Source: an uncultured Gammaproteobacteria bacterium
GTDB taxonomy: Bacteria; Patescibacteriota; Microgenomatia; Levybacterales; UBA12049
NCBI GenBank assembly: GCA_964408485.1
Contig: CAYOZJ010000002.1
Coordinates: 69,235-133,234 of the forward strand
Length of the DNA stretch: 64,000 nucleotides
Reading direction: 5' to 3'
The notes under the pieces were generated by a model. That model was given only the letters and a program-made list of their open reading frames with translations, was not told the DNA's origin and made no database searches. Shown here one piece after another: positions 1-64,000 of this stretch; position 1 is the first letter of the stretch, and every line of letters begins with the position of its first letter. The position numbers and the translations under genes are program-made.

Positions 1-1324
1 TAATCATTTTGACTGCAGGAATATTAAATGAGTTACCCAATGCTTGTCTCATATCAACAACACCATGAAATTTCCCGTCATAATTAACTGGGCAATAGGC
101 AGGACCAGATGGATTTGGAAAACAAATTGGTTGGTCAGCAAAAGGTGTTGCTGCAGAATACCCTTTAATAAGCCCTTCTGCATAGGTGATTGGTTTAAAA
201 GATGACCCTGGTTGTCTGTGTTGGAGTGTAATATTCACATTACCATCTGTATGAGTTGTATCAAAATAGTCACGACTTCCAACCATTGCCAAGATTTCAC
301 CTGTTGCAGGATCTGTAACAACTGTAGCGCCATTGGTCACATGATACCCAACCAATTTAGCAACCTCACTCGCAACAGTATCTTGGGCAAAATTTTGAAT
401 CGTTAAATCAAGACTTGTTGTTACTCGTAGTCCTCCTGCTGCAACGCGGTCAGCCCCATATTGTTTTTCCAATAAGTCTTTTATGTAGAGGACAAAATGA
501 GGTGCTTTAATATCATCGGCAACATTGGCATAGGTAAGAGTCTCTGTAACTGCTTTGTCGTATTGGTCTTTTGTTATGTATCCTTGGTCGCGCATTGCTA
601 TAAGCACATCTTTCTGACGCTGTCTTGCTAGCTCTGGGTGGGGACCAAATGGGGAATAGGTTGTGGGCGCTTCAGGAAGTCCTGCAAGAAGAGCAGATTG
701 AGCAAGGTCTAAATCCTTTGCATGTTTGCCGAAATAGGTTTGGGATGCAGCCTCAATTCCATATGCTGTCCCGCCGTAAGGGATTTGATTTAAGTACAAC
801 TCTAAAATTCGTGCTTTTGGATAAAGAAGTTCGGTAAAAAATGCTAAGACAATTTCTCTCATTTTTCTTGTAACGGTTTGTTCGGGGGAGAGGAGTGAAT
901 TTTTGACTAATTGTTGGGTAATGGTTGATCCTCCTTGAATTTGTTTATGAAATACAATTACATAGAGCGCTCGAGCAATACCACGAAGGTCAATAGGACC
1001 ATGGTGATAAAAATCTCTATCCTCTATAGCAATCGTTGCATTCTGGACGTTATTGGGAATGGTTGCGAGGGGAATAAAAACTTGATTTTTCTTTTCGTAA
1101 ATGTTGTATAACAACGTACCATTTCGATCATAAATCTGTGTTGACTGAGGAATGTTGCCACTCGTCAGACTAATTGGAGATGGAAGGTCACGAAGGATAA
1201 AATAATAAAAAATGCCTGCAAGTAAAAGTAAAGGAAGAGCAATTCGCCCGTATACTATAAGCGTTTTGCGCGTTGGTTTTTTAAATACTTTTCGCACCGC
1301 TTTTGCAAGCTTCATTACTCTCAT
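1..1324 (-). CDS. Class A penicillin-binding protein (GT51 transglycosylase plus transpeptidase), 3' end beyond window
   Basis: My minus-strand translation from ATG at 1324 gives MRVMKLAKAVRKVFKKPTRKTLIVYGRIALPLLLLAGIF (TM anchor), then GT51 motifs EDRDFYHHGPIDLRGIARAL and GGSTITQQLVKN, then transpeptidase SSFKP (SxxK). There is no stop before position 1, and the frame was absent from the ORF track because it is truncated. Confidence 0.85.
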   Translation of the reverse strand, partial: MRVMKLAKAVRKVFKKPTRKTLIVYGRIALPLLLLAGIFYYFILRDLPSPISLTSGNIPQSTQIYDRNGTLLYNIYEKKNQVFIPLATIPNNVQNATIAIEDRDFYHHGPIDLRGIARALYVIVFHKQIQGGSTITQQLVKNSLLSPEQTVTRKMREIVLAFFTELLYPKARILELYLNQIPYGGTAYGIEAASQTYFGKHAKDLDLAQSALLAGLPEAPTTYSPFGPHPELARQRQKDVLIAMRDQGYITKDQYDKAVTETLTYANVADDIKAPHFVLYIKDLLEKQYGADRVAAGGLRVTTSLDLTIQNFAQDTVASEVAKLVGYHVTNGATVVTDPATGEILAMVGSRDYFDTTHTDGNVNITLQHRQPGSSFKPITYAEGLIKGYSAATPFADQPICFPNPSGPAYCPVNYDGKFHGVVDMRQALGNSFNIPAVKMI

Positions 1325-1356
1325 GATATCATTGAGAAGATTTTCTATCAAGAAAC

Positions 1357-2331
1357 ATGTTGAATTGGATAGACTATGCTATTGTAGCAATACTTCTTTT
1401 CTACGCAGTTGAAGGATATGCGTTAGGTGTAATTCCTGCATTCTTTGACTTGCTGCAGTTTAGTGCATCTTTTCTTTTAGGGCTTAAATTCTATAGTGCA
1501 CTCAATCCGCTTATTATTCACTTTTTTCCTCTTCCCGGAGGGATTGCAAGCGCAATAAGCTTTTTTGTTATTGCCTTCGTGAGCGAGTTTTTATTGCACA
1601 TTTTCTTTCGAATTCTGCTTAAAAGAGCATTTCAAGAAAGCTTTCTTCTAAAGCCTAATTTTCAAATGTTGAACAAAATACTTGGTATATTACCAGGAAG
1701 TATTTCAGGACTAGTCCTCGTGATGTTTATTATCACGGTTATTACCGCAATTCCTACAACTCCATTTCTTAAGCAAGCACTAAATACCTCCCGCATTGGG
1801 GGAGTACTTTTAGCAAAATCTCAGATTTTTGAAAAACAAGTTGGAAACATTTTTGGAAAAGCGGCAAATGACACAATTAACTTCCTGACTGTTGAGCCGG
1901 AAAGTAACTCAAGTGTTTCACTTCACTTTACGTATAGCAAAGGATTGCCAGATATATCAGCAGAACAAGAAATGCTTCAGATGGTAAATATGGAGCGCGG
2001 AAAAGTTGGACTTAAGGATTTAGATATGGATAATCTATTGCAGGTTGTTGCCCGCTCGCATGCGCAGGACATGCTTGTCAGAGGATATTTTTCCCATTAC
2101 ACACCTGAAGGCCTGAGTCCATTTGACCGAATGGATAAAGCAGGCATTGTCTACAGTTATGCAGGAGAGAATTTAGCCTTTGCGCCAAATGTCACTATTG
2201 CTATGCAAGGGCTCATGCAAAGCCCAGGCCACAGAGCAAATATTTTATCAAAAGATTTCGGGAAAGTAGGAGTTGGTGTGATAGATGCTGGTATTTACGG
2301 CGAAATGTTTGTACAGGAGTTCACTAACTAA
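1357..2331 (+). CDS. CvpA-family membrane domain fused to a C-terminal CAP/SCP (YkwD-like) domain
   Basis: N-terminus MLNWIDYAIVAILLFYAVEGYALG plus multiple TM segments are typical of CvpA. The C-terminus (YFSHYTPEGLSPFDRM...GENLAFAP...MQSPGHRANIL) matches the CAP/SCP domain signature. Confidence 0.6.
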   Translation: MLNWIDYAIVAILLFYAVEGYALGVIPAFFDLLQFSASFLLGLKFYSALNPLIIHFFPLPGGIASAISFFVIAFVSEFLLHIFFRILLKRAFQESFLLKPNFQMLNKILGILPGSISGLVLVMFIITVITAIPTTPFLKQALNTSRIGGVLLAKSQIFEKQVGNIFGKAANDTINFLTVEPESNSSVSLHFTYSKGLPDISAEQEMLQMVNMERGKVGLKDLDMDNLLQVVARSHAQDMLVRGYFSHYTPEGLSPFDRMDKAGIVYSYAGENLAFAPNVTIAMQGLMQSPGHRANILSKDFGKVGVGVIDAGIYGEMFVQEFTN

Positions 2332-2336
2332 AACTA

Positions 2337-2567
2337 TTAATTCTCGTCACTTCTTCTCCATGTGTCAGGATCAAGACGAGCGCTGCCTCCATGGGTATGT
2401 CGTTCTCCAGATATCGTATCTAAATTTCGTCGCCACATCTCACCAGGCTGCCATGTTTTAAATGGTCTAAGCCCATTACCACCGGTACTTAGATCTACAT
2501 CATTCTCGATTCTTCTTTTTCTTTGTTCTAGGGGCGTTTGATATTTCTTTTTTTGCTCAGTACCCAT
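2337..2567 (-). CDS. hypothetical small charged protein
   Basis: 76-aa ORF that fills the gap between two + strand genes. No recognisable domain and no clear SD. Confidence 0.25.
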   Translation of the reverse strand: MGTEQKKKYQTPLEQRKRRIENDVDLSTGGNGLRPFKTWQPGEMWRRNLDTISGERHTHGGSARLDPDTWRRSDEN

Positions 2568-2662
2568 ACTATTGGAAAAATTCTACCATCTTGAAAAAAG
2601 CAAGTCAATTCATTCTTCCTTAGCTCCTTGATCAAAAGTAATTTCCATACTATACTCAGTCT

Positions 2663-3700
2663 ATGATTCGTGTTGCAATTAATGGATACGGAAGAATTGG
2701 AAGAGTAGCACACAGAATCATGCTTCTTAAACATCCTGAGCTTGATGTCGTTGCAATCAATGCAGGGACTTCAACAGATTTGAAGGGTTGGATGTATCTT
2801 CTTAAGTATGATTCTAATTATGGAATATTGGATGGTGTTGACTTAGATATACGACTAAATACAGATAAGGCAAATCCCAACCTTCTCGGCAAGCTTCTGG
2901 TAAATAAAAAAGAAATTTCTGTTTTTTCCCAGAAAGACCCGAGTCTTCTTCCATGGGGGGATTTAAAAGTAGATGTTGTTATTGAATCCACGGGACACTT
3001 TCTTACGAAAGAAGATGCAAAAGCCCATATATCTGCAGGAGCAAAAAAGGTTGTTATTTCAGCTCCAGCTAAGGACGACACGCCTCCATACGTTGTATCC
3101 GTGAATGAAAAAGAGTATCGGGGAGAACAGATTGTGAGTAATGAATCATGTACAACCAATTGTATTACACCAGTTGCCAAAATAATGGAGGATGCATTTG
3201 GTGTAGAGAAAGCAATGATGACAACAATTCATGCATACACATCAGACCAGGAGCTTCAAGACGGGGGACACCATGATTATCGTCGGGCACGGGCTGCTGC
3301 AAAAAATATTGTCCCAACAACAAGCGGGGCGACTCTCGCTGCAGCACAAGTAATCCCTTCCCTTAAGGGTATATTCAATGGCCTTGCTCTTCGTGTACCT
3401 GTATCAACAGGATCGCTTTCTGATTTTACTTTCCTAGTAAAGAAAAATACAACAGTTGAGCAGGTAAATACTGCATTTAAAAAAGCAGCAAAAAATCCAA
3501 CATTTAAGGGAATTTTAGAAGCAACAAATGAGCCACTTGTTTCCTCAGATATTATTGGGAATTCTCATTCATCTATTGTTGACTTATCACTGACGCAAGT
3601 TGTGGGAGGGAATATGGTCAAAGTAATTGCGTGGTATGACAATGAATGGGGATATGCGCACAGATTGGTAGAATTAACGAGTGAAATTGGAGGAAAATAA
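2663..3700 (+). CDS. gap: glyceraldehyde-3-phosphate dehydrogenase
   Basis: MIRVAINGYGRIGR NAD-binding N-terminus, catalytic SCTTNC, C-terminal WYDNEWGY. Confidence 0.95.
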   Translation: MIRVAINGYGRIGRVAHRIMLLKHPELDVVAINAGTSTDLKGWMYLLKYDSNYGILDGVDLDIRLNTDKANPNLLGKLLVNKKEISVFSQKDPSLLPWGDLKVDVVIESTGHFLTKEDAKAHISAGAKKVVISAPAKDDTPPYVVSVNEKEYRGEQIVSNESCTTNCITPVAKIMEDAFGVEKAMMTTIHAYTSDQELQDGGHHDYRRARAAAKNIVPTTSGATLAAAQVIPSLKGIFNGLALRVPVSTGSLSDFTFLVKKNTTVEQVNTAFKKAAKNPTFKGILEATNEPLVSSDIIGNSHSSIVDLSLTQVVGGNMVKVIAWYDNEWGYAHRLVELTSEIGGK

Positions 3701-4293
3701 TGGACACAAATCCCGCAGACTTACGATTCCGCTTAATTTCCGTTTCCGGAAGAATTGCCTCAGGGTCAACTACGTTAGCCAAAAAACTCGCTCATGCACT
3801 ACGGTGGCAGCGGATGGAAGGTGGAGATATTTTCTGGGAAGCTGTACGGAGTAAATTAGGTCTTGATGTTAAGGATACAGGACTTCGCCCAGATGAGGAA
3901 GATTTAGCATTTGAAGCAATGCAAAAAGAAATTCTTACCACACGGGACCATATGGTTGTTGAAAGTAAACTTGCGGGGTTTGTTGCAAAGGATTTGAAAG
4001 ACGTGTTTCGGGTATTGGTTATTTGTGTTGATCCAGCAGGTGCAGATCAAACTAATATCCGTATCGATAGGCTTGTAAATCGCGAGCACATGAGTATTGC
4101 AGAGGCAAAAGAAGAAGTATTAGTAAGGGAGCAATCAGACGTTGATAAATGGAGACGTCTCTATGCTCCAACAGAGGCAGATTGGACATTTTGGAATGAG
4201 AAATATTACGACTTAGTTATAAATACGTATGCTCATGATCCAGACGAAGTCTTAGCTCTTGTTTTAGAAGCAGTTGGATATACTACGCAATAA
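3700..4293 (+). CDS. archaeal-type cytidylate (CMP) kinase family protein
   Basis: P-loop ISVSGRIASGSTTLAKKLA. Overall length and layout resemble ~190-aa archaeal CMK. The ATG overlaps the gap stop (ATAATGG). Confidence 0.55.
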   Translation: MDTNPADLRFRLISVSGRIASGSTTLAKKLAHALRWQRMEGGDIFWEAVRSKLGLDVKDTGLRPDEEDLAFEAMQKEILTTRDHMVVESKLAGFVAKDLKDVFRVLVICVDPAGADQTNIRIDRLVNREHMSIAEAKEEVLVREQSDVDKWRRLYAPTEADWTFWNEKYYDLVINTYAHDPDEVLALVLEAVGYTTQ

Positions 4294-4341
4294 AACTTCT
4301 TCTTGCAGAAAATAGCTATTGGTATTAGGATAGGAAAGCGT

Positions 4342-4908
4342 ATGAAGAAAATAATACTTATCTCGCTTCTTCTCTTCTTTTTTGTCTTTCCTAAAAATAG
4401 TATTGTTACGGCAGATGACAGCAGTATGAGCGCAACAGCGTCTCCAACAGCAGTGGTTGTTAATGACTATACACTTCCATACCCAGGTCTCTTACCAGAT
4501 AATCCCTTATATGTTATTAAGACAATTCGAGATAGAATTGTTACTTTTTTTATTTCTGATCCATTGAAGAAATCGTCATTTAACTTGCTTCAATCAGACA
4601 AGCGACTTGAAGCATCGTGGTATCTTTTGAAAAAGGATGTCAAGAATAATAGTCTTGCTCTTTCAACACTCTCTAAATCCACAACGTACTTTTCGCTATC
4701 TATTGACGAGTTACATAAAGCGCAGGGAAGCGGGGAAGACATAAATGCGCAGATAGATAGTATAAAAAATGCCATTGCCAAACATGTTGCTGTTGCCCAT
4801 GAAATGCTTTCTCTTCCAGGACTTGGAAATAAAAATGGATTTGCTCAGGAAGTAAAACGACTTGATAATATTCAGAAAACTGTATCGGGGTTTAGCCCTG
4901 AGGAGTAG
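4342..4908 (+). CDS. secreted protein, DUF5667-like
   Basis: Signal peptide MKKIILISLLLFFFVFP. The motif YTLPYPGLLPDNPLYVIK is, from memory, characteristic of DUF5667 proteins common in CPR genomes. The ORF track starts at 4303, but 4342 follows a better SD-like GGAAAG. Confidence 0.5.
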   Translation: MKKIILISLLLFFFVFPKNSIVTADDSSMSATASPTAVVVNDYTLPYPGLLPDNPLYVIKTIRDRIVTFFISDPLKKSSFNLLQSDKRLEASWYLLKKDVKNNSLALSTLSKSTTYFSLSIDELHKAQGSGEDINAQIDSIKNAIAKHVAVAHEMLSLPGLGNKNGFAQEVKRLDNIQKTVSGFSPEE

Positions 4909-5055
4909 GCTGACTTTAAGAAATTGACTAGAATCTGTTAACGAAGAAGAAGAGAATTTTCCACAAAAAAGAAACTGAGGCTAGAAAAAGGACTGACCCA
5001 ATTTGATACACTAATTGCTAGTTGACGCCACAGATTTAGGGTCCTAATATCGATA

Positions 5056-5082
5056 AGGACACTACATATGGGAAGTACTGTC
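5056..5082 (+). promoter_or_regulatory. candidate NrdR-box-like imperfect palindrome upstream of nrdR-nrdJ
   Basis: GGACACTACATATGGGAAGTACTGTCC partially matches the NrdR box consensus acaCwAtATaTwGtgt and lies ~35 bp upstream of the nrdR ATG. I found only one copy. Confidence 0.25.
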
Positions 5083-5113
5083 CAGGGCAGAAGGAGATCA
5101 TTAACAATTCATT

Positions 5114-5566
5114 ATGAAATGTCCATACTGCGGTAATAACCAAACAGAGGTTGTAGAAACACGAGATAACGAAGAGCTAGAGACAATACGCAGAAGACGC
5201 AGTTGCAGTAATTGTGGCAAACGCTTTACCACATATGAGCGCATAGAAAATGTCGATTTATATGTACGGAAAAAAGATGGAAGGCGTGAGCTTTTTAATA
5301 GGGATAAATTAAGAAAAGGTGTGCTAACATCTACAGAGAAAACAAAAATTTCTGTAGAGACAGCAGAAAAAATCGTTGCAGATATAGAGCAAGAGATTCG
5401 TGCAAAAGGAATACTTGAAATAAAAAGTAAAGAAATAGGGGACATGGTTGCAAAACGCTTGAAAAAATTAGACAAAGTAGCATATATTCGCTTTGCCAGT
5501 GTTTTTAAACGCTTTGTCGATGTAGAAGATTTTGAAAAAGAAGTAAGAAAGTTGGTAATTAAATAA
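5114..5566 (+). CDS. nrdR: transcriptional repressor NrdR
   Basis: MKCPYCGNNQTEVVETRD...CSNCGKRFTTYERIE zinc ribbon plus ATP-cone. Confidence 0.95.
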   Translation: MKCPYCGNNQTEVVETRDNEELETIRRRRSCSNCGKRFTTYERIENVDLYVRKKDGRRELFNRDKLRKGVLTSTEKTKISVETAEKIVADIEQEIRAKGILEIKSKEIGDMVAKRLKKLDKVAYIRFASVFKRFVDVEDFEKEVRKLVIK

Positions 5567-5567
5567 T

Positions 5568-8024
5568 ATGGGTGATACAAAAAAAACATTGGTTCCAAAT
5601 TTTGCAGGGACACTGCGCGAAACTGTCTTTATGGATAGATATGCCTTAAAAGATAAAGATGGTTTGCCAATTGAGCATTCCCCTGAAGAGACATGGAAAA
5701 GAGTTGCATGGGGTATTGCGCAAAATGAAAAGCCAAAAGACCGAAAAGTTTGGGAAAAACGATTCTATGATGCAATGTCTGACTTTAAATTTGTTCCTGG
5801 GGGGAGAATTCTCTCAGGAGCAGGGACAGATTATCAGGTAACCTACTTTAATTGTTTTGTTATTCCATCTCCTAGGGATTCACGAGGTGCAATTTTAGAT
5901 ACGCTTAAGCAAATGGTAGAAATTATGGCAAGAGGCGGCGGCGTTGGATTTAATTTATCTTCACTCAGGCCACGAGGTGCACGAGTAAAAAAAGTAAATG
6001 GAACGTCCTCAGGTCCTACAAATTGGGCAGCACTTTATTCTGTCGCCACAAGAGACATTGTTCAGCAAGCAGGGACAAGACGCGGTGCACTCATGCTTAT
6101 GCTGTGGGATTGGCATCCAGATGTTGAGGAGTTTATTACAGTCAAACAAGATCTTTCTAAAATTAATGGAGCCAACCTTTCTGTTTGTCTGTCAGATGCA
6201 TTTATGGAGGCTGTCAAAGCAGATGGCGACTGGGAATTAAAATATCCTGATTTGGATGATCCAAAGTACGATAAATACTGGGACGGAGAATTGGATAAAT
6301 GGATCGAGCGGGGAGGAAAAGTAAAAGTCTACAAAACAATCAAAGCAAAATACCTCTGGGATCTTATTTGTACTGCTGCATGGAGAAGTGCAGAGCCAGG
6401 TCTTCATTTCTTGGATAGGTCCAATAAAAGAAGCAATACGCACTATTTTGAAAGACTAGTTGCAACAAATCCGTGCGGTGAGCAGCCACTTGGTGCATGG
6501 GCTGTTTGTAATTTAGGCGCAATGAATTTGTCTGCGTACGTGAAAGATTCTGACTTGGCAAAAGATATTCCCGGATGGTTTGATTACGAATCATTTGGAA
6601 AAGACGTTAAAGTTGCGATGCGATTTATGGATAATGTGATTGATAAAACGTATTACTTCTTTAAAGACAATGAAGACTGTGCAAAAGATATTAGACGTAC
6701 TGGGCTTGGTATCATGGGGTTAGGAGATGCACTAATAAAGATGCATTTGCCATATGGGTCTGAAGAGTCGCTTCCTGTTATTGAAAAAATCTTTCAAGTC
6801 CTTAGAGACAATTCCTATCAGGCATCAGTTGAGGTAGCAAAGGAAAAAGGAGCATTTCCGCATTTCCAAAAAGAGGAGTTTCTTAAGGGGTATCACATTA
6901 AAGCATTGCCTCAGGATATAAGGGATGGTATTGCAAAGTATGGTATTCGAAACGGTGTCCTCTTAACGATTGCACCAACTGGGACGACATCTCTTGTTTC
7001 CGGCGTCTCTAGCGGGGTTGAGCCAGTGTATGAATTTGCATTCAAAAGACATGACAGGTTGGGTGAGCATATGATTTATCATCCACTTCTTGAAGAATGG
7101 TTAGCCTCTCATCAGGGGCAGGATAGGCCAAAATATTTTGTCTCAGCAAATGATTTGACACCAATGGAACATGTGAAAGTTCAAGCAATCGCGCAGGAAT
7201 ATATTGATTCCTCAATTTCCAAAACAGTGAATGGTCCAAAAACAGATTCTATTGAAGATGTGAAAGAACTGTATATGGCAGCATATGATTATGGTCTGAA
7301 GGGCGTTACGTATATGCGAGATGGATCAAGGCAAGGAGTTTTGGAAAGAGTAGATGATAAAAAGGAAGAAACAGCGGCAGTAGTTCAACCAACACTTCCA
7401 ATGATGCCTATGCTTTCCAGGCCTCAAAAAATTGAAGGAGTGACCTATCAAACAGAAACCCCAATGGGAAGTACATTTATTACGATTAATCACACAGAAG
7501 ATGGACAACCTTTTGAAGTCTTTATTAATATTGGTAAAAGTGGCAGTGATGTTTTCGGAATGGCAGAGGCACTTGGTCGAATGATTTCAACAAACCTTCG
7601 CCTTAATAGTGTTTTGGCTCCAAGAGAGAGAATCAAGCAAATTGTTGCTCAATTAACTGGTATTGGTGGATCAAGAAGTGTTGGATTTGGAGCGAATAGA
7701 GTTAAAAGTCTCCCCGATGCAATTGCAAAAATATTAGCAACACATTACAACTTGTCAGTAAATGGCAAAGTAGAGGATAGGCAAGTTATTACAAAAGTTA
7801 TGACCGATGGTGTTGTTCCAGCTCCTGAAACACATATCTCAGCAGAAGAACATGCGTCAGCAGAAGAAGCACATCCAGTAGCGCAGTTAACACTTGAAGG
7901 GAAAATGGAAGCAGCATCGACGAATACTTCTTTATATGATATTTGTCCAGAATGTGGCGTGAGCGCGTTTGCATATGAAGACGGATGTAAAAAATGCTAT
8001 AGCTGTGGGCATTCAGAATGCTGA
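5568..8024 (+). CDS. nrdJ: class II (adenosylcobalamin-dependent) ribonucleotide reductase with C-terminal zinc ribbon
   Basis: Active-site TNPCGEQPL plus long RNR large-subunit homology. C-terminal CPECG...CKKCYSCGHSEC zinc ribbon. Immediately follows nrdR. Confidence 0.9.
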   Translation: MGDTKKTLVPNFAGTLRETVFMDRYALKDKDGLPIEHSPEETWKRVAWGIAQNEKPKDRKVWEKRFYDAMSDFKFVPGGRILSGAGTDYQVTYFNCFVIPSPRDSRGAILDTLKQMVEIMARGGGVGFNLSSLRPRGARVKKVNGTSSGPTNWAALYSVATRDIVQQAGTRRGALMLMLWDWHPDVEEFITVKQDLSKINGANLSVCLSDAFMEAVKADGDWELKYPDLDDPKYDKYWDGELDKWIERGGKVKVYKTIKAKYLWDLICTAAWRSAEPGLHFLDRSNKRSNTHYFERLVATNPCGEQPLGAWAVCNLGAMNLSAYVKDSDLAKDIPGWFDYESFGKDVKVAMRFMDNVIDKTYYFFKDNEDCAKDIRRTGLGIMGLGDALIKMHLPYGSEESLPVIEKIFQVLRDNSYQASVEVAKEKGAFPHFQKEEFLKGYHIKALPQDIRDGIAKYGIRNGVLLTIAPTGTTSLVSGVSSGVEPVYEFAFKRHDRLGEHMIYHPLLEEWLASHQGQDRPKYFVSANDLTPMEHVKVQAIAQEYIDSSISKTVNGPKTDSIEDVKELYMAAYDYGLKGVTYMRDGSRQGVLERVDDKKEETAAVVQPTLPMMPMLSRPQKIEGVTYQTETPMGSTFITINHTEDGQPFEVFINIGKSGSDVFGMAEALGRMISTNLRLNSVLAPRERIKQIVAQLTGIGGSRSVGFGANRVKSLPDAIAKILATHYNLSVNGKVEDRQVITKVMTDGVVPAPETHISAEEHASAEEAHPVAQLTLEGKMEAASTNTSLYDICPECGVSAFAYEDGCKKCYSCGHSEC

Positions 8025-8222
8025 TGCATTCATAGCAGTATGCAGTAAGAATTATGGGCATATTGCGTAGAGCATAAAGCATAATTCATATATTTATACA
8101 TTGGGCAAACACCGTGTAATTCGGTGGAAGTGCCGCTACTGTAAATCCAGAAAACCATGTATAAATCATTCTCGAGCAAGAACGTTTTTGGGCACGTCCT
8201 TCTCGAGAGAGAGGGATTTTTT

Positions 8223-8885
8223 ATGGAATTAATCAAAAAAGTAATACAACAATGGAGTAAATCGATTGCTATTATTCTTTTTCTTGTCGTTGCGTTTTTT
8301 GCAGGCAATATTACTGTGTTCTCAAAAAGTGACCACCCGCAAGTTTTAGGAGCAAAAACCCAGATTACTCCTATTCCCACACGTACGCCGATTCCAACAA
8401 CAGTGCCAGTTACGATTGTTAACAATATTATTGTTCCAACATCAGTTCCATTAGCCATATCCCCAACACCTGTTCAGTTACCAATCGTTATCGTTGTTAC
8501 CCCCACGCCAACCCCGATTGAATCGGGGCCAACTATTTCACCCACAGAAATACCTATACCAACTGTTACGCCAACACCAGTTTCTCAAACAATAACCATA
8601 GATGTTGACTATGCCGGTGAGCATGCAGAAAGTATCTATACCACTTCAATTGCTGCAGGGGAAAGTGCATGGCAAGCTGTACAAGATGCAATCGGGTTAG
8701 CAAATATTCACTACACGGATTATGGAGGAAGCCTTGGAATATTCATTACCGGATTCAACGGAACAGACGCTAACTCAAGTCAATACTATGATTTCCAAGT
8801 AAATGGAATCTCGTCTAATGTAGGAGTTTCCTCATATACCGCTCAGGATAAAGACACCTTGAAGTTTGTGTTAACCGGTTTCTAA
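8223..8885 (+). CDS. secreted Pro/Thr-linker protein with C-terminal DUF4430-like (transcobalamin-like B12-binding) domain
   Basis: TM/signal IAIILFLVVAFFAG, a long P/T/V linker, and a C-terminal domain ITIDVDYAGE...WQAVQDA...HYTDYGGSLGIFITGFNG...YYDFQVNG that matches the DUF4430 fold family. Starts at ATG 8223 after GAGAGGGATTTTTT. Confidence 0.5.
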   Translation: MELIKKVIQQWSKSIAIILFLVVAFFAGNITVFSKSDHPQVLGAKTQITPIPTRTPIPTTVPVTIVNNIIVPTSVPLAISPTPVQLPIVIVVTPTPTPIESGPTISPTEIPIPTVTPTPVSQTITIDVDYAGEHAESIYTTSIAAGESAWQAVQDAIGLANIHYTDYGGSLGIFITGFNGTDANSSQYYDFQVNGISSNVGVSSYTAQDKDTLKFVLTGF

Positions 8886-8936
8886 TAGGTTCGACAAGCT
8901 CACTATTTATCCTGAGTTTATCGAAGGATTTCTAAT

Positions 8937-9449
8937 ATGAAAAATATTCTCGCTGTGTCTTTTATTATTCTCTCAGCAGTATTATTAAGGCTTGTTCCGC
9001 ATGTGCCTAACTTTGCGCCGATTGGGGCAATGGCACTTTTTGGAGGAGCCCATCTTCAAAAGCGATATGCATTTTTTCTTCCGTTACTAGTAATGGTTTT
9101 ATCAGATATTTTCTTAGGATTTAGCGCAAGTACGCCTTCGGTATATGTAAGTTTTCTTATTATCGTTGGTATTGGTATGTGGTTGAGAAATCATACCAGC
9201 ATTCAAAATGTAATCGTAGCATCGCTTATATCCTCGACTATCTTTTATCTGCTTACTAATTTTAATTTTTGGTATCCTCAAGCTTTATATCCGCGAACGT
9301 TTTCGGGCATGCTTGATTCCTATATCATGGCCCTTCCATTCTTCAGGCCAACAATATTTGGGGATTTGTTTTATAACGGACTCTTCTTTGGTGGGTATGC
9401 ACTGGTTCAAAAAATTCTTTTCAAACAAGTAAAAGTATATGAGCAGTAA
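8937..9449 (+). CDS. small polytopic membrane protein, possible ECF-type S-component (cobalamin uptake?)
   Basis: 170 aa with ~5-6 hydrophobic helices. Sits between the DUF4430 gene and the PduO-type adenosyltransferase gene. No diagnostic motif. Confidence 0.35.
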   Translation: MKNILAVSFIILSAVLLRLVPHVPNFAPIGAMALFGGAHLQKRYAFFLPLLVMVLSDIFLGFSASTPSVYVSFLIIVGIGMWLRNHTSIQNVIVASLISSTIFYLLTNFNFWYPQALYPRTFSGMLDSYIMALPFFRPTIFGDLFYNGLFFGGYALVQKILFKQVKVYEQ

Positions 9450-9990
9450 GATTTATACTAAAACAGGGGATAAAGGGAAGACATCACTTTTTGATGGGAC
9501 ACGGGTCAGCAAAGATAATATTAGACTTGAAACATATGGCACATTTGATGAGTTGAGTAGTTATCTAGGGGTTGCACAGTCATTTTCGAAAGATAAAAAA
9601 TTAATAAAAGATTTGCAATCTATTCAAAAGGATTTACTTGATATTGGAGCATGCCTTGCAAATCCGCATAACACCCCTAGCAGAACGTTTTTAACGTACC
9701 TTGATGCAAGAGTCATCTCCTTTGAAAAAAGTATTGATGAGCAGACTCAGAAACTTAAACCATTAACTAGCTTTATTCTCTTTACTGGGAATAGTGCTAG
9801 TGCTTTTTTGCAATTGTCTCGTTCTGTTGCAAGACGATCTGAGAGACGACTTACTACTCTTTCTCAGAAAACCCCTATTGCTGCTGAATTTATCCGTTAT
9901 TTTAATAGACTTTCAGATTTACTCTATACCATGGGGCGTTTTGCCAATAGAACAACAAAAAAAGAAGTTATTTGGGAGCCTTTTAAGTAA
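9439..9990 (+). CDS. PduO-type ATP:cob(I)alamin adenosyltransferase
   Basis: N-terminal YTKTGDKGKTSL motif typical of PduO/MMAB family. Confidence 0.85.
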   Translation: MSSKIYTKTGDKGKTSLFDGTRVSKDNIRLETYGTFDELSSYLGVAQSFSKDKKLIKDLQSIQKDLLDIGACLANPHNTPSRTFLTYLDARVISFEKSIDEQTQKLKPLTSFILFTGNSASAFLQLSRSVARRSERRLTTLSQKTPIAAEFIRYFNRLSDLLYTMGRFANRTTKKEVIWEPFK

Positions 9991-9992
9991 AT

Positions 9993-11252
9993 ATGGAGCA
10001 GAGTCCACACATGCAGAAAGTACAGGAAATTCATAGTGCTGTAACAGCAAGAAGAAACAAATTCCTTACCGAATATCAAAATCCACGACAAGGGAAGAGG
10101 GCACTTACTTATGAGCCAGCTCTGGATAGAGAAGTGTATAAGGTACTTAAAAGGTATGAACACGATCCTGAAAAAAATGCCTATGTGCACGTGCAGAATG
10201 AGTTAAATGCCTATACAGAGTTTCAGGTAGAAACATTTATTGGAGAACGGCTCAACGTTGGATTATCTTCATTTCGGTACGATTTGCGAGACGGCGAAAT
10301 GTATGGACAAGGAATGAATGAATCCCTTCTAGACATGATTTCCAGGGGGAGGGCATATCGAGAGCAAAGAGTAAAAGATGTTGATATACCAAGACAGGAA
10401 GCAGAAATTGTTCAATTTACCAAAATTCAAGATGTTATGACTAGCCCTCAGGCTGAGCTAGGTACGACCATTGTATCCATCTCCCCGCCTGGCGGAGAAG
10501 GATCGGTCTACGCGCATAATTTTTATGACGTTTTTGTTTTATCCGAAGATAGTGAAAAAAATCGATACGTTGCTGCACGCAGATATGCATCGGGATTATC
10601 ATTAGACGAGTATAAACAACTTGCTTCTCACCTTTCTGCGGGATATATGAATGATTATCGAGGTGAATCATTGGATAGTTACTTCTTATCCAAGCCATTA
10701 GTACTTGCCCAAAGCTCTTTGCTGTCTGGTGATCCAGAAGCAATTCATAAATTCCTTCATAAGGGTCATGAGTTTTTATCAAGTGAAGACTTTAATTATG
10801 TTAAGCGAGCAATTGCAGGATTAATCACAAGTTACGTTAATACACTTGTTGAGAATCCATCAGACGAGTTGCTGCTCAATAGTACATTGAACGTTATTAT
10901 GAATGAAGCAGATACTGTGGCTGATAATCTCAAGTATCCTTCGCGGCGTATTATAGAAATTCATGACCGATCAGTACGGGGATCACTTACTAGGGAGGAT
11001 ATACTTTCTGAAGGAAAGAAAAAAGTAAGGTCTGTTGCAACCGGATGTGGCGAATCTACCGGATTTGAGGTTGGAGGAGAGAATAGGTTGGGAAGTAATA
11101 TGTCTTCATTTAACAGTATGTACGATTTTGGTACAGATACACTTGGATCGCGAACATTTCATTGTCCAGATTGTGGAGAGATGAATCTGCGTCCATTAGA
11201 TGAGACTCTAAAAGAGTGTCAAAACTGTCATAGTCCAAAAGTTGCATGTTGA
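9993..11252 (+). CDS. hypothetical protein with C-terminal CxxC...CxxC zinc ribbon
   Basis: 419-aa ORF ending HCPDCGEMNLRPLDETLKECQNCHSPKVAC. No other recognisable domain. Confidence 0.5.
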   Translation: MEQSPHMQKVQEIHSAVTARRNKFLTEYQNPRQGKRALTYEPALDREVYKVLKRYEHDPEKNAYVHVQNELNAYTEFQVETFIGERLNVGLSSFRYDLRDGEMYGQGMNESLLDMISRGRAYREQRVKDVDIPRQEAEIVQFTKIQDVMTSPQAELGTTIVSISPPGGEGSVYAHNFYDVFVLSEDSEKNRYVAARRYASGLSLDEYKQLASHLSAGYMNDYRGESLDSYFLSKPLVLAQSSLLSGDPEAIHKFLHKGHEFLSSEDFNYVKRAIAGLITSYVNTLVENPSDELLLNSTLNVIMNEADTVADNLKYPSRRIIEIHDRSVRGSLTREDILSEGKKKVRSVATGCGESTGFEVGGENRLGSNMSSFNSMYDFGTDTLGSRTFHCPDCGEMNLRPLDETLKECQNCHSPKVAC

Positions 11253-11303
11253 CGGAGACAACATGCAATCCTGAGCGTAGTCGAAGGATCTCCTCCTTAT
11301 TTT

Positions 11304-11466
11304 ATGGAAGAATGTGTTGAGTGTTTTAAAATTAAATGTCGCGGATGCGGGTGGGAGCCAAATGAAGAGGAAGTTTTACTGGTTCAGTCTGGGAAATTAA
11401 CAACATGCCCTGAGTGTGGGTGGAGACCAGGAGAAATTCCTAATTATCATAGTCAGGATCTATAGC
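11304..11466 (+). CDS. small zinc-ribbon protein (two CxxC pairs)
   Basis: Not in the ORF track (<60 aa). My translation is MEECVECFKIKCRGCGWEPNEEEVLLVQSGKLTTCPECGWRPGEIPNYHSQDL. Confidence 0.35.
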
Positions 11467-11685
11467 ATCACTCGCTAATTCGAGAATACTACTTCTCATT
11501 TTTCGTCCTATTCGTTTCGGAAAAGTTTCAATCGGAGCTTCTTGAAAATCCGTTATAGACTGACTAAACCAATCTTCAGCGAGACTTCTTCTTTCTTCTA
11601 CCCCCAAACGTCTTACATGAGGTTCTAAGGCAGCCCTTGTTGCACCTCTAAGAAGTTTTCGTACTGGACTTTCATTGTATACCAT
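11440..11685 (-). CDS. hypothetical small protein
   Basis: 81-aa ORF, antisense to nothing else, charged. Confidence 0.3.
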   Translation of the reverse strand: MVYNESPVRKLLRGATRAALEPHVRRLGVEERRSLAEDWFSQSITDFQEAPIETFPKRIGRKMRSSILELASDAIDPDYDN

Positions 11686-11799
11686 GGGGGAATTATATAT
11701 GATTATAGGTTATATGTCAAAAAAGTAAGAAAACAATTGTTGGGTTTTTGAAAGGTTAATTTCATTGCCTCGTTTGTCAATGAATGCTATCATGGAGCT

Positions 11800-12267
11800 A
11801 TGGATCCCAAGACTCAGCAACCAATTCAAAATCCTGTCCCACAACAACCAACGCAACCGCCTATTCAGCAGCCGGTTAGACAACCAGTTGCTCCAATGCC
11901 AGCACAACCAATAAGTGGAGGATCCAAAGAAGCACCTGTCCCACTAGGAGCAGCACAAGAATGGGTTAGTCCGTCTACTCCTGAAGTTGTTATGCCAAAA
12001 GAAGTGTCAGAAGCAGGAGTTGAAGCAACACCGGTAATACAACCTATTCCTCAGCAGGTCCAGCAGCTTGGCGTACAGCATGCAAAAGAAGCAACACCTG
12101 TAGAATCTGTTGTTGCTGAGCCTTTAGGACTAAAAACCTCTCGTTCTGTTTTGGATCAGTTAAAGGCTGCGCATAAGAGCGTAAAGGAGTCTTTTTCTTG
12201 GCTTATTCGTCTTATTCTGAAAGAGCAAGAGAAAAAAGAAAACCATACAACATCAGGATATAATTAA
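11800..12267 (+). CDS. Pro/Gln-rich low-complexity protein upstream of coupling-ATPase gene
   Basis: QPIQNPVPQQPTQPPIQQPVRQPVAPMPAQP repeats. Stop is 4 bp before the next gene. Confidence 0.4.
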   Translation: MDPKTQQPIQNPVPQQPTQPPIQQPVRQPVAPMPAQPISGGSKEAPVPLGAAQEWVSPSTPEVVMPKEVSEAGVEATPVIQPIPQQVQQLGVQHAKEATPVESVVAEPLGLKTSRSVLDQLKAAHKSVKESFSWLIRLILKEQEKKENHTTSGYN

Positions 12268-12270
12268 GTT

Positions 12271-14640
12271 ATGCAAAACCTCGCCCAATTAAATGTATTT
12301 GATCTTTTGTCTTCCTTGGCAGCATCGTTTTTGATGCTTGGCTTACTCGGCGTTATTGGTTACTTTGGCGGTTATGCGCTTTTTCTGTGGTATAAGTGGA
12401 GGGATAGAGAGAAGTCCTCCCTAGACAGTGTTCTTCTACAAGTTTCTATGCCTCGGGATAATGAAATAAAAATCGATGCAGCAGAGCAGTTATTTGCCGG
12501 ATTTGCGTCTTTGCATAAGAGTGGAAGATTTGCATTTCTTCACCCACAACAACATATTTCTTTTGAATTGGTTGGCAAGCCAGGAGATATTCGCTACTAC
12601 ATTCATGTGCCAAAAAAACTTCGAGATTTAGTTGAAAAACAAATTAACGGGTCATATCCAGATGCAGACATAACGGTTGTTGATGAAAATGATGTAAAGC
12701 AAAAAGGTGTTATTGGTAATGAGTACAACATTTTTACGGAAGATGGGAAGGTTGCATTTGCTTCGTGGCGACCAAAAGGATCAGGATATTCACCAATGAA
12801 AATTTATAAAGACATGGCAGTTGATGGAATGAGTCTTCTCACGTCCACTATGGCAAAAATGCAAGAAGGTGAGGGAATGGCATTGCAAATTCTCCTTAGT
12901 CCAGCAGATAGCACGTGGAAAAAAGCAGGACGAGCGCACATTGGGAAAGTGAAAAAAGCAGAAAGTAATCCTGAGAAAGCAAGTTATTCTGCAGATCCAA
13001 AAGAGCTTGAGGCAATAGAAAATAAAATCAGTAAGGCAGGATTTGAGGTTATTATACGGGCTGTTGTGTGTTCATCAACCATGGAGGCGGCAAAAGGACA
13101 TTTAGATAATGTTGGAAGTGCTTTGGCAATGTTTGGCGGAGCAAATTCACTCACAAAAAATAAGCACCGCTTTAAAGGACTTTTTATGCAGGATTTTATT
13201 TATCGGTACTGGCCAATGTATAAAGGGACAGGAATTCTATCTTCAGAAGAATTGGCAACAATCTTCCATTTTCCAAATAAGCAAATAACAACTCCTGGCA
13301 TTTTCTGGCTTACATCCAAGCGTGCCCCCGCGCCAACACAAATTCCAGACACTGGACTCTTTCTTGGAAGAAGTACCTTTCGTGGTCTTTCACGACCTGT
13401 CCATATGCTTCAAGAAGATAGAGCTCGTCATATGTATATCATTGGTAAGACAGGTACGGGAAAATCGCAATTTCTTAAGCAAATGATTGTCCAGGATATA
13501 GAAAATGGTGAAGGTATCTGCGTGATTGATCCTCACGGTGACTTAATCGAGGAAATTCTTCTTCGTGTGCCGCCAAGTAGGGCAGAGGATGTAATTGTTT
13601 TTGATCCATCAGATACCCAGCGACCAATGGGAATCAATATTATGGAGGCATATACAGAGGATGAGAAGCACTACATGGTGTCTAGTATTATTGGCTTGTT
13701 TTACAAACTGTACGATCCAAATAAGACTGGTATTGTCGGTCCTCGACTTGAGCATGGCATTCGAAATGCAATGCTTACAGTTATGGCAGAACCAGGGAAC
13801 ACATTTATTGAAGTGCAACGTGCTATGACCGACAGCAATTTTGTCCAAGAGCTTTTACCAAAAGTGAATGACCCTATTATTAAGAGGTACTGGACTGACC
13901 AGATTGCTCAGACAAGTGATTTCCATAAGTCAGAAGTTTTGGATTACACCGTGTCGAAGTTTGGCCGCTTTATTACCAATAAATTAATGAGAAATATTAT
14001 TGGGCAATCTAAATCAGCATTTGATTTTAGAAAAATCATGGATGAGAAAAAGATTTTTCTTGTTAATTTGTCCAAAGGAAAAGTAGGGGAGGAAAATTCC
14101 CAATTCCTAGGTCTTATTCTTGTACCAAAGCTTTTAACAGCGGCAATGAGTAGACAAGATATTCCATATGATCAGCGTAAGGATTTTTATTTGTATGTTG
14201 ATGAATTTCAGAATTTTGCTACCCCCGACTTTGCTGCAATCCTTTCTGAGGCCCGTAAATACAAGCTTAATCTTATTGTTGCAAATCAGTTTACTGGGCA
14301 GATGGAAGATGATGTGAAGAATGCTATTTTTGGTAATGTGGGTACAATTGCATCTTTCAGAGTTGGTGTTCAGGATGCAAATTTTCTGCAGCATGAGTTT
14401 CAACCAACCTTTGCGGAGACAGACTTAATTAATGTAGACAGATTTAACGCGTATATTCGAACCGTTGTCCACGGTGAGCCTGTTAGCTCTTTTTCAATTG
14501 ATGTTACAAAAGATATGGCAAAGGAAAAAGCATTGGATAATCCAAGAGTTGCTGAGTTGATTAAGGAACTGTCTCGACTTAAGTATGCAAAAGACATTCA
14601 TCAGGTAGAGGCAGAAATTTCAGCGCGCGCGCGTCTGTAA
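12271..14640 (+). CDS. VirD4/TraG/TrwB-like type IV coupling protein family ATPase (membrane-anchored)
   Basis: N-terminal TM helices, Walker A IGKTGTGKSQF, Walker B LYVDEFQNF, then ARKYKLNLIVANQFTGQ typical of the T4CP/DUF87 family. Confidence 0.6.
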   Translation: MQNLAQLNVFDLLSSLAASFLMLGLLGVIGYFGGYALFLWYKWRDREKSSLDSVLLQVSMPRDNEIKIDAAEQLFAGFASLHKSGRFAFLHPQQHISFELVGKPGDIRYYIHVPKKLRDLVEKQINGSYPDADITVVDENDVKQKGVIGNEYNIFTEDGKVAFASWRPKGSGYSPMKIYKDMAVDGMSLLTSTMAKMQEGEGMALQILLSPADSTWKKAGRAHIGKVKKAESNPEKASYSADPKELEAIENKISKAGFEVIIRAVVCSSTMEAAKGHLDNVGSALAMFGGANSLTKNKHRFKGLFMQDFIYRYWPMYKGTGILSSEELATIFHFPNKQITTPGIFWLTSKRAPAPTQIPDTGLFLGRSTFRGLSRPVHMLQEDRARHMYIIGKTGTGKSQFLKQMIVQDIENGEGICVIDPHGDLIEEILLRVPPSRAEDVIVFDPSDTQRPMGINIMEAYTEDEKHYMVSSIIGLFYKLYDPNKTGIVGPRLEHGIRNAMLTVMAEPGNTFIEVQRAMTDSNFVQELLPKVNDPIIKRYWTDQIAQTSDFHKSEVLDYTVSKFGRFITNKLMRNIIGQSKSAFDFRKIMDEKKIFLVNLSKGKVGEENSQFLGLILVPKLLTAAMSRQDIPYDQRKDFYLYVDEFQNFATPDFAAILSEARKYKLNLIVANQFTGQMEDDVKNAIFGNVGTIASFRVGVQDANFLQHEFQPTFAETDLINVDRFNAYIRTVVHGEPVSSFSIDVTKDMAKEKALDNPRVAELIKELSRLKYAKDIHQVEAEISARARL

Positions 14641-14681
14641 GCTTTTCTGAGAGCCTCAAATCTGCTACAATTCACTCACTT

Positions 14682-14754
14682 GGGTCGGTAGCTCAGTTGG
14701 TTAGAGCACTTGTCTTATACACAGGCTGTCGGAGGTTCGAGTCCTCCCCGACCC
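14682..14754 (+). tRNA. tRNA-Ile (anticodon UAU)
   Basis: Cloverleaf folded by hand: acceptor GGGTCGG/CCGACCC, D-arm GCTC..GAGC, anticodon stem CTTGT/ACAGG with loop CTTATAC (U33, anticodon TAT, A37), T-arm GGAGG TTCGAGT CCTCC, discriminator A. No encoded CCA. Confidence 0.75.
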
Positions 14755-14760
14755 ACTGGA

Positions 14761-14795
14761 AAAATCCTTTCCCTTGGGGAGAGGATTTTTTTATT
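14761..14795 (+). terminator. rho-independent terminator after tRNA
   Basis: AATCCTTTCCCTTGGGGAGAGGATT hairpin followed by TTTTTTTATT. Confidence 0.6.
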
Positions 14796-14874
14796 GGTTG
14801 TGGACTCGAATGCCGGACTGAAGCGTAGCTGAAGGAGGCGGGGTCGCGAGGCGACAAAGTTGAACTTGTGACCG

Positions 14875-14899
14875 AGTCCTGCCCGACCCACTAACACCT
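14875..14899 (+). repeat. direct repeat of the tRNA-Ile 3' end (att-like)
   Basis: CGAGTCCTGCCCGACCCACT versus tRNA CGAGTCCTCCCCGACCCACT: about 20 nt with one mismatch, 125 bp downstream of the tRNA. Confidence 0.5.
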
Positions 14900-14942
14900 C
14901 ATTGACTCCTGAGCCTACTAGGTGTATGATTTTTGCTTCTTT

Positions 14943-16184
14943 ATGAAAACCGGCGTTATTGTTGATGCCTATTCGTCAGGGAGCTTACTTGCTCCTGAGT
15001 TTGCCAAGAAAGGTTATCAAATGATTCATGTTAGGAGTAAAGAAATCCCCGATAGGGCATATACTAATGCCCCTTTTCAGAAAAAGGATTTTATCGAAGA
15101 TATTTATGAGCCTGACCCTCAAAAACTTCTTGAAAGACTAAAGCAATACGATATCAGATTTGTCATTCCCGGAATTGAAACATCAGTTGAGCTGGCAGAT
15201 TTTTTAAGTGAAAGCCTTAATCTTCCCACCAATGGAACAGTATTAAGTTTTGCCAGACGAGATAAGTATGAAATGGTTAAACTTATTCGTAAAGCAGGGC
15301 TTCATACGGCAAGACAGATTAAGACAAATTCCCTTGAAGAAATGCTCACATTCGGAAGAAGTCTTTCTCAATTTCATGTTGTTTTAAAAGCATTGCGCAG
15401 TGCAGGCAATGATTTGGTATTTATTGCAAAAAATGAAGAGGAAGCGCGTGTTGGTTTTGAGAAAATCCTTGCAACAAAAACACAATTCATGGAAAACAAC
15501 ACGACTGTTTGTGTTCAGGAATTTCTAGAAGGGGAGGAATATATTGTAGATACTGTATCAGCCAACGGTCACGTTGTCGTAACAGACATATGGCGTCATA
15601 CATTCTCTCCCGCTAATGGATTGCCTGTTTTCTATGACTATGACGAACTTCTCTCACCAAGTGATCCCGATGCTGCAGAACTTTGTGAGTACACAGTAAA
15701 GGCTGTTAAAGCATTGGGAATTAAGTGGGGGCCAGCACATCCTGAAATTATGCTTACGCCGGACGGTCCGGCAGTTATTGAAATTGGTGCACGACTCGCA
15801 GGGGCAGGTATTCCTAAGCTTGCAAGAATAGGTCTTGGAAAAGCGCAAGTTGAATACACTGTTGCAGCATTTACGGATGTAAAAGAATTTGAAAACATGG
15901 TAAAGGAGAAAGTAAAACGTGCTAATTATTGCCTGTGGGTTTTACTCCTCTCGCATAATGAGGGAATATTGCAAAATCTTGAAAAATTTAACGATTTAGA
16001 AAAGCTTCCATCTTTTTATGAAAAGATTCTGGAAGTAAAGGTAGGGGAGAAGATAAAGAAAACACTTGATCTTACTTCAACTCCAGGTTTTGTTTTTTTA
16101 GTACACCCAGACAGGAATGTTGTTATGAATGACTATAAAAAGATTAGAGAACTTGAAGAAAATGGTCTATTTCCAGTAAAGTAA
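14943..16184 (+). CDS. ATP-grasp domain protein (ligase-type)
   Basis: ATP-grasp-like central region (VCVQEFLEGEEYIVDTVSANGHVVVTDIW). ATG 14943 (MKTGVIVDAY) is preferred over the track's GTG at 14922. Confidence 0.5.
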   Translation: MKTGVIVDAYSSGSLLAPEFAKKGYQMIHVRSKEIPDRAYTNAPFQKKDFIEDIYEPDPQKLLERLKQYDIRFVIPGIETSVELADFLSESLNLPTNGTVLSFARRDKYEMVKLIRKAGLHTARQIKTNSLEEMLTFGRSLSQFHVVLKALRSAGNDLVFIAKNEEEARVGFEKILATKTQFMENNTTVCVQEFLEGEEYIVDTVSANGHVVVTDIWRHTFSPANGLPVFYDYDELLSPSDPDAAELCEYTVKAVKALGIKWGPAHPEIMLTPDGPAVIEIGARLAGAGIPKLARIGLGKAQVEYTVAAFTDVKEFENMVKEKVKRANYCLWVLLLSHNEGILQNLEKFNDLEKLPSFYEKILEVKVGEKIKKTLDLTSTPGFVFLVHPDRNVVMNDYKKIRELEENGLFPVK

Positions 16185-18041
16185 CTAGGCTGCAAGCATT
16201 CTCCTATGGGTGTTTTCTTGTTTTCCTAATTCATATTCAATAATCCCATCAATAACTGCTGATTCAAGTGCATCAAAATCTCCCATGGATGCTATCGGAG
16301 CGCGCTCATTTGGTCCATGCTCGCCTTTATACTGGGGGCCGTTACTTGCCGCATGTAAAATAAAATCAGGACCAAAAAGTTCCCACAATTTATCCCGAAG
16401 AATCTTGATTTCAACGCCTGCATGAATTGTCGTTGTTTTGAATTTTTTATCTGATGGCAATGCTTTTGCTGCAGCTTTCTCTTCTATCTCTACAATTGGA
16501 TCAGAAAAGTCCGGTTGCCATGGGTAACCGATAAGCTCTGGGATAAAAGTAGTAGTTGCATCAAATTCATTCAAAACATTTCTAATAGCAGTTGCACGAA
16601 TACCATCATCTCCAAGCTGCTCGTTTTGTGAGCTTCTGGACATGATTGTTATCTGTATGCCTTCATCGGTAGTGTGTATGACAGAAAGATTGGATGACGT
16701 TTCGATTGCTTCTGGATCATTTGGACTCCATTCAATACCGAGTACACCATCTGGATTTAATGTATCTAAAAGCGCAAGTGTTTTATTTGTTGCAGCAGAT
16801 GTCATTGGAGGCATATTTTGTGTTTCTTTTCTTTCCTCAACGCGTCTGACCGTCAGAACATCTACTTCATCATCTTCTGCAATATCAGGATGTTCTTCAG
16901 AAAATCGTTTTAAGTCAACAACAGCTTGTGCATTTTTTACAGTTACCATTTCCTGTATTTGAGAAAGTATCTCATCTTCTTTGCCTTCTGGTACTGCTAA
17001 TACGAGATTTCTCACATCTATAGGAATTCCGTTGTGAGCATGTCCTCCATCCATTGCAACAAGGCGAATATCTTCTAAGCCCTCAATATCTTTTAATTGT
17101 CTAAACATTTCTGTAGCCTCAGTTATCTTATTCCATCTGCCGTTACCAATTCTGTCCCGCTCATCTCCAGAATGTCCACCTTGTGTGCCAAAAAGTCCTA
17201 GTGAAAGATGGGTAAATCCTTCGGGCATGGAAGGTTCTCGTGGTGTTTCAAGTGTTACTTTCGATCCAGTAAGTCCTGCATCACCAACAATACCGTTGAG
17301 TCGAGAATTATCTATATTAAGCAGATACCATTCTTTAGGCAATGGTTTGTCACCAAGTAGCTGTTCTCTTGTAAAAGAAAATGCTTTTGCGCCAAGAAGT
17401 CCAGGTTCTTCATCAGAGGTAGCATCTAAGTTGAGATCGGGATGTGCTTTATTTTCTCGTGAGACATGCTCAAGATATGCCATTCCCCAGGAAAGGGCCC
17501 ATGCGCAGTCAATACCTGATGATGTTTCAATACCTGACATCCAAAGGATAGGTTTGCCTGTTTTTTTATCAGGTATTTCCTTGAGCTGAAGAGCAACTCC
17601 TGCAACTGAAGGCTCGAGAAAGCCTACGTTTGCATCACTTACCATATCGTAATGACCTTGCATGTGAATTGCAGGCATTGCTTCAAATGGTTCTCCGCCA
17701 TAGGCTGCCAGATGCATATTAACATTGCCTGCTTTATCAATGCGGAAAGAAAGTTTTTGTTGCATCTCAGGATTTGTATTAAATTGATCTGTATATGCAG
17801 AGAAATATCCCATCATACCCAACTTATCTCCCGGTCCTCGGGGGATAAGAGAGATTTCTGTTGAGTAAAGTTCCAAGGCTCGAAGCGCAACAGGGGAGAG
17901 ATTCAGACGCTCTGGATTACCTGGTGTGAGTTCGTTTCTTCGTTTTACTTCACCGAAAACGGCGAGATTATTTGCGAGGTATTGCTCGGGTTGTAATCTT
18001 TTTCCGGCCTCTGGTCCTTGTTGTATTCTTAGTCTTTCCAT
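16185..18041 (-). CDS. M20-family (PepD/aminoacyl-histidine dipeptidase-like) metallopeptidase homolog, extended
   Basis: HMQGHYDMV (compare PepD HLDMV), SDEEPGLLGAKAF (metal-binding EE) and GGHSGDE (PepD GGHSG). At 618 aa it is longer than canonical PepD. Confidence 0.4.
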   Translation of the reverse strand: MERLRIQQGPEAGKRLQPEQYLANNLAVFGEVKRRNELTPGNPERLNLSPVALRALELYSTEISLIPRGPGDKLGMMGYFSAYTDQFNTNPEMQQKLSFRIDKAGNVNMHLAAYGGEPFEAMPAIHMQGHYDMVSDANVGFLEPSVAGVALQLKEIPDKKTGKPILWMSGIETSSGIDCAWALSWGMAYLEHVSRENKAHPDLNLDATSDEEPGLLGAKAFSFTREQLLGDKPLPKEWYLLNIDNSRLNGIVGDAGLTGSKVTLETPREPSMPEGFTHLSLGLFGTQGGHSGDERDRIGNGRWNKITEATEMFRQLKDIEGLEDIRLVAMDGGHAHNGIPIDVRNLVLAVPEGKEDEILSQIQEMVTVKNAQAVVDLKRFSEEHPDIAEDDEVDVLTVRRVEERKETQNMPPMTSAATNKTLALLDTLNPDGVLGIEWSPNDPEAIETSSNLSVIHTTDEGIQITIMSRSSQNEQLGDDGIRATAIRNVLNEFDATTTFIPELIGYPWQPDFSDPIVEIEEKAAAKALPSDKKFKTTTIHAGVEIKILRDKLWELFGPDFILHAASNGPQYKGEHGPNERAPIASMGDFDALESAVIDGIIEYELGKQENTHRRMLAA

Positions 18042-18058
18042 AGTGTTTTAATAAAAAA

Positions 18059-18086
18059 ATCTCCCTTTGGACAGGGAGATGTATTT
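18059..18086 (-). terminator. rho-independent terminator (minus strand) after recombinase gene
   Basis: ATCTCCCTGTCCAAAGGGAGAT hairpin followed on the minus strand by TTTTTTTATTA. Confidence 0.55.
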
Positions 18087-18145
18087 GCTTCAACAATCTC
18101 CCTTACTAGGAAAGAATGATTGAACATGCTGCAAAATGGTGCATA

Positions 18146-19015
18146 TTAAAGTTCGGTGAGGTGGGTATTTTCTTTTGCTCGGTCCGGGACAAATTCTAAA
18201 TATCTTTCTGTTGTAGAAAGTCTTTTGTGTCCAACAATTTTGGAAAGAAGGACCAACGATACGCCGTGTTTTAAGTGGTGGGCGATAAATGTGTGTCGAA
18301 GGTCATTAACCTTTGCACCTTTAATTTCGGCTAATCTAAAGTATCTTTCAACTGCTGTTCGGATATTTCGGATTAAGAATGGTCTGCCAGATTTGGTAAC
18401 AAAAATTCGCTCTTCAGCAACTGCAGGCCTGCCTTTTATGTATCTTTCCAATGATTCTTTTGCAGACTTATTAATTGGGACAACTCGTTCTTCATGCTTT
18501 TCAAATGGTCGAATGCGAAGACCTTCTGCAAGGACATCGTCCATACGAAGTTCGGCTAATTCGCCAATTCTAATTCCTGTTTGAAGCAAAAGCTCAATAA
18601 CAGCAAACATTCTCACATCATTTCGAGAGGCATCTCTGAGTGCTCGGTATTCTGTAGGTGTCAAAATGCGAGGTGCTGCGAGTGTGTATTGTGGGTGAGC
18701 AACTTGTAACGATGGGTCTTCTGAGACTAACCCTTTAGATTTTAAGAATCGGTAAAATGTGCGGATGGAATTAATCTTTCGGGAAAGGGACTTTGGTGTA
18801 TAACCAGAGCCTGAAAGTTTTGCTAAAAATGCCTCAATGTCTTCTTTTGTGATTCCTTCAATCTCTTTTTTCCCATTTTCTGCCAGAAAAGTAACCAACT
18901 GATCGATGTCTTTGGTGTATGCTACAATGGTAGCGTTTGATCTGGATTTTTCCTTGAGGAAATCGACAAATTGAGTCTTCGCGACGTCTAAAGTGAGTGT
19001 TGCCATAGTGTACAA
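18146..19015 (-). CDS. tyrosine site-specific recombinase, XerC/XerD-like
   Basis: N-terminal SAM-like domain. Catalytic-domain motifs LRHTFIAHHL and HKRLSTTERY (R-H-R-Y). At 289 aa it is Xer-sized. Confidence 0.85.
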   Translation of the reverse strand: MYTMATLTLDVAKTQFVDFLKEKSRSNATIVAYTKDIDQLVTFLAENGKKEIEGITKEDIEAFLAKLSGSGYTPKSLSRKINSIRTFYRFLKSKGLVSEDPSLQVAHPQYTLAAPRILTPTEYRALRDASRNDVRMFAVIELLLQTGIRIGELAELRMDDVLAEGLRIRPFEKHEERVVPINKSAKESLERYIKGRPAVAEERIFVTKSGRPFLIRNIRTAVERYFRLAEIKGAKVNDLRHTFIAHHLKHGVSLVLLSKIVGHKRLSTTERYLEFVPDRAKENTHLTEL

Positions 19016-19048
19016 AGCCTATAATATCATTTAATTTACCATAAGTCA

Positions 19049-19384
19049 ATGAAAAGAATTATTTACTTTGCAGCCATTGTTTTCCTCCTTACCGTAATTG
19101 CTAACCTATCTTTTTCCATTGTAACCCTTTGGTCAAAGCGAGATGTCTTAACGCAGGCACAATCGCAGTTGATAAAAGAGCAGGAAGAGCAGAGAAATCT
19201 TAAAAAACAGTGGAAACAGGTTAATTCACCTAATTTTGTAGAACAACAGGCACGAGATAAGCTCTTCTTAGGCAAACCAGGGGAGAGTTTGGTGCTTATT
19301 CCAACAGCATCGCCTTCAGCTGTGCAGCAGCAGTCTGCTAGCCAAGAACCTGTGCTTGAGCAGTGGTGGAAGCTATTCTTCTAG
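19049..19384 (+). CDS. ftsB: septum formation initiator (FtsB/DivIC family)
   Basis: N-terminal TM, coiled coil, and FVEQQARDKLFLGKPGE motif. Confidence 0.75.
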   Translation: MKRIIYFAAIVFLLTVIANLSFSIVTLWSKRDVLTQAQSQLIKEQEEQRNLKKQWKQVNSPNFVEQQARDKLFLGKPGESLVLIPTASPSAVQQQSASQEPVLEQWWKLFF

Positions 19385-21517
19385 TTATTTCCACACATCA
19401 CGAATATCTGTTGCGGGATTAATGGGAGAGGCAGGTTTGCTCAGATCAAATACCGCATAACGGGGATTATTTTCTGCGCTCGACCCGTCTTTATATGCAC
19501 TTTCGTCACTTCCAAGTCCAGTTGTATGAATCGTCTCTAGAAGATTTCCCATAGGGTCGGGTCTGCCACCCCAAACCTCGTCAGATACCTGATGTGCTCG
19601 AAGCATACCAACTGCTCCTACTTTATCGAGTTCATTTTGAACAGCAACGCGTGCATAATAATACGGTCCGTTGATTGCAGCACCTGTATAATTGGGTTTG
19701 CTAGATCGTCTCATGTTGGGATAAAAGCCTTCCGTGGAGGAGAGGAATTGATATGCTTTTCGTAAATCGCCCAAGCTTCGTTTCGTGGGGATCATCTCTA
19801 AGGTTCCCAAGCGAAAGATACGATCTTGAAAAAGAACTTCCGCATCATCACGATTGCTTGCATCAGTGGAGTCTGTATGAAGCGCTAAGATTTTTTGCAG
19901 ATCATCAAGGATTTGTTTTTTTTGCTGTTCCATTTCTTGTACACGGTTATCTGGAATAGGATCATTCCATGTTATTTGTCCGTCCATAAGCGTAGTTACT
20001 TGTTCTGGAGATAAGTGTGCATATTGATCCATCGTTAATGCTTGTGTTGCAGGTCCTCCATGAACTATAGATTTTCCATCTGCTGTAAATACCATTCGTG
20101 GTAATTGGTTAAAAAGAGAGACGTACTGCATGTTTAATGCCTGTCCTTTTTCTTGGCCAAAGGTTTGAATCAAATGTTGTGGAAATTCATGTGGTTTTAT
20201 TCCACCCGCGGTTTCATGATCTGCTTTCATAATCGTAATATGATCAGGGAAGAGATATTTAAGAGAAAGAATAGCTTCCATTACCTCAGTGTCTTTTGTC
20301 CCACGATCAATCAGATCACCCATAAATACTACTTGGACAGGTTTGCCAGCTGTCAAATCCTCTAAAACATGTTCTTTTTCCAGGACTTGTTTTACTGTCT
20401 TAAGATCACCATGAATATCTCCCAGTGCAACAACTCTTCCGGCATTCTTGGGAAGGAAAATAACGTTGCCCTCATGCGTTGGTATTTCCTGACTTATTCC
20501 GGATGCATCATTCATTTCCTGAATTGTTGCCTTCATCTTGCCTTGTCCAACCCACTTTTCTTTTGTCATTTGGTCAGTGATTGATTCAATAAGTTTGGCA
20601 TTGACCTTACTTCGTTCTTCAGATGGGAGTAGTTGAACCTGTTCAAAAACAAAACGTTTTGCTTTATCAGAGTCTTTTTGTGCTTCTTCCATGTTTATAA
20701 ATGCTCCTTGTGGCTTCTGTTCTGTAATTGACTCTAGTGGCTGTTGGATGGTTTGTTTATTTTTCATTTCTAATCCTTCTTGATAATAAGTAAGAATCTT
20801 TTTGTCTCGTTCTGACCAATCAGAGGTTGGAGTTTGGGAGAATTTAGTCATGTTTGCCCTTGCATCAGGGGATTTCAGATCATCCATTGTTTGGCGAAGG
20901 ACAATAAGCGCGTCAAATGCTTCATCAGATCCAAGCATCCATTTGGTAAGGAAGGTTTTAAGGTGTCTCATTTCATCAACAGTAAGTGCGTTAGCGAGAT
21001 TTTCATTCATATTGCCAGTACAGAATTTTTTATAAAACGCTCCTTCAGTATGCGTATCTCTGTCATAGAATTGCTTTTGTAGTTCTACTATTTCGTCACT
21101 TCCCATATTTCCTTGCATGATGTGTTGTTGAGTGGTGGTATCCAAGTCGAGAAGTTTTAAAAAAACAGCAGCACCTTTTTGTTGCTTAGAATTTACTATA
21201 TTTCCCATCTCTCTCCAGGCCTCAAAGCCCCAAAGTTGCATCTGTTCGTGCCTAATATCCTCCGGGGAAAGGGGATGATCGGGATTATTAATTTTTTTTG
21301 CAAATGCATCTGCATCTTGTTGTCTTTTGGCAACATTTCTATTATGGAGTGCATCAAAGGTTTTTCTACTTACTTCTGTGGGTGGGGTAGTATCCACGGG
21401 TTGAGTTAGATCAAATGCGCCTAATGCAATTCTATGCTTTAGGGCAGGGCTTGCTGGTTGCTTTTCTAAGTCTACAGATTTTTCTTGTGTTGGAATTCCT
21501 TCGGGAGCTTGTAGCAT
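19385..21517 (-). CDS. large protein with central PPP-family (calcineurin-like) metallophosphoesterase domain
   Basis: GDIHGD ... GDLIDRG ... ADHE (variant of GNHE) motifs in the middle of a 710-aa protein. No signal peptide seen. Confidence 0.55.
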   Translation of the reverse strand: MLQAPEGIPTQEKSVDLEKQPASPALKHRIALGAFDLTQPVDTTPPTEVSRKTFDALHNRNVAKRQQDADAFAKKINNPDHPLSPEDIRHEQMQLWGFEAWREMGNIVNSKQQKGAAVFLKLLDLDTTTQQHIMQGNMGSDEIVELQKQFYDRDTHTEGAFYKKFCTGNMNENLANALTVDEMRHLKTFLTKWMLGSDEAFDALIVLRQTMDDLKSPDARANMTKFSQTPTSDWSERDKKILTYYQEGLEMKNKQTIQQPLESITEQKPQGAFINMEEAQKDSDKAKRFVFEQVQLLPSEERSKVNAKLIESITDQMTKEKWVGQGKMKATIQEMNDASGISQEIPTHEGNVIFLPKNAGRVVALGDIHGDLKTVKQVLEKEHVLEDLTAGKPVQVVFMGDLIDRGTKDTEVMEAILSLKYLFPDHITIMKADHETAGGIKPHEFPQHLIQTFGQEKGQALNMQYVSLFNQLPRMVFTADGKSIVHGGPATQALTMDQYAHLSPEQVTTLMDGQITWNDPIPDNRVQEMEQQKKQILDDLQKILALHTDSTDASNRDDAEVLFQDRIFRLGTLEMIPTKRSLGDLRKAYQFLSSTEGFYPNMRRSSKPNYTGAAINGPYYYARVAVQNELDKVGAVGMLRAHQVSDEVWGGRPDPMGNLLETIHTTGLGSDESAYKDGSSAENNPRYAVFDLSKPASPINPATDIRDVWK

Positions 21518-21649
21518 ACAAAAATTGTACTGCAGGGGGAAGGAAAAGAGAAGGTGGGATAATCCTTTTTCTTAAAAAGGGTTTAATCTACTGGGTAGGT
21601 TTAAAAAAAACAATAACTCAGAAGATGTAGGAGAAAGGTTAGAAGAGAA

Positions 21650-21835
21650 TTATTTTTCTGGTGGAGTTCCAGTAATAATTCCTCTAATCCAATCTGGTAC
21701 GCGTCCATCTGAAGTTACTGGGTTTACGGGTGGGTTAGGTAATGAAATACGTTGGATTCCAAATGGATGTCTACCTCCTTCTGGAGTTGTAGATTTTGGT
21801 GCTTCTCTTTTTGATTGTCTTCTTGAATCGGTCAT
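21650..21835 (-). CDS. hypothetical small protein
   Basis: 61-aa Pro/Arg-rich ORF. Confidence 0.2.
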   Translation of the reverse strand: MTDSRRQSKREAPKSTTPEGGRHPFGIQRISLPNPPVNPVTSDGRVPDWIRGIITGTPPEK

Positions 21836-22347
21836 AATTATATTATACTATAAGTTTTAAAGTTGTCAATAAGGGAGTAAAAGGAGCTTGTTTATAACTT
21901 GTGTTGCGGGGCTAGGAGTTGCGCCTAGCCTGTGAGATTATGCATCTGTAATCTCTGATTACTCAGAGTGTCGGACTATATCTTCCAGCCAGTGGCTGGT
22001 TCAGCGTATAGTCTCTACGGGTTCTCACCAAGTGGCGAGTCTTCCCTCGGTATTGTCCTCCGTCAACTGACAGATAGGAGTCCACCGATATAGCTGAATT
22101 CAATTCTCATTATTGCTAATAAGATGGCCCATTATGTTAAGCCTCACGTGCACTGTACACTACCCCGCGTATGAGCATAGTATAGCATTATTTCATTGAT
22201 TTAGCCAGCCTCAATTGGTATACTTAGGGTACTTTCTAGTCACCTGAACTTGATTCAGGATCTCATTTTAAGAATGAGATCCTTCGTTTTACTCAGAATG
22301 ACAGGAGAAGATTGCCACGGAACATTCGTTCCTCGCAATGACGATAC
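21836..22347. other. ~500-bp ORF-free, hairpin-rich region (candidate structured RNA and/or repeat array)
   Basis: No ORF of 60 aa or more on either strand. Several perfect hairpins: GGCTAGGAGTTGCGCCTAGCC, CCAGCCAGTGGCTGG, GATTATGCATCTGTAATC, GATCTCATTTTAAGAATGAGATC. The 3' end carries family repeats (CTCAGAATGACAGG, GATTGCCACG...CCTCGCAATGACG) abutting tRNA. Confidence 0.3.
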
Positions 22348-22420
22348 GCCAGGGTAGCTCAGTGGTTAGAGCACCACATTCATAACGTGGCGGTCGGCAG
22401 TCCGACTCTGCCCCCTGGTA
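22348..22420 (+). tRNA. tRNA with CAU anticodon (Met, or Ile2 if lysidinylated)
   Basis: GCCAGGGTAGCTCAGTGGTTAGAGCACCAC... anticodon loop TTCATAA (CAT). The acceptor has a G1-U72 wobble and the T-loop TCCGACT is atypical (C55), so I am less certain it is functional. Confidence 0.55.
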
Positions 22421-22441
22421 CTAAGGAATTCTCAATTTTTT

Positions 22442-23236
22442 ATGGATGATAGACCAATTGGAGTACTCGATAGCGGAGTAGGGGGCTTGACCATCTGGAA
22501 AGAAATCCTTCGCGAACTTCCTCAGGAATCAACGATTTATATTGGTGACAGTAAACATGCACCGTATGGAGATAAATCACCAGATGAAATCTTTCAATTA
22601 GCTTCAGTTCTTATTCGTTTTCTTCTGAAAAAACGAGTCAAGCTTATTGTCATTGCATGTAATGTTATTACAACAAATGCTCTTGCTAGCCTGAGAAATG
22701 AATTTAAGCAAATTGCTATTGTTGGGACAGTCCCAGTTATTAAAAAGGCAGTAGAAGTCACAAAAACAGGGAAAATAGGAGTTTTATCAACTAACGGGAC
22801 AGCAAAAAGTCATTACCAGAAGCATCTTATTGAGCAGTTTGCTTTAGGGAAAGAAATAGTAAGTGTTGGTAATAATACTCTTGTCCCTTTTATTGAAAAA
22901 GGAATAACATCAGGTCCAAAGATTGATAATGCGCTGCGCACTGTATTGAAGCCATTCCAAAAGAAAAACATAGATGTTATCGCTTTAGGGTGTACTCATT
23001 TCCCATTTCTAAAAAATGAAATACAAAAAATCCTTGGACCAGGCGTTCTTCTTTTGGATTCTGGTCCTGCGATTGCAAGGCAAGTAAAGCGAATTTTACA
23101 GAAAAATGACGAGTTGAATAAGAAAAAGAAAGTTATCCATACTGTCTATACAACAGGGAATGCTGATATATTTGATGACATGATTGCAAAGCTAGGAATT
23201 GTAGGTGCAGGGAGGGCAAAACGACAAAACCTATAA
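22442..23236 (+). CDS. murI: glutamate racemase
   Basis: IGVLDSGVGGLT, IACNVITTNAL and GCTHFPFL motifs. Confidence 0.9.
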   Translation: MDDRPIGVLDSGVGGLTIWKEILRELPQESTIYIGDSKHAPYGDKSPDEIFQLASVLIRFLLKKRVKLIVIACNVITTNALASLRNEFKQIAIVGTVPVIKKAVEVTKTGKIGVLSTNGTAKSHYQKHLIEQFALGKEIVSVGNNTLVPFIEKGITSGPKIDNALRTVLKPFQKKNIDVIALGCTHFPFLKNEIQKILGPGVLLLDSGPAIARQVKRILQKNDELNKKKKVIHTVYTTGNADIFDDMIAKLGIVGAGRAKRQNL

Positions 23237-23253
23237 CCTGATACAATTGCCAT

Positions 23254-24657
23254 ATGAAGATAAGCGAATTACATACAAAACGAATTGCTATTTTGGGTCT
23301 TGGTGTAGAGGGATTAGCAACGGCACAATATTTTTTAGAACATAAGATTGCCTTTTCCATTATTGATGAAAAGTCATTTACCGAACTTTCTGAAGGAGGG
23401 GATTTAAAGAATGCTTTAGAAAAACTTAAAGAGAATACTATTCCACTCGTTTTGGGAGAAGTTCCCACAAAAGAGCAGCTAGCTCAGTACGATGTACTTG
23501 TAAGAGCACCTGGAATCTCTCTGAAGAAAGATTATCTGCGAGGATTTAGCGGTAGCATTACTTCTGCAACTAAGCTCTTTTTTGACAATTGCCCTGGGAA
23601 AATTATTGGTGTAACAGGGACAAAAGGAAAGGGAACAACCAGCACATTGATCTATGAAATGCTTAAAAGTGCAGGAATCGACGCATATCTTGGCGGCAAC
23701 ATAGGACTGCCTCCATTATCATTTTTGGATACAGTAGATGATCAATCTATTGTTGTTCTGGAGCTTTCTAGTTTTCAATTAGAAGACCTTCAAAAAAGTC
23801 CCCACATTAGTGTCATGCTTATGGTAACGCAGGAACACTTAGACGGTTTTGGAAATCAAAATTATCACAGCTCAATTCGTGAGTATGTTGATGCAAAAAG
23901 AAATATTGTCAGATTCCAAACAGCAGATGATATGGCAATTCTTAATACAGACTATCCTGCCACTACAGAATCAGCTGGTGTTACCTCGGCTCAGGTTGCG
24001 TGGGTGAGTAGATACAAGCCTGTTGGAACAGGGTGCTTTGTGAGAGACAATGAGGTAATTCTTCGCAGCAATAATCAGGAGACCAAAGTAATTGACGCAG
24101 CTGATATTTTTCTTCCTGGAGGACATAATTTAGAAAATATCTGTGCAGCAACTATGGCTGCGTATTTTGCAGGCGTTGATGTTGCTGAAATTGCATCAGT
24201 TCTCAAGACCTTTAAAGGCTTAGAACACCGGTTGGAGTTGGTTAGGGAGTTGGATGGTGTTAGATATTATGACGATTCTTTCTCAACGGTTCCTGAGACT
24301 GCTATTGCTGCAATTCAAGCATTTAGTAATCCAGAAATTTTAATCTTGGGGGGGTCAAGCAAGAAATCAGATTTTACTCAGCTTGGAAAGCTTATTAGCG
24401 AAACACCAAATATAAAAGCAATTATTGGGATTGGAGTAGAATGGCCAGTCATAGAATCAAGAATCAAGAATCAAGAATCAAGAATAAAAATAGTGACAGG
24501 GTTAACAACCATGAAAGATATTGTTGAGACAGTCAGGAAATTAAGTGAGCCAGGAGATGTTGTGCTTCTTTCTCCAGCCTGCGCATCATTTGGGATGTTT
24601 AAGAATTACAAAGACAGAGGCAATCAGTTTAAAGAGCAAGTAAACAAATTAACCTAA
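23254..24657 (+). CDS. murD: UDP-N-acetylmuramoylalanine--D-glutamate ligase (carries in-frame repeat insertion)
   Basis: ILGLGVEGLATAQYF plus GVTGTKGKGTTSTLIYEML. Contains an inserted ESRIKNQESRIKI peptide from a GAATCAA tandem repeat. Confidence 0.9.
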   Translation: MKISELHTKRIAILGLGVEGLATAQYFLEHKIAFSIIDEKSFTELSEGGDLKNALEKLKENTIPLVLGEVPTKEQLAQYDVLVRAPGISLKKDYLRGFSGSITSATKLFFDNCPGKIIGVTGTKGKGTTSTLIYEMLKSAGIDAYLGGNIGLPPLSFLDTVDDQSIVVLELSSFQLEDLQKSPHISVMLMVTQEHLDGFGNQNYHSSIREYVDAKRNIVRFQTADDMAILNTDYPATTESAGVTSAQVAWVSRYKPVGTGCFVRDNEVILRSNNQETKVIDAADIFLPGGHNLENICAATMAAYFAGVDVAEIASVLKTFKGLEHRLELVRELDGVRYYDDSFSTVPETAIAAIQAFSNPEILILGGSSKKSDFTQLGKLISETPNIKAIIGIGVEWPVIESRIKNQESRIKIVTGLTTMKDIVETVRKLSEPGDVVLLSPACASFGMFKNYKDRGNQFKEQVNKLT

Positions 24658-24756
24658 TTGACCTAATTTACCTAATTTCTAAAGAAATCCCAATTTCAAA
24701 ATTAGTTATTGGGTATTTTTTAGGTTAATTAGAAATTAGTAATTAGAAATTTTTGT

Positions 24757-26022
24757 ATGACTAGCAAAATTAAGTTCACTATTGAAAAGCGAGATAAAGC
24801 AAGTAAAGCAAGAGCTGGTAGACTTACCACTCCTCATGGAGTAGTCCATACACCAATGTTTATTCCTGTTGGAACACAAGCAACTGTTAAGACGCTTAGT
24901 CCGCATGAGCTGCAGGCTATGGGTGCTGAAATAGTTATGACAAATACCTATCATTTGCATCTTCGTCCGGGGGAGGAAGTAATAGAAAAAATGGGAGGGA
25001 TTGGAAAATTTATGTCTTGGAAGGGCCCTACTATGACAGATAGTGGGGGTTACCAGGTATTTTCTTTGGGTGCAGCTCAGAAAAAGATTACTTATAGAGG
25101 ACATAATGGTCAAAAGCTTAGCAAATTTAATAAGTCGGTTTTTCTCTCCCCTGAGAATATTGGATTACAATTGCCAGCTGTTACCAAAACTCGGGAAGAA
25201 AAAGAACTGAGTAAATTAAAATCAGCAAAAGTTACAGAGGAAGGGGTAAAGTTTTATTCCCATATTGATGGTCACATGGAGTGGTTTGATAGTGAAAAAT
25301 CAATTGCCATTCAGGAAAAATTAGGAGCGGATTTGATTGTTGCCTTTGATGATCATGAGTCGCCACTGTGGGATTACGAGTTAACAAAGATTTCATTAGA
25401 CAGAACTCATCAATGGGGGCTTCGAAGTCTTGCTGCGCAAACGAGGGATGACCAGCTTATGTATGGGATTGTCCATGGAGGTCATTTTCCAGATCTTCGA
25501 ATAGAGTCAGCAAAATTTGTGAATAAATATTTTGACGCAGTGTCCATTGGCGGATCATACAGTAGTAAAGAAATTCTCTACAGTATGGTTGAGGCATGTG
25601 TTAAAGAATTTGATGATGCAAAGCCCAGGCATTTGCTTGGAATTGCCGAAGTACAAGATCTTTTTGAAGCAGTGGAAAGAGGAATGGATTTTTTTGATTG
25701 TGTTGCAGCAACCAGAAGAGGAAGGCATGGAAGTGTATATATCAGTCCAGAAGAAGGCGGAACAACAAAAAACAATTACATTTTGGCTATTAAGCACAAC
25801 AAATACAGTTTGGATTCTGGCCCAATAGACAAAAACTGCACCTGTTATACATGCCAGAACTTTACCAGATCGTATATCTGTCATTTATTCCGTGCAGATG
25901 AAATCTTGGGTCAGCGGCTTGGTGCTTTGCATAATGTCCATTTTATTATTAATCTTGCCAAAAAAATCAGAGAAGCAATTTTGGAAGATAGATTTTTGGA
26001 GCTTAAGCATGAATGGATTTAG
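24757..26022 (+). CDS. tgt: queuine tRNA-ribosyltransferase
   Basis: TPHGVVHTPMFIPVGTQATVK, LGIAEVQDLF and zinc site CTCYTCQNFTRSYICHLF. Confidence 0.9.
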   Translation: MTSKIKFTIEKRDKASKARAGRLTTPHGVVHTPMFIPVGTQATVKTLSPHELQAMGAEIVMTNTYHLHLRPGEEVIEKMGGIGKFMSWKGPTMTDSGGYQVFSLGAAQKKITYRGHNGQKLSKFNKSVFLSPENIGLQLPAVTKTREEKELSKLKSAKVTEEGVKFYSHIDGHMEWFDSEKSIAIQEKLGADLIVAFDDHESPLWDYELTKISLDRTHQWGLRSLAAQTRDDQLMYGIVHGGHFPDLRIESAKFVNKYFDAVSIGGSYSSKEILYSMVEACVKEFDDAKPRHLLGIAEVQDLFEAVERGMDFFDCVAATRRGRHGSVYISPEEGGTTKNNYILAIKHNKYSLDSGPIDKNCTCYTCQNFTRSYICHLFRADEILGQRLGALHNVHFIINLAKKIREAILEDRFLELKHEWI

Positions 26023-27338
26023 TCAGTAGGATGTCCAATTTCTTCTAATGCCTGCTTTACGCTCCGGCCTCCTTGTTCTTCTGGAGTCAGAATGGGACTG
26101 TAACGCTTGGGTCTTCCTCGGAATTCATCTAGTATTGCCCCAGCCTGTCTTCGCGTCTGTCTTGCTTCTCGTACTTTTTCTCTATTAACAACATTAAATG
26201 TTTGGACGAATTCGCTACCTATTGCTTTTCTTCGCGCTTGTCTTGCCTCTCGGATTTTTCGTCTTCGATATTCTTTTATTCCTGCATTTCTTTCTGTCCG
26301 ACGCTTGGCAAGTTGCTCATCAACTCTTTCCATCCATGCTTCAGCTTGTCTATTTGCATCTTGAGGAGAAAAATCCTGATTAAGATAGCGCTCCAAAACT
26401 AACATTTTACCAACTGCAAGAAGTGCTTTATCTGCATTTCCATCCCAAAATGCATTATTTTGCGTGAGAAACTGCTCGACACGCTCAGGAGTTTTGTCTA
26501 GAAAAATAAGATGTCCAGCCATTGGGTCGTTAGTGTTGTGGCCGTTCTGTTTTTCAGCTGTTAAATATTCTTTTAATCTTGTTTGAGTAATTTCCTGGGG
26601 AAGCTGCACCATCCACAATAAATCCCAGTGTCTTTTTTGGTTATCTTCGGCAATGCCAACAAGCGTTGTTTTTGTTGCGTCAGATGTAAGATACGAAAGA
26701 GGAATACCTGTTTCTTCATGAAATTCTGCTTGCATTTGCTCAAGCGCACTTTTAGGCGTAGGGGGAATAAGTTGAGGCAATTCTTCATATCGCGTTGCGC
26801 CATTTGCATTCTTCTTAATGGGAGTTTGGGGTTGTCCTTCCCAGGATCCGCTTGCGGTAGTTGTTAGCGTGCGTGGATACAGGTTAACATTATCAGGTCT
26901 TGTACTTAAAACGATTTTATCGTCGCCAGTTATACCGATTGCCATAACACCACTGTGGCTGAGTTTGCGAGCTGTTTCATAAGGTGTATGTTCGTCTATG
27001 CCTGCACGGTGCTGAAAATAAGTTGCCGGAGCTGTTGTGTATTGGATAGCTTGCTGCTCTCCATGGTCTGTAAAGGAGGTAACAACATCGGCGGACGTTA
27101 TGTTAACTTTTAACGCGTCCCACGCTCCTTTACCGTTTTGTGTTTCCCTAAATGTGTCAATTTTTTGTTGAGATGCATGAAGTTCTTGAGGAGTAAGACG
27201 AGAAGGAGAATTGCCAATGAGTTGTAGGTGGTATCCGCTGAGAGAGGAGGGAGGAGGAATAACAAAACGGGAAGGATAAGGCTGCTTTCTCTCTAAAGAG
27301 AGATGTTTTTCAATCCTCATGAGTGGTTTTTCCCTCAT
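26019..27338 (-). CDS. hypothetical protein with Nudix-like box and Arg-rich C-terminus
   Basis: ALEQMQAEFHEETGI resembles the Nudix REx2EExG box. The C-terminus has repeated REARQARRKA / REARQTRRQA. Confidence 0.35.
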   Translation of the reverse strand: MREKPLMRIEKHLSLERKQPYPSRFVIPPPSSLSGYHLQLIGNSPSRLTPQELHASQQKIDTFRETQNGKGAWDALKVNITSADVVTSFTDHGEQQAIQYTTAPATYFQHRAGIDEHTPYETARKLSHSGVMAIGITGDDKIVLSTRPDNVNLYPRTLTTTASGSWEGQPQTPIKKNANGATRYEELPQLIPPTPKSALEQMQAEFHEETGIPLSYLTSDATKTTLVGIAEDNQKRHWDLLWMVQLPQEITQTRLKEYLTAEKQNGHNTNDPMAGHLIFLDKTPERVEQFLTQNNAFWDGNADKALLAVGKMLVLERYLNQDFSPQDANRQAEAWMERVDEQLAKRRTERNAGIKEYRRRKIREARQARRKAIGSEFVQTFNVVNREKVREARQTRRQAGAILDEFRGRPKRYSPILTPEEQGGRSVKQALEEIGHPTD

Positions 27339-27438
27339 AACCTGGAAGGATTATAAGGAAATGTTGTAGTAATAACAAGAGAGCAACAGGTAAAATTGGG
27401 GCTTGACAAAATACTAGCGTACTAGTATAATAGTACAC

Positions 27439-27690
27439 ATGCAATCTGAAGATCTCTGGTTGTTAGTAGGAGAGTTTACTAAAGCAAATTCAAAAGAAAA
27501 GCTTGAGAATCTGCTTAAAGGACTTCTGACACTAAGCGAAATTCAGGAATTAGCAGAGCGGTTTCGCATAGTGCAGCTTCTTAAAAAGGGAGTTGCTCAG
27601 CACGAGATAGCCAAAAAACTTGGAATTGGAGTGGCAACAGTCACAAGAGGTTCTAAGGAAATAAAACAAGGAAATTTTAAATATGTATAA
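27439..27690 (+). CDS. TrpR-like / YerC-YecD family DNA-binding protein
   Basis: 83 aa. LLKKGVAQHEIAKKLGIGVATVTRGSKE HTH typical of the TrpR/YerC family. Confidence 0.7.
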   Translation: MQSEDLWLLVGEFTKANSKEKLENLLKGLLTLSEIQELAERFRIVQLLKKGVAQHEIAKKLGIGVATVTRGSKEIKQGNFKYV

Positions 27691-27761
27691 CAAAAATAAC
27701 AAAGCAAATTGGCAGGACAACCTTTCTTTGAGGGGTTAAGTTCTGTTGTGGAATTTTTATA

Positions 27762-27790
27762 GCCTCTCGCATAGAGAGGTTTTTTTGTGG
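27762..27790 (+). terminator. rho-independent terminator
   Basis: AGCCTCTCGCATAGAGAGGTTTTTTTGTGG. Confidence 0.6.
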
Positions 27791-27800
27791 AAAGGAATAT

Positions 27801-28016
27801 ATGACAGAACAATTTAGAGAAGTTTTAAGAACAGTTAAGGGAGCAGGGGGATTGATAAGAAATCTTGTAGAAGATGCAGTAGAGGATCTAAGTGGTAGAA
27901 GAGCAAGAGAATACAAAAAACACATTGCTCGAAGACAGCAAGAGGATCCAACATTTGATCCAGGTAAGAGAGATTCGGATTCATATGATACGTCTAAAAG
28001 CTGTGGAAACGTATAG
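27801..28016 (+). CDS. small charged hypothetical protein (operon member 1)
   Basis: 71 aa, SD-like GGAAAGG upstream, follows terminator. Confidence 0.45.
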   Translation: MTEQFREVLRTVKGAGGLIRNLVEDAVEDLSGRRAREYKKHIARRQQEDPTFDPGKRDSDSYDTSKSCGNV

Positions 28017-28026
28017 ATGAAAGGAG

Positions 28027-28497
28027 ATGAGCAATATGAAAGGTGAAGTAAAAAGATTTTTTGAGAAAAGAAAAGACCAAGTGGTACGCCGTGCTTTATT
28101 AGAGCAGAGAGGTGAGGTATTAAAGGCCTCTGGATACCCTGATGTTGCACTTCACCCAATTGAAAGGGAGGGGCAGTATGTGTCCGAACGAAATAGAAGT
28201 CTCGTTCATAGAGTTTCTCTTGCTGAGGAGGATCGACAATACGTCCCATTTGCAGAAAGAAAATCCGAAAATACCACCTCTATGGAAGAATCTCGTGAAA
28301 GAACGTTTCGCGTTGGTGATTCTGTATATGCTCAATCATTTTATGTTGTTAGACCAGGTGGGTATGTGGTGCCTTATTATGAGTCAACGGTTGTTGAAAC
28401 TGAAGGACCTTTTAAAGGGGAGAGATATAAACATTCATTTCGAGGGAAAGATGAGATTGCACTTGCAGAGAGGTTAGAACGTGACGAAAGGAGGTGA
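28027..28497 (+). CDS. small charged hypothetical protein (operon member 2)
   Basis: 156 aa. Strong SD AAGGAGATGAGCAATATG. Arg/Glu-rich. Confidence 0.5.
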   Translation: MSNMKGEVKRFFEKRKDQVVRRALLEQRGEVLKASGYPDVALHPIEREGQYVSERNRSLVHRVSLAEEDRQYVPFAERKSENTTSMEESRERTFRVGDSVYAQSFYVVRPGGYVVPYYESTVVETEGPFKGERYKHSFRGKDEIALAERLERDERR

Positions 28498-28504
28498 ATA
28501 AAAT

Positions 28505-28822
28505 ATGAGTGGAAAACACAATAATGGAAGAAAGCATAAAGCTAAAGGACTAGGTCCTACGCTTTCAAGAAGGGAAAGAGTTGATCTATTGCAACTTTTT
28601 GCCCCAGAAGGAACAGTAGCAGTCAATTCGCACGGTGAAGCTACTCTTGTTACTGCGCGACAGAATGGGGAGGCTATTTTGCCAGGAACAGGAGGACTTA
28701 CGGAGCTACAACTTAATGAGAGCTCTCAGCATGGAACTGAAGTAATGAGAAGAAGAGAAGCGGAAGAAAGTATACGTAGACAAATGACAATGGGAGAGTT
28801 TCTTAGAGGAGGAAGAAAGTAA
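28505..28822 (+). CDS. small charged hypothetical protein (operon member 3)
   Basis: 105 aa. SD GAAAGGAGGTGAATAAAATATG. Confidence 0.5.
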   Translation: MSGKHNNGRKHKAKGLGPTLSRRERVDLLQLFAPEGTVAVNSHGEATLVTARQNGEAILPGTGGLTELQLNESSQHGTEVMRRREAEESIRRQMTMGEFLRGGRK

Positions 28823-28835
28823 TTTTTGAAAGGAG

Positions 28836-29039
28836 GTGATAGGTATGAAAAGACTAGAAATAGGAAGAATCTTGGATAGGGTGATTCCGAGAAGAGTGGA
28901 AAGACGACGCATAGCGCGAGAAGAGGCAGAAAAAGTTAGTATTGCAAGGGAGGTAATCAATAGGCGCAATACAGAGCTTGTCAGCCAAGGGAAAAGACCG
29001 GTTATTCTTGGAGAGTTTGGTGATTACGGATTCTTCTAA
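28836..29039 (+). CDS. small charged hypothetical protein (operon member 4)
   Basis: 67 aa. SD AAAGGAGGTGATAGGTATG. C-terminal GKRPVILGEFGDYGFF. Confidence 0.5.
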   Translation: MIGMKRLEIGRILDRVIPRRVERRRIAREEAEKVSIAREVINRRNTELVSQGKRPVILGEFGDYGFF

Positions 29040-29081
29040 GGTATCGGCAGGAGTGCACTCCTGCCACAAAGAAAGGAAAAT

Positions 29082-29777
29082 ATGAAAAATAAACAAATGA
29101 TAGGTATTTTAGGAGGTATGGGACCAAGTGCATCAGGCTATTTATATAATCTAATGAATAGTTTGGCTGTTAAAGAATATGGTGTAAAAAGAAATGATGA
29201 ATTTCCAGAGACCATTCTGTATTCTGTTCCTGTTCCTGATTTTATCTCTTCAAATAGAAATAAGGAAAAAGCATTACAGATGCTTGAAGGGCGGGTAAAA
29301 AGCCTTAATACATTTCCTGTAAAAGTGATCGGTATTGCTTGTAATACAGCACATATTCTATTACCTAATTTGGCTAAGCAGTCAAAATCACGATTCGTTT
29401 CTATGATTGATGAGGTTGTTGATAGAGTTTCACAGGAGGGTTTTAAAAATGTTGGTATTCTTGCTACTTCATCAACAATAAAGGCAAAACTCTATCAGAA
29501 GGGTTTAAAAATTAAAAACATACATACTATTATTCCTTCTTTGAAAGATCAGAAAGATCTTGATGAGATTATTAAAAGCATGGTGGGGGAAAGAGTTAGT
29601 ATGAAGCAGAGAAAAACAGTACTTTCAATCGTAGATAAATTCAAAAGCAAAGGTGCAGAAGCAATTATTTTGGGATGTACTGAGTTACCATTAATTTTTC
29701 CAAAACAATATTCTTTGCCTGTTTTTAATTCAGTAGAAATCTTAGCACGGGCACTTTTGAGAGAAACAATGATATAA
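29082..29777 (+). CDS. aspartate/glutamate racemase family protein
   Basis: MIGILGGMGPSAS, IGIACNTAHILL and ILGCTELPLIF motifs. Confidence 0.85.
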   Translation: MKNKQMIGILGGMGPSASGYLYNLMNSLAVKEYGVKRNDEFPETILYSVPVPDFISSNRNKEKALQMLEGRVKSLNTFPVKVIGIACNTAHILLPNLAKQSKSRFVSMIDEVVDRVSQEGFKNVGILATSSTIKAKLYQKGLKIKNIHTIIPSLKDQKDLDEIIKSMVGERVSMKQRKTVLSIVDKFKSKGAEAIILGCTELPLIFPKQYSLPVFNSVEILARALLRETMI

Positions 29778-29778
29778 T

Positions 29779-30117
29779 ATGAACAATATGGATAAAATAA
29801 CATTTGATGATTTCGCAAAATTAGAAATTCGCATTGGGACAATTCTCTCAGCAGAAAAAGTTCCAGATGGAGACAAGTTACTTAAATTACAAGTAGACTT
29901 TGGTGATGAAAAACGTCAAATCATGGCTGCAATTGCACTTTTTTATCCAGATCCAGAAGTTTTGATTGGTAAGCAAACACCTGTTGTTACTAATTTGGAG
30001 CCAAGAAAATTTAAAGGACATGAAAGCCAGGGTATGATAATTGCAACTGATAACGAAGAAGGAATAGTATTATTAACGCCGGAGAAAAAAGTTCCATCTG
30101 GAGCACGCGTACATTAA
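29779..30117 (+). CDS. tRNA-binding domain protein (CsaA/Trbp111-like)
   Basis: FAKLEIRIGTILSAEKVPDGDKLLKLQVDFGDE...QGMIIA OB-fold tRNA-binding signature. Confidence 0.75.
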   Translation: MNNMDKITFDDFAKLEIRIGTILSAEKVPDGDKLLKLQVDFGDEKRQIMAAIALFYPDPEVLIGKQTPVVTNLEPRKFKGHESQGMIIATDNEEGIVLLTPEKKVPSGARVH

Positions 30118-30119
30118 CT

Positions 30120-30842
30120 ATGAAAACGAAATTACTCTATTTAGAAGATTCTTATCTAAAGGAAATGGATGCAATAATTCTAGAAGTGTATCCAGATGCA
30201 AATGGTGCATATAAGGTAATTCTTGACCAGACTGTTTTTTATCCTGTTGGTGGAGGGCAATCGACGGATCAAGGAACACTAACGAGCGATTCATGGATTG
30301 GTAAGGTTATTGAAGTAGTCATAAAAGAAGGAGAAGTATGCCACTTTGTGAAGACCCAAGTTGCACCAGTTGTTGGGATGAAAGTGCATGGCGTTATTGA
30401 TTGGGATAGACGATATAAGAATATGCGATATCATTCAGCAGGGCACATTGTTGACTTTGCATTATTTGTGCTTGGATACTCGCCAAATACGCTCAAGCCT
30501 CTTAAAGCCGATCACGGAAAAAAGCCTTGGATTATGTATGGAGGAGAGGTTAAAGAGGACATTCGAGAGCAATTAGAGGAGAAAGCGAATGAATTAGTTG
30601 AGAAAGATTTGAAATTCACATGGCTTTTCCAACCCCTAGAAGACTTACAAAAAGAGGCAATCTATTTGCAGCCTGGTCTTCCAACAAATAAGCCACTGCG
30701 AACTTTGCGGCTTGAAACAGTAGGAGCAGTAGCAGATGGGGGAACACAGGTACATTCAACGAAAGAAGTAGGAAAAATTACCATTCCCGAAATAACGTTT
30801 GATGGACAAGATACAGTAGTACACTACACAGTAGAAGGATAA
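30120..30842 (+). CDS. AlaX-like alanyl-tRNA editing protein (SAD domain)
   Basis: HSAGHIV (HxxxH) and DGGTQVHST (CxxxH-like) zinc motifs of the AlaX / ThrRS-AlaRS second additional domain. Confidence 0.7.
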   Translation: MKTKLLYLEDSYLKEMDAIILEVYPDANGAYKVILDQTVFYPVGGGQSTDQGTLTSDSWIGKVIEVVIKEGEVCHFVKTQVAPVVGMKVHGVIDWDRRYKNMRYHSAGHIVDFALFVLGYSPNTLKPLKADHGKKPWIMYGGEVKEDIREQLEEKANELVEKDLKFTWLFQPLEDLQKEAIYLQPGLPTNKPLRTLRLETVGAVADGGTQVHSTKEVGKITIPEITFDGQDTVVHYTVEG

Positions 30843-30845
30843 AAT

Positions 30846-31841
30846 ATGGATAAAAAGAAAAAAGTATATAGCGGCATGCGGGCAACAGGGACAGGAAGAC
30901 TTCATCTTGGTAATTATTTAGGTGGAGCAAAAGGAATGCTTGCCTTGCAAGATGAGTATGACTGCACATTTTCTGTTGTAGATGCCCATGCAGTAACCAC
31001 TCCGTACGATCCAAAAATGCTTCGTGAGCAGGTACGAAATGTTATCTTGGATTATTTGGCAGTGGGACTTGATCCTGAGAAGTGTCGGATAGAAATTCAA
31101 TCTCAAATTCCCCAACACACAGAGCTGGGGTATTATCTTTCCAGCGTCTATCCATTAGCGCCATTAGAAGATTTACCAACATTTAAAGAGAAAAAAGCGC
31201 AATATCCTAAAAATGTAACCGCAGCTTTACTTAACTATCCTATCCTTATGGCAGCAGATATTCTTTTGTATAAAAGCGAATTAGTACCTGTTGGTATTGA
31301 TCAGGAGCCCCATTTGGAAGTTGCCAGAGAGATTGCTAGAAAATTTAACGCCGCGTATGGACAGACTTTCCCAGAGCCTGTGAGATTTAAAACAAAAGGA
31401 GAATATGTGCCATCACTTTTGGGACATGGGAAAATGAGTAAAACAGTCGAGGGAAGCTCAATTTACTTGGCAGATGATTTGGAAACAATTAAGAAAAAAT
31501 TAGCAAAAGTTACGACAGATTCTGGTACAAAAGGGGGACCAATTCCAAAAGAGGGAAGCGTTACGAATCTTTTTGCACTTTTTGCCCTTTTTAATAAAGA
31601 TGATATGCATAAAAAGTTTAAGAATGACTACGAAAAAGGCGTTATTCGCTACGGCGATATGAAGAATTTCTTGGCAGAGGCAATATATGAAGAGTTAAAA
31701 CCGATCCAAGAAAAGAGGAAATATTTCGAAGAAAATCCAGCGCTTGTTGATGAGATTTTGGCAGAAAGTCACGAAAAATGTCTTGCAATTGCCCGGGAAA
31801 CAATGCTTGAGGTGAAAGAAAAAATGGGACTACCTCTCTAG
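30846..31841 (+). CDS. trpS: tryptophan--tRNA ligase
   Basis: SGMRATGTGRLHLGNYLG (HIGH-class) and KMSKT (KMSKS) motifs. Confidence 0.9.
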   Translation: MDKKKKVYSGMRATGTGRLHLGNYLGGAKGMLALQDEYDCTFSVVDAHAVTTPYDPKMLREQVRNVILDYLAVGLDPEKCRIEIQSQIPQHTELGYYLSSVYPLAPLEDLPTFKEKKAQYPKNVTAALLNYPILMAADILLYKSELVPVGIDQEPHLEVAREIARKFNAAYGQTFPEPVRFKTKGEYVPSLLGHGKMSKTVEGSSIYLADDLETIKKKLAKVTTDSGTKGGPIPKEGSVTNLFALFALFNKDDMHKKFKNDYEKGVIRYGDMKNFLAEAIYEELKPIQEKRKYFEENPALVDEILAESHEKCLAIARETMLEVKEKMGLPL

Positions 31842-31906
31842 ACGAGTATTAAGGGGTTAGTATTAAGTATAAAGCAAAATTTCCTTAATACTTTATACTA
31901 AATTCT

Positions 31907-32686
31907 TTATACTTCTATTGTTGCAATTAGCCCGTAATGGTCTGATAAATGCTCATTGTCCAGTGCCTTAAAATCTCTAACTTTTATATCAGGACTTGCG
32001 AATATGTAGTCCACAGGAAAGCCAGGATTAATATCATGCCAATTGCGATGATTCAGAGGATCAATGGTATTTTTTATTCCAAATTCTTTAGTAAGATCTT
32101 TGGCATATTTCTCTAAATCCAGAATAGTTGGTTGGTCATCCTGAATATTAAAGTCTCCAGAGAGGATAAATGGTGATTCAAGCTTACTCACGTAATCAAT
32201 AAACTTTACGTTTTGTTCTCGTTGATGGGGTTGTTCGAGGGAAGTCTTGGCCCAAGCTAAATGTGCATTAACAACATCTAATCTTTTTCCATCAATCGAG
32301 AAAGTAAGGTGATATGCATTTCTAGCAAAATCCTCAAACGTTGTTCGGCCAACGGGGAAGGGCGTGTCTCTTTTATAGAGCCAAAGTGTATCCTCATGCA
32401 GAAGAGTAAATGATTTTTTGTAGAAAATTGCATTAGATTGACTAATAAAAATTGATTCCGGAACAAACGTACTGTGGATTGATTCTTTCCCAACATATTC
32501 ATCTCCCAAGACTTCCTGTAGCGCACTAAAGCAATCAGTAATAGGATGCATATCAGACTTTTCTGGTTTTAGTTTGCCGACTTCTTGAAAGCAGAGAATA
32601 TCAAAGGTATTTTTCTCTAAGTACGATTTGATAGCAGGAAAGTGCATACCGGTAAGCATATTTAATTGGAGGATTTTTAATTTCAT
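31907..32686 (-). CDS. endonuclease/exonuclease/phosphatase (EEP) family protein
   Basis: LKILQLNMLTGMHFP...FDILCFQEV N-terminus and C-terminal SDHYGL. Confidence 0.7.
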   Translation of the reverse strand: MKLKILQLNMLTGMHFPAIKSYLEKNTFDILCFQEVGKLKPEKSDMHPITDCFSALQEVLGDEYVGKESIHSTFVPESIFISQSNAIFYKKSFTLLHEDTLWLYKRDTPFPVGRTTFEDFARNAYHLTFSIDGKRLDVVNAHLAWAKTSLEQPHQREQNVKFIDYVSKLESPFILSGDFNIQDDQPTILDLEKYAKDLTKEFGIKNTIDPLNHRNWHDINPGFPVDYIFASPDIKVRDFKALDNEHLSDHYGLIATIEV

Positions 32687-32752
32687 AGGGATTTAGTGTA
32701 TCAAAAATAGCAGAGAAAAGGGACTGGAGAGCATGTGGTAGAATGAAACACG

Positions 32753-33658
32753 ATGCGAAAATTACAGCCTGAAAGAGTAAGAGAATTCCGCAGAAAAATA
32801 CTTTCCTGGTATAAAAAGAATAAGCGTGATTTACCTTGGCGCCATCCTTCGCTAAAGCTTCGGAATGGTAAAGGACGTGATCCTTATGCAATTCTTGTTT
32901 CAGAAGTAATGCTTCAACAAACACAAGTGAGTCGAGTCATTGAAAAATATAATGAGTGGATAAAAGCATTTCCAACAATTAGGAAATTGGCAAAAGCATC
33001 TTTTAGAGATATCTTGTCTCGTTGGTCAGGGCTTGGATACAACAGGCGTGCTTTATATCTGCAGCAGCTTGCCCAGGATATTGTGAAAAATCACCATGGA
33101 AAGTTTCCGCAGAATGAAAAAGAGCTACAAAAGCTTCCTGGCATTGGGGAATATACAGCTAGAGCAATTCTTTGTTTTGCATTTAATGAGCAAGTTGCTG
33201 TAGTGGATACAAATATCAGAAAAGTCATACTTACAAATTTTTTCTCTGAGCGAGCGAGGCGAGTCGAAGAGCCTTCGACAGGCTCAGGCAAAAAAGGTTC
33301 TGGGCAAGCCAGAATGACAGATAAAGAAATCCAAGAAATTGCAAATCAGCTTCTTCCAAAAGGAAAGGCCTATGAGTGGAATCAGGCGCTTATGGACTAT
33401 GCATCGAGTGAGTTAAAGCAGGAAAAAATACCAATTCCTAAGCAGTCAAAATTTAAAGATTCAGATAGGTATTATCGTGGAGAGATTTTGCGTATGCTTC
33501 TTACTAATCCTGCCTATTCATTTGAAGAGGTACAAAAACATTTTGTAGAAATCAAAAAAGAAATTTCTTCGCAGCGCCTTGAGAGAATAGTTCAAACATT
33601 ATATAAGGATAGATTTATTGAATATACAAAATCCGTTATAGTTCTGAGAAAGAATTAA
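32753..33658 (+). CDS. HhH-GPD DNA glycosylase (MutY/Nth family) with in-frame repeat insertion
   Basis: WYKKNKRDLPWR, PYAILVSEVMLQQTQV and LPGIGEYTARAILCFAFNEQVAVVDTNIRKV (HhH-GPD). Contains inserted FFSERARRVEEPSTGSGKKGSGQARMTDK. Confidence 0.8.
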   Translation: MRKLQPERVREFRRKILSWYKKNKRDLPWRHPSLKLRNGKGRDPYAILVSEVMLQQTQVSRVIEKYNEWIKAFPTIRKLAKASFRDILSRWSGLGYNRRALYLQQLAQDIVKNHHGKFPQNEKELQKLPGIGEYTARAILCFAFNEQVAVVDTNIRKVILTNFFSERARRVEEPSTGSGKKGSGQARMTDKEIQEIANQLLPKGKAYEWNQALMDYASSELKQEKIPIPKQSKFKDSDRYYRGEILRMLLTNPAYSFEEVQKHFVEIKKEISSQRLERIVQTLYKDRFIEYTKSVIVLRKN

Positions 33659-33885
33659 ATAAAAGGAAGTAGTCGCCATCTTCTTTTTCTTTCGGGCTGA
33701 GGTTGGAAAAGAGGCTGGGAAGCTTCTTGTTGTTGTCGATGGGCAAGTGCAGCATCTTCGAGATCGACAAAAACTCTCGTGACATCAACAATATTACCAA
33801 GCCTATCTCTTTCGAAAACTAAGTGGGTGGGGCGATACTCCAGTGACACAGATATAGGTATACGTTTTGAGTAGTAAAAAATCAA
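33655..33885 (-). CDS. hypothetical small protein
   Basis: 76-aa ORF in an otherwise empty 540-bp spacer. Confidence 0.2.
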   Translation of the reverse strand: MIFYYSKRIPISVSLEYRPTHLVFERDRLGNIVDVTRVFVDLEDAALAHRQQQEASQPLFQPQPERKRRWRLLPFI

Positions 33886-33931
33886 ATAAAAAATCTGCAG
33901 ATTTATGTAAGGAATTTGTCAGGGATAAGAG

Positions 33932-34114
33932 TTAACGGGTTCGTTCGTTTTCAGGATGTAGTTTATGAATGTCTCGTTCCATGTTTATGTCTCTTGTAGT
34001 CCATAGCCTTAAGCCTCGTGGAATTCTTGTTGCTCCAAAAGGGACTGCATGATATCTTGATGCTTCATCTCTGTCTGAAAGATCTCTCAAAAAATAACTA
34101 TCAATTTGTGTCAT
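33932..34114 (-). CDS. hypothetical small protein
   Basis: 60-aa ORF in the same spacer. Confidence 0.2.
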   Translation of the reverse strand: MTQIDSYFLRDLSDRDEASRYHAVPFGATRIPRGLRLWTTRDINMERDIHKLHPENERTR

Positions 34115-34207
34115 AGTCCTATAATATCTAGATCGTAGTACAATGTTAGTTCATTGTCAACTATTTGTCAGATTTTTAGCATTATTAATGCACTATTTTG
34201 TATTCTA

Positions 34208-34217
34208 TGGTATACTC
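34208..34217 (+). promoter_or_regulatory. extended -10 promoter element (TGGTATACT) upstream of ftsH
   Basis: TGnTATACT about 10 bp before the ATG at 34228. Confidence 0.35.
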
Positions 34218-34227
34218 AAAATCACGC

Positions 34228-36099
34228 ATGCCTCAGCCAAAGAAAACTCAGCGAAAAATAGTAAAATTCAAAGTTAATTTTTCCTGGAAAAACCTCTTTT
34301 TGTATGGATTCCTTCTCCTTATGCTCCTTCTTCTTTTTGCTGGATTTACCAGTGAAAATCCAACACAAAAAAGTGTCGCACTTTCTCAAATTGTTAATGA
34401 CGTAAAGAGTGGGAAGGTAAAAGAGTTAACAGTCTCGGATACAAAAATTGTTGCAACCGAACAAAATGGAAGTGTACAAAGTACAAAAGAAGCAGGGAGC
34501 AGCGTCTATACACTTTTTAAAGACGCAGGAGGAAGTCTGGACAAGACAAAAGTAACCATTAAAGATGATAGCAGTCTGACTAACTGGGTCAATATTTTAT
34601 CTGGTGTTTTGCCAATTGTCCTTATGATTGCATTCTTTTACTTCCTCTTTAGACAAGCGAGAGGTGCGCAGGAAAATATATTTTCCTTTGGACAGAGTAG
34701 AGCAAAGCAATTTAGTAAAGATACGCCTAAAACAACCTTTGCTGATGTTGCAGGAGTAGATGATGCAAAACAAGAATTATCTGAAATCGTTGATTTCCTC
34801 AAAAATCCTGGTAAATATAAAGCAATGGGAGCGCGTACTCCAAAAGGAGTACTCATGATTGGTCCAAGTGGCACTGGTAAGACGCTTTTAGCCCGCGCAA
34901 CAGCAGGAGAAGCAGGCGTTGCATTCTTCTCTATGGCAGGATCTGAATTTATGGAAATGCTTGTTGGTGTTGGGGCTTCAAGAGTGAGAGATCTGTTTAA
35001 CACAGCTAAAAAAGCACAACCTGCAATTATCTTTATTGATGAAGTTGATGCAATTGGGAGACAACGGGGAAGTGGACTTATGGGCGGACATGATGAGCGT
35101 GAGCAGACGCTTAATCAAATTTTGGTTGAGATGGATGGATTTACTCAAAATGAGCAAATCGTTGTTATGGCAGCAACCAATAGACCAGATGTCTTGGATC
35201 CTGCATTAGTACGTCCTGGAAGATTTGACAGACGCGTAAGTCTGGATATGCCCGATTTGGAAGGCAGAAAAGCAATTCTTCTTATTCATTCTAAAGGCAA
35301 ACCAATGGAGAAAAATGTTGACTGGGAGAAAGTTGCCAAGAGGACTGTTGGATTTAGTGGTGCAGATTTGGAAAACATGCTTAATGAAGCAGCGATTGGC
35401 GCAGCAAGAAGTGGAAAGACAGCAATAGATATGGCAGAGCTGGAAGAGTCTGCAACAAAAGTAAAATTAGGACCTGAGAAAAAAAGGTTACAGTCAGAGG
35501 AAGATAAGAAAATGACTGCATATCACGAAGGAGGTCACGCATTGGTGAGTTGGTTTATGCCTCATTTAGAGCCAATTCATAGAATTTCTATTGTGAGTCG
35601 TGGTATGAGTCTGGGACACACGATGGCAGAGTCAGATGATCATTTGCACGAAACCAAGACATATCTCCTTGAACAAATCGCTATGATGCTTGGTGGGAGA
35701 GCAGCAGAGCAGGTGGTATTTGGAGAAATAACAACTGGAGCCTCTAACGATATAGAAAAAGCAACGTCAGTTGCAAGACAGATGGTCTTAGAGCTTGGAA
35801 TGAGCGATTTAGGACCGGTTAATTTGGCGCCTGACAAGAGATTTATCTATGAGGGATATGAAGTATCTCCTGAAATGAAATCTCATGTAGATAGTGAAGT
35901 AAAAAAGATTTTAGATGAAGGGTATAGAATTGCAATGAAAGTCCTTAAAGACTTACGCAAAGACTTAGATAAATTGGCAGAAGCATTACTGAAGAAGGAG
36001 ACAATGGAATCAGAAGAATTTGTCTTGCTTCTTGGAGCAAAGCCAAAGGGTGTTAGTCCATTTCTTCCTAGAATTGCTGCAGCTAAGGTAAGAAGTTAA
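34228..36099 (+). CDS. ftsH: ATP-dependent zinc metalloprotease FtsH
   Basis: Two TM segments, AAA Walker [12 protein letters not shown], and HEGGHA zinc motif. The track start of 34198 is also possible. Confidence 0.95.
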
Positions 36100-36294
36100 G
36101 CAGCTTTTCTCGCAGGTGATTGTGATCGTGTTCTTCCTCTTGCAGCTCTTACTCCTCTAAAAAGAAGTTCAACAGGTTTTTGTAGAATCCTTCTAGGAAT
36201 TTCCGGTTGAGCAAGAAGAGGTCCAACCACTTGTATTGCTTGCTCCGCTAGTTGTTCGAGTATCATATAGTAATTATATCATGGAGGTAGAATA

Positions 36295-37320
36295 TTGTCA
36301 TGGTATACTACAAAGTACATGAAAAAGTTACTTCTGATTGATGGAAATGCCATTTTACACCGTGCATTTCATGCCTATCCACCAGTATTTTCTGACAAAG
36401 AGGGTAATCCTACAAATGCTATTTATGGCTTTTATGCAATGCTTTTAAAAGTTATGGAGGAGGTAAAACCAGATTTACTCACCATTTGCTTTGATCAAGG
36501 TGCGCCGACTTTTCGCATGAATATGTATGCTGGGTATCATGCCAATAGGCCAAAAATGCAGGACACATTGGGAGTACAGGTCGAGCCCTTGCGTGAGTCT
36601 TTGCGTAAAATAGGAATTCCCGTTGAAGCAATCGATGGATATGAAGCAGATGATTTAATTGGGACATTATCTCATCAAGCGTCAAGCGTAAGGCGTAAAG
36701 GGGAAAGTTTGGAAACAATAATCCTAACAGGTGACAGGGATCTTTTGCAGTTAATTAACGAGCATACCAAAGTTCTTATGCCAATAACAGGAATTACGAA
36801 GTCTGTCTTAATGGATGAAGGAGCAGTTGAGGCAAAATACGGCATAAAGGCAAGTCAGGTAATTGATTACAAAGCCTTAGTTGGCGACCCGTCTGATAAC
36901 TATCCAGGTGTTGGGGGAATAGGTCCTAAAACAGCGGCAACACTTCTTAAAGAGTGGGAAACATTGGAGAATTTGTATACCCATTTGGGAGATATAAAAC
37001 CTGAGTTGAGTCAAAAATTAGCTCAAGATGCAGAGCAGGCAATGCTATGCAAGAAGTTGGCAACCATTCAGCTAGACGTACCTGTTCATTTAGATATAAA
37101 GAAAGCAGATGTAGACAATTTTTCTCTGGAAAAGTTTTTGGATATTTTCGAGCACTTCAATATTCACTCATTGGTTAAGAGGCTTAGTCTAGCGCTAGGA
37201 AGTGAAGCACCTATAACACGAAGCGAGACGAAGCAATCTAGTTTAAAGAAAGATTCTGGACAAGCCAGAATGACGAAAGAAGAAAAGAAGAAAGAGGATA
37301 GTCAACTAGAGCTACTTTAG
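36295..37320 (+). CDS. 5'-3' exonuclease (stand-alone Pol I 5'-nuclease/FEN domain) with repeat-derived C-terminal tail
   Basis: LLLIDGNAILHRAFHA and GDRDLLQL, H3TH region. The C-terminal ~40 aa (SETKQSSLKKDSGQARMTKEEKKKED) derive from repeat DNA. Confidence 0.85.
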   Translation: MSWYTTKYMKKLLLIDGNAILHRAFHAYPPVFSDKEGNPTNAIYGFYAMLLKVMEEVKPDLLTICFDQGAPTFRMNMYAGYHANRPKMQDTLGVQVEPLRESLRKIGIPVEAIDGYEADDLIGTLSHQASSVRRKGESLETIILTGDRDLLQLINEHTKVLMPITGITKSVLMDEGAVEAKYGIKASQVIDYKALVGDPSDNYPGVGGIGPKTAATLLKEWETLENLYTHLGDIKPELSQKLAQDAEQAMLCKKLATIQLDVPVHLDIKKADVDNFSLEKFLDIFEHFNIHSLVKRLSLALGSEAPITRSETKQSSLKKDSGQARMTKEEKKKEDSQLELL

Positions 37321-37502
37321 TGTGGTCTGTGTGAGATTTTTCTTGCATGTAATTCTCTAAAAATTGCTTCCATGCCTCCTCGTTCTCTCGTAGCGACTGT
37401 TTCTATTGGTGACCTTGTTTCACCAGCTAACATTTTTTGAGCAGTCCTTCTTTTTGCTCGGGTAATCTTTGCTTCTTGGGTTTTACTTCGCAATTCGGTC
37501 AT
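37317..37502 (-). CDS. hypothetical small basic protein
   Basis: 61 aa, Arg/Lys-rich. Confidence 0.25.
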   Translation of the reverse strand: MTELRSKTQEAKITRAKRRTAQKMLAGETRSPIETVATRERGGMEAIFRELHARKISHRPH

Positions 37503-37556
37503 CTGTCTGAGTATGAAGCAATAGAATGTCCTGTCAATGTGTCAATAAAAAGATAG

Positions 37557-38300
37557 CTATTCTGATTTCTTCTTCCAATTTACGGCCTTAATAAGTGGAG
37601 CAAAAAGATCTTTATCCGGAGGATAAGTAACTGACTCTCGCTCTTCCTTTGTGGGTTTTCTTTCAACAAAAGTAATATCAGGAATATCAATAATAACAGC
37701 TAAAGGTTGTTGTTCTTTACCTTCACCCATGGTAAAGCCTGCTGCAATAGACAAGCCATCAACGAAATTTGTCTGTGTATATTTCATTTCTTTTCCAAAA
37801 ATATCTTTTGTCCCAATGTAATTTTTTATAGGCATAAATCCACACCAGCCAAGTCCAACACTTACAGAGCCATTGCGAAGGGGAAGATAGGTGCTGTCTG
37901 CAATAATTACGCCAACATGGTTTAGGCCGTACGTTTTACGCAGGAATTTCCATATTCTTTCAGCAGAGACAAAAGAATCTTTTGGAAGAAGGACATAAAC
38001 CCTATCTGCATTAGACTCATCAATGCCAGCCCAATACATAACAATATTGTCCTTGATGGTGAGTATACTTTGCCATTCTTTTGGCCAATCAGGATTACTC
38101 AGATATCTATCTGCTTCTTGATGGATTAGTTTTTCTTTATCTTCTGTAAGTGGTGCAACGCGGCCTTCTGTAATGCTGACAATCTTAGATGTAATGACAA
38201 CAATAGTGTTTTCTTGAAGTTGAGGAAGAGAGTCGTTAAGAATTTCCTCAAGCTTATCTCCTATAACGATCTTTTTTGTTTTAATTGGTGTTATTAGCAT
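37557..38300 (-). CDS. CofE-like (F420-0:gamma-glutamyl ligase family) protein
   Basis: IKTKKIVIGDKLEEI...VVITSKIVSITEGRVAPL resembles the CofE N-terminal signature (AQKIVSKAEGRVV). Confidence 0.45.
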   Translation of the reverse strand: MLITPIKTKKIVIGDKLEEILNDSLPQLQENTIVVITSKIVSITEGRVAPLTEDKEKLIHQEADRYLSNPDWPKEWQSILTIKDNIVMYWAGIDESNADRVYVLLPKDSFVSAERIWKFLRKTYGLNHVGVIIADSTYLPLRNGSVSVGLGWCGFMPIKNYIGTKDIFGKEMKYTQTNFVDGLSIAAGFTMGEGKEQQPLAVIIDIPDITFVERKPTKEERESVTYPPDKDLFAPLIKAVNWKKKSE

Positions 38301-38393
38301 AGAAGAAAATTGCTCTATTGCTGAATTACTAAATTGTTCTAGAAAAACAATATAACAATTTAAGAATTTAACAATTAGTATAGTGAGATTGCT

Positions 38394-39101
38394 TCACTTC
38401 GTTCGCAATGACGAATCACTTTTTAACCAGCGGACGCCGAGATACACTAGTGGTGTTTCAATAATAGACATAAAGCAGCGAAGAAGCCAATAGGGAAGAG
38501 CTATGCCTGCAATAAAGGAAATATTTGCTCCAAAGGATACATTGAGGGCCCAGAATGCTAGCGTCATAAAGATTGCTGTATCAAAAAACTCAGAGACAAA
38601 ATTACTTACATTTGTCCTGAGCCAGAGGTTTTTCTTGCCTAATTTTTGCCTCATTTTCGCAAAAATAAATACGTCAGAGAATTCAGAAATCGCAAATGCA
38701 ATAAGGGATGCTGCAGAAAAACGAATGGATATACCAAAGATTGTGTTGTACGCATTATTTGTTGAAAGAAATCTGGTGCTTGGAGGAAGGGAGGTCGCTA
38801 ATATAGAGAAAAGAAGTAAGAAAAAAATCATAAAAAGACTACTTCTGACAATGCTTTGTGCGCGGGCCTTGCCATAGACCTCTACAATAATGTCATTTGC
38901 TGCGTAAATGAATGGCAAAATAAAAATAACAACAGTTGCATTAAGGTGAAATGTACCAAGAGTTGCGATAGGAAATGTTTTAGCACCCATGACTTCGGAA
39001 ATAATTACGCAGGTAATATAAAATGCTGCAAGGAGGTCAAATTTCTGGATATTTATCATGATGTAGAGCATGATACGGGAAGTATATGAGGCTGTCAACA
39101 T
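38394..39101 (-). CDS. YhhQ/DUF165 family queuosine-precursor transporter-like membrane protein
   Basis: Polytopic. PFIYAANDIIVEVYGKARA resembles the YhhQ/VUT family core. The last 10 codons and the stop derive from a repeat element. Confidence 0.5.
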   Translation of the reverse strand: MLTASYTSRIMLYIMINIQKFDLLAAFYITCVIISEVMGAKTFPIATLGTFHLNATVVIFILPFIYAANDIIVEVYGKARAQSIVRSSLFMIFFLLLFSILATSLPPSTRFLSTNNAYNTIFGISIRFSAASLIAFAISEFSDVFIFAKMRQKLGKKNLWLRTNVSNFVSEFFDTAIFMTLAFWALNVSFGANISFIAGIALPYWLLRCFMSIIETPLVYLGVRWLKSDSSLRTK

Positions 39102-39183
39102 GGTAAATTACTATACAAAGTGGGTCAGATTGATACATTGTATTTTAATAAGCGGGTCGTATAATTCAACTTGTTGAAAGGGG

Positions 39184-39405
39184 GTGAAAAATATGGCAAC
39201 ATCAGAAGGAGATTCATATCTTGTTTACGATCTTAAGCGAGGGGGTGAAATGGTAACTGTTTGGAGACCAACAGCTCCTAAAAACGGCCCAGGATATTCT
39301 GCGCAAGAAGCAGGTGTGCAGATTGCAGCTGCAATTCATCAAGGGAAAAGAAATGCGAGAATAGAGGTTGTTCGCCCAGCAGATACAAGACGTTTAAGGG
39401 TATAA
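39184..39405 (+). CDS. small hypothetical protein (dispersed small-protein family candidate)
   Basis: 73 aa, SD AAAGGGGGTGAAAAATATG. Motif EMVTVWRPTAPKNGPGYS. Confidence 0.45.
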   Translation: MKNMATSEGDSYLVYDLKRGGEMVTVWRPTAPKNGPGYSAQEAGVQIAAAIHQGKRNARIEVVRPADTRRLRV

Positions 39406-39446
39406 GTCCAATTGTTTTGAACTAACGAACAGGTTATACTTGTTTC

Positions 39447-40727
39447 ATGCCTAGAATAGCCCTGGTTCACGATTATATTAAAGAATACGGTGGAGCGGAA
39501 AGGGTACTAGAGACTTTGCATGAAATGTATCCCAATGCACCTGTATTTACCCTAGTATATTGTCCAAAATTCTTAGGACCACATAAAGATAGATTTAAGA
39601 ATTGGGATATCCGCACATCATTTCTTCAGTCTATCCCTTTTAAAGAAAAATTTATTAGCATCTTTCGGCTTTTTGCCCCATTTATTTTTCCATTTTTCAA
39701 CTTTGCTGGGTACGATGTAATCATTGTAAGCGCAACAGGGGCATATAGTCCCAACGTAGTTGGGACAAGAGGTAAGAAGGAAGAGGTAAGAAGTAAGGAA
39801 AGTGACCATACGCCATACGCCATACGCCATACGCCGTATCACATCTGCTACTGCCACACGCCGCCCAGATATTTGTATGGATACGCAACAGCTAGAGAAC
39901 TAAAAAAGAATTCTCTTATTCGATTATTGGCAGAATGGATGAATAAATGGCTTGTGCGAGTAGACAAAAAGTCCAGTAAAAATGTGGATTTGTATATTGC
40001 CAATTCAGAAGAAGTACGAGCACGAATTAAGAAATTTTATAACAAAGATGCAATTGTTGTGTATCCACCAGTTGATGTTCCTTCAGTGTCATTCCTGCGA
40101 AGGCAGGAATCCAGGAAAGGAACTGGATCCCGGATCGGAGTCCGGGATGACAATTTTTATCTAGCAGGCGGGCGTCTTGCCAGGCCAAAGCATTTCGATT
40201 TAATCATCAAGGTAGCAAATGAATTAAAGTTGTCCCTCAAGATTTTTGGGAAAGGATTTGCAGGGTATGGAGAAGAGCTGTATGATTTGGCAAATAGACT
40301 ACAGCAAGCAGACTACAGTAAAGAAGCTGTAGTCGGTAGTCCGAAAGCTGTAAGCGTTATTACGTTTTTGGGAGAAGTAACAGATGAAGAAAAAATACAT
40401 CTTATGTCCGGTGCTAAAGCATTTATTATGAGTAGTGAAGATGAGGATTTTGGCATAACACCAGTTGAGGCAATGGGGGTTGGGACACCGGTGATTGCAT
40501 ATAAGAGTGGTGGACTTAAAGAAACAGTTATTGATGGCAAGACAGGAGTATTTTTTGACATGTTATCTGCAGAAAGTCTAATTGGGGCAATAAAGAAGTT
40601 TGAAGCCCTTCGACAAGCTCAGGGTAAAAGACTGTCTGAGAATTGTATTGCGCAAGCGCAAAAATTTAGCAAAGAGAACTTTGAAAAAGGAATTCGTTCT
40701 GTCATCTCTAAAATCTTGTCATCCTGA
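39447..40727 (+). CDS. glycosyltransferase family 4 (GT1-fold) with multiple in-frame repeat insertions
   Basis: MPRIALVHDYIKEYGGAERV N-terminus and C-terminal EDFGITPVEAMGVGTPVIA (E-x7-E region). Inserted peptides EEVRSKESDHTPYAIRHTPYH and SFLRRQESRKGTGSRIGVRDD. The stop lies inside a GTCATCCTGAG repeat. Confidence 0.8.
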   Translation: MPRIALVHDYIKEYGGAERVLETLHEMYPNAPVFTLVYCPKFLGPHKDRFKNWDIRTSFLQSIPFKEKFISIFRLFAPFIFPFFNFAGYDVIIVSATGAYSPNVVGTRGKKEEVRSKESDHTPYAIRHTPYHICYCHTPPRYLYGYATARELKKNSLIRLLAEWMNKWLVRVDKKSSKNVDLYIANSEEVRARIKKFYNKDAIVVYPPVDVPSVSFLRRQESRKGTGSRIGVRDDNFYLAGGRLARPKHFDLIIKVANELKLSLKIFGKGFAGYGEELYDLANRLQQADYSKEAVVGSPKAVSVITFLGEVTDEEKIHLMSGAKAFIMSSEDEDFGITPVEAMGVGTPVIAYKSGGLKETVIDGKTGVFFDMLSAESLIGAIKKFEALRQAQGKRLSENCIAQAQKFSKENFEKGIRSVISKILSS

Positions 40728-40942
40728 GCTTGCGAAGGATATATTCTTCACTTTGTTTAGAATGACAAAGGAAAAAGATTTCTCACTTCGTTCGAAATGA
40801 CACTCTTCTTACTTATTTCTAACCTCCTCTTACACAATATTAATTGTAATTTCATTTAAGAGTTCTATCCTGTCAGGAAGCTGTTGGGGAATCGTTGGCC
40901 ATAGGTCAAGTTAAAGATTCTCTGCAGGAATATAATTAGCTT

Positions 40943-41143
40943 ATGGCAGAAGATTTATTTTTCACCCCAGACATGGTATTTGATCCTAAAGCACTCGACA
41001 TACTTCTTCCTCCTCAGCCTTATACTGCTGAGTCTTCCCCAATTGTAAAAGTACAAAACGTAGCGCCTATTGGGCAGGAAAAACAAAGAAGAAAACCTCG
41101 CGAAAGATCCAAGCCAGCGAAGCGCCTGCGAATGGCAACCTAA
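40943..41143 (+). CDS. hypothetical small protein
   Basis: 66-aa ORF, weak support. Confidence 0.2.
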   Translation: MAEDLFFTPDMVFDPKALDILLPPQPYTAESSPIVKVQNVAPIGQEKQRRKPRERSKPAKRLRMAT

Positions 41144-41328
41144 GGCTGACAAAAAACTGACAAAATAGTTTAAAAATAGATAAATTTAGCCTCAGAAGTC
41201 CTCTTGACATCCCGTAGTAAAGGGAGTACTATTTCTTCTATTGTTATTGTTTTGGACGATAAAGTTGAAGCAAGGTACTGCCTACTCCTAATTTCTTCGT
41301 CAAAACTCTGAGGAGGTGAATTTATTTT

Positions 41329-41514
41329 ATGTCAGAAAGAAAAGATGGATATGACTACGGAGCAGATAGCGGAGATGATAATCTTGCTCGTGTACAAAGA
41401 CAGGTAGAAGAGGGCAGACGCCCAGTTATATTAAGAAGTCCACGAGATGGAAGTGTAACTGTAGTAACAAGAGTTATTCACGATTTACCAGGTCAGTCAA
41501 AGAAAAAAATCTAG
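41329..41514 (+). CDS. small hypothetical protein (dispersed small-protein family candidate)
   Basis: 61 aa, strong SD GAGGAGGTGAATTTATTTTATG, followed by terminator. Motif GRRPVILRSPRDGSVTVV. Confidence 0.5.
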   Translation: MSERKDGYDYGADSGDDNLARVQRQVEEGRRPVILRSPRDGSVTVVTRVIHDLPGQSKKKI

Positions 41515-41538
41515 TTAAAACCTGAAGAATTTTATCTT

Positions 41539-41575
41539 ACAACCTCTGATTGAACTCAGAGGTTGTATTTTTATG
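41539..41575 (+). terminator. rho-independent terminator
   Basis: ACAACCTCTGATTGAACTCAGAGGTTGT hairpin followed by ATTTTTAT. Confidence 0.7.
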
Positions 41576-41644
41576 TCTCTTCTTGCTATCTTACTCATTC
41601 TTTGCTATTATTTTCAATTGGAACTAGTAAAATAGTTTCACTGT

Positions 41645-42349
41645 ATGGGATCGAATTATTTAGATAAAATAGTCATATCTATTGGTGGATCCCTTATCGT
41701 TCCTAATGGAGGAATTGATACACAATTTTTGAAGCAACTTAATGACTTCATAAGACAGCAACTGGCAAGTCACCCCGACCGCCAGTTTTTTTTGGTAATA
41801 GGGGGTGGAGGGACAGCCAGACAGTATCGTGATGCAGGAAAAGATTCAGTAAAGAATATTACTGAAGAAGATTTGGACTGGCTTGGTATCCATGCGACTC
41901 GCCTTAATGCTCATTTAGTCCGTACTCTTTTTGCAGATATAGCCCACCCAACCATTATTGAGCATTATGATGTCATACGAAAAGTGGAAGAGCCAGTCGT
42001 TGTTGCGTCAGGTTGGAAGCCTGGTTGGTCAACTGACTTTGATTCAGTCCTTCTCTGCGAAGACTACAGCGTAAAAACAGTCCTCAACCTCTCCAACATC
42101 AAACAAGTTTACACAGCAGATCCTAAAAAAGACCCAAATGCCAAACCAATTGACCATATTTCCTGGGCAGATTACAGGAAAATGGTTGGAGACGTGTGGA
42201 CACCTGGGCTTAATGCGCCATTTGATCCTATTGCTTCAAGAAAAGCAGAAGAACTTGGAGTAAAAACAGTTGTTATGGATGGATTAGACTTTGCAAATAT
42301 AGAAAAGTATTTTGATGGAAAACCCTTTTTAGGGACAGTGATTGAGTGA
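41645..42349 (+). CDS. pyrH: uridylate (UMP) kinase, archaeal-like amino-acid-kinase fold
   Basis: IVISIGGSLIVPNGG and FFLVIGGGGTARQY. Confidence 0.7.
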   Translation: MGSNYLDKIVISIGGSLIVPNGGIDTQFLKQLNDFIRQQLASHPDRQFFLVIGGGGTARQYRDAGKDSVKNITEEDLDWLGIHATRLNAHLVRTLFADIAHPTIIEHYDVIRKVEEPVVVASGWKPGWSTDFDSVLLCEDYSVKTVLNLSNIKQVYTADPKKDPNAKPIDHISWADYRKMVGDVWTPGLNAPFDPIASRKAEELGVKTVVMDGLDFANIEKYFDGKPFLGTVIE

Positions 42350-42510
42350 GCTACAGGCTCACAATTCTTCGAGTGAGGCTAAAGCCGAATCGAGAAGTTC
42401 TCGACTTCGCTAGCGCTACGCTCGAACAATAATAGTCTACTTCCTCTTGCATTTTTGATTTTTCGTACTATAATTGCTTTTTGTTGAGTCGGAATCAGCA
42501 GAAAGAAGAA

Positions 42511-42764
42511 TTATGCCATTTCTAACAAAATCGCACTGTGAATATTTAAGAGAAGATTTAAAAAATGAACAGAACGTTTATGATTCTTGTGCCAACAATG
42601 ATGGAGTTCGCTGGGTACAAGGGAGCTATAAAGATGAAATATCGGGTTGTCAAAGAAGAATACTTGAAAATAATATTATCCCCCTCATAGGAGGACTTAA
42701 TACAAATGGCTGTAATTATGATTTACGAAGAAGTGTGCAAAAAGGCCTTGAAAAGCTTAAATGA
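42511..42764 (+). CDS. small Cys-containing hypothetical protein
   Basis: MPFLTKSHCEYLRE... with 5 Cys. The track ORF is 42474..42764. Confidence 0.3.
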
Positions 42765-42776
42765 TATAATCACTCC

Positions 42777-43997
42777 ATGATCCTCAGGTCAATTCTTCTT
42801 CAGCATTTTCGCAATTATACCCAGGAAAAGTTTGATTTTTCAGAAACTCTCACTCTTATTATTGGAGTAAATACTGCCGGTAAAACCAATCTTTCTGAGG
42901 CAATATATTTACTTGCAACAGGGAAGAGTTTTAAGGCAGGTAATGATACATTTATGATTGCTTTTGGACAAGAGATTGCAAGGGTGGGAGGATTGCTGGA
43001 AGATGTCATCCCCGACCAGATCGGGGATCCAGGAAAAGAACTGGATTCCCGCTTTCGCGGGAATGACAGTAAAAAAAAGGATGACGGTTTGGACAAGACT
43101 AAAATAGAAGTAGTTATCGCCAGTCCTCAGGCAACTGGAGGGAGATTTAGCAAGAAATTTCTTATAAATGGTGTTGGAAAATCGCGGAATAGTTTGCGAG
43201 GTATGCTCCCAATTGTCCTTTTCCGGCCTGAAGAATTGGACATTATTATTGATGGACCAAGTCTCAGGCGCGCATTTCTTAATGAAGTACTTGAGCAGGC
43301 AGATAAAGAATATGCCCAAGCATTATCTGTCTTCGAACGGTCTCTTAGGCAGCGCAATGCGCTTCTTCGTATAGCTCAGGAGACTGGAAAACGAAATAGT
43401 GAGCAATTTGATTATTGGGACGAGCTTCTTATTGAGAGTGGGCAGACAATTACACAAAAGCGTGAAGAATTTTTGGTATTTATCAATTCATCCACTCATG
43501 ATATTTTTCCTTTACAGACTTTTTTCGATAAGAGTATTATTTCTCGCGAACGGTTAGATGGATATGAGATGGCAGAAGTCGGGGCAGGGGTGACCCTTGT
43601 AGGGCCTCACAGAGATGATTTCTTTGTGAACATGGAATATCCTGGTTTTAATCCCAACCCTCATCCCAGCTCGCCGAGGCAAGCTGACCTTCTCCCAAAA
43701 GGAGAAGGAGAACAAGGTGATATCCACTACGTGGATATACGATTTTTCGGTTCGAGGGGGCAGCAGAGACTTGCAGTGCTCCAGTTAAAAATGCTCCAAA
43801 TACAGTATTTGGAAAAGAAACTAGGAGTATTGCCACTTCTTATCTTGGATGATATTTTTTCTGAATTAGATAGTAACCATATTCAGCTTGTTTTGGATAA
43901 CGTGAAAGGATGCCAAATCATTCTAACCACAACGCATAGGGAGTTTATTCCACAAAAGGTATTACGTGAGGCTAGTGTGGTAGAATTAGAGCGATAA
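42777..43997 (+). CDS. recF: DNA replication and repair protein RecF with in-frame palindromic-element insertions
   Basis: MILRSILLQHFRNY, Walker A GVNTAGKTNLSEAIY and C-terminal LILDDIFSELD. Inserted VIPDQIGDPGKELDSRFRGNDSKKKDDG. Confidence 0.85.
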   Translation: MILRSILLQHFRNYTQEKFDFSETLTLIIGVNTAGKTNLSEAIYLLATGKSFKAGNDTFMIAFGQEIARVGGLLEDVIPDQIGDPGKELDSRFRGNDSKKKDDGLDKTKIEVVIASPQATGGRFSKKFLINGVGKSRNSLRGMLPIVLFRPEELDIIIDGPSLRRAFLNEVLEQADKEYAQALSVFERSLRQRNALLRIAQETGKRNSEQFDYWDELLIESGQTITQKREEFLVFINSSTHDIFPLQTFFDKSIISRERLDGYEMAEVGAGVTLVGPHRDDFFVNMEYPGFNPNPHPSSPRQADLLPKGEGEQGDIHYVDIRFFGSRGQQRLAVLQLKMLQIQYLEKKLGVLPLLILDDIFSELDSNHIQLVLDNVKGCQIILTTTHREFIPQKVLREASVVELER

Positions 43998-44093
43998 TTG
44001 TTATATTGTTATCGCTCGCAATGCTCGCTTATTGTTACATGGTTAACAATTTAGCCATATAGCAATTTAGCAATTTTTTAACGCAGTTAGTCT

Positions 44094-44972
44094 ATGCAAC
44101 AATTTGACATAAAACAACTGAAACAGCTTTACATTCCACCAGCTGGATCTCATAAAGGGGACAATGGAAAGGTTATGGTTATTGGCGGAAGTCAGCTTTT
44201 TCATGCTGCATCACTTTGGTCTTTGGAAATTGCATCAAAAATTGTAGATATGGTTTTTTACTCATCAGTTGATGCAAACAATGCACTCGTTGAAAAAGAA
44301 AAGGAAGCATTTAGAAATGGGATTATTGTTCCAAGAAATAAAATTGAAGATTACATTGCAGAGGCAGATAGCGTACTTATTGGGCCAGGATTACCAAGAG
44401 AGAATGGCTACGAGGCAGGCGATGACGATACAAAAATTCTCACCGAAAAACTTCTTAAAAAATATCCCAATAAGCGATGGGTAATTGATGGTGGTAGTTT
44501 GCAGGTGATTAACCCTGACCTTATTCCACAAAATGCTATTCTTACGCCACATCATCAAGAATTTGAAAGACTGTTTGGAAAGCGTCAAGCGTCAAGCGTC
44601 AAGCGTAAAGGAGAGAAAGAGATTGCCGCGGTCGCTAAAGACTCCCTCGCAATGACGGTTGGGGAGATGGCAAAGAAATATCACTGTATTGTTTTACTGA
44701 AAGGTCCAGAAGATGTTGTTTGTTCGGAAAATGAATGTGTAAGAGTTCCGGGAGGTAATGCAGGTATGACAAAAGGTGGAACAGGAGATGTGCTTGCAGG
44801 GCTTACAGCAGCTTTATATTCCCAAAACGCTGACGCATTCTTAGTAGCAACTTCTGCAAGCTATATCAATAAAAAAACAGGTGAGTCTCTTTTTGAAAAA
44901 CAAGGCTATTACTTTAACTCAAGTGATTTAGTGAAGGAAATCCCAGGAGTCATGAAAGAATTACTGCTCTAA
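44094..44972 (+). CDS. ADP-dependent NAD(P)H-hydrate dehydratase / YjeF C-terminal carbohydrate-kinase-like domain protein
   Basis: GDNGKVMVIGGSQLFHAASL and GGTGDVLAG. Carries the insertion KRQASSVKRKGEKEIAAVAKDSLAMTVGE. Confidence 0.75.
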   Translation: MQQFDIKQLKQLYIPPAGSHKGDNGKVMVIGGSQLFHAASLWSLEIASKIVDMVFYSSVDANNALVEKEKEAFRNGIIVPRNKIEDYIAEADSVLIGPGLPRENGYEAGDDDTKILTEKLLKKYPNKRWVIDGGSLQVINPDLIPQNAILTPHHQEFERLFGKRQASSVKRKGEKEIAAVAKDSLAMTVGEMAKKYHCIVLLKGPEDVVCSENECVRVPGGNAGMTKGGTGDVLAGLTAALYSQNADAFLVATSASYINKKTGESLFEKQGYYFNSSDLVKEIPGVMKELLL

Positions 44973-45266
44973 TTTTTCTTTTATTTTGCTTAAATTTATT
45001 GTTATAAGTACTGCAAGAATCGTAATAATCACTGCGTAGATAAGAAGAGAGAAGATGCCGTAGTTTGCGGGGAAGAATTTTTTAATGTAGTCATTCACAA
45101 CGCTTTGAATAACGTTATTCCATGCGAGTGCAGCAACTAATCCAAATCCGCTTGTTGCAAGGGTGATCATTTGCGTAACAATAGCAATTTGCAATTCCTT
45201 TTTTTGTGACTTTGTTGGGATTGGTTTGTCCGATTTTTCAGCCATGCTATAATTGTACCATAACAA
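44961..45266 (-). CDS. small two-TM membrane protein
   Basis: 101 aa with two hydrophobic helices. Confidence 0.4.
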   Translation of the reverse strand: MLWYNYSMAEKSDKPIPTKSQKKELQIAIVTQMITLATSGFGLVAALAWNNVIQSVVNDYIKKFFPANYGIFSLLIYAVIITILAVLITINLSKIKEKLEQ

Positions 45267-45354
45267 ATTATTTGTTTATTTCGAGTTAATGCGTTAACGG
45301 GTTAGATTTCTTAACTCGTGAACTCGTTAGCCCGTTAATATTTTAATAAAAATT

Positions 45355-46407
45355 ATGTATACCCCAACCTACACAATAAGCAATACAATCCTTCGTAATA
45401 TTGGTCTTATTGAGGCTGCAAAACAGGTAATTGATAGCGCTCCACTTCTTCCGTACTATGAAAAGAAATTTCGCGACGATGCTATGGTAAGAGCTGTCCA
45501 TTATGGCACGCATATTGAAGGAAACGAACTGTCACTCAATCAGGCAGAAAAAGTTTTGTCTGGTCAGATTGTTGACGCACGCGACCGAGATATTCAAGAG
45601 GTCTTAAATTATCGAAAGGTTATGGAGATGATCGGTTCATCGGAAATCGGGAATCGGGAATCGGGAATTGACGAAGAACTTATTTTTAAACTCCATAAGC
45701 TTACAGTCACTAAAGTTTTACCCGAAGAGCAGTCTGGTAATTATCGAAAAACAAAGGTAGTTATTCGCAATAGCCGCAGTGCAGAAGTAGTATTTACGCC
45801 GCCTTCTCCTGAGGAAGTAGCTGGACAAATGAGTGATTTTATTGCATTTATACAAACTCAGTCAGGTCAAGATATTCATCCAATATTGAAATCTGGAATT
45901 GTTCATTATGAATTCGTGAGAATTCATCCGTTTGTCGATGGAAATGGTCGGGTAGCACGGGCACTCTCGACTCTTATTCTTTTTTTGGAAGGGTATGACA
46001 TTCGACAGTTTTTCTCTTTGGAAGAATACTTTGATAAAGATGCTCTCAGCTATTACGAGGCACTGCAAAGTGTTGGGAAAAATAATGGAGACGTGACAAA
46101 TTGGCTTGAGTATTTTACTCATGGTCTTGCCTATGAGTTGGGAAGAATCCGGGAAAGAGTAGAGCATGTATCTGTAGATAATAGGCTTAAGCAGCGACTT
46201 GGTGGCAAGCCAATGATGCTGACAGACAGGCAGTTGAGGATTGTTGAATATATTCAAGAAACAGGTTTTCTGCAAAATCAAGCATTTAAAGAATTATTTC
46301 CAATGATTTCTGAAGACGCAGTGCTTTTGGATTTAAAAGAACTAGTTAAAGCTGGTCTTATTAAGAAATCAGGTGTCACTAAGGGCGCAAGGTATGTGAT
46401 GAGCTAA
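45355..46407 (+). CDS. Fic family protein (AMPylase-type) with C-terminal wHTH
   Basis: Fic motif HPFVDGNGRVARAL. Contains inserted IGNRESGI repeats from GAATCGG heptamers. Confidence 0.85.
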   Translation: MYTPTYTISNTILRNIGLIEAAKQVIDSAPLLPYYEKKFRDDAMVRAVHYGTHIEGNELSLNQAEKVLSGQIVDARDRDIQEVLNYRKVMEMIGSSEIGNRESGIDEELIFKLHKLTVTKVLPEEQSGNYRKTKVVIRNSRSAEVVFTPPSPEEVAGQMSDFIAFIQTQSGQDIHPILKSGIVHYEFVRIHPFVDGNGRVARALSTLILFLEGYDIRQFFSLEEYFDKDALSYYEALQSVGKNNGDVTNWLEYFTHGLAYELGRIRERVEHVSVDNRLKQRLGGKPMMLTDRQLRIVEYIQETGFLQNQAFKELFPMISEDAVLLDLKELVKAGLIKKSGVTKGARYVMS

Positions 46408-46450
46408 ATAATATTTGAGTTTTTAGCATTTTAGGTATAAACTTTTCGTT

Positions 46451-47302
46451 ATGACAAATGGACCAGTACCCGAAGCAAATAGAGGAAAAGAGGCTGCAAG
46501 AAGCTCAACAAGAATTCATTTTGGTTTCCAAGGAGAGCAGACTCCATTTGCAGATCCTCGAATAAATGCACATCAATTAAGAATACTTGGTAATGGAGTA
46601 ACAGGATTCATGAATAAATGTGTCCAAGATGGGATTACAACTGCAGTCTTTTTTGACACAAAGTCCCGTCCAGCTGCCCTTATTTTTAGAGATGTCTGGA
46701 GAAAGACATTGGGAAAACAAGGAATTCCCATGCCAAAAATACGCTTTGTTAATAATGGGAGAAGGGAAATGGATCCTGATGGAGATGCAGCAAATGCTGC
46801 AAGAGTAAAAGAAGCTCCACAAGTACTACCTAAGCGATTTGGAACATTAGCAGACGAACGTGTTTGCCTTGTCGATGACACTTCTGTTTCAGGACAAACA
46901 ATGCGAAATGGTAAGGCAGCATTTGATGCGGCATTTCCTCAAGCTGAGCAGATTTCGCAGCACATCCTCTTTACAGGACTGCCATTTTGGGATTCTAATG
47001 GAACAAATGATCCTGACTCTCTTGGAGTTGGAAGACTATTTCATGCCTCTTATGAAGAGGGCAAACCAAGCGTGAGTGATTGGACAGCAGCATCCTTTCT
47101 TAAACGTCTTGATCAGGCTCGGAAGAACACAATACCAGAAGATACATATGTTGAAGGAGACCCAACAGGTCCCATTAGTGCTCAGCAACATCGTGAGCTT
47201 CGTGCGGCAACTCTACAGCGTATGAGAGCGCTGAGAAGTCAGTTGCACGATGTATCAGATGTAATTGTTGCAAATTCTCAAATAATTACACCCCATAAGT
47301 GA
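46451..47302 (+). CDS. phosphoribosyltransferase (type I PRTase)-like domain protein
   Basis: RVCLVDDTSVSGQTM matches the PRPP-binding motif. The rest of the protein is unrecognised. Confidence 0.45.
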   Translation: MTNGPVPEANRGKEAARSSTRIHFGFQGEQTPFADPRINAHQLRILGNGVTGFMNKCVQDGITTAVFFDTKSRPAALIFRDVWRKTLGKQGIPMPKIRFVNNGRREMDPDGDAANAARVKEAPQVLPKRFGTLADERVCLVDDTSVSGQTMRNGKAAFDAAFPQAEQISQHILFTGLPFWDSNGTNDPDSLGVGRLFHASYEEGKPSVSDWTAASFLKRLDQARKNTIPEDTYVEGDPTGPISAQQHRELRAATLQRMRALRSQLHDVSDVIVANSQIITPHK

Positions 47303-47424
47303 GTGTGCTCTAATGAAAAGACACAGCAAATGTGCTAGGATTGGTCTATGACTTTTACTCATTTAGCTTCATTTCTTCATGTAATTAATAGACAAAAATG
47401 GGACAGTAAGGTATACTATAAGTT

Positions 47425-47703
47425 ATGAATACAGATAGATGTAGTTATGGAGGTAGAGCATGCGGACGTGATGGAATTCGTTGTGTTCTTCGCGAAGGAG
47501 TGAAGAGCCAAGGGAAAATGGGGGCTCCAGATGCAAACGACCCAACAGTTGGGGGGCCAAACTGGCCTTCAGAAACATGGGATACCTATACCCGTGATGT
47601 TCAGCAACAGGCAGATACGAGAGGGTGTCGAAAACCAGATGGCGTAAGACGAACAATACAAAGAGTTACGAGTGCAAAAAAGAAGCGAGGAGAGTTTAAA
47701 TAG
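47425..47703 (+). CDS. small hypothetical protein
   Basis: 92 aa, Gly/Arg-rich. Confidence 0.3.
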   Translation: MNTDRCSYGGRACGRDGIRCVLREGVKSQGKMGAPDANDPTVGGPNWPSETWDTYTRDVQQQADTRGCRKPDGVRRTIQRVTSAKKKRGEFK

Positions 47704-47730
47704 AATTTCTTTTCATGATATACTCGTGTT

Positions 47731-49521
47731 ATGACCTTTGCGAAATTAGCCTCGTATTTTGAAAAATTAGAAGCAACTTCCTCCCGTTTAGAGCTTATCC
47801 GTATTCTCTCAGAACTCTTCAAAGAAATAAAAACTCCAGATGAAATAGAAAAGGTATGTTATTTGGTTCAGGGTCGTATTGCGCCATTTTTTGAAGCAAC
47901 AGAAATCGGAATGGCAGAACGGACTGTGGCACAGTCCGTTGCTACAGCATTTAATGTCGAAAAAGAGAAAGTCTTAAAAGAATATAGTAAGCGTGGAGAT
48001 TTAGGGTTGGTTACGTATGAGCTTGCGCAAGAAGTAAGAAGTAAGAATTATGAATCAAGAATAACCATAGATGAGGTGTTTGAAACTTTAATAAAAATAG
48101 CAAAGACTAGTGGGGAAGGAACTGTTGAAAAACGACTAACATTATTAACAGATCTTTTGCAAAAAGTAGACGCACTTTCAGCAAAGTTTCTTGTACGCAT
48201 TCCACTAGGTAATCTTCGTTTGGGAATTGGTGACCCAACTGTTTTAGATGCACTCGCGACAGTAAAATTGGGAGATAAAACCCAGCGACATTATTTAGAA
48301 GATGCATACAATAGGACATCTGACTTAGGACTTATTGCAAAAACTCTTTGGTCAGAAAAAAGCGCAATGAAAGCATTGGGTGCAGTCGAAAAATTAGAAG
48401 TAACAGTTGGTAAGCCAATTCGAAGCGAATTGTGCGAGCGTCTTCCTAGTCCTGAAAAAACAATAGAAAAAATGGGGACAGTGGATTCACAGTTTAAATA
48501 CGATGGATTTCGCGTACAAATTCATAAAAATGGAAATGAAATCTCGCTTTTTTCTCGTAATTTAGAAAATATGACCCATATGTTTCCAGAGCTTATAGAG
48601 GGAGCCAAGAGACAAATTAAAGCGCGTAGCGCAATTCTGGATAGCGAAGCATTAGCATACATACCTGAGTCTGAAGAATTTTTGCCTTTCCAGGAGACAA
48701 CAAAACGAAGACGTAAGCATAATATAGAAGAAACAATGGCCAAGCTTCCACTTAAGTCATTTGTTTTTGACATTTTGTATAAAGATGGCAAGTCACTTAT
48801 TGGCGAACCTTTAGAAAAGCGTTTGGAGATTTTGTCAAAAACCCTTCGGCCAGCTCAGGGCAAGCAGTTTAACGATAGTGTTCTTTTTCCAGCAGATACT
48901 AAAAAGATTTCTGATGCAAAGGTGTTATCTCTTATGCTTGATGACGCAATTTCTAAAGGCTTAGAGGGAATAGTAGTAAAGAAATTGAATAGTCTTTACG
49001 AAGCAGGCGCGCGCAATTTTAACTGGGTAAAGCTAAAGCGTAACCAGTCTGGTGAGTTAACAGATACGGTTGACTGTGTGATTTTAGGATACATTTTTGG
49101 CAAAGGAAAGCGAACAGCATTTGGCGCAGGAGCATTATTGGTTGGTGTGTATGATAAAGCATCAGATAGCTTTGTAACAGTAAGTAAGATTGGAACAGGA
49201 TTAACTGATGAGGAGTGGAAAAGTATTAAGGAAAGGACAAAAGGATTAGAACTTTCTCATAAGCCAGCTCGGGTGAGCTCTATTATAGAACCAAGTGTTT
49301 GGGTAAAGCCTGAGATTGTTATAGAGGTCTTGGCAGATGAGATTACAAGAAGTCCTATTCATACAGCAGGAGCTACTTTGGAGAACGGAAAAGTCGTTGA
49401 GCCAGGATATGCTCTCAGATTTCCACGGTTAGTTAACTTTCGGGATAAAGATAAAAAATCAGAAGATGCAACGGATGTGAAAGAGTTGATTGAAATGTAT
49501 AAGAGTCAAGGAAAGAAGTAG
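47731..49521 (+). CDS. ATP-dependent DNA ligase
   Basis: Adenylation motif KYDGFRVQIH (KxDG), OB domain. Inserted heptamer-derived QEVRSKNYESRI. Confidence 0.85.
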   Translation: MTFAKLASYFEKLEATSSRLELIRILSELFKEIKTPDEIEKVCYLVQGRIAPFFEATEIGMAERTVAQSVATAFNVEKEKVLKEYSKRGDLGLVTYELAQEVRSKNYESRITIDEVFETLIKIAKTSGEGTVEKRLTLLTDLLQKVDALSAKFLVRIPLGNLRLGIGDPTVLDALATVKLGDKTQRHYLEDAYNRTSDLGLIAKTLWSEKSAMKALGAVEKLEVTVGKPIRSELCERLPSPEKTIEKMGTVDSQFKYDGFRVQIHKNGNEISLFSRNLENMTHMFPELIEGAKRQIKARSAILDSEALAYIPESEEFLPFQETTKRRRKHNIEETMAKLPLKSFVFDILYKDGKSLIGEPLEKRLEILSKTLRPAQGKQFNDSVLFPADTKKISDAKVLSLMLDDAISKGLEGIVVKKLNSLYEAGARNFNWVKLKRNQSGELTDTVDCVILGYIFGKGKRTAFGAGALLVGVYDKASDSFVTVSKIGTGLTDEEWKSIKERTKGLELSHKPARVSSIIEPSVWVKPEIVIEVLADEITRSPIHTAGATLENGKVVEPGYALRFPRLVNFRDKDKKSEDATDVKELIEMYKSQGKK

Positions 49522-49541
49522 ATTTGTAATCTATAGTATAT

Positions 49542-49819
49542 TCTTGCTTATGGTTGATAGGAAATGCGGATTAGATACTACCAAGGATTGCAAAGATTGT
49601 GGGGGACAGTTTGGTGCAGATAGATTGAGAGAGTTACGCGAACGAGAAAAAGATCTTCAAATAGACACAGAAGTTGATACTGATAGTAAAAGAAAAACCA
49701 TAGCAGATATAGGGAGAAGAAAAAGAATGGTTAACGAATGGCTTAGAAATGGGCGATGTCGTGTTGCTACAGGACATATTGCTGATCTCCTTAAAACCTT
49801 AGAAAAACCACAAGTATGA
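49542..49819 (+). CDS. small Cys-containing hypothetical protein
   Basis: MVDRKCGLDTTKDCKDCGG...RNGRCRVATGH. The track ORF 49490..49819 overlaps the ligase end, so ATG 49542 is preferred. Confidence 0.3.
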
Positions 49820-49874
49820 TATGTATCACGATTTTTCTTTCGCTCAATTAATTAGTCTATGTTAGAATAACTTC

Positions 49875-51374
49875 ATGGTTGATGTTGTTGCAGATTTACA
49901 TCTGCATTCTCGTTTCTCCAGAGCGGTTAGTCCTCAAATGACTCCTCCCACAATGGCACAATTTGGAGACCAGAAAGGGATAGATCTTTTGGCAACAGGA
50001 GACTGGACACATCCGGTATGGTTTCGGGAAATCAGCAACTTTCTCACAGAAGCAGAAGAAGGACTGTATAAAATCAAGAATCCAACTCCCCAAAATGAAA
50101 AGACACGATTTCTTCTTTCTGTAGAAATTGCCTCTATTTATTCCCAAGGAGGGAAGGGAAGAAGGATTCACAACTTAGTATTTGTTCCATCCTTCGAAGT
50201 GGCAGCAAAAGTAAATAAAGAGCTGATAAAACGCGGATTTAATTTATCTTCTGACGGGAGGCCAATCATAGGATTTTCCTCAAAGAATTTACTTTCACTT
50301 CTCCTTGAAGTAGATGAGCGGTGTCTTCTTATTCCCGCTCATGTCTGGACGCCATGGTTTGGCATTTACGGACAGATGTCTGGGTTTCAAAGTCTTGCGG
50401 AAGCATTTGAAGAATTAGCACCAAAGATTTATGGAATAGAGACAGGTCTTTCAAGTGATCCGGAGATGAATTGGCAAGTTGATGAGCTAAAGACAAGGTC
50501 AATTCTTAGCTTTTCTGATGCACATTCTCCTGCGAAAATGGGGCGAGAAGCAACGGTTTTTCGCTTGGACAGCTTGTCTTATGAGAATATTCGTCAAGCA
50601 ATAATGGCGCCAAGCCTTCGTTCCGTCATTGCGAGCAAAGCGAAGCAATCTAATATAAATAAGGAGAAGATTGCCACGTCGCAAGCTCCTCGCAATGACA
50701 ATGTTAATAAAGTACTCTACACCATAGAATTTTATCCAGAAGAGGGGAAGTACCATTATTCAGGCCATAGAAATTGCGGAATTACCATGACGCCACAAGA
50801 GCAAGCAGCAGCGCATAATATTTGTCCTGTATGTAAAAGGTCTCTTACCGATGGGGTTATGAGACGTGTTCAGGAACTCGTAGAAAAGGACCCTTCGGCA
50901 TCGGTTCGGCAAGCTCACGACGAGGGCTCAGGGCAAGGTCCCTTTGGAAGTCATACGCCTAATAAAAGTGGCCTTGTCTGGATAACAGACCCTAAAGAAA
51001 ATCGTCCACCATTTGTCAAAATAGTACCGCTCCAGGAAATAATTAGTGAGGCAATTGGGAGTCCTTTTGCAAGCCCGAAGGTAAAAGTAATCTTCGATAT
51101 GCTCTGTAAAGACGGACTCTCTGAATTTAATGTACTCCTTAAATTGCCCTTACCAGATATTGAGCGAATAAGTCTTAGTATTACTTCAAAAGAATTTGCT
51201 GAAAAAATTACTGATGGAATAAAGAAAGTACGTGCAGAGCAAATTGTGATTAAGCCAGGATACGACGGTGTATTTGGGGTAGTAAAGATTTGGAGTGATG
51301 AGAATGACAGTGAAAACCCTTCGACTTCGCTCAGGGAAAAAGATACTGAAGAGCAGATTGGATTAGAGTTTTAG
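49875..51374 (+). CDS. Endonuclease Q (EndoQ)-like PHP-domain nuclease with zinc finger
   Basis: DLHLHSRFSRAVSPQMT PHP N-terminus, LIPAHVWTPWFGIYG, SFSDAHSPAKMGREAT, KYHYSGHRNCGI and CPVCKRSL zinc finger, RPPFVKIVPLQEII. All are collinear with archaeal EndoQ as I recall it. Confidence 0.7.
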   Translation: MVDVVADLHLHSRFSRAVSPQMTPPTMAQFGDQKGIDLLATGDWTHPVWFREISNFLTEAEEGLYKIKNPTPQNEKTRFLLSVEIASIYSQGGKGRRIHNLVFVPSFEVAAKVNKELIKRGFNLSSDGRPIIGFSSKNLLSLLLEVDERCLLIPAHVWTPWFGIYGQMSGFQSLAEAFEELAPKIYGIETGLSSDPEMNWQVDELKTRSILSFSDAHSPAKMGREATVFRLDSLSYENIRQAIMAPSLRSVIASKAKQSNINKEKIATSQAPRNDNVNKVLYTIEFYPEEGKYHYSGHRNCGITMTPQEQAAAHNICPVCKRSLTDGVMRRVQELVEKDPSASVRQAHDEGSGQGPFGSHTPNKSGLVWITDPKENRPPFVKIVPLQEIISEAIGSPFASPKVKVIFDMLCKDGLSEFNVLLKLPLPDIERISLSITSKEFAEKITDGIKKVRAEQIVIKPGYDGVFGVVKIWSDENDSENPSTSLREKDTEEQIGLEF

Positions 51375-51512
51375 GCTTCTTGACTTTTGATTGCAAATTT
51401 CTCCATACTAAATATGTAGTAAGTATTAGGTATTACGTATTAAGTATATTAAGGAACTTTATTTATACATACTACTTACTACTTAATACAAAACGGGAGG
51501 GGGGTGAAATAT

Positions 51513-51950
51513 ATGGCACAAAGTAAAAATTGGCAAGATATGATGGAAGAATGGTTTGGCAAATTGCCAATGCTTCCAAAAGGAGGACGGGATGTCTTGG
51601 TAAAAGTTGCTCCATGGGTCGCATTAATTTTTGGAGTCTTAGGTGTTTTGGTTGGCCTTGGAGGACTTGGTTTGTTATCAGTTTTGTCTCCAATGATGCT
51701 TCTTGGATCTGGAATGAGTAATACAGCAGGATCACTTTTGAGTGTTGCTGTTTCTTTAGTAAGTTCAGTATTATTACTGCTTGCTTTCCCAGGTCTTAAA
51801 AAGCGAAAGATGCAAGGATGGAACATGCTTTTCTGGAGTGAAGTTGCAGCATTTGTTTCGTCGTTAGTTGCATTATCTATCGTTGGCGGCGTAATAGGCG
51901 CAGCTATTGGATTTTATCTGTTATATCAGATTAAGAGTTATTACAAGTGA
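51513..51950 (+). CDS. small polytopic membrane protein
   Basis: SD GGGAGGGGGGTGAAATATATG. Gly/Leu-rich TM helices. Confidence 0.5.
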   Translation: MAQSKNWQDMMEEWFGKLPMLPKGGRDVLVKVAPWVALIFGVLGVLVGLGGLGLLSVLSPMMLLGSGMSNTAGSLLSVAVSLVSSVLLLLAFPGLKKRKMQGWNMLFWSEVAAFVSSLVALSIVGGVIGAAIGFYLLYQIKSYYK

Positions 51951-52002
51951 TTTGTTTATAAACAAATAAAAAAAGGATACGGTGAAAACCTGTGTCCTTT
52001 TT

Positions 52003-52235
52003 TGTCATTTCGAACAAAGCGAGAAATCTCATTCAAGTATTTTTCTTCTTCTGTACTTTTGTGCCGACAAAAGATACCAAAAACTCTCGCCAAGGTCTTG
52101 TTCGAGCTTTCAAAAAAGAGCTCCAAAGCTAAAAGTACGCAGTTCGCTTTCACTTTCTTTACGCTTTTATGCCCTTTTTCTTATGCACTCACTGCAAATT
52201 GGCGAATAAGAACCATTTACATGAGGAGTATAATA
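52003..52235 (+). repeat. ~200-bp dispersed repeat copy A (upstream of pth)
   Basis: Near-identical core to 63530..63745 (..CTCTCGCCA.G..CTTGTT..AGCTTTCAAAAAAGAGCT.CAAAGCTAAAAGTACGCAGTTCGCTTTCACTTTCTT.ACGCTTTT..). Confidence 0.7.
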
Positions 52236-52241
52236 AGACAT

Positions 52242-52856
52242 ATGAAATTAATAGTGGGACTCGGTAATCCAGGCGAAAAGTATGAGAAAACAAGACATAA
52301 CATAGGATTTATGGCATTGGATAGTTTCCTCAAAGATTTTGAGTCTACAAAAGATACGGTTTGGACAGATAGTAAAAAATTCAAATCAGATATTGCAGAA
52401 ATTGCGTGGCAACGACAAACTGATGGTGACAAATCTCATGACCCTGAAAAAGTTATTTTAGCCAAGCCTAAAACATATATGAATGATTCAGGTCTAGCTG
52501 TTAAATTACTGATAGATTTTTACAAGGTACAGCCAGAAGATCTGTGGATACTGCATGACGATGTGGATTTTCCTGCAGGATCTATGCGAATTCGATTAGG
52601 AGGAGCATCAGCAGGGCACAGAGGGATCATGTCTATTATTGAGCATTTGGGTACAGACCAATTTTATCGCTTTCGCTTAGGCATTGGGAGGCCGGGGGAA
52701 AGTGAACACAGTGGAGTAAGTCATTATGTACTGGATACCTTTAACCATGAAGACCACAGTAATGTAAGGGAACTTCTTAAGCGGACAAGCAAGGCTATTG
52801 AGCTAGGACTAGAAAAAGATTTAACCGCTGCAATGAACAAATATAACTCCAAATAG
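52242..52856 (+). CDS. pth: peptidyl-tRNA hydrolase
   Basis: MKLIVGLGNPGEKYEKTRHNIGF N-terminus. The track ORF extends upstream through the repeat, so 52242 is preferred. Confidence 0.85.
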   Translation: MKLIVGLGNPGEKYEKTRHNIGFMALDSFLKDFESTKDTVWTDSKKFKSDIAEIAWQRQTDGDKSHDPEKVILAKPKTYMNDSGLAVKLLIDFYKVQPEDLWILHDDVDFPAGSMRIRLGGASAGHRGIMSIIEHLGTDQFYRFRLGIGRPGESEHSGVSHYVLDTFNHEDHSNVRELLKRTSKAIELGLEKDLTAAMNKYNSK

Positions 52857-53002
52857 GCTTTGTCCTTTCAGGACACCAGGAAAGACGGCACGTATATGTT
52901 TTTGCCTCCGCTCAAACTATGTAATAAGTTCCTTACGGAATTACAGTAAGCCTATCAGGATTCAGTCAAGCAGGAAAGAAAAAAGACGATATAATACTCC
53001 TT

Positions 53003-53527
53003 ATGGTAGAAGGTAGAACACGATATCAACGAGTCCGAACATCTAAGGCAACCCTTCCTGAGTTACTTGCCGATCCAGATGCAAGAGTAGTTGTAGTTAC
53101 GGAAAAATCTGGTGTTTCTGAGCGTCAACGACATACAAAAGCAAGTCTTGTTACTGGAAGAGAGCTTGATGCATATGACGTTGCTGGTGGGCAAGAAGGC
53201 GCTTCGTTAGTAGTTGCGAAGCGACGTAGAGGGCCACGAATAAACTCGGATGGAAACGTTGGTCTTGCAAGAAGGAGTTACTATGATGACATGGATGTTC
53301 AGGGATTGAATACTTCCAATGTAGACCTAACAGATCCTAAAGCAACGCTTTCTGTAGGATGGGGTCAAAATAGAAAAGAAACAGGGGCAGTGGTAGGGAT
53401 ATTTGTGAAAAACGTATTAGAAGATGAAGACGATTATCAGTCGAGTTGGCGAGAGAGAAGGGCAAGGGTTGAGAGTGACAGTAAATGGATGCTACATGGT
53501 CTTGGTATGGGAACATGGGATAGCTAA
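53003..53527 (+). CDS. hypothetical protein (dispersed small-protein family candidate)
   Basis: 174 aa, Arg/Gly/Asp-rich. N-terminal EGRTRYQRVRTS...ARVVVV. Confidence 0.4.
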   Translation: MVEGRTRYQRVRTSKATLPELLADPDARVVVVTEKSGVSERQRHTKASLVTGRELDAYDVAGGQEGASLVVAKRRRGPRINSDGNVGLARRSYYDDMDVQGLNTSNVDLTDPKATLSVGWGQNRKETGAVVGIFVKNVLEDEDDYQSSWRERRARVESDSKWMLHGLGMGTWDS

Positions 53528-53577
53528 TTTTTCCTCCAAGGGTCTTTAGTTATTGTTTGTCTGCTATACTATCCTCA

Positions 53578-53858
53578 TGCAATCCATCAAGCAGGTTTTA
53601 GATAAATTCAATCCCACAACAGATAAATATATTTCCCGTGAATTTCAGAGCTTTGGCGTCCATTTAGCAGAGGCGCTTGATGACATGAAACATAAGTCAC
53701 TCTATATAAAAATGGCCAAAACAATTCATAGATCTATTCTTGAAAAAGCGCTTTCATTTTGTGTTGATAGTAATGCCAAAAGCAAAGGCGCTCTTTTTAT
53801 GTGGAAAGTGACACAATTACGCAAAGATTATAGCGCGAAGCTCAAAGAACAAAAGTAA
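53578..53858 (+). CDS. hypothetical small helical protein
   Basis: MQSIKQVLDKF... The track start 53553 is a TTG. Confidence 0.35.
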
Positions 53859-53930
53859 TTGGGTCATCCTGGCTTGTCCAGGATCTAGATTCTGGATGCG
53901 CTTTGCTTACCAGAATGACAGGAGAATTTT

Positions 53931-54494
53931 ATGTCTAAGATTAAGCAGCAAAAACAGAAAAAAACATCTTTTTTTACCTCTCCCAGGTGGGCGTATGTTG
54001 GGTCATTTGTTTTATCTGTTGTCCTTATTTGGCTTGCGTTTCATTTTCGTACTCGACTCGAACACTTTAGGTCTTTAGGACTTTTGGGAATCTTTTTAAT
54101 TAACCTTTTTGCTTCGGCAACTATTTTTCTTCCTGCACCTGGTATTGCCAGTGTTGTTGCTGGGGGAGCATTGTACCCACCACTTCTTGTAGGGCTTGTC
54201 GCGGCACTAGGGGCGTCTTTCGGAGACATGCTGTCTTATTTTCTGGGAAGGGCAGGGACACATGTTGTCCTTAACCATACGCAGTATAAATTTTATGAAA
54301 AGTTTAAAAAGTTCTTTTCGCGCTTCGCAGGACCATTAATTTTCCTTTTTGCTTTTATTCCTAATCCTGTTTTTGATGCCATTGGTATTTTGGCAGGAGC
54401 AACAGAATACCCACCAATACGCTATTTCTTGATTATGTTTGGAGGAAGGTTTGCAAGAAATATACTCTTGGCATTGTTGGGGGCAAGACTTTAG
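53931..54494 (+). CDS. DedA/VTT-domain family membrane protein
   Basis: FLPAPGIASVVAGGALYPP...GASFGDMLSYFLGR typical of DedA/YqaA. Confidence 0.6.
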   Translation: MSKIKQQKQKKTSFFTSPRWAYVGSFVLSVVLIWLAFHFRTRLEHFRSLGLLGIFLINLFASATIFLPAPGIASVVAGGALYPPLLVGLVAALGASFGDMLSYFLGRAGTHVVLNHTQYKFYEKFKKFFSRFAGPLIFLFAFIPNPVFDAIGILAGATEYPPIRYFLIMFGGRFARNILLALLGARL

Positions 54495-54576
54495 CAGCAG
54501 TATGCGATATGAATAATGCAATAAAAATAAAATACACCGTAGGCCTACTGCTTAATTCATATTGCTTTTTGCACAA

Positions 54577-54858
54577 ATGAAAATAACGCATCTTCTTATT
54601 TTTGGCAAAGTTCATGGGGTAGGGTTTCGCAAATATATAAAACATAACGGGACCAAGCTTGGATTAAAAGGATGGGTTAGGAATCTTCCCGAAGGGACGG
54701 TAGAAGCAGAAGTATCGGGATCAGAAGAACAAGTTGGAAGGCTTATCTCCTTAGCAAAAAAAGGCCCATTCTTGGCAGAGGTAACTAATGTTGAAATTCA
54801 AGAACATGAAAAAGATTTTCCGTATGAAGAATTTCTTCTTAGGCACGATATTGACTAA
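54577..54858 (+). CDS. acylphosphatase
   Basis: FGKVHGVGFRKY, GLKGWVRNLPEGTVE. Confidence 0.8.
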   Translation: MKITHLLIFGKVHGVGFRKYIKHNGTKLGLKGWVRNLPEGTVEAEVSGSEEQVGRLISLAKKGPFLAEVTNVEIQEHEKDFPYEEFLLRHDID

Positions 54859-54895
54859 TTATTAGTTGATTAACGGGTTAATGTGTTAACGAGTT

Positions 54896-55285
54896 ATGAA
54901 AATAACCAAATTTGAAGACCTCGATGTTTGGAAATTAAGTTTAGAGATAACAAAGTTAATATACGATCTAACATCTAAGAAATTATTTTCTCAAGATTAC
55001 GGTTTAAAGGATCAAATAAGAAGGGCAATTGTATCTGTTAGTTCTAATATTGTTGAGGGGTTTGAAAAAAACAATAATAATGAATTTATTAGGTATCTTC
55101 TGATTGCGAAGGGATCTGTTGGGGAGGTAAGGAATCAATTGTATGTGGCTTTAACAGTACAATACATTTCTCGAGATGAGTTTGAACAAATTAATCCAAA
55201 GCTTTTTATATTAGCAGATCAAATTGGTAGGTTTGTTATTTATTTAAAGACGAAACGAAATAACAAAGAATTCCAAACCCGTTAA
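54896..55285 (+). CDS. four-helix-bundle protein (TIGR02436 / 23S rRNA IVS protein / Avd-like)
   Basis: FEDLDVWKLSLEITKLIY...SNIVEGF...LLIAKGSVGEVRNQL signature of the family. Start and stop codons lie inside flanking palindromic repeat arms. Confidence 0.8.
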   Translation: MKITKFEDLDVWKLSLEITKLIYDLTSKKLFSQDYGLKDQIRRAIVSVSSNIVEGFEKNNNNEFIRYLLIAKGSVGEVRNQLYVALTVQYISRDEFEQINPKLFILADQIGRFVIYLKTKRNNKEFQTR

Positions 55286-55304
55286 CCCGTGAACTCGTTA
55301 ATTA

Positions 55305-56459
55305 TCAAATCCTCTTAATAATCCTGGAGACAAAATACGCCCCTAGGATTGTTGCTATTGGGACTGAGAGCATAAGGCCAATACTTCCGGCAAGTGTACG
55401 CACAATTTCCTCCCCAAATTGCTGATTATTAATAATTACCCACAGTGGTAAATGGCTGGGGTTAAGAAGTAAGAAGATAAAAATAGGAAGAGAAGTGCCT
55501 GCATATGCCAGGACTAGTGTATTAATGAGTGAGGCAATATGCTCTTTGCCAATATTCATGCCATGCTCAATAAGGTGTAAAAATGATTGATCTTTATTTG
55601 CTTTAAAAAGGGCAAAAATGCTAGCAACTTGGGTGGTGGTAATGTCATTAAGTGCACCTAATGTACCAATAATAATGCCACCAAGGAGGATTCCTTGCGG
55701 GTTAATACTTATATTTGGTGCAATCTCCAGCAAATAACTGTCTTCTGTGCCAAGGCCTGTTAGGTGAGCAATATTTACAAATAAAACAGACAAGAAATAG
55801 GTTGCAATAAGCGCAAGAAAAGTAGATGCAACAGCAATGGTCGTTTGCTTGGAAAAGCCGTGGGCAAGAAATGTTGTGACAAATAAAATAACAAATGATC
55901 CAAGAAGAGAAGTGGTGAGAGGGTCTGCGTTGTGGAAAAGAATTTGCGGAACAATGTAGCCAATAATAACAAAAAGACTTACTCCAAGGCCAAGGAGTGC
56001 CCCAAGCCCCTTCTTACCGGCAATAAGAAAGATACAGAGAGCAAAGGCAATAAAAAGGCCAATAAGTTCTGGAATTCGGTAAACATCGGTAATAGTGTAG
56101 CGGGTTTGTCCATCAGGTCCGACATTTTTATCTACAACAACTGTTTGACCGTCGTGATATTTAACAAACGCAGCAAGTCTTGCATCAGAGCCTTGATCGA
56201 GAGTAATCTCTTTACCGTTGTCAGCTCCATCTAAAATTTTCAGTCGCAATGTTTGGGTAATAGTTGTGTATCCGCCATCGGTAATAAGCGTAGATTCTTT
56301 TAAAACGCGCTCAACAACTGCTTTTTCATAAATTTCCTTATTGGTCATTGCTTGTCCCGAAGAAGGTGGGGTTTGGGCAAGTGCTTTAGGTGCAGCATAT
56401 GGCAAATAGCATATGGCACATAGGAGGAAACCAAAAAGAAAAGAGAAGACTTGTTTCAT
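55305..56459 (-). CDS. YibE/F family membrane protein
   Basis: Signal/TM N-terminus, then many TM helices. LVLAYAGTSLPIFIFLLLN typical of YibE/F. Confidence 0.6.
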   Translation of the reverse strand: MKQVFSFLFGFLLCAICYLPYAAPKALAQTPPSSGQAMTNKEIYEKAVVERVLKESTLITDGGYTTITQTLRLKILDGADNGKEITLDQGSDARLAAFVKYHDGQTVVVDKNVGPDGQTRYTITDVYRIPELIGLFIAFALCIFLIAGKKGLGALLGLGVSLFVIIGYIVPQILFHNADPLTTSLLGSFVILFVTTFLAHGFSKQTTIAVASTFLALIATYFLSVLFVNIAHLTGLGTEDSYLLEIAPNISINPQGILLGGIIIGTLGALNDITTTQVASIFALFKANKDQSFLHLIEHGMNIGKEHIASLINTLVLAYAGTSLPIFIFLLLNPSHLPLWVIINNQQFGEEIVRTLAGSIGLMLSVPIATILGAYFVSRIIKRI

Positions 56460-56533
56460 GAGTTAGAGTATAGCAAATGAAGATGAACAAACCCAATCCT
56501 TGACGCCCAGAGAATATATACTATAATACCTTT

Positions 56534-57103
56534 ATGTCAGAAAATGAAGCACTACTTTTAGTAAATAAAGGCAAAGTGACTCGAGCAAACCGCGTAAGAA
56601 GCAGAATCAGAGGAATTATCGAAGGAGCAGATGAGGTTTTAGAAGTAGATTCTCGTAATAATCCAACCCACGAGCTTGAAGGAGTACTATTTGCTAGGTC
56701 TTTAAGACTACCTGGCGCAACAACAAAAGAGGTTCAGAGAGTAGCAGGACCATGGTTAAAAAGATTGGCAGCAATGCGAAACGTAGCAGGACAACTATAT
56801 GCAGGTGAGTCTGTTTTGCTAAAGACAGCAGAAGAAGGAGATTATCAGGTAGCGGGAGGAGTGTCCAAGGGCGAGTTATTAGCAACAAATTCTCATCTCT
56901 TAATTAGAGAGCTTGATACAAATGAAGAGCTGAGGATTTCACAAAGAAGAGGATGGGAAGGTGGTCTATTTTGGGGACCTGTGACAAAAACGACATTTGA
57001 AGCGGGTGGTAGAAAATATACAGTTAGATCTCAGAGAGATGGAGCTGAGCAAGTGGTCGTTGGTTTTAAATCATCAAAAAAAGGAAAATCAAGAACTTCA
57101 TAA
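56534..57103 (+). CDS. hypothetical protein (dispersed small-protein family candidate)
   Basis: 189 aa. C-terminal GRKYTVRSQRDGAEQVVVGF closely resembles GRRPVILRSPRDGSVTVV of the 41329 ORF. Confidence 0.4.
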   Translation: MSENEALLLVNKGKVTRANRVRSRIRGIIEGADEVLEVDSRNNPTHELEGVLFARSLRLPGATTKEVQRVAGPWLKRLAAMRNVAGQLYAGESVLLKTAEEGDYQVAGGVSKGELLATNSHLLIRELDTNEELRISQRRGWEGGLFWGPVTKTTFEAGGRKYTVRSQRDGAEQVVVGFKSSKKGKSRTS

Positions 57104-57222
57104 CTCCTCTTGGTCCTTTCGACAAACTCCGGGTCAATGCAGAGTAAAAATTACAGTCTTGACAAATGCAACTGAGTTGCATATACTAACAATGTTTGAT
57201 CTTGTATAACTAAGGCAATACA

Positions 57223-57687
57223 TTGATTACATTTGAGAATCTGTCTGCAGCAGGTTTTCAAAATAACTTTATGAATATGCAACACGATTGTTCTATTGAA
57301 TTAAGAGAAGCAGATTTGGCAGCAACACCTGCCAGGATTGCAGCGCTACGATTGTTTGAATCGCATGAATCACCACTAGACGCTGTTCATCTTATCGATC
57401 ATTTGCAAAAAGAATTGGGAATAGACAGAGTAACTGTTTTTCGCATACTTAATGCATTTGTAGAAAAAGGACTTATTACAAAACTAGAATTCGGGGAAGG
57501 GAAGGCACGGTACGAATTAGCAAAGGAAGATCACCATCATATTATTTGTGAAAATTGTGGAGCTGTGGAAGATGTTGCAGATACTGTTTTGCCAGCTTTG
57601 GAGAAACAAATTAGTAAGAAAACAGGGTTTTTAGTAAAACGCCACTCACTTGAATTCTTTGGATTATGTAAAAATTGTCAAGCGTAA
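57223..57687 (+). CDS. Fur family transcriptional regulator (Zur-like)
   Basis: HHHIICENCGAVEDV...CKNCQ metal-binding motifs. Precedes the znuACB-type genes. Confidence 0.8.
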   Translation: MITFENLSAAGFQNNFMNMQHDCSIELREADLAATPARIAALRLFESHESPLDAVHLIDHLQKELGIDRVTVFRILNAFVEKGLITKLEFGEGKARYELAKEDHHHIICENCGAVEDVADTVLPALEKQISKKTGFLVKRHSLEFFGLCKNCQA

Positions 57688-57817
57688 GTGTCATCCTGAG
57701 CAAGCTAGAGGATATATTCTTTCCCGACTCGGGACTAGGTTCGCAGAACCGTTGCACACGTTCAGAATGACAATAGGACTGGATCCCGGATCGGAGTCCG
57801 GGATGACAAATTAATAT

Positions 57818-58732
57818 ATGAAAAAAATATTTATCATTATTTTACTTATTATCCTAGGAGTAGGGGGATTTATTGTTCTAAACAATACACAAAAAGTTAC
57901 GCAAAATTCTAATAAGCTCCAGATTGCCGCATCTTTCTATCCAATGTACTTTTTTGCTTCCCAAATTGCAGGAGATAAGGCGGATGTTTTTAACATTACT
58001 CCCGCATCTGCTGAACCCCATGATTACGAGCCAACCACACAGGATGTTGCAAAAATAACAACAAGCAAGATGCTTATCCTCAATGGTGGCCAGCTCGAAC
58101 CGTGGGGAGACAAAATACAAGATCAATTGAAAGGATCGGACGTTTTGATCGTTACGGCAGGTCAGGGTCTTGCAGATAAGACACTTAATGAGGATGGGAA
58201 GACAATTCAGGATCCACATATTTGGCAAAATCCAGAACTTGCCAAACAACAAGCAGCTGTTATTGAAAAGGGTTTTGAGAAAATTGACTCTAAGAATTCC
58301 AACTATTATAGTGAGAACTTGAAAAAACTAGAAGATGAGCTAGATCAATTAGACAAAGAGTATAAAAATGGTTTAGCAAGCTGCACATTAAAAGATTTTG
58401 TCACTTCTCATGCGGCATTTGGCTATATGGCAGCACAATATGGTATTAACCAAGTAGCAATTAGTGGCGTAAGTCCTGATGAAGAACCATCTTCTCAGAA
58501 GCTTGCAGAGGTAGCAGACTTGGTGAAAAAAGAGCATATTGGTGTGGTCTTTTTTGAAAGTTTGGTCAGTCCAAAATTATCAGAAACAATTGCCCAGGAA
58601 ACAGGAGCAAAGGCTTTAGTGCTTGACCCACTTGAAGGAATTCCACAGGAGGAGGCCCAGAAAGGCGCTAATTATTTTTCTATCATGAGACAAAATTTAG
58701 CTAATCTTCGTACCGCTTTGCAATGTAAGTAG
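57818..58732 (+). CDS. metal (zinc) ABC transporter substrate-binding protein, ZnuA/TroA family
   Basis: Signal peptide. Cluster 9 SBP homology (QIAASFYPMYFFASQIAGDKADV, DPHIWQNP). Confidence 0.8.
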   Translation: MKKIFIIILLIILGVGGFIVLNNTQKVTQNSNKLQIAASFYPMYFFASQIAGDKADVFNITPASAEPHDYEPTTQDVAKITTSKMLILNGGQLEPWGDKIQDQLKGSDVLIVTAGQGLADKTLNEDGKTIQDPHIWQNPELAKQQAAVIEKGFEKIDSKNSNYYSENLKKLEDELDQLDKEYKNGLASCTLKDFVTSHAAFGYMAAQYGINQVAISGVSPDEEPSSQKLAEVADLVKKEHIGVVFFESLVSPKLSETIAQETGAKALVLDPLEGIPQEEAQKGANYFSIMRQNLANLRTALQCK

Positions 58733-58890
58733 GCTTTGTCCTTCGGACACCGGGAAAGCCTGCCGCAAAAGTATTGGCCACCGCCAATATTATTAATAAT
58801 TGCCTGTCGGCATTGCGGTAATTTTTGAGCAAAGCGAGAAGTTCTCACTTTCGTTCGGACAATAGAACCAATATACTAAAGTTAATCCTT

Positions 58891-59637
58891 ATGCATAACG
58901 AAAATATCATTGAGTTAAAAAATGTTTCTTTTTCGTATGGGGAAGAGGCAGTAATAGATAACATTAATTTGTCTGTCCATAAAGGTGATTACTTGGGCAT
59001 TATTGGGCCAAATGGAGGAGGGAAATCAACGCTTCTGCGTCTTATGCTTGGACTTTTAAAGCCAACTCATGGAGAGGTTTTGCTGTATGGGAAAAAGATT
59101 ACGGAATTTAAAGATTGGTCAAAGATAGGCTATGTCAGCCAACATGTAACGCATATTGATCCACATTTCCCTATGACAGTTGAAGAAGTGGTAAGTATGG
59201 GAAGGTATCCAAAAGTAGGGCTTTTTAGAATGCTCTCTCAAAAAGACAAAGATATTGTTAAAGAAGCAATTTGTCAGGTAGAAATGCTGCCATTTCGTAA
59301 CCGTCTGGTAGGAGACCTATCTGGTGGACAACAGCAACGAGTTTTTATTGCCAGAGCGCTGTCTGGTCAACCAGAAGTAATTCTTCTTGATGAACCAACG
59401 GTTGGTGTTGATGAAAAAACCCAAAAGCAATTTTATTCACTTCTTCAAAAATTGAATGTGGAGCTTAATTTAACTCTTATCTTAGTGTCTCACGAATTGG
59501 ATATTGTTGCTCATGAGGCAACAGAGATTGCATATATTAACCGCGAACTTGTCTATCATGGAATTCCTAAGAAATTTCTTCATAGTGAATATTTTGAAAA
59601 ACTAACAGGGAAGGGAGAACACGAGCATAGCTCGTGA
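58891..59637 (+). CDS. metal ABC transporter ATP-binding protein (ZnuC-like)
   Basis: Walker A GPNGGGKST, signature LSGGQQQRV, Walker B ILLDEP. The track ORF starts 58825 inside a repeat, so ATG 58891 is preferred. Confidence 0.85.
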   Translation: MHNENIIELKNVSFSYGEEAVIDNINLSVHKGDYLGIIGPNGGGKSTLLRLMLGLLKPTHGEVLLYGKKITEFKDWSKIGYVSQHVTHIDPHFPMTVEEVVSMGRYPKVGLFRMLSQKDKDIVKEAICQVEMLPFRNRLVGDLSGGQQQRVFIARALSGQPEVILLDEPTVGVDEKTQKQFYSLLQKLNVELNLTLILVSHELDIVAHEATEIAYINRELVYHGIPKKFLHSEYFEKLTGKGEHEHSS

Positions 59638-59735
59638 GAAGCAAGAATCATGAATTAAGAATTATGCAGAGGGTTTATTAAAAATAAAGTACCTTATATC
59701 CATAATTCATACTTCTTGATTCATAATTCATATTT

Positions 59736-60533
59736 ATGCTAGATATATTTCAATACTCATTCATGATAAGAGCTTTAGAGGTGGGACTCCTTATTGGTGC
59801 GATCGCACCGCTTATTGGTATTTTCTTAGTGCTTCGGAGATATTCACTTATTGCCGATACATTGTCTCATGTCTCTTTAGCAGGTGTTGCTGTAGGCTTA
59901 CTTATAAATGTTAATCCACTCCTTACTGCAATTGGTGCAGCAGCTATTTCGTCGGTCATTATCGAGCGTCTTAGGCTTTCTAAAAGGGTATATGGTGAGT
60001 CTGCCTTGTCTATTTTCCTTTCAGGAAGTCTTGCAGTTGCAATTATTCTTATTAGTCTTGCACATGGATTTCGTGTTGATTTGTTTAACTATCTTTTTGG
60101 AAGTATTGTTACGGTTAAGCAATCTGATGTGTATATTATTCTGGGTGCTGGAATAATTGTTTTTTTAACTATTCTTGCTTTCTATAAAGAGCTTGTCTAT
60201 GTAACATTCGATGAAGAGGCAGCGCAAGTTGGGGGAATTCCAACGAGATTTATTAATATTCTCCTTATTATTCTAGCTGCAATTACTGTAGCGCTTTCTA
60301 TTCCTATTGTTGGTGTCCTTCTTATATCAGCTCTTATTGTTATTCCTGTCGTGACAAGTCTTCAGCTTCAAAAAAGCTTCTTGCAGACTATTTTGTATGC
60401 GGAAGGGATTTCTCTTTTCTCCGTTATTGCAGGTATTATCGGGTCATTTTACTTAAATATTCCAGCAGGTGGAGCCATTGTGGTGATTAATTTAGTTTTG
60501 TTCTGTTTGTCTTTATTGATAAAACAAAAGTAA
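59736..60533 (+). CDS. metal ABC transporter permease (ZnuB-like)
   Basis: Polytopic. Typical ABC-3 family layout. Confidence 0.8.
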   Translation: MLDIFQYSFMIRALEVGLLIGAIAPLIGIFLVLRRYSLIADTLSHVSLAGVAVGLLINVNPLLTAIGAAAISSVIIERLRLSKRVYGESALSIFLSGSLAVAIILISLAHGFRVDLFNYLFGSIVTVKQSDVYIILGAGIIVFLTILAFYKELVYVTFDEEAAQVGGIPTRFINILLIILAAITVALSIPIVGVLLISALIVIPVVTSLQLQKSFLQTILYAEGISLFSVIAGIIGSFYLNIPAGGAIVVINLVLFCLSLLIKQK

Positions 60534-60574
60534 GAGTAGTTTGTCTGGGAAGTGAGTAGGAGTATACCTACTCT

Positions 60575-60814
60575 TTACCTTTCTGTGCTTCCGCCAGAAC
60601 GAATTGCTCTTATGAGGGTTCCTCCGAGGTCTCTTTTGGTAGCTTCATCTGCTACGGCAAATATTGTCCTAAGACCAACCTCTCTTGCGTAAAATTTGAG
60701 CCCATCCTGAAGTAATTCTCTCATTTCTTGAACTGCCTCTCTGCGTACCCGTTCATTTTTTGCAATACGTCGTTGATTCCAAGATATAGCTGCATCAACA
60801 GGTTTAATTCTCAT
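60575..60814 (-). CDS. hypothetical small basic protein
   Basis: 79 aa, Arg-rich, no domain recognised. Confidence 0.3.
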   Translation of the reverse strand: MRIKPVDAAISWNQRRIAKNERVRREAVQEMRELLQDGLKFYAREVGLRTIFAVADEATKRDLGGTLIRAIRSGGSTER

Positions 60815-60911
60815 ATAGCAATACTATATCACGTTTAAAATAAACCGCTTGACTGAATCCTGACAATTATTATAGGTTGACATTTTTAATAGAACGCTGT
60901 ATTATCCCTTC

Positions 60912-61448
60912 ATGGTATTTGGAAGAGCAGCAGAAAGAGTAGAAGCCATTGATAGGATGGTTGGTCGTCTTAACGCAGCGTTTCTTTCTTCTCGCACGCG
61001 AAAACCTTCAGAATCTTCTGCAAAAGGATTACCATCTATTCCTTCCAAGCAATTAGCTATTATCGAGCAAGGGTTACGAAGAGTGGCAAAGAAGAGACCT
61101 TTGTTACCTAGACCTCGCTTTTTTCCTCAAGTTGAAAACACAGAAACCACATTAGCAAGACCAGGCAATGTTGCCGCAGATGTCTATACAGAGACGCAAG
61201 GTTTGGGTGTAGTAGGGGGAGCGGTAAAAGTAGATGCTACTTTGAGACCTCATACTTTTGCTGCATCAATTCCAGGCGTTCCGTATGAAGTAAAAGCTAC
61301 CTATAAAGCGCATGGTCCTCATGACATATTTAGACCCGGTCAAAGCGCAGAACTTGACGTAACGTATTTTGAGTACGATGGGATAGGGCCTGACGGGCGA
61401 ATAAAAGTTAAAGCTGTTGCACATTCCAATAAACCACTTCATCCATAA
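60912..61448 (+). CDS. hypothetical protein
   Basis: 178 aa, Arg/Pro/Gly-rich, no domain recognised. Confidence 0.4.
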   Translation: MVFGRAAERVEAIDRMVGRLNAAFLSSRTRKPSESSAKGLPSIPSKQLAIIEQGLRRVAKKRPLLPRPRFFPQVENTETTLARPGNVAADVYTETQGLGVVGGAVKVDATLRPHTFAASIPGVPYEVKATYKAHGPHDIFRPGQSAELDVTYFEYDGIGPDGRIKVKAVAHSNKPLHP

Positions 61449-61526
61449 GATCTAATCCAACGCTCCAGAAGTAGTTGTTCCACATGAAGAGATTCTTTAA
61501 AGTAGAGAAGATTTTTTGATTTAACC

Positions 61527-62327
61527 TTATTTTGCTAGTGCGGCATCGATTGCGGCTTTGAATTGTGCGTAAGGTACTGCACCGGAGATAAGAACACCGT
61601 TAACAAATGTTGCTGGTGTTCCATTAACACCTGCTTTTTGTCCGTCATTATAATCCGCAGTTGCTTTACTGTCTTCTTTTTTAGTATCTAGACAGGTCTT
61701 GAAGTCATCACCATTCATACCCAGGCTGACAGCTGTTTTCGTAAGATTATCGGTAGTGTACATGGATGTATCAGACTCATCTGGTTGATTCTTGTATAGC
61801 CAGTCATGATAATCCCAGAATTTTCCTTGATCATTTGCGCATTCTGCTGCATCTGCTGCAACATTACTTGCTGGTCCAAGGAAGGGGAATTGTCTAAATG
61901 CAAACTTTACTTTGCCCGTATCCACATAGTCTTTAATCAACTGAGGCTCAACTTTTGTAAAGAATTGTTCACAGTATGGGCATCTAAAATCTGCAAATTC
62001 TATAATAGTTACTTTTGCATCTTTATTTCCTAAGACTGGAAAATGACCAACAGATACATCAACTGGAGCTCCTTGTGCAGCAGCGGGAGCTGTACCTGCA
62101 TCTTGTGTTCCGGCTGTTTGAGCGGGTGCATATGCGCTACCACTAACCCAGAAAACTTTTGTTAATAATGATCCTAGAAGAAAGGACGCAACAAGAAGAA
62201 GAGCCATAAGGACTGGTGTCCAAGACGAGGGAAGTGGAACTCTAGATGGAATTGTAAAAGAGACTGTTCGTTTTTTAGATTCTGCTGGAGTGGATTCTGT
62301 ATGCTCTGAGGTTTTTCGTGTTGGCAT
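61527..62327 (-). CDS. DsbA-family thiol:disulfide oxidoreductase, membrane-anchored
   Basis: N-terminal TM, CPYC active site in FADFRCPYCEQFF. Confidence 0.8.
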   Translation of the reverse strand: MPTRKTSEHTESTPAESKKRTVSFTIPSRVPLPSSWTPVLMALLLVASFLLGSLLTKVFWVSGSAYAPAQTAGTQDAGTAPAAAQGAPVDVSVGHFPVLGNKDAKVTIIEFADFRCPYCEQFFTKVEPQLIKDYVDTGKVKFAFRQFPFLGPASNVAADAAECANDQGKFWDYHDWLYKNQPDESDTSMYTTDNLTKTAVSLGMNGDDFKTCLDTKKEDSKATADYNDGQKAGVNGTPATFVNGVLISGAVPYAQFKAAIDAALAK

Positions 62328-62484
62328 AATAAAGAGTATACCGAGTTCTTAACAAATATGTCAAGAAACAAAAGCATATTTCTATTGCTAAATTACTATA
62401 TTGCTAAATTGTTATTAACAATATAAGAATTTGTTAATTTAACAATTTCGTTTTACTCAATGTGACAGTTGTTTGTAATACTAC

Positions 62485-63504
62485 ATGTATAGTAATGTAA
62501 AAGGTATGAGTAAAATAATCTTCTTTGAAGTACAAGAGTGGGAAAAGGAATTTTTAGAAAAAGCATTTGGGGAAAGGGCAGTGTTAACCGATAAAACATT
62601 AGATGCAACAAATGTTTTGGAATATAAAGACATAGAAATTGCTTCTTGTTTTCGAAATTCAACTTTTAATAAACAAGTTTTAGACCAGCTTCCTCATTTA
62701 AAATATATTACAGCTCGCGCAACAGGATTTGACCAGATAGATATTGCGTATTGCACAGAAAAGGGAATCGTTGTGAGTAATGTGCCAGCATATGGAGTGC
62801 ATACTGTTGCCGAGCATGCTTTTACGCTTATGCTTGCTTTAGCAAAAAAACTTATTCCCTCAATTGAGCGTACACGAAAAGGGGATTTCAGCCTGAAAGA
62901 TCTCATGGGAATAGATTTAAATACTAAAACACTTGGTATTGTTGGTGCGGGGAAGATTGGAACAGCGGTTATTCATATTGCCAGATGTTTTGGTATGCAT
63001 ATACTCATTCTTAAGCATCACGATGAAATAAGTGAAAATAGTAACATAGAATATGTTGATTTACCCACACTTCTGAAAAGATCTGATTTTGTTACACTCC
63101 ATTTGCCCCTTACCCAACAGACAAAACATATTATTAATAAGCAAAATATTAAAGAGTTTAAAAAGGGGTCGTACCTTATTAATACAGCTCGGGGAGGACT
63201 TATTGAAACAGAGGCAATTTTGGATGGACTGGAGAGTGGAATTTTGGCAGGAGTAGGACTTGATGTATTGGAAGATGAGAAAATGATTAGTGAAGAAGGG
63301 GAATTATTATCTAACAAGCCGCTACATGAGCATCCATCGGGGACAGAAAGAATTGAAATGGAGCTTCTTAAAAGAGACGATGTGCTCATAACTCCCCATA
63401 AAGCTTTTTATACACAGGAAGCAGTACACGAGCTTTTGGAAGTAACGAAAGAAAATATAGAGAAGTTTGAAAAAGGCGAGCCACAGAATGTTGTAGAAAG
63501 TTAA
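62485..63504 (+). CDS. D-isomer-specific 2-hydroxyacid dehydrogenase family protein
   Basis: NAD-binding GIVGAGKIGTAV and catalytic region ...TLHLPLT...NTARGGL. Confidence 0.85.
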   Translation: MYSNVKGMSKIIFFEVQEWEKEFLEKAFGERAVLTDKTLDATNVLEYKDIEIASCFRNSTFNKQVLDQLPHLKYITARATGFDQIDIAYCTEKGIVVSNVPAYGVHTVAEHAFTLMLALAKKLIPSIERTRKGDFSLKDLMGIDLNTKTLGIVGAGKIGTAVIHIARCFGMHILILKHHDEISENSNIEYVDLPTLLKRSDFVTLHLPLTQQTKHIINKQNIKEFKKGSYLINTARGGLIETEAILDGLESGILAGVGLDVLEDEKMISEEGELLSNKPLHEHPSGTERIEMELLKRDDVLITPHKAFYTQEAVHELLEVTKENIEKFEKGEPQNVVES

Positions 63505-63529
63505 CAGAAGCTTGATTCAGTCTCCTTTC

Positions 63530-63745
63530 ATTGTCATTTCGAACAAAATGAGAAATCTTTTCTTTTTAACTTCTCTTGTACCGACAAGAGAAGCAGAAGC
63601 TCTCGCCAGGCCTTGTTCCAGCTTTCAAAAAAGAGCTTCAAAGCTAAAAGTACGCAGTTCGCTTTCACTTTCTTAACGCTTTTCCGCTCTTTTTCTCTCG
63701 CAGTCACAGCGGATTGGCGAATAAAGACCGCGGAAAATTTACCTC
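63530..63745 (+). repeat. ~200-bp dispersed repeat copy B (upstream of partial ORF at 63780)
   Basis: See copy A at 52003..52235. Confidence 0.7.
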
Positions 63746-63779
63746 ATAGTTGTTGACTTTTTTCAAAAAGAGAGTAGAA

Positions 63780-64000
63780 TGCAAACCAGTATGGTAGTTG
63801 ATAGAGCAGAACAAGCAGCAGCAATAGAGGAAGCACATCAAGCGGCAGAAAGTTTATTAAGAGAAGTTACCCCCAACGAACAACGCAGAACTAGAGATGA
63901 GAATGGTGTCTACAGCGGATACTTTGGAGTAAATGGTACATCTATTGATGTTTTTCAAGATTCAACAGGACACGTAAAAAGCATACGTGTAAGATATCCT
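63780..64000 (+). CDS. hypothetical protein, 3' end beyond window
   Basis: ATG at 63780 (MQTSMVVDRAEQ...) continues to the window edge. Confidence 0.35.

Follow-up and report, generated by a model that had tools for sequence, protein, structure and literature searches.

The window analysed here, by which we mean the whole stretch of 64,000 nt, corresponds to positions 69,235-133,234 of the forward strand of contig CAYOZJ010000002.1 (GCA_964408485.1), from a genome placed by GTDB in Patescibacteriota, Levybacterales, UBA12049. On its plus strand (49875-51374) lies an intact open reading frame coding for a 499-aa protein of the Endonuclease Q (EndoQ) family. The product has the composition of an Endonuclease Q, namely a PHP-type N-terminal nuclease domain, a zinc ribbon and a C-terminal domain homologous to that of the Pyrococcus enzyme (PfuEndoQ, P. 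furiosus, PDB 5zb8), with which it aligned in three collinear blocks (E = 1.7e-40). Its homologues are annotated as [quoted passage not shown] and contain PF27218, and H9, H11, C301, C317 and C320 are among the invariant columns in an alignment of 36 of them. An AlphaFold model of the protein reached a pLDDT of 84.3 and a pTM of 0.84, pLDDT staying at 50 or above except at residues 261-270, 340-356 and 479-499.

Between the PHP domain and the zinc-ribbon region KYHYSGHRNCG, the gene contains a palindromic element of 75 nt (50625-50699), read in frame as the 25 residues VIASKAKQSNINKEKIATSQAPRND. The exact 11-nt termini, GTCATTGCGAG (50625-50635) and CTCGCAATGAC (50689-50699), are 100% complementary, and the inner arms pair too. 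A first-pass annotation had described such an element, with 11-bp terminal inverted repeats, at 50623-50701; the sequence and its repeats are present, but the true extent lies two bases inside those limits. Its proposal of an in-frame insertion between the PHP and zinc-finger regions was supported by the reading frame and by the alignment with 5zb8, in which query residues 252-278 have no counterpart (query 251 corresponds to chain residue 231 and query 279 to chain residue 230). The predicted fold, which it had also brought up, is far better than that of shuffled sequences: -28.1 kcal/mol as RNA (z = -4.35) and -15.8 kcal/mol as DNA (z = -4.69; none of 200 shuffles was equally good). By estimate, a lone 11-nt inverted repeat would occur about twice by chance per 64 kb. 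The terminal 11-mer GTCATTGCGAG has four exact copies in the window and, with up to two mismatches, 22 occurrences compared with 11.6 expected, a number that no shuffle reached.

Two separate hairpin units, joined as a dimer, form the element. The left unit (50624-50650, plus strand) consists of the tag C-GTC, a 5-bp foot (ATTGC/GCAAT), an internal loop GAG...CGAA around the mini-hairpin GC-AAA-GC, and a 3' C, and reads VIASKAKQ(S). It is followed by the AT-rich spacer TAATATAAATAAGGAGAA (50651-50668), of which AGGAGAAGATTGCCACG is also found in a unit at 22303-22319. The right unit (50669-50700; minus strand T-GTCATTGCGAGGAGCTTGCGACGTGGCAATC) is inverted, has a longer inner segment, and reads IATSQAPRND on the plus strand. 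Both tags, CGTC on the left and TGTC on the right, face outward, and the tails of the units are CTA and CTT, respectively. When folded singly the units did not surpass shuffled sequences (z = -0.75 and +0.36). Single units of this repetitive extragenic palindrome (REP) type leave five of the six frames open.

Comparison of EndoQ homologues located the element in a loop of variable occupancy. The archaeal enzyme and the closest Patescibacteria homologues (P0002-5, 8 and 9; BLASTP 70-77% identity) are without the segment, having only a linker of about 10 aa at this site, as would be expected of an insertion. In the alignment of 36 homologues, about half show additional residues in the PHP-to-zinc-ribbon loop, and REPs of different classes occupy this loop in other homologues. 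Equivalent segments in homologues had been regarded by the first-pass annotation as evidence against its reading and, formally, one was seen: in the more distant homologue P0013 the same codon bears an equivalent element. Such a copy instead strengthens the insertion reading, because its unit is identical while the genes have diverged, and because other REP classes occur at the loop. In the independent assembly of a relative, GCA_009772315.1 (hereafter L002), the left unit is identical at 27/27 nt (P about 2e-5), while the EndoQ genes share 66.4% nucleotide identity overall and 45% at third positions. The right unit is near-identical, with a single 3-nt indel, and the spacer differs in length and sequence, being only CAAG in L002. 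Judged from these alignments, the sequence of the unit is clearly conserved independently of its host gene. The common site in the window and L002 may reflect either two insertions or one old insertion homogenised by gene conversion.

Two further segments of the EndoQ gene stand out. A second in-frame insert at 50892-50942 (plus strand; aa 340-356, SASVRQAHDEGSGQGPF, including GCTCAGGGCAAG) was modelled with pLDDT below 50; it occurs in the window genome alone among the 36 homologues, and folding against shuffles revealed no hairpin in it. Near the 3' end of the gene, a tagless mini-repeat, CCTTCGRC-N2-3-GCTCAGG, is represented by CCTTCGACTTCGCTCAGG (51318-51335, plus strand), which reads PSTSLR in the C-terminal tail, likewise modelled with pLDDT below 50. 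The first-pass annotation had noted a second repeat-like segment at 51322-51345; it is a true repeat, with five exact occurrences in the window compared with 0.00 expected, although its position had to be corrected and it is separate from the palindrome. The reverse complement of the mini-repeat corresponds to the core, GAG...CGAAG, of REPs of the GTCATCCTGAG class, and the copy has no significant fold (z = +0.57).

Units of the same design recur throughout the window, as the first-pass annotation had anticipated for the 11-mer. A model of the form GTC-(AT-stem)-loop-(stem-AT)-C gave 17 matches, 16 of them clear units, compared with 1.63 +/- 1.17 in 100 shuffles (maximum 6). The 16 clear units carry the tags CGTC (5), TGTC (10) or GGTC (1), and all begin ATxxx...xxxAT. 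Their 3' C is invariant, the tail is CCA(G) in units 40123, 43004, 43041 and 57779, and 8-bp stems are present in units 40088, 43044, 43005 and 57782; units with unlike stems have only GTCAT...ATC in common. Four outward-tagged dimers were found, including 50625/50699, with unlike partners; copies made up of one unit or of half an element are common as well. Of the 16 units, half lie in frame, spread over five genes, three of which are DNA-repair or replication genes.

Besides the EndoQ dimer, the in-frame units comprise a head-to-head (HH; termini outside) dimer in a RecF/SMC-type ATPase gene (43004-43068, plus strand; VIPDQIGDPGKELDSRFRGND), both units of which fit the published Ssn-related motif (SRM) pattern considered below; an HH dimer identified by the unit scan and orthologue comparison in a GT4 glycosyltransferase gene (40087-40152, plus strand; VSFLRRQESRKGTGSRIGVRDD); a single ATTGC-class unit (44621-44656) that follows a tandem (AAGCGTC)x3.5 in an NAD(P)H-hydrate dehydratase gene (44582-44657, minus strand); and a single unit near the C-terminus encoded by a 5'-3' exonuclease gene (37252-37275, minus strand; DSGQARMT). 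The intergenic ones are units directly 5' of tRNA-Met (22292-22343, minus strand), an HH dimer that follows a stop codon and precedes the ribosome-binding site of the next gene (53862-53920, plus strand), a single ATTGC-class unit (38387-38413, minus strand), a pair formed by a GTCATCCTGAGC...GAAGGAT unit and a GTCATTTCGAAC unit 3' of the GT4 gene (40727-40802), a unit that fits the SRM pattern and is identical to 40123-40152 (57779-57808, minus strand), and a TGTC unit (52003-52028, plus strand) heading one of two copies of a repeat of about 215 nt, the other starting at 63532. The latter repeat (52002/63531) was considered as a decayed GIY-YIG cassette, and this was rejected.

The orthologues in L002 differ at these sites. 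At the codon of the window dimer, the RecF-like gene of L002 carries a different, ATTGC-class dimer and its GT4 gene a different palindrome, and its NAD(P)H-hydrate dehydratase (Carb_kinase) gene is without the unit. The EndoQ, RecF-like and GT4 loops hold different palindromes in different lineages, a pattern that is, from these comparisons, one of apparent recurrent colonisation. No target-site duplication was present at the EndoQ, RecF-like, GT4 or Carb_kinase sites when compared with L002.

Taken as a whole, the feature is very probably an HH heterodimer of CGTC/TGTC-tagged REP units situated in the linker-coding part of EndoQ in the genome of an ultra-small Patescibacteria bacterium. "CGTC REPs" were defined by Di Nocera, De Gregorio and Rocco (2013, BMC Genomics 14:522) as a superfamily that includes Neisseria dRS3 (CGTC-1) and RPE-6 and RPE-4 of R. 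conorii (CGTC-1 and CGTC-4, respectively). Their units have an unpaired terminal CGTC (often TGTC or CCTC), a stem whose first two positions are A-T, and an unpaired 3' tail with the consensus CCA, of the C(C/T)A type. They occur mostly as HH dimers, often heterodimers, with spacers of 20-100 bp whose ends are often complementary; intragenic dimers are in frame, add 20-30 aa and are found notably in replication and repair genes, and CGTC repeats show no association with transposases (Di Nocera et al., 2013). The window units have in common with them the tag, the AT-start stem, the tail, HH heterodimers, dispersed and in-frame copies and the lack of a linked transposase, and a supplementary entry of that work, SIPAKAGIQTGPSMDSRLRGNA in a Pol I family protein, is of the same motif type as ...DSRFRGND in the window. 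There are also differences. Families CGTC-1 to CGTC-4 have stems of 8-9 bp and loops of 4-5 nt, whereas in the EndoQ units a conserved GAG/CGAA internal loop separates a 5-bp foot from a variable inner hairpin; according to the same authors, bulged variants were probably missed by the survey, and Bradyrhizobium CGTC-1 units have loops of other lengths. Most CGTC REPs are intergenic, in contrast to the window, where half of the 16 units are intragenic, and the five phyla listed are without Patescibacteria (Di Nocera et al., 2013). On these sequence characters we file the EndoQ element as a putative member of the CGTC superfamily that belongs to none of its four families.

A second published system shares the hairpin. 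Chenal et al. (2025, Nat Commun 16:2388) described SRMs, among them dRS3/NTS of Neisseria, and their partner Ssn, a small single-domain GIY-YIG nuclease (cd10448) whose binding to the hairpin requires the DNA to be single-stranded and which cleaves immediately upstream of the hairpin. GTC controls cutting by Ssn, and for binding no base matters more than the C that follows the stem (Chenal et al., 2025); these key positions are the invariant GTC and 3' C of the window units, which are of the same hairpin family as NTS (CGTCATTCCCGCG..GCGGGAATCYRG). NTS are rarely intragenic (2% in N. meningitidis), and in-frame copies and Patescibacteria were outside the scope of that paper (Chenal et al., 2025). 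The published pattern, HGTCWYN(0-2)YYVSBRHN(0-5)WNVSBRGN(0-2)RNCYNB, matches four window units compared with 0.15 expected. The EndoQ units fall outside it, since their stem has TG where YY (pyrimidines at positions 3-4) is required; their design is that of SRMs, yet the published pattern does not admit them. Beyond the first-pass annotation, the palindrome is a two-unit dimer in a named cross-phylum superfamily (CGTC REP/SRM) of which in-frame copies had already been published. The EndoQ dimer is a new host lineage and a new gene for a known phenomenon, and not a new kind of element.

Rickettsia palindromic elements (RPEs) were reportedly described by Ogata and colleagues in 2000 as "selfish DNA in protein-coding genes". 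Like the window units, RPEs are in-frame palindromes in many unrelated genes of a small-genome, host-dependent bacterium, tolerated as surface loops. RPE-1 is longer (about 100-150 bp), and what connects the window units to RPEs is the placing of RPE-4 and RPE-6 among the CGTC REPs.

Searches beyond the window showed a wide distribution. The 26-mer of the left unit was found exactly in at least 120 genome stretches from many phyla and in 116 viral contigs, and in 111 of 259 cases a partner unit lies within 110 nt, the dimer architecture thus being conserved there. The cross-phylum consensus has C before GTC and the tail "Cag". Within 1.2 kb of the 26-mer (about 236 loci), no recurrent protein family and no Y1 transposase was enriched among the neighbours; enrichment was confined to phage structural and terminase genes, which came from related viral contigs. 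The 23S-rRNA IVS protein PF05635, present in L002, was considered as a partner and discarded, nothing similar being recurrent among these neighbours. Rfam gave no family on the element (whole window, gathering threshold) nor around 51900-52350 (E-value threshold), and a hammerhead-like ribozyme reading of GTC...CUGAG...CGAAG was set aside on a core mismatch and the lack of an Rfam match. Literature searches with the 11-mer, longer unit variants and the read-through peptides returned unrelated primers or nothing, and those on palindromes or GIY-YIG proteins in Patescibacteria found nothing relevant.

One locus, L017, contains a GIY-YIG gene (PF01541, E = 8e-18) between the 26-mer and its inverted partner. 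In other genomes too, the termini GTCATTGCGAG and CTCGCAATGAC bracket a GIY-YIG gene of about 96 aa in compact cassettes of 360-381 bp. Among 120 metagenome loci with a unit-300 nt-unit geometry, seven contain a GIY-YIG gene, the sole recurrent cargo, and none is a low-GC, Patescibacteria-like cassette. The unit-gene-unit layout of the Ssn cassette is also found in the ATTGC class (L017 and the seven metagenome loci); no ssn gene was found in the 64-kb window. Regular-expression scans and a phmmer probe recovered no GIY-YIG ORF in the window, L001 or L002; the probe did find two ORFs, which Pfam confirmed. The flanked GIY-YIG protein had no match in NCBIfam, and a protein search with that of L044 returned more than 6000 homologues, the named ones being from Omnitrophota and Thermodesulfovibrio. 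The 126-nt flanking duplication of the L017 cassette is not general among cassettes, and no target consensus was found at the compared sites and cassettes.

With regard to origin, the dimer would have come as DNA, having either inserted or taken the place of an earlier REP in an EndoQ loop that was colonised before. It is probably tolerated, with EndoQ still functional, because 75 nt are 25 codons in a stop-free frame and fall in a hydrophilic, disordered surface linker between folded domains. The proposed driver of the family would be the small single-domain GIY-YIG ssDNA nuclease Ssn, and we infer that it may mobilise the hairpins; its activity on record is cleavage of ssDNA, not transposition (Chenal et al., 2025). 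Since the same termini bracket the GIY-YIG gene, the 75-bp element looks like a gene-less miniature of the cassette, which suggests a relationship of the autonomous (GIY-YIG cassette) versus miniature (75-bp dimer) type. A fuller version of this idea is possible, though on balance doubtful: the unit-GIY-YIG-unit cassette of about 370 bp would be an autonomous mobile element with an Ssn-type nuclease as its "transposase" and the 75-bp dimers as its miniatures, spread horizontally and by phages, and in Patescibacteria the hairpins would preferentially re-enter or overwrite colonised sites. If so, horizontal and phage spread would explain the identical 26-mers from Bradyrhizobium to Patescibacteria, and the EndoQ, RecF-like and GT4 loops would be repeatedly struck sites and a main source of length variation in Patescibacteria proteins, with a bias towards DNA repair.

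Retention for a function is a reading that we regard as quite improbable. The palindrome would then serve as a structured RNA or DNA signal (an RNase target, an element that stabilises the mRNA, a pause in translation between the domains or an ssDNA cleavage site limiting the recombination of incoming DNA) or as a useful protein linker. Its strong predicted fold, a nucleotide sequence much better conserved than the gene, and the repair or replication role of three of the five window host genes would fit such a role. So would the argument that many REPs act as RNA elements, their excess in repair genes (Di Nocera et al., 2013) and the lowered transformation of Neisseria by NTS-carrying DNA in the presence of Ssn (Chenal et al., 2025). 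Yet the closest EndoQ homologues lack the element, other lineages have unrelated inserts at the loop, the spacer is unlike between the window and L002 in length and sequence, and the encoded peptide is modelled as disordered; moreover, dimers present both orientations and therefore imply no strand-specific RNA signal. A function of this kind is compatible with a selfish origin and is not an alternative to it.

The GTAG REPs of Pseudomonas and E. coli are mobilised by a RAYT, an IS200/IS605-like Y1 HUH transposase; movement of this REPIN/BIME type is distinctly improbable here. Di Nocera et al. (2013) found no case of CGTC repeats flanking a tyrosine-transposase gene, no recurrent neighbour protein was seen at the approximately 236 26-mer loci, and GIY-YIG, instead of a Y1 transposase, is the sole cargo that recurs between inverted units. 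The design is nonetheless the same, with dispersed tagged hairpins, inverted dimers foldable into one long hairpin and no target duplication: REPINs and the BIMEs of E. coli are likewise non-autonomous inverted dimers of tagged hairpins, and REPIN/RAYT systems have a single-copy, domesticated-looking enzyme gene between its own hairpins, as does the GIY-YIG cassette. In those systems the tag is GTAG, the enzyme is a Y1 HUH transposase and the hairpins are essentially extragenic, as opposed to the CGTC or TGTC tags and GIY-YIG nuclease found here. It is very unlikely that the element is a classical MITE, that is, a deletion derivative of a DDE-transposase IS moved by cut-and-paste: the perfect 11-bp terminal inverted repeats, the 75-bp size and the multiple copies resemble one, but no compared site shows a target-site duplication, single units and half-elements are frequent, the conserved part is the hairpin and tag and not the terminal repeat sequence, and no transposase gene is linked. 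Finally, the alternative that nothing was inserted, the segment being an ancestral variable loop self-complementary by chance or an assembly artefact, would fit the variable loop length and is effectively refuted by the same element in the independent assembly L002, by units nucleotide-identical to copies in unrelated phyla, in viruses and elsewhere in the window, by the conservation of unit against gene and by a fold z of about -4.5.

The CGTC/Ssn hairpin family, in the form of tagged REP dimers, thus extends to Patescibacteria, a phylum outside both key papers. Ssn/hairpin pairs are under development as ssDNA tools, so a distinct class with a foot and GAG/CGAA loop and its own GIY-YIG partners may have practical use. 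Bearing on how the hairpins spread are the nucleotide-identical units in diverged genes, the differing REP classes at one codon position and the termini shared with the GIY-YIG cassettes. In the window the units act like Rickettsia RPEs, in a compact genome whose genes leave little room between them and with half of the copies in frame. They explain odd low-complexity insertions such as VIASKAKQS, VIPAKAGIQ, RFRGND, LAMT and SGMT, and insertions of this kind add length and diversity to Patescibacteria proteins and can lead annotation, alignment and the discovery of domains astray.

The first-pass annotation had placed a near-perfect palindrome inside an EndoQ-like gene, at 50623-50701. The sequence it quoted was present in the window and the element was recovered, but its exact ends lie two bases further inside, giving a true span of 50625-50699 (75 nt). 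The terminal 11-mers (GTCATTGCGAG and CTCGCAATGAC) show perfect complementarity, and the inner arms pair too. The RNA fold of the element has -28.1 kcal/mol (z = -4.35). For the DNA fold the value is -15.8 kcal/mol (z = -4.69), which none of 200 shuffles equalled. Four exact copies of the terminal 11-mer were found in the window, and 22 occurrences when up to two mismatches were allowed, versus 11.6 expected; shuffles never attained 22. As had been claimed, the element is in frame, being translated within the ORF 49875-51374 as VIASKAKQSNINKEKIATSQAPRND. The original observation was confirmed and the reading given to it is supported.

The EndoQ palindrome is a dimer of hairpin units rather than a single element, and half-palindromes occur alone at other sites in the window. 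The units share one design, in which GTC is followed by an AT-initial stem, an inner hairpin or loop, the complementary stem with a terminal AT, and C. Scanning the window for this design retrieved 17 matches, 16 of them clear units, versus 1.63 +/- 1.17 (maximum 6) in 100 shuffles. Stems vary (ATTGC, ATTTC, ATTCTGG, ATCCTGG, ATTCCTGC, ATTCCCGC, ATCCCGGA and ATCCCCGA) and are self-complementary in every case; the base preceding GTC in the 16 units is T in ten, C in five and G in one. Four inverted dimers carry their tags outside (40088/40151, 43005/43067, 50625/50699 and 53863/53919). Both EndoQ units combine a 5-bp foot (ATTGC/GCAAT) with a GAG...CGAA internal loop and an inner hairpin that varies, and they fold weakly singly and well jointly. 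Half of the units (8/16) are intragenic and in frame, spread over five ORFs coding for a 5'-3' exonuclease (36295-37320), a GT4 glycosyltransferase (39447-40727), a RecF/SMC-type ATPase (42777-43997), an NAD(P)H-hydrate dehydratase (44094-44972) and EndoQ (49875-51374). Single units leave five of six frames open, the closed one being that in which ATGAC is read as TGA. Among the intergenic copies, two units (22292-22343) adjoin the 5' end of a tRNA-Met (22348-22421), where just 5 nt separate the ATGAC terminus from the tRNA, and the dimer in 53862-53930, in head-to-head orientation, occupies the entire gap from a TAA stop (53856-53858) to the ribosome-binding site (AGGAG) of the gene that comes next. 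The motif AGGAGAA also follows the ATGAC terminus at 22303 and, in the spacer of the EndoQ element, precedes the right unit.

These units belong to a known kind of repeat. Di Nocera et al. (2013; PMC3733652) defined 'CGTC-tagged REPs', with a CGTC (often TGTC) tag, nearly always AT-initial stems and a CCA-like 3-nt tail, most commonly arranged as head-to-head dimers with the tags outside, many of them heterodimers, around spacers of 20-100 bp whose ends are often complementary. The family includes Neisseria dRS3 (CGTC-1) and the Rickettsia conorii RPE-6 (CGTC-1) and RPE-4 (CGTC-4); no transposase association was found, and in-frame dimers of 20-30 aa were described inside genes, many of them for replication or repair (PMC3733652). 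Supplementary peptides of that work, such as SIPAKAGIQTGPSMDSRLRGNA, share their motif type with the ...DSRFRGND of the window (PMC3733652). The EndoQ element joins two unlike REP hairpins, one tagged CGTC and one TGTC, into a head-to-head heterodimer.

The product of the host ORF matched PfuEndoQ (5zb8; E = 1.7e-40) as an Endonuclease Q family protein, and its homologues are annotated 'endonuclease Q family protein [Patescibacteria group bacterium]', with PF27218. Alignment with the archaeal enzyme, as had been proposed, showed the query jumping from residue 251 to 279 while the PfuEndoQ chain stays at 230/231, so residues 252-278 have no archaeal counterpart; a gap at query 339-373 marks a further extra segment. 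Among 36 aligned homologues from Patescibacteria, those nearest to the window EndoQ (P0002-P0005, P0008 and P0009; 70-77% identical by BLASTP) have just a linker of about 10 aa between AIMAPS and NKVLYTIEFYPEEGKYHY, and the DNA encoding P0002 (L001) has an empty site at the position of the element. Confidence in the AlphaFold model (pLDDT 84.3, pTM 0.84) falls below 50 in three places only: the stretch encoded by the REP sequence (residues 261-270), the second insert (340-356) and the C-terminal tail (479-499). This low confidence at the REP-encoded stretch indicates that the insert is, as modelled, a floppy linker joining the well-folded PHP and zinc-ribbon domains; the in-frame heterodimer is predicted to encode a disordered linker, and the EndoQ ORF is intact. 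The second in-frame insert (50892-50942, 51 nt; SASVRQAHDEGSGQGPF, containing GCTCAGGGCAAG) was found in this genome only among the 36 homologues, has no significant fold and is disordered in the model.

GTDB species genomes contain the exact 26-mer GTCATTGCGAGCRAAGCGAAGCAATC in at least 120 stretches, and 116 viral contigs have it as well. Hosts among the matches listed include Bradyrhizobium, Sphingomonadales, Rickettsiales, Legionellales, Coxiellaceae, Desulfobacteraceae, Bacteroidia, Hymenobacter, Planctomycetota, Gemmatimonadales, Chloroflexota, Omnitrophota, Bacillota, Campylobacterales and Calothrix. Among these listed matches, the consensus around the copies is C-GTCATTGCGAGCGAAGCGAAGCAATC-CAG, an inverted partner follows in 111 of 259 cases (mostly at 20-32 nt) with a variable yet self-complementary inner hairpin, and no recurrent protein family was found beside the dispersed copies. 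Spacers of the 26-mer dimers often have complementary ends (CCAG...CTGG).

A GIY-YIG nuclease has been linked to hairpins of this family. Chenal et al. (2025; PMC11893778) reported binding and cleavage of the NTS hairpin (CGTCATTCCCGCGMAVGCGGGAATCYRG), which contains dRS3, by SsnA. This small GIY-YIG protein of one domain (cd10448) acts on ssDNA only and on one strand only. It cuts immediately upstream of the hairpin, with GTC governing cleavage; for binding, the C directly after the stem matters most. The ssnA gene typically lies between hairpins in an insertion-sequence-like arrangement, and 81% of genomes with >200 motifs encode a homologue; just 2% of NTS are intragenic in N. meningitidis, and in-frame copies were not treated (PMC11893778). 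Patescibacteria are covered by neither study (PMC3733652, PMC11893778). Another paper lists GIY-YIG among the genes that Patescibacteria have apparently passed on by transfer. The published Ssn-related motif pattern matched four window units versus 0.15 expected; the EndoQ units fall outside it because it demands pyrimidines at stem positions 3-4.

In a Planctomycetota sequence (L017), a 106-aa GIY-YIG ORF (PF01541, E = 8e-18) has CGTCATTGCGAGCGAAGCGAAGCAATCTC on one side and GAGATTGC...CTCGCAATGAC on the other, and in an Omnitrophota one (L044) a GIY-YIG gene lies between GTCATTCTGAG...CGAAGAATC and GTCATCCTGAGG...CGAAGGATC units, of classes also present in the window. A metagenome scan for an ATTGC-footed unit, 290-320 nt and an inverted unit retrieved 120 loci, in which the sole recurrent cargo was GIY-YIG (7/120). 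Six of these, together with L017, are complete cassettes of 360-381 bp between the 11-nt termini of the EndoQ element (GC 0.46-0.67); the remaining locus had incomplete termini. No consistent target duplication was found at the seven. The L017 cassette is flanked by a 126-nt direct duplication (4877-5002 and 5436-5561, 96% identical) that could be an insertion footprint, absent at the six others. The comparison suggests that the cassette may be a putative autonomous element and the 75-nt EndoQ element its miniature. No GIY-YIG ORF was found in the window, L001 or the syntenic relative L002 (GCA_009772315.1). Of the more than 6000 homologues of the L044 GIY-YIG protein retrieved in a large protein search, the named ones were from Omnitrophota and Thermodesulfovibrio. 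The mechanism of hairpin spread is one that we infer.

The same element is present in the EndoQ gene of L002 (P0013), at an identical codon position. There the left unit is identical (27/27), a single 3-nt indel distinguishes the right unit from that of the window, and the spacer is CAAG versus 18 AT-rich nt in the window. Outside the element the two genes share 66.4% nucleotide identity (45% at third positions), and given this divergence the identity of the left unit has P about 2e-5. In the RecF-like gene, both genomes have a head-to-head dimer at one shared codon, with different stem classes; at the GT4 site, a CGTC dimer in the window stands against an unrelated 'PLPKGEG' palindrome in L002; and the dehydratase gene has (AAGCGTC)x3.5 plus one unit in the window and nothing in L002. 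That tandem (44582-44608; in frame, KRQASSVKRK) repeats the CGTC tag and lies immediately 5' of the single unit, in the place expected for a partner. In other EndoQ homologues this same loop contains VIPAKAGIQ...SGMT...RNDD (P0007), RHSGLTRIS...PQNDE (P0014) and RHPELV...VSGSQ...SGMT (P0012), which are further members of the hairpin family in other reading frames. Differing palindromes at shared positions point to repeated colonisation of certain loops, for which independent insertion and REP-by-REP replacement would both fit the sequences. A third in-frame palindrome family, P(L)LPKGEG/PHPNPL (CCCTCTCC...GGAGAGGG), sits in loops of the same genes: in ORF 42777-43997 (aa 297-319), in the EndoQ homologues P0006 and P0080, and in the L002 GT4 gene at the exact site of the window CGTC dimer.

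A second segment noted in the first pass near the EndoQ C-terminus (CCTTCGACTTCGCTCAGG) is indeed repeated, at a position corrected to 51318-51335, and has no significant fold. Its pattern, CCTTCGRC-N2-3-GCTCAGG, has five exact copies in the window (also 11270-11287 on the minus strand, 33272-33288, 40607-40623 and 48843-48859) versus 0.00 expected. On the opposite strand the pattern reads as the GAG...CGAAG core of GTCATCCTGAG-class REPs, lacking tag and foot. One copy (LRPAQGK, 21 nt) lies in the DNA ligase gene, where comparison with the L002 orthologue shows it to be an in-frame insertion. A ~215-nt repeat has two intergenic copies (52002-52215 and 63531-63745, 85% identical), which each start with a TGTCATTTCGAAC unit and finish near a degenerate inverted terminus; they have no Rfam match or GIY-YIG remnant, and no copy was found in L001 or L002. 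The window also contains an AdoCbl-II (cobalamin) riboswitch aptamer (8093-8165, plus strand; 44.3 bits, over the gathering score) and a tRNA-Ile with anticodon TAT (14682-14756; ARAGORN).

The element is of an already known kind, represented by CGTC REPs, in-frame copies of the RPE type and the hairpin family of Ssn. What is new is the lineage and host gene, a unit class with foot and internal loop outside the published Ssn-related pattern, and evidence that the same loops get colonised repeatedly.

Follow-up and report, generated by a model that had tools for sequence, protein, structure and literature searches.

The described systems closest to the element reported here are the BOX elements of Streptococcus pneumoniae and the ERIC/IRU sequences of enterobacteria, the REP/BIME sequences with their RAYT proteins (Y1 HUH), MITEs, and the 6S-type RNAs. 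The element belongs to a family whose members comprise a 5' hairpin (P0), a linker and a long imperfect hairpin (the 'rod') closed by a helix (P1). Like BOX and ERIC/IRU, these are discrete intergenic units of ~100-200 nt with no coding capacity; they are modular, with an optional module and one to three hairpin units, form a long imperfect palindrome, and occur in unrelated contexts, in both orientations and inside operons, with truncated and composite copies among them. They share no sequence similarity with BOX or ERIC, however, are far fewer per genome and are hosted by Patescibacteria; and, unlike BOX and ERIC, the family spans divergent lineages, displays many compensatory changes and carries a hairpin and linker outside the palindrome. 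REPs are 20-40 nt long, bear a 5' GT[AG]G motif and are present in hundreds of copies. The family resembles REP/BIME in placing a hairpin beside a short conserved single-stranded motif, in forming hairpin clusters, in occurring at gene ends in either orientation, and in keeping its pairing while its sequence drifts between lineages, but it differs from the REP/RAYT system in the size of its unit (160-210 nt) and its low copy number, and no RAYT was seen near any copy in the loci covered. With MITEs it shares a short noncoding nature, identical copies at unrelated sites, presence or absence that differs between relatives, and a long hairpin. In contrast to MITEs, it has no fixed terminal repeats, the two ends of P1 pairing with each other while their sequence covaries; it is asymmetric, P0 and linker being confined to one end; and neither a known parent IS nor a target-site duplication was seen.

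6S RNA is a discrete RNA of ~180 nt that a genome carries once or twice, at conserved positions; two copies in one genome would have precedent. It too has a rod (~125-150 nt), one that combines a closing stem and an apical stem with a large, conserved internal loop. The family, on the other hand, gave no match to any 6S-type family of Rfam, has an extra hairpin and linker outside the rod and no consistent promoter or terminator, and its copies are dispersed, truncated, nested and non-syntenic. A 6S-like or other sRNA identity is possible but fits poorly with truncated, nested and non-syntenic copies and with missing promoters and terminators. Bridge RNAs and omega RNAs lie beside a recombinase or nuclease gene, and no such recurring gene was found within 5 kb of the copies. 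Patescibacteria genomes are tiny and streamlined, and the literature searched yielded no account of their noncoding content; a search covering structured RNAs of the CPR, 6S RNA, repeats and the module sequence found nothing relevant.

The window, the whole 64,000-nt stretch of DNA analyzed here, has a G+C content of 39% and contains two look-alike noncoding stretches, copy A (52003-52216) and copy B (63532-63731), to which an earlier note had drawn attention and which proved real, with an alignment far beyond chance. A blastn comparison aligned 52003-52209 with 63532-63724 at 80.2% identity over 207 columns (E = 1.8e-50), and identity rose to 87% over a gapless core of 122 nt (52093-52214 versus 63608-63729) that includes an identical run of 36 nt (52124-52159, read off the alignment). 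A 55-nt core pattern had exactly two occurrences in the window and none in shuffles. The shared starting module GTCATTTCGAACAAA..GAGAAATC (also given as TGTCATTTCGAACAAA..GAGAAATC) was recovered by pattern search at 52004-52028 and 63533-63557. As the earlier note had held, the element is not a simple palindromic module but a long, conserved, non-palindromic, noncoding unit, and copy A is in frame with pth, yielding an ORF of 284 aa (52002-52856) in which the true Pth start, MKLIVGLGNPG, lies at 52243. The distance of ~10-40 bp to an ATG claimed for both copies applies to copy A, which ends 28 nt before the pth ATG, but not to copy B, which ends 50-62 nt before the first candidate ATGs downstream (63780 or 63792). 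A coding reading was rejected: the frame is not conserved between the copies, indels shift it, and a search with the translated core found no protein.

The Pth encoded in the window is a PF01195 protein. Its relatives come nearly all from Patescibacteria MAGs of the Microgenomates/Levybacteria type, the closest being that of locus L003 (78% amino-acid identity), and the host genome is that of a Microgenomates/Levybacteria-like patescibacterium. Two contigs assembled from short reads and encoding exactly this Pth have their start within the identical core, a pattern to be expected when a repeat makes the assembly graph branch. An exact 21-mer from the core had no match in species-representative genomes or in JGI metagenomes, and the window-type core is thus rare.

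Both copies are read here on the + strand and share the same anatomy. Copy A opens with an optional upstream 'GTCA' module, TGTCATTTCGAACAAAGCGAGAAATC, located by pattern search at 52003-52028, and continues with hairpin P0 at 52053-52077 (GTACTTTTGT-GCCG-ACAAAAG[A]TAC; fold of -7.7 kcal/mol, z = -3.5), the conserved linker CAAAAACTC at 52078-52086 (family consensus CA(A/G)AAGCTC), and the rod at 52087-52205, delineated by covariance model and folding. The rod is closed by P1, in which TCGCCAA (52087-52093) pairs with TTGGCGA (52199-52205), and contains the inner helices AAAAAG/CTTTTT, AAAGC/GCTTT and AAAGT/ACTTT; its fold was recovered on the minus strand (-36.5 kcal/mol, z = -2.4). A 3' tail, ATAAGAACCAT, follows at 52206-52216 according to pairwise alignments, which also revealed a tail motif, GGCGAA-N3-4-GAACC, common to copy A and three relatives (L087, L145 and L156). 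In copy B, the GTCA module TGTCATTTCGAACAAAATGAGAAATC (63532-63557; pattern search and alignment) precedes P0 at 63570-63593 (CTTCTCTTGT-ACCG-ACAAGAGAAG; -13.2 kcal/mol, z = -5.8), the linker CAGAAGCTC at 63594-63602, identified like that of copy A from its sequence and the family consensus, and the rod at 63603-63720, found by covariance model, whose single-rod fold was recovered on both strands. Its P1 pairs TCGCCA (63603-63608) with TGGCGA (63715-63720), its inner helices are AAAAAGAGC/GCTCTTTTT, AAAGC/GCTTT and AAAGT/ACTTT, and its tail (ATAAAGACC...) occupies 63721-63731 (sequence and pairwise alignments). P0 and linker of copy B, 41 nt in all, are 95% identical to positions 16966-17006 of L006. 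In a comparison of copies A and B, P0 differs on both sides at three pairs, against 87% identity of the rods, a combination suggestive of module exchange rather than point mutation.

Each copy occupies the interval from the end of its upstream gene to the promoter of the gene that follows. Upstream of copy A, a terminator-like hairpin with A7 and T6 flanks (51969-52003; -17.5 kcal/mol, z = -6.6), which was not among the sites listed by a consensus terminator scan, ends a membrane-protein gene, and copy A begins immediately after it. Downstream, a TATAAT box read from the sequence at 52230-52235 (+ strand) lies 7 nt 5' of the pth ATG (52243), suggesting a leaderless or near-leaderless pth mRNA that would start after copy A. 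Between copy B and the next gene lies a promoter-like TTGACT-16-TAGAAT arrangement at 63753-63780 (+ strand). These positions, between the upstream gene end and the next promoter, mean that neither pth nor the gene at 63780 has its copy as a leader.

Three approaches, namely a pattern scan of metagenomes, a covariance model and blastn searches of loci with relatives of pth, together recovered approximately 55 distinct relatives. The blastn searches uncovered diverged copies in L004 and L006, which disclosed the anatomy of the family: a 10-11-bp hairpin, P0, with an NCCG loop, a linker CA(A/G)AAGCTCTC, and the long-range helix P1. Both copies lack the GTCA module, which is thus an optional companion; modules of the same type, in the same position and orientation upstream of P0, accompany ~10 of 52 family members. 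A degenerate pattern for P0 and linker matched 90 metagenome stretches, ~70 of which were AT-rich true members (55 distinct sequences), the remainder being GC-rich coding sequences matched by chance. As the pattern itself fixes P0 and linker, the uniformity of these two parts among pattern matches is partly ascertainment. The hairpin-plus-linker pattern had no match in viral contigs, and blastn with copy B found none in plasmids and phages.

The full unit measures ~160-210 nt and comprises, in order, the optional GTCA module, a pyrimidine tract, a 10-bp P0 with its NCCG loop, the linker CA(A/G)AAGCUCUC and the rod, a long imperfect hairpin closed by P1 (UCGCCAA/UUGGCGA) with three to five inner helices. 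The two strands of its main internal loop carry near-identical sequences, UCAUGC(U/A)UUC. The apex of the rod tolerates insertions or near-complete deletion: some members have a G-run/C-run domain there and others a window-type CUAAAAG...CUUUCUUAACGC domain, extra apical hairpins are present in L086, L088, L099 and L135, and the rod is cut to a short hairpin in L153 and L133. Two subfamilies were distinguished, and halves of variant 2 (upstream, GTTCTTTT-TCCGC-AAAAGAAC CAAAACTCTTT; downstream, CTTAACGTCCTTTGTTCGATTGCAAG) flank complete variant-1 copies in L111, L113, L131, L137 and L143.

RNAalifold analysis of a mixed MAFFT alignment found P0 alone, and we therefore resorted to a subfamily alignment and a covariance model. 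In a plain MAFFT alignment of 16 members, RNAalifold predicted 44 pairs, 22 of them with compensatory changes. A covariance model, R1, built from these 16 members, none from the window, recognized both window copies at full length, copy B at 63569-63724 (82.7 bits, E = 6e-20) and copy A at 52052-52209 (70 bits, E = 1e-16), and nothing else in the 64 kb; when the metagenome loci were searched together with L004 and L006, it matched 87 times, and other Pth loci added one match (L023). In an alignment of 68 distinct rows, 92.9% of the cells at paired positions were standard pairs, compared to 73.9% in shuffles and 41-56% with slid partners; 38 of the 43 pairs showed double-sided changes, and the covariation score was 0.337 versus 0.108. 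Not one of 500 shuffles of this alignment reached the observed value on any measure. The 68-row alignment was fitted to R1, while the RNAalifold result on 16 members is independent of the model. P0, helix 1 of the family, had double changes in 8 of its 10 pairs, and P1 occurs in compensatory variants: TCGCCAA/TTGGCGA in the window, TCGTC/GACGA in L004, CCGCC/GGCGG in L006, and TCGTCAC/GTGACGA, TCGACGG/CCGTCGA and TCACCGA/TCGGTGA elsewhere in the family. Covariation is thus strong. In the secondary-structure prediction that the earlier note had called for, the window copies fold as P0 plus a single rod (P1, AAAAAGAGC/GCTCTTTTT, AAAGC/GCTTT, AAAGT/ACTTT), and single-sequence folds of the family lie well below those of shuffles on both strands (mean z ~ -3.5). 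The helices are thus kept by compensatory substitutions beyond what the controls produce, as in a structured RNA or single-stranded DNA.

As to which strand folds, raw folding energies were better on the minus strand in 24 of 25 members; a strand call on this basis was discarded, the difference being largely compositional and the z-scores equal (-3.5 and -3.6). An A.C mismatch on one strand corresponds to G.U (or G.T) on the other. Written in + strand letters, 39 strand-neutral pairs contained 8 G.U and 24 A.C, and the large alignment 56 G.U (16 of them in one pair) and 91 A.C. As A.C outnumber G.U mismatches in + strand letters, the complement of the window + strand is the better candidate for the folding strand, by about two or three to one, which is not decisive.

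The distribution of the copies is that of a dispersed repeat. Many pairs of members are 88-96% identical over ~168 nt within unrelated flanks (96% for L143/L163, 93% for L149/L100), and the edges of similarity are sharp, running from a few nucleotides 5' of P0 to GGCGAA or, in the window subgroup, to GAACC. L003 keeps the gene order of the window from 47.7 to 63.5 kb and is devoid of the element at both sites, that is, between the membrane-protein gene and pth and after the dehydrogenase gene; site B coincides with a synteny break. Other relatives carry the element elsewhere: L004 upstream of the orthologue of window gene 53553-53858, L006 directly after pth and again 6 kb further, and L023 830 nt after pth. 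A second copy in one locus, always in the same orientation, was seen in the window, L006, L096 and L117, the copy at 580-747 of the latter being truncated. Near-identical copies thus stand in unrelated contexts, and their presence differs between relatives. No direct repeats were visible at the sharp similarity edges, and the empty site of L003 was too diverged for base-by-base alignment. Copy number looks low: a single copy was the rule for loci of <=15 kb, and contigs as long as 0.1-2.1 Mb contained one exact match to the pattern; a rough estimate for the Microgenomates loci is ~1 copy per 100 kb.

The reading that we favor, to which we give an even chance of being right, is that of a non-autonomous, structure-constrained dispersed repeat of Patescibacteria, inserted twice in the window in gaps between a terminator and a promoter. 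That the family exists, that its helices are kept by compensatory changes and that near-identical copies lie in unrelated contexts are matters of observation, as are the gain or loss of copies between syntenic genomes, their occurrence in any orientation relative to genes, and their truncated, tandem and nested relatives. The unit would spread as a non-autonomous element, by transposition or by a copy-and-recombine route, and folding of a single strand, DNA or RNA, for which the complement of the window + strand is the better candidate, would be required for its propagation or tolerance. Its effect on expression, if any, would be generic, the hairpin acting in read-through transcripts as an insulator or stabilizer, a role that has been proposed for REP, ERIC and BOX elements. 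Weighing against a repeat, terminal inverted repeats of the transposase type were not found, nor were a target-site duplication, an autonomous parent or a cognate transposase; the copy number is seemingly low; covariation so pervasive in different lineages would more typically mark a functional RNA than selfish DNA; the conserved single-stranded linker and internal loops hint at a specific partner; the seeming universality of the relatives' P0 and linker is in part ascertainment; and the strand call stands at only about two or three to one.

The earlier note had proposed that the element is a shared 5' leader or riboswitch-like regulator of downstream + strand genes. Both window copies do lie upstream of + strand genes, and transcription could read through copy B from the dehydrogenase gene, no terminator being seen from 63504 to 63532. 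Nonetheless, promoter-like boxes stand between the element and both start codons, the pth gene of L003 is without the element, and across the ~52 members the flanking ORFs adopt all four orientations (12 divergent, ~10 and 8 tandem in the two directions, 8 convergent), so that copies elsewhere are not preferentially upstream of genes; the downstream genes are unrelated to one another and about half are convergent. There is no terminator or SD-sequestering expression platform, and a comparison of the window copies and 23 family loci with Rfam 15 gave no match at gathering or permissive E-values, to riboswitch and leader families or any other. A leader is, accordingly, highly improbable. A MITE carrying a promoter, another of the note's suggestions, fares no better, as neither strand shows a promoter consensus within the element or at a constant spacing to it. 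Among the options offered, a MITE-like repeat or an ncRNA comes closest to what was found.

An ncRNA in the strict sense would make the copies a multi-copy family of trans-acting small RNA genes, each its own transcription unit, with the linker and internal loops pairing with targets or binding a conserved protein. The very strong covariation, an apex whose length varies as in bona fide structured RNAs, the conserved single-stranded segments, the low copy number, and the asymmetry of G.U and A.C mismatches, which implies one particular folding strand, all speak for such genes, as do good promoter-like boxes at a fixed 11-12 nt upstream of P0 in a few members (L146, L088, L099 and L084) and the reduced member L153, which ends with a short hairpin and T-run like an sRNA terminator. 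Most copies, however, have no consistent promoter on either strand. A promoter scan of both strands showed no positional peak, with a mean best score of ~7 of 13 in each direction, the background level. The terminator scan listed none at the two window copies and no terminator-like site after the element; 3' flanks are mostly A-rich, and a U-tract is missing after the element in most members, T-runs being confined to reduced ones such as L153 and L141. The element, in other words, is not a GC-rich hairpin with a U-tract of the intrinsic-terminator kind. Moreover, the promoter hints point to the + strand and the mismatch asymmetry to the minus strand, and copies that lie inside operons (rpsJ-rplC), are truncated or nested, or are absent from the syntenic sites of the closest relative are not what small RNA genes would lead one to expect. 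We regard such genes as possible, and as the foremost competitor of the dispersed repeat, while doubting that they are the answer.

The neighborhood of the copies bears on a different alternative, namely an orphan guide-type RNA (IS110 bridge RNA or TnpB/IscB omega RNA) or a solo IS200/IS605-like end, in which P0 and linker would be the site for a trans-encoded recombinase or nuclease. HUH/Y1 enzymes typically recognize a conserved hairpin with a conserved single-stranded segment after it, and guide-adjacent hairpins have the same layout, which P0 and linker would match; the dispersal of the element at low copy number, the lack of visible target-site duplications and the near-identical sequences on both strands of the main internal loop are likewise compatible with it. 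Against it, the sequences up to 5 kb from the ~52 copies contain no recurrent ORF of transposase, recombinase or TnpB-like type, and a second hairpin resembling a left end was not found. In the same interval, no neighbor protein family recurs beyond a few orthologous loci, and clustering of 276 neighboring ORFs ruled out a partner gene. Genes around the element, moreover, show no orientation bias (119 co-oriented versus 99 anti-oriented), though the replication-coupled mechanism of IS200/IS605 predicts one, and the IS605-orfB and HEARO families of Rfam gave no match. Such an orphan guide or IS end is therefore quite improbable.

The neighbors themselves are housekeeping genes, recognized by eye from their translations, including rho, mreB and transketolase; by the same means, the element was placed between tuf-rpsJ and rplC in L101 and between recA-recX and rny in L113. 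In L101 (3589-3766) and L102 (14073-14240), a member separates rpsJ (S10) from the gene after it in the S10 ribosomal-protein operon, and at the L102 site two small ORFs of 104 and 92 aa, possibly a toxin-antitoxin pair, are also inserted.

Placement next to gene ends also prompts the thought of a cis element domesticated by the host and working in either orientation once co-transcribed with its neighbors, as a 3'-UTR stabilizer, an RNase processing site, or a terminator or insulator that lacks a U-tract. A gene end reading into the element lies within 100 nt of ~14 copies on the + side and ~17 on the minus side, the same rod folds on both strands, and convergent gene pairs abut the copies of L100, L141 and L147. 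Yet nothing reads into the 12 copies that lie between divergent genes, termination would be harmful for the copy inside the S10 operon, the genome has canonical terminators, with copy A just beyond one of them, and the conserved linker and loop sequences would be left unexplained. On balance, a domesticated cis element seems unlikely.

The family is uncatalogued, with no Rfam match and no published description found. Besides a dispersed repeat, we tentatively consider, at well under an even chance, that the family forms a novel patescibacterial class of structured RNA. Its members would be multi-copy riboregulators or, alternatively, orphan RNAs of a guide-like kind, and the copies would move or duplicate as units; were they guide-like, a trans-encoded protein would read their conserved hairpin and linker. 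Integron attC sites, 5S rRNA, SRP RNA, tmRNA, T-box, retron ncRNA, group II intron remnants and boxB-boxA antitermination sites (only GCUCU being shared) were set aside on anatomy alone. A discrete unit of ~170 nt that dozens of compensatory changes keep foldable, although it is scattered, duplicated, truncated and nested, would constitute either a type of structured dispersed repeat not described before in this radiation or a new class of RNA. In practical terms, the element breaks short-read assemblies and leads gene callers to extend N termini falsely, the 284-aa 'pth' ORF being an instance, and covariance model R1 provides a direct handle for a genome-wide census and for metatranscriptome mapping.

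Several further observations concern the family and its surroundings. An insert of ~40 nt, the hairpin CAC[A/G]CTTGTCAAGCAAG[T/C]GAACTCCTTTCAGTCCGTTCC, occupies the identical apical position at unrelated loci, in the apical loop of L086 (~6700-6740) and in L135/L155. The elements most closely related to these, in L107 and L170, do not have the insert, which could be either an optional domain or a mini-hairpin that is itself mobile. P0 and linker followed by much longer or unalignable rods were seen in L097/L136/L172, L103, L140, L144/L162, L154, L147/L158 and L114, on contigs that include one of 2.1 Mb and some that appear marine by their record names, and the range of the family, or of its 5' part at a minimum, may be wider than Microgenomates.

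TATAAT-like boxes 6-10 nt 5' of start codons occur at 52230-52243 in the window and, in the same arrangement as read by eye, at ~17180-17192 of L006, ~6048-6060 of L004 and ~5038-5052 of L003, an indication that this lineage commonly has leaderless or near-leaderless mRNAs. The region upstream of pth in L003 (5038-5153) contains, next to its TATAAT box, ATGAAACTACTTGTTGGCC (MKLLVGL...), which looks like a duplicated, out-of-frame pth start ~100 nt before the real pth ATG.

Other repeats populate the window. A third copy of the GTCA module lies on the minus strand at 40777-40801 without the long element, within a cluster (40735-40802, minus strand) of three adjacent GTCA-type hairpin modules, TGTCATTTCGAACGAAGTGAGAAATC, TGTCATTCTAAACAAAGTGAAGAATA and the inverted TGTCATCCTGAGCTTGCGAAGGAT, that share the same frame and have different stems with matching changes on both arms. 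These modules resemble what we take to be a very widespread short repeat of the form GTCA, stem, GAGCGAAGCGAG, complementary stem and TC. The widespread GTCA-type repeat gives rise to spurious small ORFs in many phyla. A 35-nt repeat, ACTGGATCCCGGATCGGAGTCCGGGATGACAATTT, is 97% identical between 40122-40156 and 57778-57812; read as its reverse complement, it forms a further GTCA-type hairpin (TGTCATCCCGGACTCCGATCCGGGATCC). Units of 7-8 nt (AGAATCA, TCAAGCG, AACAATTTAGC/TAGCAAT) make up short arrays at eight sites of the window (24453-24493, 36675-36704, 38346-38376, 44045-44075, 44581-44621, 48030-48070, 59637-59677 and 62384-62447); similar arrays lie just upstream of promoter-like boxes in L113 (TAGTTGC, ~2935-2975), L146 (three copies of CTTGCTA) and L145 (TAGCAAT-like), and such arrays may be upstream promoter elements or arrays of binding sites. 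Finally, an AdoCbl-II (cobalamin) riboswitch aptamer was detected on the + strand at 8093-8165, with a score of 44.3 bits that is above the Rfam gathering threshold.

Follow-up and report, generated by a model that had tools for sequence, protein, structure and literature searches.

A small four-helix-bundle gene framed by inverted arrays of tandem octamers: a candidate intervening-sequence-type element between protein-coding genes

What is a small gene for a four-helix-bundle (4HB) protein doing between two inverted repeats, in the spacer between acyP and YibE/F? The locus lies in a 64-kb stretch of DNA, the whole of which is called the window here. The original prediction placed the gene (54863-55303) between the split arms of a palindrome that also exists as an empty copy, and saw in it a cassette with attC-like boundaries or a relative of the Avd genes of diversity-generating retroelements (DGRs). 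All the strings quoted for this region are present; the left flank holds the start codon, the right flank holds the stop codon, and the arms are indeed split around the ORF. The insertion is composed as follows:

54859..55304 (446 bp): full element, 4HB gene plus two terminal inverted repeats, between acyP and YibE/F
54859..54895, plus strand: left terminal inverted repeat, from TRF period 8 at 54870-54896, the unit logo and pairing with the right arm
54896..55285, plus strand: 4HB gene, 129 aa, pI 9.4, PF05635 / TIGR02436
55275..55304, minus strand: right terminal inverted repeat, from TRF period 8 at 55276-55301 and the duplex with the left arm

Each arm (about 30-37 nt) consists of roughly three TTAACGNG octamers in tandem, and the innermost units hold the start and stop codons. 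The left arm begins 1 nt past the stop codon of acyP (TAA, 54856-54858) with an AT-rich box, TTATTAG, followed by the 8-nt units TTGA-TTAACGGG-TTAATGTG-TTAACGAG-TT, which directly abut the ATG; the 5' flank of the ORF thus reads TTAGTTGA TTAACGGG TTAATGTG TTAACGAG TT-ATG. The right arm is the inverted array AAACCCG-TTAACCCG-TGAACTCG-TTAA TTA. Its first inverted unit contains the stop codon of the 4HB gene (TAA, 55283-55285), and it ends just ahead of the YibE/F stop codon (TGA, minus strand, 55305-55307). The arms are therefore inverted, as predicted, but they are tandem arrays of 8-nt units (TRF period 8) rather than simple palindrome arms. The GC content of the element is 30.3%, against 39.4% for the window, and a six-frame HMM search gave a single match, the 4HB gene being unique in the window.

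Our analysis showed that gene and arms together form a discrete insertion, since four syntenic relatives (L081, L082, L083 and L085) keep the order Pth-orf101-VTT-acyP, convergent with YibE/F-Fur, and carry neither the 4HB gene nor TTAACGNG arrays between acyP and YibE/F, a contrast drawn with relatives that are 53-74% identical in YibE/F and not with near-identical strains. The match between the window and locus L001 is confined to 54860-55302. In another genome, two loci (L009 and L013) have in common a 472-nt block with 90% identity and sharp ends, and the contig also carries a deletion derivative of about 180 nt and a palindrome-only copy of about 100 nt. One gene-less copy (L009, 3621-3798) keeps the final 25 nt or so of the coding sequence. 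This remnant indicates that the miniatures would derive from full elements by internal deletion, and not from genes dropping into older empty palindromes. Discrete ends, multiple copies and presence/absence among relatives are all traits of MITE-type elements. Across 30 elements, there is no consistent direct repeat outside the arms that could be a target-site duplication, and the AT-rich flanks make short matches uninformative. None of the loci examined has arrays bracketing other cargo genes or a transposase, profile scans found no transposase among the window proteins, and a viral contig collection contained no relative of the element.

The context of these insertions is not conserved. At 60 full-length CPR loci, the 111 neighbouring proteins fall into 97 clusters; the only recurrent cluster, GT4 glycosyltransferases, was rejected as a meaningful partner, being merely a common gene family. 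The GC content of the element is lower than that of the host in 50 of 52 loci.

The product of the 4HB ORF has a single Pfam match, PF05635 (23S_rRNA_IVP; E 4e-31, 107.8 bits, cut-off 33.8), and also matches TIGR02436, "four helix bundle protein" (E 1e-28, 99.7 bits, cut-off 24). PF05635 comprises at least 21,546 clusters at 50% identity; an exact-sequence look-up of the window protein returned no record, and no 4HB gene of its subfamily turned up when 183 kb of unselected CPR loci were scanned in six frames with the HMM. To our knowledge, the protein has no known catalytic motif. Its AF2 model (pLDDT 91.5) consists of four long helices in the up-down bundle seen in XCC0516 and BT_0352. Foldseek ranked PDB entries 2GSC (rmsd 1.4 A; sequence match 9e-16) and 2RLD first, followed by the Avd structures 4DWL and 8UB7, and the fold common to intervening sequence (IVS) proteins and Avd is thereby confirmed. 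Entries 2GSC and 2RLD contain 5 chains apiece; for the pentamer of 4HB relatives, Warrier et al. cite Lin 2006 (PMC4990558). Across 4HB genes, identity is 0.74 at codon positions 1+2 versus 0.32 at fourfold sites (expected 0.29). Judged from this difference, the 4HB gene, which is intact, is under purifying selection.

The empty copy reported earlier does exist, although about 2 nt away from where it had been placed (45281..45341, not 45283..45345), and it is one of about ten palindromes that fall into five unit families, A to E, in the window:

45281..45341: family A miniature, TTAATGCG TTAACGGG TTAG - ATTTC - TTAACTCG TGAACTCG TTAGCCCG TTAA
38300..38380: family B, gene-less palindrome of tandem units, arms ATTGCTNA / TTAACAAT
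43997..44084: family B array/palindrome, TTAGCAAT units, gene-less, between RecF/SMC-like and NAD(P)HX dehydratase genes
62384..62448: family B palindrome, ATTGCTAA ATTACTAT ATTGCTAA ATTGTTA / TTAACAAT ATAAGAAT TTGTTAAT TTAACAAT
59638..59732: family C, palindrome of AAGAATY heptamers, flanked by znuC-like and znuB-like genes
8045..8092: family C short palindrome, GTAAGAATTATG ... CATAATTCATA, directly upstream of an AdoCbl-II riboswitch
31842..31906: family D, palindrome of GTATTAA heptamers in a spacer of convergent genes
51410..51493: family D heptamer palindrome, GTATTAA x4.6 / TACTTAC x3.4, between convergent genes
24635..24756: family E palindrome, 9-nt units, left arm ACCTAATTT x3.6, right arm TTAGGT / TTAGAAA units

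The family A miniature fills the 88-nt spacer between a divergent DUF5654 gene (44961..45266, minus strand) and a Fic gene (45355..46407, plus strand), and its hairpin reaches -21.3 kcal/mol (z = -3.8). A promoter-like site predicted at 45226-45253 would put it in the 5'-UTR of Fic. Aligned with the concatenated flanks of the 4HB gene, the miniature scores 42 (plus) and 36 (reverse complement), while dinucleotide shuffles give a mean of 14 and maxima of 30-32 (0/1000) and the scores of 5000 random window segments average 13 and do not exceed 28. The empty copy thus belongs to the same element family as the 4HB arms, as had been proposed, and exact TTAACGGGTTA and GTGAACTCGTTA are restricted to these two loci in the 64 kb.

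Families B and C lead to 4HB genes at other loci. The unit family of 38300..38380 recurs beside a divergent 4HB paralogue in L018, in its flanks, and 62384..62448 scores 31 against the concatenated flanks of that paralogue (shuffle maximum 30, 0/1000); a stretch of 31 nt in 43997..44084 is 94% complementary to 62384-62414. The palindrome at 59638..59732 keeps ...GAATTAAGAATTATG, which is the 5' arm plus start codon of another 4HB subfamily, and has an exact 15-mer in common with the 5' flank of the 4HB paralogue in L051. The left arm of the family E palindrome overlaps the 3' end of a MurD-like gene. Look-ups of the genes at the two ends of the window gave only 3-4-kb Logan contigs (SRR9179560), and the search for cognate genes of families B-E therefore covered the window itself. 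Taken together, 45281..45341 and some eight other palindromes, from four further unit families, are probably gene-less miniature derivatives.

The pairing of 4HB genes with arrays extends far beyond the window. According to a pattern-free scan of the flanks, tandem arrays are present in 47/54 left and 34/55 right flanks of CPR 4HB genes, that is 81/109 arms, compared to 0/50 controls (Fisher p = 2e-21); the density elsewhere is 0.06 arrays per kb. The unit core TTAACG is 82-100% conserved (positions 1-4, at least 97% in left arms and at least 89% in right arms; positions 5-6, 81-89%), whereas synonymous sites are saturated; this conservation could reflect a host factor rather than the 4HB protein. 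One genome carries a locus with 8-nt units (L020) and another with 7-nt units (L043), each on both arms, and six divergent 4HB paralogues each have their own unit, two of which match families B and C of the window. Arrays are also found in-frame within housekeeping genes. Conserved rRNA motifs revealed no rRNA context at L001-L080, and these loci are therefore not classical IVSs.

Outside CPR bacteria, strong tandem runs occur in 20/34 arms versus 3/34 controls. The Azospirillum locus (L128) is a true IVS of 23S rRNA and has a heptamer array on either side, and Cyanobacteria, Riemerella and Gemmatirosa likewise pair a 4HB gene with tandem repeats. Some non-CPR genes deviate, with direct rather than inverted arrays (L116, L129) or none (L125). 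On a Nostoc 7120 plasmid, the CTTCAAA units flanking a 4HB gene match the published TTCAAAA heptamers too poorly, and that identification was dropped. This survey shows that the 4HB-array pairing is general and subfamily-specific in CPR bacteria, Cyanobacteria, Bacteroidota, Gemmatimonadota and Proteobacteria. Literature searches by repeat strings, by PF05635 with inverted repeats and by CPR 4HB genes returned no description of this architecture; they mostly did not cover subscription journals, where an earlier report is possible.

How could such a gene be expressed between its neighbours? We found no promoter-like or terminator-like site in the 37-nt spacer upstream of the 4HB gene, promoter and terminator scans within the element gave nothing beyond chance, and no intrinsic-terminator features were detected. 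In 35 loci the 4HB gene has the orientation of both its neighbours, whereas it runs against both in 2 (binomial p = 1e-8). In the window, read-through from acyP would transcribe the promoterless gene. In a 466-nt fold, MFE and centroid structures alike contain a long-range stem, in which the left segment 54866-54896 and the right arm form a 26-bp duplex (-26.9 kcal/mol) that encloses the whole ORF. Across loci, arms pair better with their own partner than with that of another locus (-23.4 vs -19.0 kcal/mol; 0/5000 permutations). The two arrays are thus predicted to pair in the transcript, giving a double-stranded RNA stem of about 26 bp around the ORF, which RNase III may cut by analogy with the homologous rRNA IVSs. 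Since the stem is an RNase III substrate in these homologues, the element could be cut out of the host transcript with little harm to the neighbours. The window holds no rnc gene, and an Rfam scan found no rRNA gene in it.

We therefore favour, as the probable explanation, that 54859..55304 is a selfish element of the IVS type that lies outside rRNA, is transcribed by read-through from acyP and forms an RNase III-type stem with its arms. Its site is the spacer of two convergent protein-coding genes and not a helix of 23S rRNA. The occurrence of the same gene-plus-repeat pairing in at least five phyla further suggests that the 4HB family is the partner of 7-8-base tandem repeats. We hypothesize that the 4HB protein, whose solved relatives are homopentamers, binds specifically to the repeat unit of its own arms, as RNA or DNA; such recognition would underlie the maintenance or spread of the arrays, and the gene would be the "autonomous" partner of gene-less arrays. 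Extended to the whole family, PF05635 proteins would be sequence-specific partners of the 7-9-nt tandem repeats found in the spacers of many bacterial phyla (STRR-type heptamers, Xanthomonas GGGAATC, CPR octamers), with the framed gene autonomous and the gene-less arrays its non-autonomous progeny, a proposal that we make tentatively. It would also imply, with the same reserve, that each subfamily recognises its own unit and that ORF-less rRNA IVSs and in-frame arrays are progeny as well. The system would then possibly be RAYT/REPIN-like, and built on a non-enzymatic pentameric nucleic-acid-binding protein.

The same observations could fit a domesticated regulator, in which the host uses the 4HB protein as an RNA- or DNA-binding regulator and the arrays, those beside its gene and those in other spacers and 5'-UTRs, are its operators, with autoregulation and a dispersed regulon. 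The unit sequence is more conserved than expected under neutrality, purifying selection acts on the protein, the 45281 miniature would fall in the Fic 5'-UTR, and arrays often lie at start codons, here as in Beggiatoa and Nostoc (PMC4679880; bioRxiv 10.1101/2022.06.06.494920). However, syntenic relatives carry neither gene nor arrays, neighbours are unrelated across loci, the element is AT-richer than its host in 50/52 of them, decayed copies exist, and arrays also lie in-frame within housekeeping genes. These absences, together with the unrelated context, the decay and the in-frame arrays, point to a high turnover, atypical for a conserved regulon, and we consider domestication unlikely. It is compatible with the selfish-element reading, and both can hold. 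A less favoured possibility is that the arrays are generic host hairpins (REP-like, terminator-like or RNase III sites) and that the 4HB gene lies between two of them by chance, unrelated to the repeats. About ten gene-less palindromes in 64 kb would agree with it, and so would the abundant heptamer arrays of cyanobacteria and Xanthomonas, for which no gene link is reported (PMC4692102). Yet the 81/109 arms against 0/50 controls are far over background, the type of array tracks the gene copy inside one genome, each 4HB subfamily has its own unit, and gene and arms are copied as one block within a genome. The arms have no detected intrinsic-terminator features, and no unrelated small gene is flanked by such arrays in the loci examined. 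Generic hairpins are thus strongly disfavoured and, in our view, very improbable.

The cassette or DGR origin first proposed starts from real features, as the small ORF lacks a promoter and has imperfect inverted repeats at its ends, and the fold of its product is common to Avd. But there is neither an integron integrase (IntI) nor a cassette array; the sole tyrosine recombinase of the window is Xer-like and lies 36 kb off (18146..19015), and the supposed attC-like boundaries are tandem octamers on both sides of the gene. Moreover, the 46 window proteins that were scanned for reverse transcriptases have no match to the RVT family, and repeat scans gave no TR/VR-like pair near the gene. The neighbours at these 60 full-length loci fall into 97 unrelated clusters. 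Both the integron-type cassette and the Avd accessory gene are refuted for the window and keep hardly any probability. Chance similarity of two AT-rich intergenic regions, in a genome where TTAA words are common and TTAACGGGTTA at up to 2 mismatches has 25 matches versus 14 expected, is also refuted, and its probability is negligible, with an alignment score of 42 against a shuffle maximum of 30 and the same architecture at dozens of independent loci.

The role of the ORF in rRNA IVSs, and the origin and binder of the heptamer repeats of cyanobacteria, Xanthomonas and Beggiatoa, have been puzzles for about 30 years. The window is a clean case, where a gene with cognate repeat arms lies alongside copies of these arms that lack the gene, and the element is the protein-gene-context counterpart of rRNA-gene intervening sequences. 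Both puzzles would reduce to one hypothesis, that the 4HB pentamer binds its own repeat unit. If true, this would define a very compact class of selfish elements (about 450 bp), able to reside within operons, cas loci and rRNA genes without much burden on the host. One consequence for annotation is that such elements may be the source of many "intergenic palindromes" and of odd short insertions in CPR proteins.

Among known systems, integron cassettes resemble the element in their small promoterless ORF and the imperfect inverted repeat at their boundary, and differ from it in their integrase and cassette array, where here two-sided tandem-unit repeats frame dispersed single insertions. We know of no report of Avd genes framed by tandem arrays. 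Avd from DGRs (4DWL, 8UB7) has the same fold (TM 0.74-0.88) but a sequence identity of just 8-10%, is pentameric and acts in an RNA-protein complex, the DGR ribonucleoprotein (PMC10053308); in contrast to DGRs, the window has no RT and no TR/VR pair. Bacterial MITEs, such as the Rickettsia palindromic elements and cyanobacterial Nezha, are likewise short, non-autonomous, hairpin-forming, AT-rich and multi-copy, located in spacers and sometimes in-frame within ORFs, and may arise by internal deletion. The Rickettsia elements are said to insert in-frame into genes (Ogata, in 2000). Unlike MITEs, the element has tandem-unit termini, and neither a target-site duplication nor a parent transposase was identified. 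The likeness to REP/REPIN and RAYT systems, reportedly described by Nunvar in 2010 and by Bertels and Rainey in 2011, is that a short repeat frames a gene in inverted orientation and also occurs, scattered through intergenic spacers, as palindromic doublets without the gene, and that each gene subfamily has a cognate repeat family. RAYT is an HUH/Y1 single-strand DNA transposase. Here, the flanked gene encodes a 4HB protein and no HUH-Y1 (IS200/IS605-like) transposase, and the arms are arrays of tandem 7-9-nt units instead of single REP hairpins.

Heptamer repeats have been described as cyanobacterial STRR, Xanthomonas GGGAATC and Nostoc GGGGA(T/C)T (PMC4692102), Beggiatoaceae TAACTGA (PMC4679880) and Nostoc 7120 TTTTGAA (bioRxiv 10.1101/2022.06.06.494920). 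They also form 7-8-nt arrays in spacers, often abutting start or stop codons and occasionally inside ORFs, with frequent convergent inverted pairs (70 in Xcc), and at XCC0516 a GGGAATC array extends over the start codon (PMC4692102, supplementary file 2). A repeat-binding partner has been postulated and explicitly sought (PMC4679880; bioRxiv 10.1101/2022.06.06.494920), and the 4HB gene family goes unmentioned in the main texts of four papers on these repeats, among them the three cited here. The arrays described here differ in being tied to one gene family with cognate units.

The rRNA IVSs with an S23p/4HB ORF (Leptospira, Coxiella, Brucella, Haemophilus) have PF05635 in common with the element (PMC4990558), and the Shine-Dalgarno sequence is weak or absent in both. 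The Coxiella IVS is of similar size (428 nt vs 446 bp here), has a 28-bp terminal stem around its ORF, compared to 26 bp here, and carries tandem GACAGAT heptamers ahead of the S23p ATG, where the window element has TTAACGNG octamers (PMC4990558). Its terminal stem was shown experimentally to be cut by RNase III, its protein is probably not made, according to Warrier et al., and rRNA IVSs are regarded as selfish (PMC4990558). Unlike them, the window element lies between protein-coding genes and not in an rRNA helix, and its gene is intact and under purifying selection, whereas the Coxiella ORF is decaying (PMC4990558). Also unlike IVSs, it has gene-less miniatures dispersed in its genome, and RNase III processing of its stem would follow the IVS precedent.

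The open reading frame at 54896..55285 (forward strand) specifies a protein of 129 aa with matches to PF05635 ('23S rRNA-intervening sequence protein', E 4e-31) and to TIGR02436 ('four helix bundle protein'), and a six-frame HMM search identified it as the only four-helix-bundle (4HB) gene of the window. The original prediction placed this gene between the arms of a palindrome that also exists as an empty, gene-less copy, and every sequence string that it quoted was found in the window. Our analysis revealed more structure than had been noticed, as the flanks are tandem arrays of an 8-nt unit. The upstream flank reads TTAGTTGA TTAACGGG TTAATGTG TTAACGAG TT followed by the ATG, and the downstream flank, in inverted orientation, AAACCCG TTAACCCG TGAACTCG TTAA, where the first unit contains the TAA stop codon. 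The empty copy is real, although its span is 45281..45341, about 2 nt off the predicted coordinates (TTAATGCG TTAACGGG TTAG-ATTTC-TTAACTCG TGAACTCG TTAGCCCG TTAA). Aligned with the two flanks of the gene, as had been proposed, it gave local scores of 42 and 36, reached by none of 1000 shuffles (mean 14, maxima 30-32); the maximum among 5000 random window segments was 28. The arms are predicted to form a 26-bp stem around the ORF (54866-54896 with 55275-55304, -26.9 kcal/mol), with the start and stop codons at its inner end.

The element (54859..55304) occupies the entire spacer between two convergent stop codons, the acyP TAA at 54856-54858 and the YibE/F TGA at 55305-55307 (minus strand). A metagenome scan with the YibE/F protein recovered four loci (L081, L082, L083, and L085) from moderately distant relatives (53-74% identity). 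The order Pth-orf101-VTT-acyP, convergent with YibE/F-Fur, is kept in all four, and in each the site is free of both a 4HB gene and TTAACGNG arrays; the spacers there, 0 to about 335 nt long, are unrelated in sequence. DNA similarity to the closest genomic relative found (L001) is confined to 54860-55302. The GC content of the element is 30.3%, compared to 39.4% for the window. At 50 of 52 loci, the 4HB gene has a higher AT content than its host (p = 4e-10), and its GC follows that of the host despite this offset (rho = 0.80). The contrast with these moderately distant relatives shows 54859..55304 to be a discrete insertion, composed of a single 4HB gene and a pair of inverted tandem-octamer arms.

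We compared the element across Patescibacteria (CPR). Close homologues of the 4HB protein number more than 1100, almost all of them about 129 aa long and about 70% identical, and those that are named belong to Patescibacteria. We fetched eighty genomic loci and scanned the flanks, free of any preset pattern, for runs of at least 3 units with a period of 7 or 8, using 50 segments located 500 nt away as controls. Such runs were present in 47/54 left and 34/55 right flanks (about 60% of the latter) and in 0/50 controls (Fisher p = 2e-21). The final left-arm unit usually continues into the ATG (…TTAACGAGTTATG), and the inverted right array begins at, or overlaps, the stop codon. The gene-plus-array architecture is thus family-wide in CPR. 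The neighboring proteins are essentially unrelated (111 proteins in 97 clusters), and no rRNA gene context was seen among the fetched CPR loci.

Two loci of one genome, L009 and L013, have in common a 472-nt block at 90% identity, comprising the gene plus 42 nt on its upstream and 39 nt on its downstream side, and no similarity beyond. Each end of the block consists of an AT-rich box (ATTATTTATTATTTAG) then three units. On their contig, three consecutive spacers hold a full element, a copy of about 180 nt retaining both termini and the final 25 nt or so of coding sequence, and a copy of about 100 nt which is only a palindrome and resembles the 45281 element. L010 and L048 likewise contain inverted pairs that lack a gene. 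Same-genome copies are therefore sharply bounded, and gene-less derivatives exist. No target-site duplication could be defined in 30 elements, whose AT-rich flanks make short matches uninformative.

The tandem-unit palindromes of the window itself number about ten and fall into five unit families, versus a single 4HB gene.

Tandem-unit palindromes of the window, by unit family
Family A: 45281-45341 (gene-less) and the full element, 54859-55304
Family B: 38300-38380, 43997-44084, and 62384-62448
Family C: 8045-8092 and 59638-59732
Family D: 31842-31906 and 51410-51493
Family E: 24635-24756

The fetched contigs carry six divergent 4HB paralogues, each with a unit of its own (AAGAATT, ATTGCT/AACAAT, GCTTTCA, TTAGCTTC, and, twice, TTTTGAC). 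Two of these units correspond to other window palindromes: an exact 15-mer including the ATG (GAATTAAGAATTATG) is found both in the one at 59638-59732 and in the L051 paralogue's 5' flank, and the one at 62384-62448 aligns with the flanks of the L018 paralogue. Within one Roizmanbacteria genome, both arms have 8-nt units at L020 and 7-nt units at L043. These cases show the repeat units to be specific to 4HB protein subfamilies.

Codon positions 1+2 show 74% identity between CPR elements, whereas identity at fourfold-degenerate sites has fallen to saturation (0.32 vs 0.29 expected); the elements are therefore old, and their protein evolves under purifying selection. In the unit, conservation of positions 1-4 (TTAA) is ≥97% in left arms and ≥89% in right ones; that of positions 5-6 (CG) is 81-89%, variation being limited to the final two positions, both purines. 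Arms of the same element agree in unit period and pair more strongly (-23.4 kcal/mol) than arms combined across elements (-19.0 kcal/mol; 0/5000 permutations). These patterns indicate that the unit sequence is conserved and that the arms are constrained in sequence beyond pairing alone.

Outside CPR, a plasmid tblastn returned 4HB genes mostly from cyanobacteria, but also from Riemerella, Gemmatirosa, and Azospirillum among others. In this small, plasmid-biased sample of 17 loci with an intact gene (L121, truncated, was omitted), 20/34 flanks contain strong tandem runs, compared with 3/34 controls (p = 2e-5), and the median flank-to-flank duplex energy is -53 vs -38 kcal/mol (p = 0.013). The units vary by lineage.

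Repeat units around non-CPR 4HB genes
GTAGGGA: Nostoc edaphicum, between nrdB and nrdA
GGGTGTA: Calothrix
GGGAAAA: Geminocystis and Nostoc
GGGAACA and AGGAGTC: Nostoc
GGAGATA: Picosynechococcus, between cmr2 and cmr3
TTCAAGG: Riemerella
CCTCCTGC: Gemmatirosa

The arrays are direct rather than inverted in Pseudanabaena and Gemmatirosa, and are absent around one gene, Calothrix 7716. The Azospirillum locus L128 is a true 23S rRNA intervening sequence (IVS; Rfam LSU, 2479 bits), whose gene is flanked on both sides by GACGGAA/GACAGAA heptamers. At L128 1426-1500, an N-terminal extension of the protein is the upstream array translated from an earlier in-frame start. Many database 4HB proteins (e.g., P0129, P0160, P0191, P0226, P0232, and P0252) have an extension of about 37-40 residues before the conserved domain; since the arrays remain open in frame, this suggests that 4HB start codons are widely mis-called. 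Four plasmid elements lie within functional operons: nrdB-nrdA (antisense; L114, Nostoc edaphicum), cas6-cas4 (L115, Anabaena sp. 90, and L116, Pseudanabaena galeata), and cmr2-cmr3 (L127, Picosynechococcus PCC 7003). This suggests that such elements are tolerated inside operons and extends the remark of Zhang and Ye (2013; PMC3936711) that 23S_rRNA_IVP-type genes occur within cas operons.

At a 50% identity threshold, the family forms at least 21,546 clusters. The AF2 model of the basic window protein (pI 9.4) has four long helices (pLDDT 91.5); the structures most like it are those of XCC0516 (rmsd 1.4 A) and BT_0352, followed by Bordetella phage Avd (TM 0.74-0.88, 8-10% identity) and Avd in the ribonucleoprotein of a diversity-generating retroelement (DGR; 8UB7).

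A promoter scan detected no promoter-like site belonging to the 4HB gene, and 4HB genes are co-oriented with both neighbors at 35 loci and opposite to both at 2 (p = 1e-8); the window gene is therefore probably transcribed by read-through from acyP. Taking this anatomy together with experimental work on homologous rRNA IVSs, we propose that the arms would pair in the read-through transcript into the 26-bp stem around the ORF. By analogy, this stem would be an RNase III-type substrate, whose cleavage would free the element RNA from the host message. We hypothesize that the 4HB protein, probably pentameric like its solved relatives, recognizes its own unit, on RNA or DNA, and that such recognition underlies persistence or spread of the arrays. 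Mobility at the DNA level might involve gene conversion between arrays, with the arms as homology, or an undiscovered enzyme acting in trans.

A domesticated regulator with a dispersed regulon would be compatible with the constraint on the unit and with arrays positioned at start codons, but it fits poorly with element turnover, the compositional offset, and decayed copies, and we consider it unlikely. That the arms are generic host hairpins is less plausible still, given the strength and specificity of the gene-array association. The original prediction of a cassette-type insertion holds as to the insertion, the site being empty in four syntenic relatives, but neither an integron cassette nor the DGR context also mentioned shows its defining features in the window, and both are very improbable. 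Chance similarity, in view of the shuffled and random-segment scores, is negligible. We favor, as the most probable reading, a selfish element of the IVS type, located outside rRNA, of which the 4HB gene and its arrays are parts.

Other repeats were observed in the window. In-frame heptamer arrays (24453-24485, 36677-36700, 39767-39835, 44580-44610, 45639-45668, and 48029-48062; 3.4-4.9 copies, several at 95-100% identity) lie in conserved housekeeping genes, namely those of a MurD-like ligase, a 5'-3' exonuclease, a GT4 glycosyltransferase (two adjacent arrays), NAD(P)HX dehydratase, a Fic protein, and an ATP-dependent DNA ligase. Arrays of the AAGCGTC family encode the near-identical peptide QASSV(K/R)RKGE in two unrelated enzymes, and the one in the exonuclease corresponds to an insertion of 5 aa compared with Taq polymerase. 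Other CPR genomes have single in-frame arms, in a LepA-like gene (L046 4964-4984) and a GT4 gene (L011 6579-6602). These in-frame arrays resemble the Rickettsia palindromic elements that lie within genes. Also dispersed in the window are G+C-rich hairpin repeats of a second class, unrelated to the first (40082-40156, 43041-43073, and 57778-57812; examples GTCATTCCTGCGAAGGCAGGAATC and GGATCCCGGATCGGAGTCCGGGATGACA), with GACA at their end / TGTC at their start; 40122-40156 and 57778-57812 are 97% identical over 35 nt. Repeat regions at 52002-52214 and 63531-63729, and at 40771-40802 on the opposite strand, include a 122-nt direct repeat (52093-52214 and 63608-63729, 87% identity), both copies preceded by the motif TGTCATTTCGAACAAARYGAGAAATCT; the repeat is a candidate leader, small RNA, or other element, and at 52002 it makes up the spurious N-terminal extension of the Pth ORF call. 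An AdoCbl-II (cobalamin) riboswitch at 8093-8165, adjoined on its 5' side by a family C mini-palindrome, lies just downstream of a B12-type ribonucleotide reductase gene and upstream of a DUF4430/DUF6580/cobalamin adenosyltransferase cluster. The first third of the window also encodes a VirD4/TraG-like coupling protein (12271-14640) and, at 18146-19015, a tyrosine recombinase of the Xer type; the element has no link to either.

Our literature search, of incomplete coverage, found the gene-array association stated nowhere as a general rule; an earlier description elsewhere is possible. In Coxiella, the IVS is 428 nt long; RNase III cuts its 28-bp terminal stem, and it carries an S23p ORF with tandem GACAGAT heptamers immediately 5' of the ATG, in copy numbers that differ among strains (Warrier et al., 2016; PMC4990558), and CPR rRNA insertions carry 23S_rRNA_IVP ORFs (Tsurumaki et al., bioRxiv 10.1101/2024.02.27.582315). 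The unexplained GGGAATC arrays that Rehm et al. (2015; PMC4692102) recorded in X. campestris number 186, some 70 of them in convergent pairs, and the 4HB family receives no mention there; array #15 of their supplementary table overlaps the start codon of XCC0516, which is the crystallized 4HB protein 2GSC. An unidentified heptamer-binding partner was postulated by MacGregor (2015; PMC4679880) and likewise by Pradhan et al. (2022; bioRxiv 10.1101/2022.06.06.494920).
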